Origin: Craspedostauros australis
Taxonomy: Eukaryota
Length of the DNA stretch: 35,932 bases
Assembly: GCA_030167865.1 (NCBI GenBank)
Contig: JALAGF010005167.1
Coordinates: 1 to 35,932 of the forward strand
Reading direction: 5' to 3'
A program made the translations under genes and the position numbers. The stretch's first letter is position 1. Every line of letters begins with the position of its first letter. The notes beneath the pieces are model-generated. The model was not told the origin of the DNA and ran no database searches. It worked only from the letters and a program-made list of their open reading frames with translations. Shown one piece after another: positions 1 through 35,932 of this stretch.

Positions 1-216
1 GCAGATCCACACACACTTCGAAAGTGGATCTGGCAAATGATTGCCTGCATTCAGCAATGCTACAAAGAAGTGGTAAGTGATTTTTTGTTGTGCTCGTTCT
101 GCCTTCCGCAATGTGCTCAATGCCTGTATTGAATTCAACATCTTCTCACCTTTCCTTCCAGATCAAATGGCGCAACCGCTTAAATTCGTCTAAACCTCGA
201 ACTTGCCATGTTACTG
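1..216 (+). mobile_element. Partial Harbinger/ISL2EU-like (DDE_Tnp_4) transposase, copy A, cut by the window start and an N gap
   Basis: Exon 1-72 (ADPHTLRKWIWQMIACIQQCYKEV), intron 73-161 (GTAAGT...TTCCAG, 89 nt), exon 162-216 (IKWRNRLNSSKPRTCHVT). Aligns to 719-935 at roughly 85% nt identity by eye. Confidence 0.8.
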
Positions 217-266
217 NNNNNNNNNNNNNNNNNNNNNNNNNNNNNNNNNNNNNNNNNNNNNNNNNN
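217..266. other. Assembly gap (50 N)
   Basis: Run of N. Confidence 1.
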
Positions 267-667
267 TGTTGGAATGCAATGGACATCCTGTCATGTTCTC
301 TGTGTGCGATGACGAGAGAAATTCGGAAACTCAAAAGAACATCGGAGAAACTCGAAGAGTGTCCGTCTTTTGGTGCAACACGTTTGGACTCGTTGCGACA
401 CCAACAAGACGAAAAATCACGTGGGACGACACCGGATCAACACGGTATACTACGGAGAGGATACAAAAAGGAAAACCAAAAGTCGGAAGTGATTACTGCG
501 GGAATTTACACGGGGGCCGCGATAGCACCGTAATAAAAATTGCAGGAAACAATCATACGATAAAATCTAATCATAAAACCCCAACTTGGACAACAATCAA
601 ACAACCTCACACACACACACACTCACTCACTGCAACAACAATCAACCAATAGCTCGACCTCTACAGG

Positions 668-1408
668 TTGCTGCACAAACTCTGGCATTCTGCCTTGGCT
701 AGGATCATAGGGTTTCTAACAGATCCACATACACTTTGGAAGTGGATCTGGCAAATGATCTCATCGATGCAACAATGCTACAAAGAAGTGGTAAGTGGCT
801 TTGTGCTGTGTTTCATTCTGCCTTCTGCAATGTACCCAATGCCTGCATTGAATCCAATATGTTCTCACACTTCTTTCCAGATCAAATGGCGAAACCGCTT
901 GAATTCTTCAAAACCTCGAACTTGTCATGTTGCTGTGGATGGCACTGACTTCCGCATCCGTGAGCCAACACTATTCAGCTCAAAGCGGTACAGCCACAAA
1001 TTCAAGACATCGGGGCTGAGGTATGAAGTTGCGATCTCAATCCAAACAGGTCACATTGTTTGGGCAGTCGGACCTTTTCCCTGTGGCAGGTGGTCGGATC
1101 AAAAGATATTCAATGCCTTCCTCGCGAAGCGACTGATGAAGGGAGAATGTGTTGAGGCCGATGGGGGGTATGGTGGGCCCCATGTGCTGAAGCCAACCAG
1201 CTATGTATCAAAGTCGAACCGACGAGCAAAGTCCAATGCTCGTGCGCGCCATGAAACAATCAATCGGCAATTCAAGAGATGGGCGATCTTGGGGAACACA
1301 TACAGGTCAGATAGAGAACGCCATAAGGAGGTGTTCAAAACAATTGCTTTCCTCACACAACTGTCCATCCAATCTGGAGGCTTCAGCCCATACCAAGTAA
1401 ACTTCTAG
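668..1408 (+). mobile_element. PIF/Harbinger/ISL2EU-like DDE transposase (DDE_Tnp_4-like), copy B, apparently 5'-truncated
   Basis: Catalytic-core motifs VDGTDFRI, YSHKF..GLRYEV, GPFPCG.WSD, ADGGY, RARHETIN..FK.W.IL. An in-frame 90-nt intron 791-880 (GTAAGT...TTCCAG) is read through in the ORF track. There is no ATG start, and the N-terminal FGV.P...IW/KHLLW segment is absent upstream. Confidence 0.85.
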
Positions 1409-2178
1409 AGTTTAGAGTGATTCATATCCTTCTTTTGAATGCCACATTCACTTCATTGTGTCATTCACATGCTGCAAACAACTCACAGATGCGGCACCGC
1501 TGACGTGGAGCCACACAGGTGGAGATGCAAGACCCAACTGCAGCAGATGCTTCTCCGTCATGGTCTCATCCTATTCTCGCGCAAGCTGGTCACGACGATG
1601 GTGATGGTGGTCTGCCGAGTGAGGTGTCAGCACGGAAATAGGAGTAGACAAAGTCTTGTCTGCGCAATGCCCAAAATGTGAAGGACTAAATCCTCACTTC
1701 GACAGTAAATGGTCGAGCGAATCAGAACTGTCAGATCGTGTTCGTGTCTTGCGAACATAGTATACGTTATTTAGCGTTAATATGACGTTTAATTAGTCGA
1801 TCCAGTCAGAGGAGCCTGTGACTGGATGAATCTTGTTTGTTGGGTCGAACACAAGCGCACAGCGCCAGCTTCCGCGCGCAGCGGAGGCAGCGACAATGGC
1901 GCAACAGCATGCGGGCGTTCGACTTTGGTGCTGGTTGTCGCGCGCTGCATTGGTTGACTCCGTGGAGTGTTGCTCTTGGGGATCGTCGCTTCGGTATTGG
2001 TGCTCTGCGACAGAGTATGGTATGTGCTTTGGAGGACTTCCATTGGCCTCGTTCGTTCCGCCCGTCTCCGGAATAGATCGTACTCGACGACTGCAATTGC
2101 TCTATTGACCAGAGTGGAGCGCTTCAGACTACTCCTGGTCTGCGTTGAGAGAAGTCCGAGCTGGAAGGACCAAAACGA

Positions 2179-2275
2179 TCAACAGCAATAGCAACGGCAA
2201 TAGCCACAAGAGCAACAAGAGCAACAACAGCAACAACAGCAACAACAGCAACAACAGCAACAAGAGCAACAACAG
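2179..2275 (+). repeat. AGCAACAAC-type 9-mer/(AAC,AGC) tandem repeat in the presumed 5' UTR of the kinase gene
   Basis: caacagcaatagcaacggcaatagccacaagagcaacaagagcaacaacagcaacaacagc... immediately upstream of the ATG at 2289. Confidence 0.85.
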
Positions 2276-2288
2276 ACAAACTAAAACA

Positions 2289-5200
2289 ATGGGCTGCGGT
2301 GGCTCCAAAGAAGATCCCAATGCCGCGGTGGCGGCCAACTTCTTCCCCAGCGAGGACAACAGCAAGCCTGAGGTCCCGGCCGCGGCCAGCAGCAGGAGCG
2401 CGTCAAGGTCGGAACCTGCGCCATCCACCAACTCGTCATTCGCAGGATCCGCCAACGCCCCCAACAGAGACAGGCCAAGATCCAAGATGAGCCACGTCCA
2501 GGCAGAGACATCGGCGCGCGCCATCGACATGTCGGACAAGAAGCAATCCTCGTCCGGATCCGCCATCATCCACCACGGAAGCGGCAGCGGCAGTCTGGGT
2601 GCCACGGAACCACCGTCGGTCTCACCGCCGCCGCCGATCCACCTCTCGTCTCCGCCCGAGACCATCAAATCTACCAACACCAACGGCTCCAAGAAGCAAC
2701 CCACCCGGCGCAACAACAGCCAGGGCTTCGTGGCGCCCGTGGCGTCGACCAGCTTCGCCCTGGCCGTCATGGAGTCGCACCAGCAGCAGGTCGGAACGCA
2801 GAGTCATCACTCCCAGCAGAGCAACGGCCGCAACAAAGACCCGCCTCCGCCATCCAACGACAACCAACAGGAGTACTATTCGCCGGTGCAACAGAACTAC
2901 GCGGAAGCGGCCCAAGAAAATCCGCAACAGCAGAGGCACTACTTTGATGATTCCAGGTACCGCACCGATCAACAACAACAACAACAACAGCAGCAACAAC
3001 AACCACAGCAACCGCGACAGCAACGACAGCAACAACCGCAGCAGCAGCAGAGCAGGATACCGGATCCTTACACATCGCATCAGTCACAGCGTCGACCACC
3101 CATCCAATTGGCCGACGATGATTTCTCGGTCGCGCCTTCGCTCGACGTCGAATGCCGCAGTATCACAAAGGTCGAATTTGGCGATGTTTACAAGCAAGGC
3201 AAGAAGGTACGTCTGTGTATCACATATGTTATTCGTGATGTGTGAAATTTCATGTGCTCTGTCATTGCAACTACTTGCTTCAGGATAGATCGTCCAAGTC
3301 CGCCTCGTCTCATGTTTTTTTTTCATTCTCTTCGAATCACATCAATCAAACAATCGCACAACCAAACCACGAACGTACATGCCAAACTCCATTGCACTTT
3401 ACCTGTACCAAACACAGTTGGGTTACGGCGCGTTCGCAGAAGTCTTCCTCGCCACGCACCGTCCCACAGGCAAAGAGTACGCCATCAAGAAGGTCGACCG
3501 ATCCAAGATGTTCTGGGGTGACCGCGACGCGCTCAAGGACGAGATCGCCAACCTCAAGAAGGTTCGTGAAGGACCCAACATCGTCCAGCTCTACGAAGTC
3601 TACGGCGAGCAGGATTACTGCTACCTCGTCATGGAATGCATGCTGGGTGGCGAGCTCTTTGATCGCATCATCGAAAAGAAGACCTTCTCGGAGGCTGAGG
3701 CCAGGGAATGCTCGCGCTGCATCCTCTCGGCCCTGCAGTACATGCATGAACGGCGCGTCGCGCATCGCGATTTGAAACCGGAGAACTTGTTATTGGCGGT
3801 ACGTTGATCGGGTTGGCAGAGAGTGATGTCATTGTGCCTGTGTACGCTTGTGGTGGGATGGGCTCTTATTTTGTGCTGATCTACTGCGACTGTATTCTCG
3901 TTCTCACCAATGTTTGCGAATTGCTTCGTTCTCATACTCTACTTGATGGTGTGTACATGCGTATGCATTCGTTCATTTACTACTGTCCCCGTTCCTGTCT
4001 ACTCTAACAATAACAGGCGCCCAAGGCATTGCTGCCGGTCAAGTTGGCTGATTTTGGCTTTGCCAAAGCAATAGGAGAGCGCAACGGTTGCCGCACCCTG
4101 TGCGGAACGCCTGGATACTTGGCACCGGAAATTCTCGAGCGCTTTCCTGCCTACGACGTGAAGTGCGACGTTTGGAGCGTGGGCGTCATCCTCTTCCTCC
4201 TCCTGGGCGGGTACCTCCCATTCGACGACGAGCAAGAAGACAAGGTCTTTGACAGGACGCGAAACGGACAGTACGACTTCCGCCCGAAGTTCTGGAAGAA
4301 CATCACTGCGGGCGCCAAGGACCTCGTGGCGCAATGCCTGACGATCAACCCCATGAAGCGATTATCGTGCACGCAAGCTCTGCAGCACGAATGGATGACC
4401 CGTTCCGAGACCAAGGAGCTGGAATCCAAGCAACTCAATGTGGACAAGCTCAAGAACCTCATCGAAGGCAAGCGCAAGATGAAGGCCGCAGTCACCACGG
4501 TACGTGCGATGGAGCAGGCGGTGACACTACAAGTATACTACTTGCGAAGAACAGCAACAGGACACAATGTCACCCCCAAAGTTGACATGCACTCTTTTGA
4601 CCATCAGGACGCTCCCTGTCAAAATACTTGTGTACCATATCGGTGAACCTTGTTCAGTCCACGCACCGTTCCCTCTTTCGCTGACTCACACCTTTCGACT
4701 CTGATTATCTTTCTCCACACATTCTGTCACCTAATTTCGCCTTTTGGTGTTGATGTTGGTATTGATGTTGGTGTTGTGCTGTTCCATCTCCATACCACGC
4801 ACAACGCATCCATAATCTGTCACTTTCTGACCGTGCGTGCTTCTATATTCCTTCGCAATCGTTCCGTTCTGTGATTGATTGGTCGACCGATCGGTTGGTC
4901 GACTATGAAATAAAAAATGCCGCGCAATACTCTGTACTCTGCCCCATATTCATTTGATTCTCACCCACACAGCTCATGGCGGCGAACCGTTTTCAGCAGC
5001 TCAACGACGACTTCAGCACGTACTTGGACAAGCGAAGGAAGGACTCGGTTGTTTCGCATTTCTCATACATGACCGGAGGCACCCGTGGCACTCTGGCGAC
5101 CATCCAATTCAAAGCCGACGGACCGTCCGGCAAACCGTTCACTAATTTCTACATCGTCGGAGAACTCGTTGGCGAAGGCGGCTTTTCGAAGGTCCACAGG

Positions 5201-7081
5201 TGCATACGAAAGAAGACCCGCGAGTCGTACGCCGTGAAGGAGATTGACAAGAAGCTCATGGACAGCAGATCCAAGGCAAGTCTGAAGGACGAGATCACGG
5301 CGCTGAAGAGGCTGAGGGGTGGACCGCACATCATCCGGCTGCTTGACATCTTCGATGAACCGCAGTCGCTCTTCCTGGTGCTCGAGGAAATGAAAGGCGG
5401 GCATCTCCTCTCGCGCATCGTCACCAAGGAGGTGTACACGGAGCGTGAGGCACGGCAGGTGTGCAAAATCCTGTTCTCAGCGCTTGACTACTGCCACAAG
5501 AAGCAGATCGCGCACCGTGATGTGAAGCCAGAGAATCTGCTGCTGGTGGAGGAGAATGATGACACGAGCGTGAAAATTGCAGACTTTGGATTCGCCAAGC
5601 GAGTCACTCACAAGAACTGCCTTTCCACGCTGTGCGGAACAGCCCAGTACGTTGCGCCGGAAATTCTGGATTCCAGAGTGGATGGATACGACCACAGGGT
5701 TGACATGTGGTCCGCTGGTGTCGTGGCGTATGTTCTGATCGGAGGATACTGTCCCTTCGACGGGCCGCTGGAGGATGTGGCCAAGAGCATCATCCGTGGA
5801 CGCTACGAATTCCACCAAGATGTGTGGGGCCCGATATCAAGCGGGGCGAGAGAAATGATCACCGGCCTCCTCACCGTCGATCCAAATCGTCGGTACACGG
5901 CGGAGGCGGCCCTGAACTGCGGGTGGATGGAGATCGAGGAGGAAACCCTCAGCTTGCGAGATCTGTCGACAACGCAGGAGATCATCCGCAAGCACCTCCC
6001 GGCGCTCGCCAAGGTCAAGATGGCCGCCAACGCAATCATGACGACGAACAAATGGATGTCGTTGGCTGGCATCGTGACGGGAAAGAAGAGGGGCGTCCAC
6101 GATGAAGAATCAGTCGCCGATGCCAACCGGGACTTCAGCAGCGAGTTCCGATGGGGCGAGCAGATTGGCGTCGGTACCTTCTCCGTGGTGCACGAGTCAA
6201 GGCGAAAGGGAGGCAGCGAGGTTTACGCCGTGAAGCGAATTTCCAGAAACGACCTGCACCCAAGCGACGCGGTTGCATTGCATGACGAGATTGCTGCCTT
6301 GAAGAGCGTGCGACAGTGCGATCAGATCGTCAGGCTGTACAAGGTGTTCGATGAGGATGACTACACGTTCCTGGTTCTGGAATACATGAAGGGCGGTGAC
6401 CTGATCGACCGCATCATCGAGAAACGACATTACACGGAGTTCGATGCTCGCGAGGTCAGTCGCAAGCTGCTTCTGGGCGTTGCGTACTGCCACGAACGCA
6501 GAATCGCCAATCGCAACCTGAAGCCAGAAACCTTGCTACTCCAGGCGGGCAGCGATACCGACGTGAAGATTTCAGACTTCGGCTACGCCAAGACGGTCCA
6601 CTTCCCCAACTCACTGCGCACGCAGTGCGGTACGGAGGGATACGTGGCACCAGAGATCATCGCCCATCGTCCAGCCTACGATGTGCCATGCGACATGTGG
6701 AGTGTCGGAGTGATCATCTATATCGTGCTGGGTGGTTACCGCCCCTTCCGAGGCGAAGGTGAGGAGGTGATGCGCATGATCCGTTACGGAGAGTACAAGT
6801 TCCACAAGAAGTACTGGAGTCACGTGTCGAGCGATGCCAAGAACCTGATCCGGTCCATGCTCACGGTCGATCCGGAACGCAGAATCACGGCAGAAGATGC
6901 CCTGAACAGCCAGTGGCTTCGGGCCGACACGTCCACTCTTGGTACGGAGCTGGCGCGCGACATGGATGACCTGAAGGTGCTGAAGGAAGCGAAGGCCAAA
7001 GTTAAGGGCGCCGTGAACACCATCATTGCATCCAACAAGCTCCAAAGCATCGGAGGTCTGAGAGCGTACCAGGACTTCTAA
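2289..7081 (+). CDS. Triple-kinase-domain Ca2+/calmodulin-dependent (CAMK group) Ser/Thr protein kinase, N-acylated, ~1296 aa
   Basis: Exons 2289-3206, 3418-3798, 4017-4499 and 4973-7081. Introns 3207-3417, 3799-4016 and 4500-4972 are all GTACGT...CAG and phase 0. Splicing restores YKQGKK|LGYGAF, ENLLLA|APKALLPVKLADFG and KAAVTT|LMAANRF. Kinase domains lie at ~3189-4397, ~5150-5929 and ~6146-6919, each with a Gly loop, AxK, DFG and APE. Starts MGCGGSK. Confidence 0.92.
2970..3050 (+). repeat. CAA/CAG repeat encoding a poly-Q/Q-rich tract in the kinase N-terminal region
   Basis: caacaacaacaacaacaacagcagcaacaacaa... translates to QQQQQQQQQQQPQQPRQQRQQQPQQQQ. Confidence 0.9.
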
Positions 7082-10000
7082 ACGGTTCTGCGTCGGTGAG
7101 AATCGGATGGACTCGTCATCAAGCCACGCGCAATGGTGAAGCTGTGGATGTTGCGGATCGCTCGATGGGAGCCAATGATGTGAGAAAAACGCAGACGGAC
7201 GGATGAGCGAACGAACGAACGCAGACGAACAAATGAATGGACAACCAAAGGCAGCAGCCAGAGACATGAAGACGAAGGCAGAGCATTAGCGAGGTCATGA
7301 TGGAAAGGAAAGAAGGAAGGGAGGAAGGTACAAGGAAGCAACAAGGAAGGGTGTGTTGGGCGGAGGCGAAGGTATACGTTTCGTACAGGATGTAAAACTG
7401 GTGATACTCTTAAGATGTCTTTTCCACAATTCAATTTTTTGGATACCGTTGGTGCTCATTCGACTCGTTGTCTGTCTGGAACACTGTGTCCAAAAAAGTG
7501 GGAGAACACGAACACTGACAGACCTTCTCTATTGTCTGCCTGTCTGCCAATATGTATGTCTGTCTGTATTCATAGATGCCTGCATGGATGGATGTCTGTA
7601 TGCATGTATGTCCATGCAACAGAACTTCACCATTGTTCTTGACAACAGCCAGAAACGTCCAACATGACAAACAACAAACGATTGACAGTGTCGCAGATGT
7701 CATCTGATTGCACTGACGACAGGTCCATTCTGCTTGCGCAAGCGAGGAAGTCCACAATCATGAACTGCCTGTTCCATCGCTCAATGAGTACAATAGAGTA
7801 GAAGCATCCCGATGTCATCTGTGGGTGCTCTCGCACAGGTTCACCATCAATTTGGGAAGCGCCTACTTGGTGGAGCGGAGAACTCATAGTCGTACATGCT
7901 TGGCCACTTTGTGTGGAGTAGTCCATTAGTGCATTCGATGCGGTCATTGTACACTTTAAAACGAAGCGCGCCCCAGAAGATAGATTCGGTTTCTGCGTTT
8001 GGCGTTCAGCTATTTGGCGGAATGCTCCAATCAACAATTCATGAGTGCTATTCGCTCAATGCGGAATGGAGTCGGCGGACCATCGCCAATGGACCATGGC
8101 AGCGGTAGTTTCGAAGAGGCGAACAGTCGGTGATTGTTTTGCTCGTTGGTTATCTTTCCCTCTGGACGGAGATGGTGGATACATGGATGGGTAGCGCACC
8201 GAAGTGTACGGACTGCTCTGAGTGGAGCACTCCATCCGAGTTGTCGGCAAGGTGGGTTCTCACCTTCTCCCGCAATGGATGGAGTGCGCGATCTCGTTCT
8301 TTTGTTACCATAGATCGTACATTTCGTGTTCATCGACACAAGCGCAAAAGGAAGGGAGCACATCTGGCGTCTTTCACTATTCTACGACTGCGAGTGCACA
8401 TGATGTCGAGGTTGGTGCGTCATAACCAACCGCACGGCTGCGCTACGCATACCCGCATCATCTACGACCCCAGCCACGATCGCTATCTCTTCGGCTACCA
8501 CTACCCCTGCGTTGGCTACGATCACGTACAGGCACTTGTCCATCAGCCCTCACGATCAACCCTGCACTCCCTACTCTACCCCAGAGAGTACACTACCTCA
8601 CCCCATCCAAGACAAAACTTGGGACGATTTCGACGCTGTTCTCCAATCTACTACACGCGCGAGATCGAGGCTTGATTGTTCCCCGAAGCAGGACGAGACT
8701 GGGTCAGCCCACTACACTGGCGTGTGCCTGTGGATTGCGGAGAATAATCTTTGCTATCCTCCTCGTACGATCTATGAGAACGGAGGCAGATTCCACACCA
8801 GGATGGAGATCTGTTCGTCTTGACGGACAAGGCACGCACATCCACGGAATCATCAAAAGACTCTCCGGATTGGTGCGCGGCTTGCGAAACTGCGCATGAA
8901 CACCGGCCTTCCCTCTGTTGCGGAAGTATCACAAAACCATGCGTGCAGACATCCGTGAATGCCGAAAGCCTCATCCTCCCGCGATAGGTGCAAATCTCAA
9001 CACCAACCAATCGAAAGCGGACTGGTACGAGTACTTGTAGTGCACCGCAGTTGTATCATCACGTCGGTATGTGCGCGATGGCATGAATCATTTTGCCCAC
9101 AGCCATCATCAATGTGTGCTTGACGTGCTTCTACCAGCTCCATCCCAGGTACGTGTCGAGGGCGATTCTGCCTCTCGCACTCTCGCTCGTACCTGTGAGC
9201 TCCGCTGCGACCTGGGTTCCGCCATGGTCACAATTCAAGTCCATCGACTTGCGAGAATCTTGTGCTGCTCCGAGCATTTTAGTGCCTCTCTCTCTCTGGG
9301 GTCTTTGGCTCGTCATCCGCCATGAAGCAAATTACGCTCCATGACAATCGCGCGCGGGCATTGGCGCGCCAAACGCATTTCCATGTGCCGGTACTCGATC
9401 AGACCTTCAAACCATTGTTCTGCCAGCGTTTGTGCATACCGACAAGCGCTTCCACCCCGCCAACCACCACTGACGGCCACAACAGCAGTTTCTCCAACAG
9501 GACCAACGGAGAGAGCAGTGTCTTTCGATGTTTGCCAATGTTTCCACGAATCCAAAGAATGCCCGAGCCTAGGTAGTGGGAATTCCCTCTCTTGGACCAC
9601 TTTTTCGCACAACTCGCATGCTGCTCACCCTCTTGGTAAGGTGAGCCTCCGACCGCGACAAGGCGAAGCATTGCGCTTCGCATTCTGCGTCGAACTCGTC
9701 CTGTGTCGTACGACCCATGAGGTACATCAGAACGTGGTTGTTTGGGGATGGCGGAAGGATATCTCACACGCATAAACTTAGCTAAGCCTTCGGCGAATCT
9801 GTGAATGGTGAGCGAAATGTCATCAGACAAGACGCGCACGCTGGGTTTGTCCTGTGGGTGGTTGTTCTTGTCTCCAACTGCCTTCACAAACAGAGGTTTC
9901 GTTTTTCGCAGAAGTTGTTGCGTTCGATGTTTGCACAACTGTCTCCGTCGGGTACACGGCAGTTGGCACTTATGAACCCCCCAAGCGCGTGGACCACACC

Positions 10001-11035
10001 GCAGCAAAGACAAACGCACCACTCCACCTCCTCGCGAAATCTCTCCCCAGAAATCGCAGGTAGAGAGATGCGATCGTAGGCACATCACGACACGCTGCAT
10101 TACCACTTCTTATGCTGTTGCGATATGGTCTGTTCTTTAGCGTCTTCCTTGCACCACGATCTGCGTGCAAATCCGCGGCTGTCTTCGATCCACGAACAAG
10201 AATGAAGGGATTGGTGTTGCCGCGTCGTTTTTTGTCGCGGAAGGCAACACCACCAGCTCGACACAAGATCTATGCCAATGACGAGACGAGAGAAAACAGA
10301 AAAAGGATGATGAAAACACGCAACCAAGTAAAAGTAGGGAGTAAGCGTGGTTGACGCTAGAGCATGGGAAAGCACCCGGTGTGTTGGCAGTGAACTGGGG
10401 AGGTCCATTCACTCTTGGCAATACACGAATCCCCGCATCTCATGTCGGCCTTTGGTCAGCTCGTCATCACGTTTCTTGCTTTCGGAAAGCAGAAGCTTGG
10501 GGATGGGGGGAATCGCCGTGGGCTCACCATTTGGCGCTCTTCAGCTTCCCCATGTTCCCCACGAAGGTGGCCCAGAGAAGGGCACAAAGAGCAGTAGCGC
10601 TACCTGAATGCAATGGAAAGCTCGCCATCTGCACACGCAGCTGCGCAAATGATGGCACAGAGCGAGTAGAGCACAGAAGCAGAACTCATTGTGATGGCAT
10701 GGTGTACTCGTAGCATCGTATTGAAGGTACGGTGATTGACGGAGTAGACCACTGAGGAAAGAAACTGCTCGGCTGCATTCGCCATCACGAATCAATTTGA
10801 ATCAGCATGGACAACAGAGAGGCACAGCGTAGAGTCGAGCAGAGCCGAGTAGAGCAGGGCACGATGCGACGAGAATCTCGCAGGATGAGAAACATTGAGC
10901 TTGCTCTCCGAATCCTATCGTATTACATCCAGTTGCCGAGTGGCAGAGATTTGCGCGAAGTAGTATGGGGACCTCCAGGAATAGCACCGTCAACCTGAAG
11001 GACGGAGTCTTTGAGAGTAGAATATGCCAGTACAA

Positions 11036-12484
11036 CTAGGCTGCACCGGCGGCAAGATGATGGCGCCACAGACGAAGCGTGATGATCTCCCAGAGTTCAT
11101 CTCTGAGATCATCGGCCTGCTCCTGTTCCTGCTCCTGCTCCAGGGACGGATCTTGGTTGCGATCATGACGTGCTGCGTTTGCTGGTGGCGATGTTGCCAC
11201 CGATACTGCTGCGGATACTGCTTCTGTTGTATTTGCTGTCGAAGGTTCTATGGACGCATCGAAATGAGTAGCAGGCACAAATCTTCGTTCGATGGTCTCA
11301 GCCATTGGGCTATCCAACGATCTCTCAGATTGACGGTGGGCAATACCAACGTCGATGCCGACGCCACTGATGTCCATCTCGTTAGTGCCCTCCCTCATGC
11401 TGCTGTTGCTATAGTCATTGCCATTGCCGGCGACCGCGCCGGGGGCATGAGGATCGGTCGCTCTCGTTGGCACGGAAGCTGCGTTGGCCATGTGCAAGAG
11501 CAGGCGTTCGAGGCATGACTGACTGATGAAGTGGCGGCCGAGGCGGAAGTTAATGTTGGAAAGATTGGCCCACATGATACCGACCAGGGTATCCAGGAAC
11601 CTCCGTTCCGCCCGAGGCAAGGCATCGACGGGTTTTGCCAATTGCTGAGATGTGAATGCGTAGGCTGTGCGATACAGATTGATTGCTGTGACGAGCATCG
11701 ATAGCTCCCATGGAGAAGACGAAGTAACGCACAGGGTGCGAGGAGCAGACCGAGTGGTGTTTCCGTCATGGAATCCTCGGCTCTGCGCGGTACTCGATGA
11801 GTCGCTAGCTTGCACTTGTTGCGGTCGTATCGAATGCTGTTGCTGGTGTTGTTCGCATTGGCGTTGGAATGCCAGCTGTTGTTCGTGATGCTCCAAAGCC
11901 TGTATGTGATGCTGCAGAGCAAGGTTGAACATGATCGCGATTGCTATCTTCGAAAGGTGAGCTGTTTTGCATGAGGAATCCAGCTGGCCAACAGCCTCAC
12001 AGCGATCGGCAACAGACCCGTCATCGGCAGGAGCGGCATTCTGCCCATGGGCCATATTGGTGCAACCTCGGCCACAATCCTGATCTTGGAGAGCCCAGAC
12101 GAGAACGATCACGCTCTGAACTAGTTGATCATTGTCAGGCGAAGCGCCGGCGGTGGCGTTGAAGGCAAGGCCTGTCATCTTGACCATTTTCGACTTCAAC
12201 TGATCGCAGTCGCACGGATCTTGACATCGCTCCTGGTTGCAATTGGACTGTTGCTCCGAGGCTTCGATCATGTGCTTGACGTGGGTGAGCGTGGCGGTGA
12301 AGATGATGTGAGCCTCCGTGAAACGATGCTCCTGAAGAGCAACGGTCCCCTTGTTGGCTTCTGTTACAAGTGTCCGTATACTCCGCACACAACCTGACGC
12401 ATCCACGCAGGTTCGTGTCGAATGGTGGTCGTCAACGTCCATGGTGGCTGATGTTGCGTTGGACTTTGCCGTTCGCTGGTTCAT
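11036..12484 (-). CDS. TPR-like helical-repeat hypothetical protein of diatom type, paralog 1 (~482 aa)
   Basis: Long ORF with probable start MNQRT at 12484. Motifs EANKGTVALQEHRFTEAHIIFTATL, IMFNLALQHHIQAL, AINLYRTA, IMWANLSNINFRLG..SQSCLERL and the C-terminus ELWEIITLRLWRHHLAAGAA* are shared in order with the ORF at 17813-20056. Confidence 0.75.
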   Translation of the reverse strand: MNQRTAKSNATSATMDVDDHHSTRTCVDASGCVRSIRTLVTEANKGTVALQEHRFTEAHIIFTATLTHVKHMIEASEQQSNCNQERCQDPCDCDQLKSKMVKMTGLAFNATAGASPDNDQLVQSVIVLVWALQDQDCGRGCTNMAHGQNAAPADDGSVADRCEAVGQLDSSCKTAHLSKIAIAIMFNLALQHHIQALEHHEQQLAFQRQCEQHQQQHSIRPQQVQASDSSSTAQSRGFHDGNTTRSAPRTLCVTSSSPWELSMLVTAINLYRTAYAFTSQQLAKPVDALPRAERRFLDTLVGIMWANLSNINFRLGRHFISQSCLERLLLHMANAASVPTRATDPHAPGAVAGNGNDYSNSSMREGTNEMDISGVGIDVGIAHRQSERSLDSPMAETIERRFVPATHFDASIEPSTANTTEAVSAAVSVATSPPANAARHDRNQDPSLEQEQEQEQADDLRDELWEIITLRLWRHHLAAGAA

Positions 12485-15400
12485 GTTCGATAGATCAGGG
12501 CAGTCGCAATTCTGCTTCGCATGTGCTGAAGATGTGCTTGTGTAGAAAGAGTGATTTTGGAGTCCGAACCTCTCAGCATTTGGGCTTTTTGTAAAGTCCT
12601 GCACTTGCCACTTGGCAAGCGGATCTGGGCGGCCTTGAGTGATCTCACGATGTCGCCTCGCACGGCCTGTGTTGCGAGTATTAGGACGAGTAGATGTAAT
12701 CGAAATGATCGTGACGGTAGTGAGGCAGTGACGGCAATGACAATGACAATGGTGAGAGTGATGATAACAGCGATTGCTGGTCTCCTGACTGGTAAGTTGA
12801 TCAGCTCGTCTATGCCGGTTTGCTCTCCCCGGAGCTGGCTTGGTTGTGTGTTGTGTGTTGTGTGTTGTTGCTTTGCTGCCTCCAGGATCCACGAGAGTGA
12901 AGGTCCAACACCTTGTTGGGCCTCGCAAGTCAGCGGCACGAGCCCACGCACCAATTCTGCGGCGTTCTCTCGGGCTTTGGCAAACGGAGGTTTTCACCAC
13001 GAATCTGGTTCAGGATGCTGTTGTCTTTGGCAGAAAACAGAGGCTGTCAGCGGAGGTATCCGACAGTGGACACTCCTTGGCGAATGGGCTTGGCTGGGTG
13101 CCTTCCGTGGCGACGGTCGCGACTGGCAAGCCCGGAGGTGACCAGGCCTGTCGCATTCGTGTTCGTTGTACCTCGGAGTTCGCGATGGCCGCTGCGATGG
13201 GCAGCCATTGCTTGATCGACTTACCTGAGTTGGTTGTTGCTGGTACCGTCGCTGGTTTGGTTGTTGCCGCTGATTGTGTTGGTCTTGTTTGCTGCGGATG
13301 TGTTGCTTGTTGTGAATGTTGACAAACAAGTATCGTGATCATGGCATGTCGGGATTCTATGTTTTCGATTTGTGTTGTCTTGGCCCATCTGGTGCTGACG
13401 AGTGGTTTGGAGACAATTGTTGTCTCACTTCGCCTTCTTTCACACAATTTTCGTTCTTGGGTGGGGATGGTGCTTTTGCTCCATTCCGTTCCTCACTCCG
13501 TCGTAGGACGCTACGAAGTCACAAAACATTGGCGCGAAGCGCATGCAGGCAATGACATACTACTACATGCACAGCTGGGAGCACAAGCAGCCCACGTTGA
13601 GTAAGTGTATACTCGTATCGCAACAGCCAGTCAACATTGAGCAAACCTCCTCTTGTGGGGCACTCGTATGTGCTGTGGAGTTGAGTAGCTCGTAGCAACG
13701 CCCCATCCCGGATGTGCTGCTACGTGGTTCAGAGAATTTTGTTTCCCGCGCTGATGGGCCGTTCAGTTCCTACTATGATCTCCACAAAGAGTAAAGTACC
13801 GCGTAGAGACCTACACACCAACATGCTATTATAAACGAGGAGGGGATGCGTGCAGCCGCCATTTTCGTTTGTTGTTACACATCGCCACTTCCCATGATTG
13901 CATCACGTGTGTGCCACACAAGCCACGATGGGGAGGTGGTCCACGCTCAGCAGATGGAGAACACGGGTCTTGCCGAACTATCGGAAAGGGCCCAAATACT
14001 CAGTGCGCCAAAGACATCTTGGACATCACAGACACCGTTGTTAAGGCCATCTGTTGTTGAAATTCCAATGTCGGCAGAACTGCCCTCTCTTCATGTTCAA
14101 TCCATCGGATAAGTGCTTCGCAAAAACACGAACAAGCCCTTCTGCCCACCCAACCAAACAATGACCTTCTCACTTGTCCATAAATTTTAAACCAGAGACA
14201 GGAAAGCGCATGTTTCCAGTACCACAAGCACGTAGACTACGATCTTGGCTCTGAGCACGCTAGAAGCTGCAAATCATGGGAGATACGGGTAACTCTGAGC
14301 ATTGCTAGGTATTATACGAAAATCTATGAATGCGCAATACTCTTGAGCTCCAATAGGATTTCAGCAGCCAAATGGGACAAAGGGCTCCAGCACGAGTATC
14401 GCGGCATTTGGAGTTGGAGAGCTTGGATTGTGGAATTGTGATGGTCGGCAATGGTGCCGTGTCGTTCGGCGTTGGTCGTTAGTAGACCTTCGCGTGCAAG
14501 CTCGATGTGAGCCAAGTAACAGAGTGTGGTGCAGTTCTTGGTTCAACCTGCGTCAGCGAGATGTACGCATGGAGATTGCAAGGTAGAATAGCCGAGCGTT
14601 TAGTATGCGAGCTAATTGAACGCTTCCGTCCTCATCCATTCCTTCCTCCCAGGACGCGACGTCGATGAGGTCTTGATGTGCGCCCGCATAGCACAACATG
14701 CCACATGGCAGAAGGAGTCACTAACTTGTGAAGATCTTGCCGTGGTGGACTGTCGCCCAGATATCATATTGGAGCTTGTGGCGACCCGGGCCGCAGATGA
14801 AGGCGCTGCGCATGCCATGGCTGCATCTGCGACCGAATTGCTCCTGCATCAGGCATAGCGCAAGCCTTCGCCACGTGCATATTGCGAGCGAATCGGAAGC
14901 CAAGCACGTCAGTGCGTTTGGTTTGGTTCAACTCGTTTGGGTTTGGCGCATTGGTTTCGGTGTCAACGAACTGTCCTGAGCAGTCCAGGTACGAGTATGT
15001 ACGCGTATGTACAGCCAAGCCAAACTCAACGACTTGGCCCCAATCGCAAGGTGGCGTGCACACCTACTGTTGGGTGGCCCATTCATGTATGCCGAAGTTT
15101 GTGGGGACCTCACGATGATCCGTTGGAATCAATCGCATGGGCGAAAGATGCCAATGATAGCCGGGCAAAATTGGGCTGACGATCAGGTTCATGAGAGATC
15201 GGATGGGTTGTTGGTCGCATGGGCGCATGCACGTATGAATGGGCGGTGAACAGCGCATGACTGAGACGGATCGCAAGTTGCGAGTTCTGTGACCTTGATG
15301 CATCCATCAGGATGGTCGGGACCGTGGATGGACAGTCATGGCGACCATTTTCGTTGTGATGACCGCTTCCTAGCGAGGATCAGGCTTGTTGTTGTGTCCA

Positions 15401-17812
15401 CAGGTCAGCAAATAACGATTAGTTTGCGTTGCTTCCACGGAGTGCGCTGCCATACCTCTGTCACCACCAGCGACATCACGCCAAATCCATCACCACCCTC
15501 ATCAGATCTCTCTTGCCCATTCGGAGAAGTGGTGGAGGGCTGGAAGCAATCTTCCACGCAGCAAGCCTGATGAATGCGAGCATGAATACTCGTCGCTCTC
15601 ATCTGAACTCGAACTTATGCATGGTAACTCATCAATGCAGGCTCTGGACCGGATGGTGTTTCCCTTCGCGACGGCTGAACCACAATGGACATTTCAATAC
15701 GGAGACTTGTTGTCCACGTCCAATGTGACTTTCACCCATGCCTTCATTCTTCATCCCATCTCGTTGATTGCTTAGCCGATCGTATGATCATTTGATCAAC
15801 CCATCGTTTGAGAGATGCGTTGGCTGCTTCCACTGCTGTCGATGGCGCCGATGGCCCTGCATGCTTCTACTGATGCTGTCGCCGGTGTTTGCATTCGCCC
15901 ACCAAAGCACACCTGACTTCTCTGTTTTCGCTGCGGCCAATCGACTGCGCCGAGTTTCGTGCACCTGATCATGAGCATGTCCAACGTCACTCTCCGCGTG
16001 CCCGTTTCTGTTGTTGTCATTGTCTCTGCCACAATCGAATCAAAGCCACTGTGTGCCATCACTGTCACCGCAATCCGCGACGCCAAGATCGCAATGTATC
16101 GTTCGCGTACGAAAGGCAACACTTCACCTCCAGCCCACGATCAGAAGAGGATGTTAGTTCCTGCGCCATTCCGAATGACGCAGGAGTGCCACCAAGAACA
16201 CCACAAAGCCTATCTGAAGGTCGTGTTCAACCCTGCGCTTCATTGTCCAGTCTTCCGTTTGCTTCCACATGTATCCCTGGTCACCTGAGTGCTTCGCCGT
16301 GCTTCCAAGCGCGTCGGAGTCGTCATCCTTCGTCGGTCCTTTCGTCTCTCGTGGTGTCAAATGGATCACACATCTTGGAACGACTTCGACGTCGCTGCTA
16401 CGACTATGTTTATCCTCCTTGCATGAAGTTGTACCGATTTTTCGGTGCTGTCATTCTTGCCGACCCGCTGTCTTGGTTCTTTCGTGTTGATGTTTGTGTC
16501 TTTTCCCATCAAGATCTTCATTTTGTGAGGAGTTCTCGACGCGGGTCACAAGGCAAGACAACCACCATTGCGACACTTCCTTTCAGGCGTATCGCCAGAT
16601 TAGATGTTGGGATGAGGGAGCACGGAACGCAGCCCGCCGCCGCCTTGAAAAACATTTGGGGACTTTCTTGGGGATGCAGCACCAGATGTCGCTGGTCATG
16701 GTATGTCTTGTTTCTCACACCACACAAGATCACAAGTTCGTCAAACAGAGAAATATCTCCCTTGGCGTCGAGCCGGCTTATTTTCCCACCAACACCCGAA
16801 TCAAAGCGCTCGATGGTTGAATTTGAATCGCATCTGCAGCAGATCGCCTGCAGAGTTACCGGTTGCCCAAATCCCCACATCTCACATTCGTCATGATGCA
16901 TCTGCTGTTGCGCAGCTGCACAGAACACCAAAACCGAAATAGTAGCCGCCAAAACAAGGCGACGTGCGCCAACGCGCATTCGTCAGGCCCAGTCCTTTGG
17001 GGCCATTCGTGCTGGTATTGCACAATAATACCAGGGACAAACTACTCGTACGCCCAGAGGAGCGGATCAAGAGGCCCATCCGTTGGATCTGGAATTCCAT
17101 GTCCGTCATACCATACTCCGAGCGCTCTGTTCCGTGCACTGGCCGGCCGCGTGCCCATGCAAGGATTCGACTGGCTGTTGCTGATATGCATCATAGTCTA
17201 TTGTATTATATAAGATGTTCTGCATCCACACGCAATGTGTATTCTACGCTCTCTCTCTCTCTTCCTGAAGCAGGCCGCACATGCTGAGGCAACGGCCAGG
17301 GCATCCCGCTTCACCCGGTCACCAACACTGACACTCCGTCGCTGGAGTCCACGTGGGCAGGGCGAAACACTTTGCCCAGCTGGCACGTCGGATGAACCAA
17401 AGTAGTCTCGGGTTTCTGATTGACACCGATGTTCGTCCTGTACTCGTTGTGTGGAAGTGGGAGGTCGTGGTAGAGACCAAGACTGGTCAGCCACAGAACC
17501 TTGACCACCATGGGTCGGTCTTGTTTCTTCGCAACAGCCGATGGAGAGGGGTAGAGCGTGCTGAATTTCCACTCGCACTTCCGCTTCCATTAGCATTGCA
17601 TTCGCCTGAGCATTTGCAGGAAGAGGAAGGACTGAAGTGATGTGGAGATTTCGTTGAAATTTGTTACCAAGACACACTTCCTTTCACCCCTCCTCTTTCC
17701 ACTACGCGTCTACCTGCATGCCTGCCGTTGACTTTGTTGCTGTTGGCACCGTTCATGGTATTGTACGTGTATTGTAGGCACTTGCGTAGATGACACACTT
17801 GAAGCTGAGTGT

Positions 17813-20056
17813 TCATGCCGTTGGTGCAGAGGACAAGCTGTGCTTCCAGAGTAGTTCGGTGATGTTGATCCAGAACAGCTCCTCCTGTTCTTCCATGCGT
17901 GCTTGTGCTCCGATTGCCATGCTTTCTCCAACATCTGCGGCTGAGTCGACATCAGCTCCAACGCTCGCATGTGCTGGACAGATGCGTTGTCTTTTGGACA
18001 TGGTGGGTGTGTCTTGGTCAGCCTCCACGTCAACCGAGCCATGTTCAACTTCGCGATGAGCATCCTCTTGACTGTAGTCATGGCCTTGGCCATGGTCATG
18101 GCTTCCAGCCATTGCCTCGCTCTTTCCTCCGAAGCTCTCCGTGTTTGCCTGTGTCGCTGTGCGGCAGCGACGATGCCCAGCGAGACTATCCTTGGCGTGC
18201 ACTGTGCGACAGAAGATGCTAGCGCTCGCAGACTTCTTTTCGTTCAATGTCTCCGATAAGGCGAGGTTGACGAAGAGCCGGTTGAGGCAGCTTTCTGCCT
18301 GATCGCTGTCGCCCAGAGTCAGATGGAGGATGGCAAGGTTGTTCATCACGATGCTGCTGATTCCTAATCGTTGCTCGTCGTAGAGCTCTTGCGCCATCTG
18401 TACTGTGTGCGCTGTGGCCGTGGTATGTACGCGCGGGTTCGACACAACGCCAGCCAAAGTCGTGGTCGTCGTTGCTGTAAGCGTTGACGTTGTTGCGAAG
18501 GTGTCATGAAGTGAAGGCGGTTGGTCACGATGGGTCGTGCCAAGTTCGTGGTATGGCAGCGCTTGGTCATATTCCTGAAGGCTGGTTGCCGAAGTCAGCC
18601 GCGTTGCAGCCGTTGTGGCCGTTGTTGGCATTGAGGCGTATGGTGGCGATACCTGATCCAGCTGCGGCTGTTCTTGGGGTCCGACGCTGTGCGAATGGCA
18701 CGAGGCAAAGCTATGGATGCTCTGCTGGTACAGTGCGCTGGCCTTGAGGAGGAGATTCAGCTTCTCCTTCTGGATCTGCTTGTGCGCGTTGTCAGCTTCG
18801 TGGTCCTGATCTGACTGATCGACAACGGGAAGTTGGGGAACTGGATTTGGAGAAGAGTACGAAGGATCCGTGTCTCCACTTGAGCCGGCAGTGACTGTAC
18901 CCGCGCCTGCGTGCGTAGGCGATGCAGCCGAGTTCTGCTGCTGCCGCTGCTGTTGCCGTTCGTCACAGTTCAGCGCTGGTTGAAGTGCCTGAACATGATG
19001 CAAGAGAGCAAGATTGTACAGCAAGACCTGGAAGATCAGGTCTATATTTCGGTGATGCTGCTGTTCTTGCTGCGCAGAAGATAGGGTGAGTCGTGCTGCA
19101 CCATCACCGACAGTTGATCCGCTCTCGAAGGCGCAGTCCAAGGATCGGCGCCGACCTCCATCCCGATGCAAGGTCTGATCGCGATGCTGGATACCGTGGG
19201 GCGGACCGGATTGCTGGCACGGTATAGCACAGGCGCACGTTCGATGGTCGATGCCATTTGCTTCTCGAAGTGGCACGAGGTCAGCGCAGAAGTGCTGTCC
19301 GATCTTGGTGTCGCCCGCGCTGCACGAGCAGGGGCAGCAGGAATGGTAGACGTCAGGGCAGCACAAAGCCCTGGGCGTCAGGCCAAGCACCTGGAAGCAA
19401 GTTCTGTGGTTGATCCCATCGGAGGGGAAGAACTGACCATTCTGCACATCGTGGGCATGCACCTCGATTGCCGTCAGATGATCGTCGAGGCGCGTTTCTC
19501 CGCCGAGCATCGTGCGCGCGCATTCGCAGTCTGGAGGCGGTTGGGACATGAGCATCGAGGCATCGCTGACACTACAAGTGTTGCGTTGCAACGCCACGAG
19601 CGCCGATGCATAGTGGTGGAGAGCACCTTCGTAGTTGCCGTCAACGAAGGCACGGGATCCTTGGTTGAGGAGGTTGAGCAAGGACATCGTGGGCTGATTC
19701 TGACTCTGCTGCTGGAATATGAGAAGGCTCGGGTCCTTGCAGCGGCCGGGTTGGGATCGTTGTCGTTGATGATAATCCGATTGTTGCTGTGGCTGTTGCT
19801 GTGGCTGGTGTTGGTGTTGTGCGGTTGCAGCTGCTGCCGTGGGCATTGTGGTTGTTGCTATCTCCGAAGTGCGAAGTTCGTGAGGTTGCGGTGCTTCCTG
19901 AGCATGTGTATTTCCATCCCCGCCAGAAGGAATCGCCGCGAGTGGTTCACAAGCCCCGCTCTCGTCGCAGCAGTCGCCACAACGCTGATCTGGTCCATTT
20001 TGACATTGACACCGGCGTTGGTCGCGAGGGTCCTGTTGGGACTGATGTCTGCGCAT
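17813..20056 (-). CDS. TPR-like helical-repeat hypothetical protein of diatom type, paralog 2 (up to 747 aa; alternative start at 19687)
   Basis: 747-codon ORF with motifs LNQGSRAFVDGNYEGALHHYASAL, LLYNLALLHHVQAL, KASALYQQS, IVMNNLAILHLTLGD..AESCLNRL and C-terminus ELFWINITELLWKHSLSSAPTA*. Q/T/H-rich spacers separate the motifs. Confidence 0.8.
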   Translation of the reverse strand: MRRHQSQQDPRDQRRCQCQNGPDQRCGDCCDESGACEPLAAIPSGGDGNTHAQEAPQPHELRTSEIATTTMPTAAAATAQHQHQPQQQPQQQSDYHQRQRSQPGRCKDPSLLIFQQQSQNQPTMSLLNLLNQGSRAFVDGNYEGALHHYASALVALQRNTCSVSDASMLMSQPPPDCECARTMLGGETRLDDHLTAIEVHAHDVQNGQFFPSDGINHRTCFQVLGLTPRALCCPDVYHSCCPCSCSAGDTKIGQHFCADLVPLREANGIDHRTCACAIPCQQSGPPHGIQHRDQTLHRDGGRRRSLDCAFESGSTVGDGAARLTLSSAQQEQQHHRNIDLIFQVLLYNLALLHHVQALQPALNCDERQQQRQQQNSAASPTHAGAGTVTAGSSGDTDPSYSSPNPVPQLPVVDQSDQDHEADNAHKQIQKEKLNLLLKASALYQQSIHSFASCHSHSVGPQEQPQLDQVSPPYASMPTTATTAATRLTSATSLQEYDQALPYHELGTTHRDQPPSLHDTFATTSTLTATTTTTLAGVVSNPRVHTTATAHTVQMAQELYDEQRLGISSIVMNNLAILHLTLGDSDQAESCLNRLFVNLALSETLNEKKSASASIFCRTVHAKDSLAGHRRCRTATQANTESFGGKSEAMAGSHDHGQGHDYSQEDAHREVEHGSVDVEADQDTPTMSKRQRICPAHASVGADVDSAADVGESMAIGAQARMEEQEELFWINITELLWKHSLSSAPTA

Positions 20057-22281
20057 CCTCTCGTAGCAATGGTAAGAGTGTTACTGTAGTAGTACAGGCG
20101 ACTCGTATGCTGCCTGCGTGGAAGAACACACGGGACCGTCTGCTTGTTGATGTCTGCCTCGGGTAGTCGCCCTGGTACGCGTATGTCCTTGCGAGCACTG
20201 TACTGTCTTGGTATGTACTCGTACGAGCTACGTTTGCATCCCAATACAGCTGCCAACCTTCTCACGATCGATGGTCTACTGTCAGGTATTACACGAGAAT
20301 ATCCTCATACATGCGTCTTGCGTCCTATTCTGCTGTATTTCTCTTCGTGTTCGAGTATACTCTGTTGCGCCGTGTTGAGTTGTAGTCTCTGGCTTGCCGG
20401 CTGTGCTTCTCTGCTCTGCTTTGTTGTTCTTTCCTCTCTTTTGCCGCGCAAGGATTCTCTTTCGATTGTTTCTTGGTGTGCGTTTCCACTCCGCGCCTGG
20501 TTCGTTGTGCTCAGCACAACAAGTTCCAGTGATTGCGGCGCTGGCGGCGCGGTTGTTACCACAGATGCATGGAACACAGCCGTACCACTCGTAGTAGTAC
20601 TCGCGAAGCACACCCACGTCCCGCGAGGGTACCCACGACACAGTCAGCCATCTTCCTGCGAAACATGACAGCTGTCCAACCACCCCCAGGCGCACCCGGA
20701 GCCCCTCAGTCGCGATTTAATGCTCTTCTTGGTCTCGCATCACTGAGCACCAAACCAAAAAGGCACAACGTTGACAAATGTCACCGACCATGGTTGGTAC
20801 GAGCGTGTAGGACTACTACTACAAGGCCACAATGGGAACAACAGGCTGTATGTGTGCTTGTGGCGAGGACGTAAAATCCCAATGCCACAATGCCACACAA
20901 CACAGAAACATGACCAGATGCTTTCTGTTCATTCCTCCTCTCTTGTTCCCTACTCGCAGGTGCAGAAAGCGCAGTGATGATCGACTGTGACTGCGACACA
21001 CAATGGTGCACAACGAAATATTCTCAAACCTTTCGCTGCGTATCCGCAACGGCGGAGAGAGAGAGAGAGGGAGAACCCATCATTCCCATCGTCGATGGGT
21101 TTCATTCCATGCCACCAGTTGGTTCTGCACTGAGTTCATTCCACTCCTAAGGCGATTGTTGTCATCCCATACATACTATTCTTCGTTTCATATTATGGTA
21201 AGCATTCATTACGGATAACCCCTCTGACAGCTCATTACGTCGCACTCTCGGCAATTGTATTGTTCTCTCTCCAAAGAGAATGTTCCATGTCCCGAGGCTC
21301 TCCCCACCACCGTTCATCGATCCTAATGACAGCAACAACTGTGTGACCCTTTCGCTCATTTACACAATGTGATATCGATCGTATGGAACAATACTCAATC
21401 TGTGTTCTCCAATCCATACCACACGTACGTGGATGGGACGTGCAAGCGTACCCACATCCCACAATACGGGTCGAACTGCGAGCGATGATTCTCTGCAAAG
21501 CAAAGCGCAGCAACTCTTTGCAAATACGACGCCTTCTCGTCATCGCTATGAGGTCGTCAAAATCGGTTCGTCTCCTGTTGCGTTGCCATCCTCTTCGACA
21601 GCAGCGTGGGTGTCGTGTCTTGTGCCATCTCATCCATCCTGCGGCTGTGGTGCCGCAATCCAGCGATGGCCAATGAGTGACAACGTATGCGTAGGGGATC
21701 GTTGTCTCCCGTTCACGGGGACGACCGGACCATCATCGGGGCACGGCGTGTGCTCCAATTGCACGAGTACTAGCTACCCTATTGCAAAAGTGCTCTTGCT
21801 CTGGAGCACAACGCCCCCATTTCGTACTGATGCAACGGAGCTCTCAATGCGTGAGCGCCATGATAGCTGGTGCGGTCACAGGGTCTAATGCGACGTCCTG
21901 GTCATCGCCCATACCATGATCGTACATGTGCGAAGGCTCTCGATGCCTCCTCTCCCCTCCATTCAAAGTGTTGTTGTGTGAGAACAGATGCCTCGCCGGG
22001 ACCGCGCAACCCATATATACGCGCTATATATATGTAGGTGTTGGGGAGGGCAGTATTGTCCATCGCTTTCACGTCGCCGTTTTTCGGCACCAAACCGAGG
22101 TCTCGGAGGTACCACAATGCCATTCTACGTGTCTGTCTGCCCTGAATGTGGCGCACAAAGGAAGAGTGGATTGTGCTGGTGGTCGTGTTGATCCGAGTCT
22201 GGTGGCTCCTCATCAGCGCCAGGCTTGGTGCGGAAGGTTCTCGACAGAGTACGAGAACGTTGATTCACAACCGCCAGCGTT

Positions 22282-22300
22282 TCTCTCTCTCTCTCTCTCT
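22282..22300. repeat. (TC)n microsatellite
   Basis: tctctctctctctctctct. Confidence 0.9.
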
Positions 22301-24069
22301 GCGCAGTATCGCTGGTTGTGGCGACTCCTTGTCCAGCAGAGCGTTGTTCGCAGACGTTCCGTCAAGATGCCAACGAGCCGTGGATGTATCGACCGATAGC
22401 CTGGATCCGTTCATCCACTTGCCTCTTTCGGGCTCTCGCTGTCTCTGTCTCTCTCTCTCCCATACTCTCTGGCTCGTGCTCTTTGTTTGGAGCCTCGGGT
22501 GTTGTGGTGGAACTGGTGGAACTGGTGGAACTCTCGAACCGCTTACGTCCCTGCTTGTTCTTTTGGAACAATTTCTGCATCTCTTGTTGCGCACGCCAAC
22601 ACCAAGAATAATTCACGCACAAGCGGGAAACAACACTGCCATGTGTTTCGTTCCAGTCATGCATCCTCATACTTGTTGCGATTTGGAAGATATCCGCCCG
22701 TCCGACAATCCTGCGCGGGTCCCGATTCGATTTTGCGGATGCGCCACAAGCGCCACCTTGGTCATTGTCAGGCGAAGCTCCGGGTATCAACTCTCTCACC
22801 GTGACTTTGACGGTGCATCATCTCGTTGGTCTGGCTCTCGATGCCACATCATTTCGTTTCAATGTGCGAGACTCAACGGGGCTCCCCAGTTGAGAAACTG
22901 AGACTGCCACATGCGGTTTGCTGTTCGGACCCGCCACATTGATGAATTGAATCGAGGCACCGAAACGGCTTCTCGAGGAGAGCAACAACGGTGACGATCT
23001 AACCTCAGAGATCAAGGCAGTGGATGGAGGTTGCTTCTTCGTACTCAGAGACGCTCGTGGCACGAGACTTTGATCGCTCAGATCCATCAGCTTCATCAAG
23101 TGCACAGATGTACGGATTGGCTGGTGATTGCCACGACAACGACGCCTGGGCAGGTTCACCTGTGATCTTGTTTCATTTGCTCTGACTTTCTTCTTGCCGT
23201 CTTTCATCGGTCCCACCGTACCACTCATAATCGATGAACACAACGACAGGCTGATGAGCCCACTTGCGGTGTACTCTACGCAAGACGACCGCGGCAGAGG
23301 TGTTGATGATGCGCATGACAGCACTCCTCCTGTATCCAAACATGTACGAATACAGAGACACGGAGATCCGTATTGATTAGCCCATCATCATCATTATCTT
23401 ATCATCGCAATACACTGCAAAGCAATGCAACGCAATTGCTCAAGGCCAAATGAGGCAATGCATCCGCAAAATATATAAAGCAAGCAAACAAACACACAAC
23501 TTTGCGCGAGGGTCGGGCGAAGATCCCGGTGCAGTGTCTCAAGGCAAAGAAAGGATTGAAATGCGTCTGCGGCATCAATCCATCGCACGAAGACTCGTCG
23601 TGAAAACAAGTGCCTGTTGGCAGCCTGCATGCTGATCACAAGAGCACCCCCTTTGCACATTCGTCACGGCAAGAGTTTGGCAATCTCGTGAGATTGGACA
23701 ACGAGCGCATCCAGTCCAACGAGCGCAGCATGGCACAGATTGTACTCCGCAATTAATTCCTCACTGAGGACAGTCGATCGATCATCAGTCCGAAGTCCTC
23801 TCTCAAGAGAGTATGGTCCAGTGTCCCCAAGAAGGCAACGACGGACTTGATGGCGATCAGATGCTCCCGCACAATCGGGAAGAGCAACGCCTACGACAGT
23901 ACTCGTCACTGTCCACCTGCATGGTGTTCAATCAACAGAATTGCACACACGACGTATCTGCCAAGAACTCACTGTCAATGTGCGATGCAGAGTTGTCAAA
24001 GTTCATGTTATCTGATATAATAAATTGCACTGTACTAATATATTAGTATGCCATACACAACGACTCTCC

Positions 24070-24095
24070 AGAGAGAGAGAGAGAGAGAGAGAGAG
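24070..24095. repeat. (AG)13 microsatellite
   Basis: agagagagagagagagagagagagag. Confidence 0.95.
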
Positions 24096-24823
24096 CAGTG
24101 GAGTGCAGCGGAGTGCAATGCAGTGCCCATGAAACGTGCTCTTCCCCTGTGCGGCCTTGCGTCCACCCTTTCGTCGAAACGTGGACCCAGCAGAATTTGT
24201 TGCAGTGTATTCCATTATTACGTATATTAATTATTTTACCGCTTACCCCGAAGCGGCCTGGACAATCGACTCGATTGACTTCGTCGAGTTGCCATGACGT
24301 CAATTCTTGTGGCGTCTTGGCAAAGAGCAAAAAAGTCGTTGTGGACACTGCCTCCAGCAACCAACAAAAAATGACGACGCAAATGACCGTCACCAAAGAA
24401 CAAGTTGAGACTGTAGATTTGCGGAAATAGAAAGAAGATTGCAGGCGATGCCAATGCTCTTGATGCGTCGATGTGCCATCATCTTGCAAGTGCTCGTCTT
24501 CGTCTCCAAGCCGTGACCCTTGCCGCAGCTCGTCATCGTGCCTTCGTCGTCCCCACAATCCATCCAGTTTCGTTTCTCAAGGTGCCTTTGCCATTACAAG
24601 TACGTACGACTCCTCTACCAACGCTCCCAGAATTCGACCCTTCACTTTTGCTCGGAATCAACTTTCAACTTGCGACTTCCGAAGCCTTCACATCATTCGG
24701 TGAGGAATAGATCGAAGCCACACGCAAGCACAACACCTCATCGGCACATCGGCGACATCAAGGTTGTGACGGCTGTCATTTCAATCATACCATTCTCGGC
24801 ACATCCAAATCGCATCCGGCAGC

Positions 24824-26359
24824 ATGAAGATCATCAACGTGGGAGACGAGGTCAGATACTTGAAGAGGGAATCCATCGACGTGCGGTTCCACCAGTTCTC
24901 TTCGCTGGGATACAGCCCGGGCGAGAACATCTACTCGCCGACCTTCAAGTTCCATGATCTGGAGTGGAAGCTGCGACTGTACCCGGGTGGTGAGGAGTCC
25001 CAGCACTCGCTGCAATCCGGCATTTCCATGCTCGCCATCTACCTGCACGTCGACAAGGCGTCGTGGGCAAAGAGCCGGCGGTCGCACTGCAACGCCACGT
25101 TCACCATCAGCATCCCCAAGTTGGGCACCAAGGCGGGGCCGGGCATTCACACCTTCCGCTCCTCCGATCGCGCCGGCCACACGGGACGCGGGTGGAGCGC
25201 CTTCGCGCGACGCACAACGGTGCTGAATGAAGGCTGCACAAACGACAGCCTCTCCGTGGTGGTGACGTTGGAATCGTACGATGAATGCCCCGGCTCGTGG
25301 TCGCCGCCTGTGTGCTTCAACCGCGATGGACTCCGACTCTTTTACAACCAGGTCAACGCCGACGTCACGTTCGTGGTGGGCGGCGCTGCAACTGTCAAGG
25401 ACAGGACCAACAACCGCGAGGTACTCATGCGGTCCGCGATCGTCGATCGTCAGGGTCCCATCTACGGCAATAATCGACAAGCTTTGTCGAACAGCGATTC
25501 CGACGATGCCAGCAGCAGCAGCAGTAGCAAGAGTGGCAGCGATCAGAGCTACGGGCAAGAGGAGTTCAAGGTCAACAGCACCATGTTGCTGATGGCAGCA
25601 CCATCCATCGGGGACATCCTCATGGAACGCTGCAGGGCCGCTCCCAACATGTGGCAATGCAGCTCGAACAGCGGCAGGTTTGCCAATGATGACGACTGCA
25701 ATACCATGACTATCCCGCTGCCCAACGTGAATCCCAAGCATTTCCGATCGATGCTGCGTTTCATCTACAGCGGCGACACGTCCTTCTTGGCCTCCCCGGC
25801 TGCGGAACACCCCAGCATCGGCGGCAATAGAGCCACCGGCGCCAACTCCATGAACGTGGACACACATGTTGCCCGGTCGCGGCTCGCGCAGCAGCGGTAC
25901 AAGGATTTCCAAGATCTGCTGGTCGTCGCCAACGAATTCGGATGCTGGAAGCTCAAGCTGCTGCTGGAGGCCCGCTTGATCGACGAATTCCTCTGCTACG
26001 CAGCATCCATCGATCTGCTGCTCTTCGCCGATTCCTACAGCTGCGCCATGCTCAAGGAAGCTGCCACGCATACGATCTACCGCGAATCGGCATCGATCCT
26101 GCAGCACCCCGATTTCGGCATTCTGTGCGAATGCAGCGCACTCATCAAGGAGCTGCAGGAATACTGCACCGGGCAGGGCAAGACGCACAACGATGGGATC
26201 TTTGATGATTACTCCAAGATGTCCGTCGGCGATTTGTACAAGATCCTCGATGAACGTGACGACATCTACTTGGACTGCGACCTCAGCCGTCTGACGCTGT
26301 TGCGAAAGGTCCGATCGATTGTGTACAATGGCGCGACGCCGAAGATGGGATCCTCCTGA
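24824..26359 (+). CDS. MATH-BTB/POZ domain protein (SPOP/TDPOZ-like, putative Cullin-3 substrate adaptor), 511 aa, intronless
   Basis: MATH-like VRFHQF...SPTFKFHDLEWKLRLYPGG...LAIYL and GRGWSAF. BTB motifs ADVTFVV...FKVNSTML...IPLPNVNPKHFRSMLRFIYSG...LLVVANEFG..KLKLLLEA. BACK-like DLLLFADSYSCAMLKEAA. Confidence 0.9.
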   Translation: MKIINVGDEVRYLKRESIDVRFHQFSSLGYSPGENIYSPTFKFHDLEWKLRLYPGGEESQHSLQSGISMLAIYLHVDKASWAKSRRSHCNATFTISIPKLGTKAGPGIHTFRSSDRAGHTGRGWSAFARRTTVLNEGCTNDSLSVVVTLESYDECPGSWSPPVCFNRDGLRLFYNQVNADVTFVVGGAATVKDRTNNREVLMRSAIVDRQGPIYGNNRQALSNSDSDDASSSSSSKSGSDQSYGQEEFKVNSTMLLMAAPSIGDILMERCRAAPNMWQCSSNSGRFANDDDCNTMTIPLPNVNPKHFRSMLRFIYSGDTSFLASPAAEHPSIGGNRATGANSMNVDTHVARSRLAQQRYKDFQDLLVVANEFGCWKLKLLLEARLIDEFLCYAASIDLLLFADSYSCAMLKEAATHTIYRESASILQHPDFGILCECSALIKELQEYCTGQGKTHNDGIFDDYSKMSVGDLYKILDERDDIYLDCDLSRLTLLRKVRSIVYNGATPKMGSS

Positions 26360-27577
26360 AGAACCAAGGGCGGCTGGCATGCCAGAGTATTGGTTACGGC
26401 AGCGGCGACAACAGCAGCAACAGCAGCAGATAGGTCAGAATTAGAAGAGTCGGAAGCGTTGGAGGCTTTGCGATGCACACGAGCCACGAGTAGAATAGCA
26501 CTCGTACGAGTAGGGAGCGCGTCACAATACAACAATGATAGCATCGTATACCAGTATACACATCGGCTATTACAAGTATTATATGATATCATATTACGTG
26601 ACAGAATACATTGTGTGGGCAGACAGTGAATGCATTGCTCCGATTGTTGTGCTGGCCACAAGGGTCTCCTGTACTACTCTGGAGTTTGTATAATAGATGA
26701 CAGGGCGATTGCAACAGAGCGAGGCAGTCCATGATTGTAAATGTAAAATTGTGTCATAGAATAGTTGCAATTAGTGTCTCACATGCCAAATGACAACGGT
26801 CCAACAGGCTTGGCTTTTGGTCAAAGCTGCCCGTTGCGGTGCTGCCGTGGTCCCTGTGACCGTCATCATTGCTGTCTTTGTGAGCCTTATCGACATCGGC
26901 GTTGTTGGAGGGGACGGATTCGCACCAAACGCAAACACGCGGAGAGATTCGACTTCGTGTCTGCGTTGCGAAGCCTGCCAATAGCCACAACGTGCGTACT
27001 ACCATAGCACAAGCCATAGCGCACCACCAACCAACCAACCAGGCTCTGCGATGTGCATCGAGAACAATGACGAGAGTGGAAATGAGAAGCGAAGCGAAAG
27101 GAGAGAAAAGAAGGGTCGTCACTTTTTGTTGGCCCCTCCTCTCCCTCTTGGGCGCAAACGAACAGATGCGCGGGCCAATTGCGTGGTTGCAAGTCCTCGT
27201 ACGGTATTATACCATGCAACGATGTTTTCATCATCGGTTGCGACGGGTGCAATCGCAGGCATGGAGTTGTATGCGCAGTGTGTAGAGTCTTGAAGAGTAT
27301 GGTTAGGTTTGTTTCATCTTTCTTTCTATTGTGGTGTCTTTAGTTCTCTATGTGTATGGTAGTGTTTGTCTCTTCATGAGATTCCATGTCTCGTCATGTC
27401 TTCTATGGTGGCGGGTTCGTTCATTGGCTTTCAACTGTGCGATCGGCGCTGATGGCCTCGACTTGCACCGTGCCCCGACGTTGTGATGCGGTGTGATGTG
27501 ATGTGGTGCGATGCAGACGTCGATGGGCTCCCGCGTGCAATGAGAGCGCCCACTCCCCCACCCATCGCTTCGTTCAT

Positions 27578-27976
27578 CTACTCCAACCCAGCCCGTTTCA
27601 TGGATTGGTGATACAGCAGATCGACCGTCGATGATCGGAAGGAATCGTCCAGCGTGAACGATGTGGAATCCACGATGATGGTCTGGGGTGCTGCATCCGA
27701 GGCCAGGACAGCAAATTGGGACCTGACAAGGGCGTCAGATGCCTGGGGTGATCTCGCATTCATGATGAGAGATTCCTGATCCATGAGGCCTTCTTCATTC
27801 GATGCGGAGACCACCGTTGCTCCGGCTGAAGTGGATTGTGAGGATGCCGCCGCTGTGCGTCCCTTGGTGAACGATGCTCTGATCGCGAATGGACCAACGG
27901 ACCATGCCATCGATGATTGGAGCATGCAGAGGATTGCGAGAGCGACGCATGCCGTTGTTTTCGTCATTGCCATCAT
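27578..27976 (-). CDS. Small (132 aa) protein with signal peptide, probably plastid-targeted (bipartite presequence)
   Basis: MMAMTKTTACVALAILCMLQSSMA-WSVGPFAIRASFTKGRTAAASS: a hydrophobic signal, an SMA|W cleavage site, then an S/T/R/A-rich segment with no acidic residues. An AC-rich leader lies upstream on the coding strand. Confidence 0.7.
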   Translation of the reverse strand: MMAMTKTTACVALAILCMLQSSMAWSVGPFAIRASFTKGRTAAASSQSTSAGATVVSASNEEGLMDQESLIMNARSPQASDALVRSQFAVLASDAAPQTIIVDSTSFTLDDSFRSSTVDLLYHQSMKRAGLE

Positions 27977-29913
27977 GATTTGTGCGAGAGAATGTAGTGT
28001 TGGGACGAAAAAATGTGTTAATGTGATGCGCTGCGAGTATGTATTGGAATGAACGCTTGCTCTTTTGTGTGTCAGTGACAGTGGGTGGAGTGTTGGTATG
28101 GCGTTTCTTGCTCTTTGCGTTGTTGCCGTGTTGGGTGTATGCGTGGAATTGATTTTATGACGACTTCGTTTGGCGTTGGTGATGCCTCCCATCAATGCTT
28201 CTCCTCTGCGTGTTTGTGGTCTTCCTCGTTGTGTCGTGCAGCGCCAGTTGGGTTCCTCTCTTTGGTTCCGACATTTCGTCCATTGGTTCGGCGGTTGGTT
28301 GGCTGGTTGGGTGTTCGGTTAGTCGTAGATGTGTGTCTGGTTTGTCTGGCTGGTTGGGTGTTTGGAGGCTGCCTCTCTCTGTGTCAATCAATTCCTTCTT
28401 CCTCGCCAGTGCCATTTTGGTGATGGCTGTTCTTGACACCCCTTGTTTGTGGGGATGAAGTACCAGCACAACAGAAAGCGTGTTTGTGGTGTGCAGTTTT
28501 GACGGCTTTCTCATCTTGCTCTTGTGGCGACGTGATGTCTGGATCGTTGACATGAGAACCGTGCAGTCACATCAAAATGTCCGTTTTCATTCATCGGAGT
28601 TGACACGCCTGTGTCGTGATGCGACACGATGTCTGATTTGGACAAGCACTTCTTTCTCGTTCGCGTCGGCAATGTGTCAAAGCGTGACGTCATATCACGG
28701 TTTCATCTTTCACATTTCGCAATTGCATCGCGAGACACGGGTGTAGTCGTGAAGAAGGAGGAGTCACAATCGCAGTCCATTTAGTCATGAACGATGACCT
28801 TTGCCTCCGCAAACAGTCTCGGAAGAACAGCGAATCTTCGACTTTCACGCGCTCTCCCTTGCCCACGATTGATTGTGTTTGTGCGTATCTGCACGTGTGC
28901 AGCACAAAATCAAGGTGTATCAAAACCGTGCATCGCCAGCCGCCTCCCTCTCTCTCGTTCCCTCCCAGCGATGTCAAGATCGTCATGCGTATTGGTGTCA
29001 CCATCTCTCTCGAGATGATGGCCACGATGCCAGACATGTCGAAATATGGGGATCTGCAGATGGATGACTCATGGATGACGTCTGACGACGGCTGATCGAT
29101 GGCATCTGATGGCATGCCAACATCATTGAGAGCCGTGCTCCGGCACTCATCGTGACGCGCACCCGCTCGATTCATCGCACTCGTACTCACGCCATGCCTC
29201 TGTGTACTCTACAAGCCCCGAGTACCAATACGCACGAGCGTGCTCTTCATCTAATGGAGCGCAAGTACGTGATGCGATACAGCGTGCCATCAGCGCGCAA
29301 GCACGTAGTTTGCTCCGTGCCGAGATACTCTAGCAAGGGGATTACAGGTTCACGACGGATCAGGAACTTCCATTGCGCGAGGTACCGAGGTGCAAGTATG
29401 ATAGGAAGGAAGCGAGCGGTTTGTCATTTGGATGAAGAGTATAATACAAATGGAAGTCGATATACTCGCACTTGTGTTGAGCCAGCGCTGTGAAAGACTG
29501 GACATCACAGAGAGAGCAGGCCGGCGACCGTAACAGCCTGGTGTTCGTTCATGTAAGTATGCACATTAATGTGAGTATTATTCTGCAGGTGTATGAATTG
29601 GTTCATATCATACACATCGTTGTTGGATAAGGCGCTTTGTATGGTATGGCGTGACGAGGCGTGATGTGATATGTTATTGCTGTTGGCCGTGCTGGTTTGG
29701 TACAGGGGGCCGCCGTGTGTAGGGAGGGCGAGAGCACAGTGCCGAGCACAAGAAAATGAATATGTGCGTGGAACGTGGTGAAATATGGGTGGATGGGTGG
29801 ATGGAAGTATGCAGTACGGAGCGCAGCGGCGCCCGTTCAAAGGGCCCGGATGTCTTCGGCAGAGCTGAAGCACATTGGGTGTGGGGACCGGGGTTGTGAT
29901 GGCCCGTCCAACA

Positions 29914-30998
29914 TCAGACCTCGGCATACATTTCTTGAAGCTCCAGCGATGTGTCTTCGTCAAGCGTTGAGCCTGGTTGGATATCTTCCAAAGGGATTGG
30001 CGAGATGTCGATCAGGGGTGGCAAAATGGCAGACGTTGGCGTTGCATTTTGCGGATTGGACCAGACGAACGAGGTCTCGGCCGACGATAGGAAGCTGAGG
30101 TCTCCCACGGAGATGCTATCGAGACTGTCTGGGCTGGGCAGGTTGGCCAGGTCGGAGTTGGCAGGGGCTGTGCGCACGTGAGGGGCCTGTGGACGTTGGT
30201 AGGTCTTCTTGCTGCAATGCTGCTCGACCCTGGCTGGTGGTTGAGGAACAGTTAGATGAAGTGGCGAGAGAAGCGACGCGAAGGCGATTACGGATGTGAG
30301 AATTAGCATGTCTTGGATTGAATCTCGGGTGAAGGAGTCAAAACAGGAACGGCTCGGCTTCCAACACATCGTTGGAGAAAGCAGACACACGGGCATCTCA
30401 ACAATGGGAGGAGCATGTCGTACTTACTGAAAGTCAAGTGAGGCGGGACAGTGAGAGAGAACTTGGTCTGGCTCTTTGGGCTTGTTGGCTTGATCACAGT
30501 CTTTTGTTTCCTGGTGTGCACTGCCTTCGCAAGCCGCTTCGGGCTCTTGGTCTTCTTTGGAGCCTTTCTGGCAGCAGCCTTGGCGGAGGGCGAATCGGTT
30601 GCAACCATGGCTGCCCCCTCCTCCCTCTTGTTTGCCTTGCCGGCCAAGTCGCGGATGCGGTGCTGGGCCTTCTCCACAACACGAGCTTCATCCAGCAAGC
30701 GCCAATGCTGTCCATCGTGGATGACGAACTTCGGGATGACGCCATCGACAGGAATGCGGGCGTCTTGAACGAGTTGTCTGGCCACCGCCTTCTTGCCACC
30801 ATCTGCGCTGGCTGCGCGGAAGTCGTCAACGTGAAGCAAGGACATAGCCAAGAACCTCGCGTTGCCCCGAGAGTTTTGCGTGCCCTTCCCCTTTCCACTG
30901 CGGATGTCCAAGGGGTGAGGTTCACCATCGAGGAGTTGGAGCTGCTCGATGGGAACTTTGGCCCTGGTGGAGAACGATGGTTGAGATGTCGCTGTCAT
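29914..30998 (-). CDS. DUF6824-domain protein (diatom-expanded family), 2 exons, ~296 aa
   Basis: Exon 30998-30428 has PHPLDIRSGKGKG..SRGNARF...KKAVARQLV...KFV...WRLLDEARVVEKAQHRIRD (DUF6824 pattern) plus a K-rich stretch. A phase-1 intron 30427-30234 (GTAAGT...TCTAAC...CCACCAG) joins in frame to exon 30233-29914, an S/D/P-rich tail ending MYAEV*. Confidence 0.82.
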
Positions 30999-32571
30999 GG
31001 TTGGATGTGTTGTGTGAGTATGATTCAGTTGGTGTGTCGACGATGAGAGTGCTTTTGAATTGCTCGGTCCAGCGTTTTGTGAGAGATCTGGCGATTGAAA
31101 AAGCAGAGTTCTGGTGATGGTTGTTGTCGTGGTGGCTGCGAAGATCCTGCGCGTGTCATACACCAGTCACACACACACACATGCACACACGCTGTGTGGT
31201 TTGTTGCACCTCTGGTGTCACATGACACCACGAGAGTGCGATCAAAGCCATACGCACAGTGGATCCTCAAAAATTCTCTGCTGAAGCAGAGAAGGGAGCG
31301 GGTGCCGTCTCAGGAAAATGGGCACGAATTCATTCACGGTTGTTGATGCAAAATGAACACGTCGAGGCAGTTCTGAAGAATTTATCAAATTGCATCCTTA
31401 AGTACATCCTGCCAACACTATTTCATCGTCGCTGCTAATACGACATCGAAAGGACGTCTCTGTATCGAATGAATCGATATCATTGGCTGTGGAGAAGTGT
31501 CGAATACCATCTGGCAGGGAATCAATTCCGAGTGAAGGGCAAAGCGACAGAGTGACAGTTTGGGGCTTGTACACAATCGTTCTGTGTCCCAGCCATCTAG
31601 TCGTGGACGCCAACTTCTACCTTGATCCACCACCCCGCGCAGATTTATTGCTGCGCAAGCAGGCAGTACGAACCCCATTTCAACACACCGAAGTTCCATT
31701 GAGACGTGGAAGTCAAACCACGATACAGCACTTTTCAACGAAAATGAGAAAGACAATGAAGAGGAATCAGGAATCTCCCATCGATACAAACAAATCAACA
31801 CATGGGAAGCACACGGACTTGGGTATTTCACGTTGGTCACGTCTGGACGGTTTGATTTCATTAAATACAAGTCGCAGCGACAAAACCACGACTGTTGAAG
31901 CACGAAACATGATTGAGAATTCTCTAAAAACCGACGAAGTTCATCCTCCTTTTTTGGAAAGGCTCATACTATTTGTCACTTATATCGTCTGTCATGCAAC
32001 GGGTTGCTTTCGTTTGTCGAATTCAAAGTCCACCGTTTGAATCTAGAGAAAGATGATGGCTTCGGCACAGTGATCCGTTATGAAGCGATACGGTACAAAC
32101 GACTACTACTGTTTCTCCATGCTCCAGTTTGACGCAGGATTTGTACGCGTGTCATTGACCGGATGCGTCAACAGAGGTGAGTGACCAACGCACCAAACAA
32201 GCAACGTTGGCTCAGTCACCTCGCGATCTCACGATCCTCTCATCAACAGGCGTCGAGACAACGATGCCCTTTCGGTAGATTAAAATGCTATTCTACAATA
32301 CTTGGAGCGACCGTGGATCCATCATCTAATTTCTCGCATGTCGGCAATGACAACAGCAGAGCAGAGAGAGAGAGTAGCAAATCGTAGAGTTCCGCAATGG
32401 CCAATGCATAACACAATTCTTCTTCTATGTTGTGCATGGTCGCGTCCATGCAAGCTGCCGTTGTTGCGCTCATGGGACGTGGATTGGTGCACTGCTGCGC
32501 TGCATGGCACTGCAAAAATACTGTACTGTACCATGCTCGTGTATATTACAGTACTGAAGTAACACCCACCG

Positions 32572-33915
32572 TTATCGCATTGCCGTCGTGACTGCGTCGT
32601 CACCGGCCTTCGCCGCGCCGCGATGCGACCGTCTGGCATGCCTGCGATGCAACGGATGTTGCCGTCTCAAGATGAGCAATTTCTGCGCCGTCAGAAACAA
32701 ACCCCGCAGCAAAGGAATGAGGCTGATGAGGATGATCACGGAGACGACGATCGCAGCGACGGAATCCGCGGATGTGCCGGAAACGCCGGGCACGACGAAG
32801 GCGATGGAGGCCGCGATGAGGACGGCGATGCTGCGCAGGGTGTCGGCGCAGACGTGCGTCCAGGCCGAGCACATGTTGAGATTGACGAGCAGCGCATTCT
32901 GGACCTCGTCATCGTCGGCGGCCGTGTCGTCACTGTCGGTGTCGCTGGTGGTGTCCGCGTTGTCGTCGAATTCGTTGTCGAATGTTTCGTCGGGAATGAC
33001 GGACGTAGAAGAGTAGCTGATGACGCCGAGGCGTTGATTGGCGGAGATGGTGTTGCCATTTGCATTGGCGCCGTCGGTAGCTCTCGCAAGCAACGGCTGG
33101 TCTTCATGGATGGTGTCGTGGCTGCCGATGGGAATGGTATTGACGTTGCGTGATGCGGCACTGGCCGTGCTGGCCGACCTCGGTCGCTTGACATGCGGGA
33201 TGCTGTACCTCGTGTACGCCGTCTGCGTGTCGGGCCGCAGCGCGACGGAGAAGCCGAATGCCTGGTTGGCACGCGCGAAGCAGAAGACGTTGACGATATC
33301 CAGAATGAGGTTGAGGAAGGAGAAGGAGAACATGAGCCATACATCGACCTCTTCGTCATCGTCGTCGCTGGCTTGTCGCAGGGCCTGCATGGCATTTCTG
33401 GTGGCTGTAATGGTGACGATCACCAACGTGACGACGCTGATGAACGGCGGGATGAACTCCAAGTAAAGGCGCAGCTTTTCTCGCCGGTAATCCCTTAGCT
33501 TGGGATCCATCTGCAATTCCTTGACGGAGTAGGGACGATTCTTGATGCGCTCCGCGCAGAGATTGAAGAGGTAGGTGAGGGCATCGACGCCCATGGCCTC
33601 GGCATCCTCGAGCATGGATGCGCTGCCCGCGATGATGGCGAAGACCGCCTCCAGCGCCATGAAGATGAGGAAGGAAAGGAATGCCACGTTGAGGACGTAC
33701 TCATTTGACACAGCCGGTCTATCCTCTTGCTGTTCATATTCGTTTGCAGGGCTTGCACCGATCGGTCGGTTGGGCGTTGAGCTATTGTTCATGGTTATGT
33801 TCATGTTCTTGGATCCTGGATCATCGGATGTCGCGTCTGTCGCCTCGGCGTTGGGAGTGTCGCCGCTCATATTTCTCTGCGTGGGTAAAGATGGAGACAC
33901 CACTTTCTGTCCCAT
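32572..33915 (-). CDS. Cation diffusion facilitator (CDF/Cation_efflux, ZnT/CzcD-like) transporter, up to 447 aa (alternative start at 33870)
   Basis: About 6 hydrophobic segments. The CDF signature region is EAVFAIIAGSASMLEDAEAMGVDALTYLFNL. TM5 reads NLNMCSAWTHVCADTLRSIAV, and TM6 reads ADSVAAIVVSVIIL..LIPL. Confidence 0.88.
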   Translation of the reverse strand: MGQKVVSPSLPTQRNMSGDTPNAEATDATSDDPGSKNMNITMNNSSTPNRPIGASPANEYEQQEDRPAVSNEYVLNVAFLSFLIFMALEAVFAIIAGSASMLEDAEAMGVDALTYLFNLCAERIKNRPYSVKELQMDPKLRDYRREKLRLYLEFIPPFISVVTLVIVTITATRNAMQALRQASDDDDEEVDVWLMFSFSFLNLILDIVNVFCFARANQAFGFSVALRPDTQTAYTRYSIPHVKRPRSASTASAASRNVNTIPIGSHDTIHEDQPLLARATDGANANGNTISANQRLGVISYSSTSVIPDETFDNEFDDNADTTSDTDSDDTAADDDEVQNALLVNLNMCSAWTHVCADTLRSIAVLIAASIAFVVPGVSGTSADSVAAIVVSVIILISLIPLLRGLFLTAQKLLILRRQHPLHRRHARRSHRGAAKAGDDAVTTAMR

Positions 33916-35058
33916 GAACCAATGAATGGATCTTGACGAGTGCTATGTAAGACGAGGGAAGTTGAATTGAGTGAAACAACGAGAAGGCTCTTCTCTCTAT
34001 CCGTCTCTCCAGAGAGAATGCGCAATGTGTCGTCCGGAGAGCAGAGACAGCGATCTTCAAGATGATTCGGCCGCTGGCGCCTCCGCCTTTCCCGCTGTTT
34101 CCAAGGCCTTCAGTGTTGCAATGGCTGCGGACAAAATTGATGTGTGTCCATGTGCACGCGCATGCGTGTGTGCGTTCTGTTTGCACCGGTGAGCAATGGC
34201 GATACAATGCTTCGCACTGTTGTGGAATGCACGCTCTGGACACGCAAGATCCTTTGGTGTTGACTGTTGTTGTCGTCCATCAGGGGCGGAGAGTTGGACA
34301 TGTGGATAAGGGCTTGTCGTTGATGTGATCGTCACCATCATTGTTGATGTTGATCGTGTGCTGACGTCGAGTTGGGCGCCTGCGATGCGCGCGATCGCGC
34401 AAAGACAACACGAATCTTGTGACGTACGTTTCAATCACGGATTGCGTTCGTTTCGGGACAGCCTCGACACCATCCTTTGATCGATCATCGACCAAATCGA
34501 CCAAATCACGTCTAGAACAAGAGAGGAATCAAGATGCGCGAACCCCCAACACGATTCGACTTTTCGGAACGCAATGGATTCCCCTGCGACAAAAAGAACA
34601 CAGAGGAGAGAACAACGCAAGGATTGGCGCAATCCGGAACAGCCTGTCCTTTCGCAACTGGGAGTCATCGTAAAAGTCACAAAAAACTATAATTTGCTTT
34701 TTTGCTGACATCACGGGTCCCATAACAAGAGCACAGAAGAGCTGAGAACACAACGACCACTTCGACTAAATCAAAACGAATACAATCGACCCACCCAGCC
34801 AAACTACAACACAATCCGCCTCAACACCAACAATCTGCTCAAACATCAAGAACAAGTGAGATGGCTACTTTGAATATTCCTCCTCAGAAGGTTCTAATTT
34901 GGCTATATTTCTTCGATTCAACAATGCTGGCGCGCCGGTGTGGTGTGTTCCGTCCCCTACATCAAGTCGTGATTAACGACCAGTTGCCACACATCCCATC
35001 ACATCACATCCCACCAATGAAAACTCACATGTCTTTCACAAGATGAAACTACTCCAAG

Positions 35059-35130
35059 NNNNNNNNNNNNNNNNNNNNNNNNNNNNNNNNNNNNNNNNNN
35101 NNNNNNNNNNNNNNNNNNNNNNNNNNNNNN
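35059..35130. other. Assembly gap (72 N)
   Basis: Run of N. Confidence 1.
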
Positions 35131-35539
35131 ACAATCCTTGATTCGAGTGTCATTGCTTTCATCCCACTGCTCATCATGACAAGCACATCAAGGATGAGTG
35201 GTGTCAGTCTTTGCTGTTGTGATGCATCATGTAGCAATTGGATCAAATGTGGGTTCCTCAATCTGCATTCCATGTTGATTCCCATGCCATTGATCTCCCT
35301 NTCCTCATTTGTGCATTGATACAATCCAGCTAACTGAGGTTGGCAGCCACAAAAGATCTCCATGATGCCATCCTGGCACTGAAACAACAACCACAAACAA
35401 AAACATGCACCCAACATCATCATCGAGCGGATACGTTCTGAAATTTGATCAAACAAAAGCCATCATAATCGTCATCACACATCAACACAAGCATGACATC
35501 TGGTTTCGACTCCGTCAATGTGAATGTTGGCAACTTGTG

Positions 35540-35932
35540 ATCTTTGGTCAGTTCCTGATGAACATCTCTCTGAAAGTCAGAAATGGCAACCACCCTTTTG
35601 CNCAGTCACAGTTTGGAGAGAGCTTCGCATCCACATTCGGTGTGAATCCACACTTGTGCCTTCGCATCTGGGAGCACTGCAACTTTGCTGCTCTGTTCAA
35701 ACCCAAGCATCTGTTGTGAATACTGTACTATTTGCATCACTATCCCACTGTGCACATGGCTTGTTTTTTCCTTGGAGTGGCAGATTGAATGCTGAAGAGA
35801 TACATGTGGCAAGTCATCAAGCAGATTGCTTCGAAGCTCTACACTGTAGTAAGTTCACATGAAGTCTGCCTGAGTCTACTTTGCTGTGACAATGTGCAAT
35901 TGCTCGATTCCAAATGAGCACACTCACACTCA
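35540..35932 (+). pseudogene. Degenerate N-terminal part of a Harbinger/ISL2EU-like transposase, copy C (divergent subfamily), running off the window
   Basis: One frame reads FASTFGVNPHLCLRIWEH...KPKHLL*ILYYLHHYPTVHMACFFLGVAD*MLKRYMWQVIKQIASKLYTV|GTAAGT. Stops fall at 35717 and 35786. The phase-0 donor at 35849 is in the same position as in copies A and B (..TLRKWIWQMI...YKEV|GTAAGT). The start coordinate is approximate. Confidence 0.72.

What the first reader, a model, noticed from the sequence alone, without database searches (positions are those of the whole stretch)
2289..7081. One polypeptide carrying three tandem CaMK-type kinase domains
Seen: four ORF pieces that the track lists separately join through three canonical phase-0 GTACGT...CAG introns into one ~1296-aa protein with kinase domains K1, K2 and K3. 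Established: two-kinase proteins (RSK/MSK, JAK, GCN2, plant tandem kinases) are known, while three catalytic-type kinase domains in one chain are rare. Inference: this may be a self-contained, membrane-anchored Ca2+/CaM phosphorelay in which the domains activate one another. All three keep the activation-loop Thr before L/QCGT (RTLCGT, STLCGT, RTQCGT), equivalent to the CaMKI/IV activating site. It is the strongest candidate for an undescribed system in the window.
Basis: partly seen in the sequence, partly recalled or inferred. Interest (0 to 1): 0.78.

Follow-up and report, generated by a model that had tools for sequence, protein, structure and literature searches.

The report
Diatom protein with three CaMK domains
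This is a real four-exon diatom gene for one 1296-residue protein carrying three CaMK1-like kinase domains, an architecture shared by many pennate diatoms, and its third domain has lost the catalytic aspartate and probably regulates rather than catalyses.

Summary
Exons 2289-3206, 3418-3798, 4017-4499 and 4973-7081 join through three phase-0 GTACGT...CAG introns into a 1296-aa ORF. Pfam finds a kinase domain split over exons 2 and 3 and two more in exon 4.

The joins are supported by comparison, not by RNA of this organism. The model aligns without gaps at all three junctions to orthologs, including MMETSP transcript ORFs. A 1313-aa ortholog maps collinearly onto the four exons. Four environmental contigs each carry one uninterrupted three-kinase ORF.

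The architecture is a conserved family, not a one-off. 55 of 64 three-domain proteins, the window's included, are collinear K1-K2-K3, and each domain forms its own clade.

The main correction concerns K3. Its HRD triplet is NRN, and 1 of 99 sequences in the K3 clade has HRD, against 61 of 61 for K1 and 82 of 83 for K2.

My reading: an N-acylated CaMK1-like protein with two catalytic modules and one pseudokinase-like module, each followed by a CaMK1-type regulatory helix. The proposed "phosphorelay" is untested. Six literature searches found no description. I rate it a new variant of tandem-kinase proteins, of moderate interest.

The parts
2166..2282 (+). 9-nt repeat tract (8 overlapping copies in register, period 9) in the presumed 5' UTR, ending 6 nt before the ATG
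   Evidence: family D1; sequence
2289..3206 (+). Exon 1 (306 aa). Starts MGCGGSKE (Gly2/Cys3 acylation-type motif). Continues with a low-complexity Ser/Pro/Gln-rich region without a Pfam match, then the conserved DDFSVAPSL motif and the first 10 residues of K1 (3177-3206).
3207..3417 (+). Intron 1, 211 nt, GTACGT...CAG, phase 0
   Evidence: gap-free junction
3418..3798 (+). Exon 2 (127 aa): N-terminal half of kinase domain K1 (Pkinase profile 7-131 of 263). Contains G-loop LGYGAFAEV, AIK Lys and the catalytic loop AHRDLKPEN at 3760-3786.
3799..4016 (+). Intron 2, 218 nt, GTACGT...CAG, phase 0
4017..4499 (+). Exon 3 (161 aa): C-terminal half of K1 (Pkinase 137-263, ends at 4397). Contains DFG and activation loop RTLCGTPGYLAPE at 4092-4130. 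Also holds the first half of the K1 regulatory helix (GKRKMKAAVTT, 4467-4499).
4500..4972 (+). Intron 3, 473 nt, GTACGT...CAG, phase 0. It splits the conserved post-kinase motif. Homolog P0268 carries an in-frame insertion starting VR and ending Q at exactly this site, read here as a translated retained intron.
4973..7081 (+). Exon 4 (702 aa plus stop). Holds the second half of the K1 regulatory helix (LMAANRFQQLNDDF, 4973-5014), the linker, K2, the K2 tail, K3, the K3 tail and the conserved C-terminal RAYQDF.
5138..5929 (+). Kinase domain K2, with all canonical catalytic residues present (AHRDVKPEN at 5510-5536, DFG). Activation loop STLCGTAQYVAPE at 5624-5662.
5990..6064 (+). K2 regulatory segment (KHLPALAKVKMAANAIMTTNKWMSL), which aligns to the CaMK1D regulatory segment
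6134..6919 (+). Kinase-like domain K3. Retains G-loop, Lys, alphaC Glu, DFG Asp and activation-loop Thr (RTQCGTEGYVAPE at 6617-6655). Its catalytic loop is degenerate.
6509..6532 (+). K3 catalytic loop NRNLKPET, in place of HRDLKPEN. The His, the catalytic-base Asp and the metal-binding Asn are all replaced.
7001..7042 (+). K3 regulatory segment (VKGAVNTIIASNKL) with 1-5-8-14 hydrophobic spacing, inside a predicted long helix

Best explanation
Window 2289-7081 (+) is one four-exon gene. It encodes a 1296-aa member of a conserved pennate-diatom family of triple CaMK1-like kinases. Shown: the protein starts with a Gly2/Cys3 acylation-type motif followed by about 290 residues of low-complexity sequence. 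It then carries three kinase folds that arose by internal triplication of one CaMK1-like unit. Each fold keeps the activation-loop Thr and is followed by a basic, amphipathic helix. The K2 tail was aligned to the CaMK1D regulatory segment; for the K1 and K3 tails only the hydrophobic pattern was examined. K1 and K2 keep every canonical catalytic residue. K3 keeps the nucleotide-binding residues (G-loop, Lys, Glu, DFG Asp) but has NRN...T in place of HRD...N, and this loss is conserved across the family. Inferred mechanism: the protein is tethered to a membrane by N-myristoylation and palmitoylation. K1 and K2 are the catalytic engines, held off by their tails and released by Ca2+/calmodulin plus activation-loop phosphorylation, as in CaMKI. 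K3 is a pseudokinase-like module that still binds nucleotide and still receives activation-loop phosphorylation. It would act as an allosteric regulator, a docking platform or an extra calmodulin site rather than as a third catalyst. My odds: single gene and protein 0.93; K3 catalytically impaired 0.7; calmodulin as the input 0.45.
For: Gene model: the spliced ORF is 1296 aa with phase-0 GTACGT...CAG introns. Pfam shows half-domains that complete each other across intron 2 and two more domains in exon 4. Alignments are gap-free at the junctions. Identity to the 1313-aa ortholog P0267 is 80.6% (1029 of 1276 columns), with the same MGCGGSKED start and RAYQDF end. tblastn hits are collinear. Four of 6 related environmental loci (L001, L004, L005, L006) hold one uninterrupted ORF of 1053-1414 aa with three full domains; the other 2 are short fragments. 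Family: 29 of 29 scanned homologs of 1008 aa or more have 3 Pkinase stretches. 55 of 64 three-domain proteins, the window's included, are collinear with clade supports 1.0, 1.0 and 0.998, and K1+K2+K3 form one clade at 0.976. The window's domains are 42-48% identical to each other. CaMK1 likeness: CaMK1D is the best solved-structure sequence match for K2 and K3 (E about 2e-56), and the K2 tail aligns to the CaMK1D regulatory segment. Foldseek gives target-normalised TM-scores of about 0.9 to autoinhibited CaMKII, CASK and DCLK1 domains. K3 degeneration: 0 of 55 collinear proteins have H-R-D in K3. Asp is replaced by Asn in 43 of 55, while Lys, Glu, DFG Asp and the T-loop Thr are kept in 55 of 55. 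By clade, HRD is found in 61 of 61 (K1), 82 of 83 (K2) and 1 of 99 (K3). K3 is nevertheless the best-conserved domain, 90% identical to P0267's K3. Folds: all three domains are confidently predicted (mean pLDDT 83.8 for the window's K2-K3 and 82.1 for ortholog P0001), with a helix after each domain. Tails: net basic, with bulky hydrophobics at 1-5-8-14 in the window.
Against: No RNA of this organism spanning a junction was seen, so isoforms cannot be excluded. Two are conceivable: intron-3 retention would end a K1-only protein at the stop at 4644-4646, and an ATG lies at 4976-4978 just inside exon 4. Calmodulin binding is inferred from pattern only. Across the family the anchor positions are only moderately conserved: K1 tail 41-51 of 55, K2 tail 17-48 of 55, K3 tail 28-37 of 55. 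The tail helices have low to moderate pLDDT. Twelve of 55 K3 domains keep the Asp (IRD, VRD or NRD), so K3 may be active in some paralogs. By recall, kinases lacking the catalytic Asp can keep weak activity (HER3). The acylation motif is absent from many family members' predicted N-termini, though some of those may be truncated models. pTM 0.58 for the three-domain ortholog gives no confident fixed arrangement of the three domains.
Confidence: 0.55

Rival explanations
1. One reading: three catalytically competent kinases in one chain form a self-contained relay, each domain phosphorylating the activation-loop Thr of the next.
For: The activation-loop Thr is kept in K1 (54 of 55), K2 (55 of 55) and K3 (55 of 55). 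Tandem arrangement in one chain is conserved. By recall, RSK works as an intramolecular relay.
Against: K3 lacks the catalytic Asp, the HRD His and the catalytic-loop Asn in this window, and 1 of 99 K3-clade domains has HRD. At most two links could therefore be catalytic. No evidence of cis- or trans-phosphorylation was obtainable. By recall, CaMKI-type T-loop sites are written by a separate CaMKK.
Confidence: 0.12
2. Two genes or two independent transcripts: a K1 gene (2289 to about 4646) and a K2-K3 gene starting at the ATG at 4976-4978.
For: Intron 3 is 473 nt, about twice the length of the others. The exon-3 frame stays open until 4646, and exon 4's ORF has an ATG two codons in. Twenty two-domain K2-K3 proteins exist in the collections.
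Against: The conserved motif KRKMKAAVTT|LMAANRF spans the junction and aligns without a gap to all homologs with that region. Uninterrupted three-domain ORFs occur on four mRNA-sized contigs and in MMETSP transcript ORFs. P0267 maps collinearly across the junction. The 697-720-aa K2-K3 proteins are the size of a bare exon-4 ORF, so they look like ORF calls on intron-containing DNA.
Confidence: 0.04
3. All three domains, K3 included, are active and work independently (K3 by a non-canonical mechanism). The tandem array only raises local kinase valency at a membrane; there is no inter-domain regulation.
For: Long low-confidence linkers and pTM 0.58 for the three-domain ortholog suggest beads on a string. 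K3 keeps Lys, Glu and DFG Asp in 55 of 55. Independent tandem duplications of CaMK-like domains recur in other protein families, up to 5 Pkinase stretches.
Against: Family-wide replacement of the HRD His and mostly of the Asp in K3 only, under strong conservation of the rest of K3, points to a changed role. pTM 0.79 for the K2-K3 pair hints at a defined pairing, although no inter-domain error map was available.
Confidence: 0.18
4. The post-kinase helices are autoinhibitory or linker elements that do not bind calmodulin. Regulation would be by phosphorylation or by another Ca2+ sensor.
For: The CaMK1 Trp anchor is replaced by Met or Val in the window's tails. Conservation of anchor positions is moderate. 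No EF-hand or IQ family was found at E up to 0.01.
Against: The K2 tail aligns to the CaMK1D regulatory segment. All three tails are basic with 1-5-8-14 spacing in this protein. The closest folds are calmodulin-regulated kinases.
Confidence: 0.3

Closest known systems
CaMKI (CaMK1D and CaMK1 structures, e.g. 6qp5, 1a06)
   Same: Best sequence match of K2 and K3 among solved structures (E about 2e-56). The activation-loop Thr is at the equivalent position, and the K2 tail aligns to the regulatory segment.
   Different: CaMKI has one kinase domain per chain. Here there are three, plus an N-terminal acylation-type motif and a 290-aa low-complexity region. K3 lacks HRD. The Trp anchor of the calmodulin site is Met or Val.
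RSK/MSK two-kinase proteins (a source names the Fistulifera solaris homolog P0046 'ribosomal protein S6 kinase alpha')
   Same: More than one kinase domain in one chain. RSK and MSK chains are among the top matches for K2; that they are the CaMK-like C-terminal domains is recalled.
   Different: By recall, RSK pairs an AGC domain with a CaMK-like domain of separate origin. Here all three domains are each other's closest relatives (0.976), and no AGC C-terminal family appears in Pfam at E up to 0.01.
JAK and GCN2 kinase-pseudokinase chains, and CASK (a CaMK-family pseudokinase)
   Same: A degenerate kinase-like domain sits beside active kinase domain(s). CASK's CaMK domain is among the closest folds (target-normalised TM-score 0.84-0.89).
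   Different: A different kinase group and domain order from JAK. By recall, CASK has lost the DFG Asp; K3 keeps the DFG Asp and has lost the HRD Asp. In JAK the pseudokinase precedes the kinase; here it comes last.
Plant tandem kinase proteins (e.g. wheat WTK3/Rwt4, described with three kinase pieces PKF, Kin I, Kin II) and two- or three-domain kinases in plant kinome surveys
   Same: Chains with two or three kinase-like domains, some of them degenerate (passages of bioRxiv 10.1101/2024.08.30.610185; passages of PMC4378628).
   Different: By those papers, the plant proteins derive from receptor-like-kinase lineages and act in immunity. The diatom family is CAMK-group, arose by internal triplication, and carries CaMK1-type tails.
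Oomycete dual-kinase proteins (PITG_04344, PITG_05862, PITG_07317)
   Same: Stramenopile proteins with tandem kinase domains of the same family (passages of PMC3019232).
   Different: Two domains rather than three. In the passages read, that paper reports no triple-domain protein in oomycetes or in the diatom it compared.

Membership tests
Eukaryotic protein kinase (Pfam PF00069) | Profile match above the gathering score | tested here: met
   Exon 2: 129.3 bits. Exon 3: 109.4 bits. Exon 4: 450 bits with 2 stretches. Cut-off 31.7.
Eukaryotic protein kinase (catalytically competent) | VAIK Lys, alphaC Glu, HRD Asp, catalytic-loop Asn and DFG Asp all present | tested here: met
   Met for K1 and K2: all are present in the window and in 54-55 of 55 family members.
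Eukaryotic protein kinase (catalytically competent) | The same residues in K3 | tested here: not met
   K3 reads NRNLKPET. His, Asp and Asn are replaced; Lys, Glu and DFG Asp are kept. HRD occurs in 1 of 99 K3-clade domains.
Pseudokinase (K3 only) | Loss of at least one of VAIK Lys, HRD Asp or DFG Asp | tested here: met
   HRD Asp is Asn in the window and in 43 of 55 family members.
Pseudokinase (K3 only) | Lack of phosphotransfer activity | not testable with these tools
   Needs an enzyme assay.
CAMK group, CaMKI-like | Kinase domain closest to CaMKI | tested here: met
   CaMK1D is the top hit for K2 (1.8e-56) and K3 (2.3e-56) among 177,635 distinct PDB sequences. K1 was not searched on its own because it is split by an intron.
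CAMK group, CaMKI-like | Activation-loop Thr at the CaMKK site | tested here: met
   The T of (R/S)T(L/Q)CGT aligns with the S-T of CaMK1D. It is kept in 54-55 of 55 for each domain.
CAMK group, CaMKI-like | C-terminal autoinhibitory and calmodulin-binding segment | tested here: inconclusive
   The K2 tail aligns to the CaMK1D segment. A 1-5-8-14 pattern and net basic charge occur in all three tails, with moderate conservation and no Trp anchor.
CAMK group, CaMKI-like | Ca2+/calmodulin-dependent activity | not testable with these tools
   Biochemical.
CDPK | EF-hand calmodulin-like domain fused to the kinase | tested here: not met
   No EF-hand family at E up to 0.01 in any exon.
RSK/MSK | N-terminal AGC kinase plus C-terminal CaMK-like kinase | tested here: not met
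   The three domains form one clade (0.976). The only families reported are Pkinase-type.
N-myristoylated / palmitoylated proteins | Met-Gly start with Ser/Thr at position 6, plus an adjacent Cys | tested here: met
   MGCGGSK is at 2289-2309. An MGC start is shared by P0267, P0269, P0270, P0271, P0272, P0004, L001 and L006. The consensus is recalled, and the modification itself is not testable here.

The most novel reading that the evidence does not exclude
A diatom-specific single-chain Ca2+ decoder. Two active CaMK1 modules and a nucleotide-binding, phospho-switchable pseudokinase module would each carry their own calmodulin site and be tethered to a membrane. They would act as an intramolecular coincidence detector or cascade: K1/K2 phosphorylate K3's activation loop, and K3 allosterically gates K1/K2. 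One polypeptide would then give the cooperativity that animals obtain from the CaMKK-CaMKI pair or the CaMKII holoenzyme.
Probability: 0.15. Interest if true: 0.75.

Novelty: new variant of a known kind. Interest (0 to 1): 0.5.

Why it matters
Diatoms use fast Ca2+ signals to sense nutrients and stress, but their Ca2+ decoders are little known. Work so far has centred on EF-hand CDPKs (passages of PMC13187674). This family is a different candidate decoder: calmodulin-type, probably membrane-tethered, conserved in pennate diatoms, with a kinase-kinase-pseudokinase layout for which I found no description. It also offers a natural case of internal domain triplication followed by loss of catalysis in one copy, which makes it a tractable model for how pseudokinases arise. 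For annotation, public names such as 'ribosomal protein S6 kinase alpha' for a homolog are misleading. ORF callers also split the gene, giving 697-720-aa K2-K3 'proteins'.

Tried and rejected
RNA evidence: the run search listed no RNA holder. The single run X1 is kept as contigs and its kind is only guessed. When laid, one contig covers 6596-7298 with no differences, and short pieces from other kinases touch conserved motifs. No contig bridges any junction, so it says nothing on splicing or expression.

The window's own genome is not held.

Organism names of unnamed or truncated records could therefore not be completed, and the taxonomic range (centric diatoms, Phaeodactylum, Thalassiosira) stays open.

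Complex prediction for K2 against K3 was never accepted because the queue was full. No result exists.

The ESM Atlas look-up gave only generic CAMK clusters. Earlier-findings look-ups returned nothing.

An R-x-x-S site in the K1-K2 linker (KRRKDS) was considered as an autophosphorylation site, but it is kept in only 20 of 55 members.

Foldseek found no solved two-kinase arrangement resembling the K2-K3 model; EGFR-KDD and JAK match only at rmsd of about 20 A.

Rejected readings: CDPK (no EF hands) and RSK (no AGC domain).


Full report
**Observation**

The window is eukaryotic DNA with an assembly gap at 217-266. On the + strand four open pieces lie in series: 2109-3245, 3289-3807, 4014-4646 and 4958-7081. 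The ATG at 2289 is the first in its frame and starts MGCGGSK.

Joining 2289-3206, 3418-3798, 4017-4499 and 4973-7081 gives 3891 nt, or 1296 codons plus one terminal stop. The introns are 211, 218 and 473 nt. Each begins GTACGT, ends CAG and is phase 0. GGTACGT occurs four times in the window and three of these are the donors. Chance expectation is 1.41, and 4 of 100 shuffles reach four.

Pfam Pkinase covers profile positions 7-131 in exon 2 and 137-263 in exon 3, so intron 2 splits one domain cleanly. It finds two complete domains in exon 4. Exon 1 matches nothing.

**Are the joins real?**

No RNA of this organism was available. The run search listed one run of guessed kind, and its contigs bridge no junction. 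The case rests on comparison.

- The spliced protein aligns without a gap at all three junctions to 12 homologs and to 10 long orthologs. These include ORFs that their source labels as complete MMETSP transcripts.
- The best ortholog, P0267 (1313 aa), is 80.6% identical over 1276 aligned columns. It shares the MGCGGSKED start and the RAYQDF end.
- By tblastn P0267 maps onto the window as four collinear pieces whose query ranges abut: 1-323, 316-450, 443-613 and 611-1313. They fall at 2289-3209, 3397-3801, 3987-4508 and 4973-7078.
- Junction 3 cuts through a motif that recurs after each kinase domain (KRKMKAAVTT|LMAANRF) and is conserved across the family.
- One homolog, P0268, carries an in-frame insertion that starts VR and ends Q at exactly that point. 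I read it as a translated retained intron, which would mean the intron position is shared. Its DNA was not seen.
- A scan of metagenome contigs returned six related loci. Four of them (3.8-4.8 kb) each hold one uninterrupted ORF of 1053-1414 aa with three full kinase domains. The other two are short fragments.

I put the single-gene model at about 0.93. Minor isoforms remain possible, through intron-3 retention to the stop at 4644-4646 or an internal start at 4976.

**A conserved family**

Searching with exon 4 found many proteins of 1000-1350 aa. All 29 scanned homologs of 1008 aa or more have three Pkinase stretches. The four scanned shorter ones (657-720 aa) have two.

I cut out every near-full kinase domain from the proteins with two or more domains, added 25 single-domain proteins, and built a tree of 368 domains (FastTree, LG, midpoint root). 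The window's K1, K2 and K3 each sit in their own clade, with supports of 1.0, 1.0 and 0.998. Of 64 three-domain proteins, the window's included, 55 have domain 1 in the K1 clade, domain 2 in K2 and domain 3 in K3.

The three clades together form one group (support 0.976). That group excludes the domains of other multi-kinase proteins, among them a two-kinase protein of the brown alga Ascophyllum nodosum. The window's own domains are 42-48% identical to each other.

The architecture therefore arose by internal triplication of one CaMK1-like unit and has been inherited since. This inference depends on a midpoint root and on a sample gathered by similarity to K2-K3.

The named sources are all pennate diatoms: Nitzschia inconspicua (two paralogs), Nitzschia sp. 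Nitz4, Fistulifera solaris, Cylindrotheca closterium, C. fusiformis and a Bacillariaceae MAG. MMETSP records whose names are cut off in the output as 'Synedr', 'Fragi' and 'Pseud' add to these.

The nine other three-domain proteins belong to different clades. Proteins with four or five Pkinase stretches also exist. Tandem multiplication of CaMK-like domains is thus recurrent.

**What kind of kinase**

K2 and K3 each match CaMK1D best among solved structures (E about 2e-56), followed by CaMKI, CaMKIV, CDPKs, CaMKII, DCLK1 and RSK and MSK chains (by recall the CaMK-like C-terminal domains of RSK/MSK). The K2 alignment runs on into CaMK1D's regulatory segment.

The AlphaFold model of exon 4 has mean pLDDT 83.8 and pTM 0.79. 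Its best Foldseek matches are autoinhibited CaMKII, CASK, DCLK1 and DAPK domains, with target-normalised TM-scores of about 0.9. A model of the three-domain ortholog P0001 has mean pLDDT 82.1 and pTM 0.58. It shows three confident kinase folds, low-confidence linkers and a helix after each domain.

No EF-hand or AGC-tail family was found. CDPK and RSK are therefore not the right labels, although a source names the Fistulifera homolog 'ribosomal protein S6 kinase alpha'.

**The main correction: K3 is degenerate**

In the window, K1 and K2 read AHRDLKPEN and AHRDVKPEN. K3 reads ANRNLKPET at 6509-6532. The alignment to CaMK1D confirms that the His, the catalytic Asp and the catalytic-loop Asn are the replaced residues.

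Counts across the 55 collinear proteins and by clade:

| Feature | K1 | K2 | K3 |
|---|---|---|---|
| Lys, alphaC Glu, HRD, DFG Asp | 55 of 55 each | 55 of 55 each, except DFG Asp 54 of 55 | Lys, Glu, DFG Asp 55 of 55 each |
| Activation-loop Thr | 54 of 55 | 55 of 55 | 55 of 55 |
| HRD His | 55 of 55 | 55 of 55 | 2 of 55 |
| HRD Asp | 55 of 55 | 55 of 55 | Asn in 43, Asp in 12 |
| Full H-R-D, collinear set | 55 of 55 | 55 of 55 | 0 of 55 |
| Full H-R-D, whole clade | 61 of 61 | 82 of 83 | 1 of 99 |

Yet K3 is the domain most conserved between the window and P0267, at 90%. This is the signature of a domain that is under selection but no longer selected for catalysis. It most resembles a nucleotide-binding pseudokinase whose activation loop is still a phosphorylation target. 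Twelve of 55 K3 domains keep the Asp (IRD, VRD or NRD), so some paralogs may retain activity.

**Tails and ends**

In this protein each kinase domain is followed by a net-basic stretch with bulky hydrophobic residues at 1-5-8-14 spacing: MKAAVTTLMAANRF, VKMAANAIMTTNKW and VKGAVNTIIASNKL. Family-wide conservation of these positions is moderate: 41-51, 17-48 and 28-37 of 55. The Trp anchor of CaMK1 is Met or Val here. Calmodulin binding is therefore plausible but unproven.

The MGC start, which by recall matches the N-myristoylation consensus with a palmitoylatable Cys, is shared by the closest orthologs and by L001 and L006. Many other predicted N-termini do not share it.

**Mechanism proposed**

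- Shown: one chain, three CaMK1-like folds, two of them canonical and one degenerate, with conserved activation-loop Thr residues, post-kinase helices and an acylation-type start.
- Inferred: a membrane-tethered kinase. K1 and K2 would be released by Ca2+/calmodulin and activation-loop phosphorylation. K3 would act as a regulatory or docking module. A version in which K3 is a receiver is not excluded.

**Literature**

Six full-text searches found no description of a triple-kinase CaMK in diatoms.

- In the passages read of the Phytophthora kinome paper (PMC3019232), only dual-kinase proteins are reported.
- In the passages read of a 2026 paper on Phaeodactylum CDPKs (PMC13187674), only EF-hand kinases are treated.
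- Plant kinome surveys and a wheat WTK3 preprint mention two- or three-kinase-domain proteins of other lineages (passages).

The other papers were seen as search listings only. Subscription journals and supplements were not covered, so 'not described' holds only for these searches.

**Verdict**

The finding is a conserved but, as far as these searches show, uncharacterised variant of tandem-kinase proteins (kinase-kinase-pseudokinase, CAMK group). It is of moderate interest, chiefly for diatom Ca2+ signalling and for how pseudokinases evolve.

Noticed in passing
window 1-216 and 720-935; ORF 653-1405 (+); N run 217-266: Two copies (85-86% identical) of the 5' part of a gene whose ORF matches DDE_Tnp_4 / DDE_Tnp_1 transposase domains. 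This looks like tandem or nested copies of a PIF/Harbinger-type element, the first cut by an assembly gap.
   Followed up: partly
window 2166-2282: A 9-nt repeat tract directly upstream of the kinase gene's ATG, and a CAG/CAA (poly-Gln) tract inside exon 1 at about 2968-3050. These are possible length-polymorphic sites.
   Followed up: no
P0271-P0274 (orthologs whose names are cut off as 'Fragi' and 'Pseud', plus unnamed relatives): In these orthologs K2 reads NFG instead of DFG and has a degenerate glycine loop (DD in place of GG). K1 carries a long charged insertion. In that lineage K2 may also have lost catalysis, leaving K1 as the only canonical kinase.
   Followed up: partly
P0268: An in-frame insertion beginning VR and ending Q at the position of the window's intron 3, and a second insertion inside the K1 activation loop where the window has no intron. 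These look like translated retained introns in an ORF call on genomic DNA.
   Followed up: no
Window protein: DDFSVAPSL at about 3118-3144 in exon 1, and the C-terminal RAYQDF at 7061-7078: Two short motifs outside the kinase domains are conserved in all 10 long orthologs aligned, with minor substitutions. These are candidate docking motifs of unknown function.
   Followed up: no
P0121 (Nitzschia sp. Nitz4, 1418 aa), P0123 (1802 aa), P0153, P0165, P0275: Other predicted proteins with 4-5 Pkinase stretches. Some may be fused gene models, but they suggest that multiplication of CaMK-like domains is recurrent.
   Followed up: partly
window 24770-26356 (+), 32575-33942 (-), 30306-31166 (-), 17816-20080 (-): Neighbouring ORFs with MATH/BTB, Cation_efflux, DUF6824 and a weak TPR match. 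There is no other kinase and no calmodulin gene among the 12 long ORFs (200 aa or more) that were scanned.
   Followed up: no
window 9148-9154: The only other GGTACGT in the window. It may be a splice donor of a neighbouring gene.
   Followed up: no
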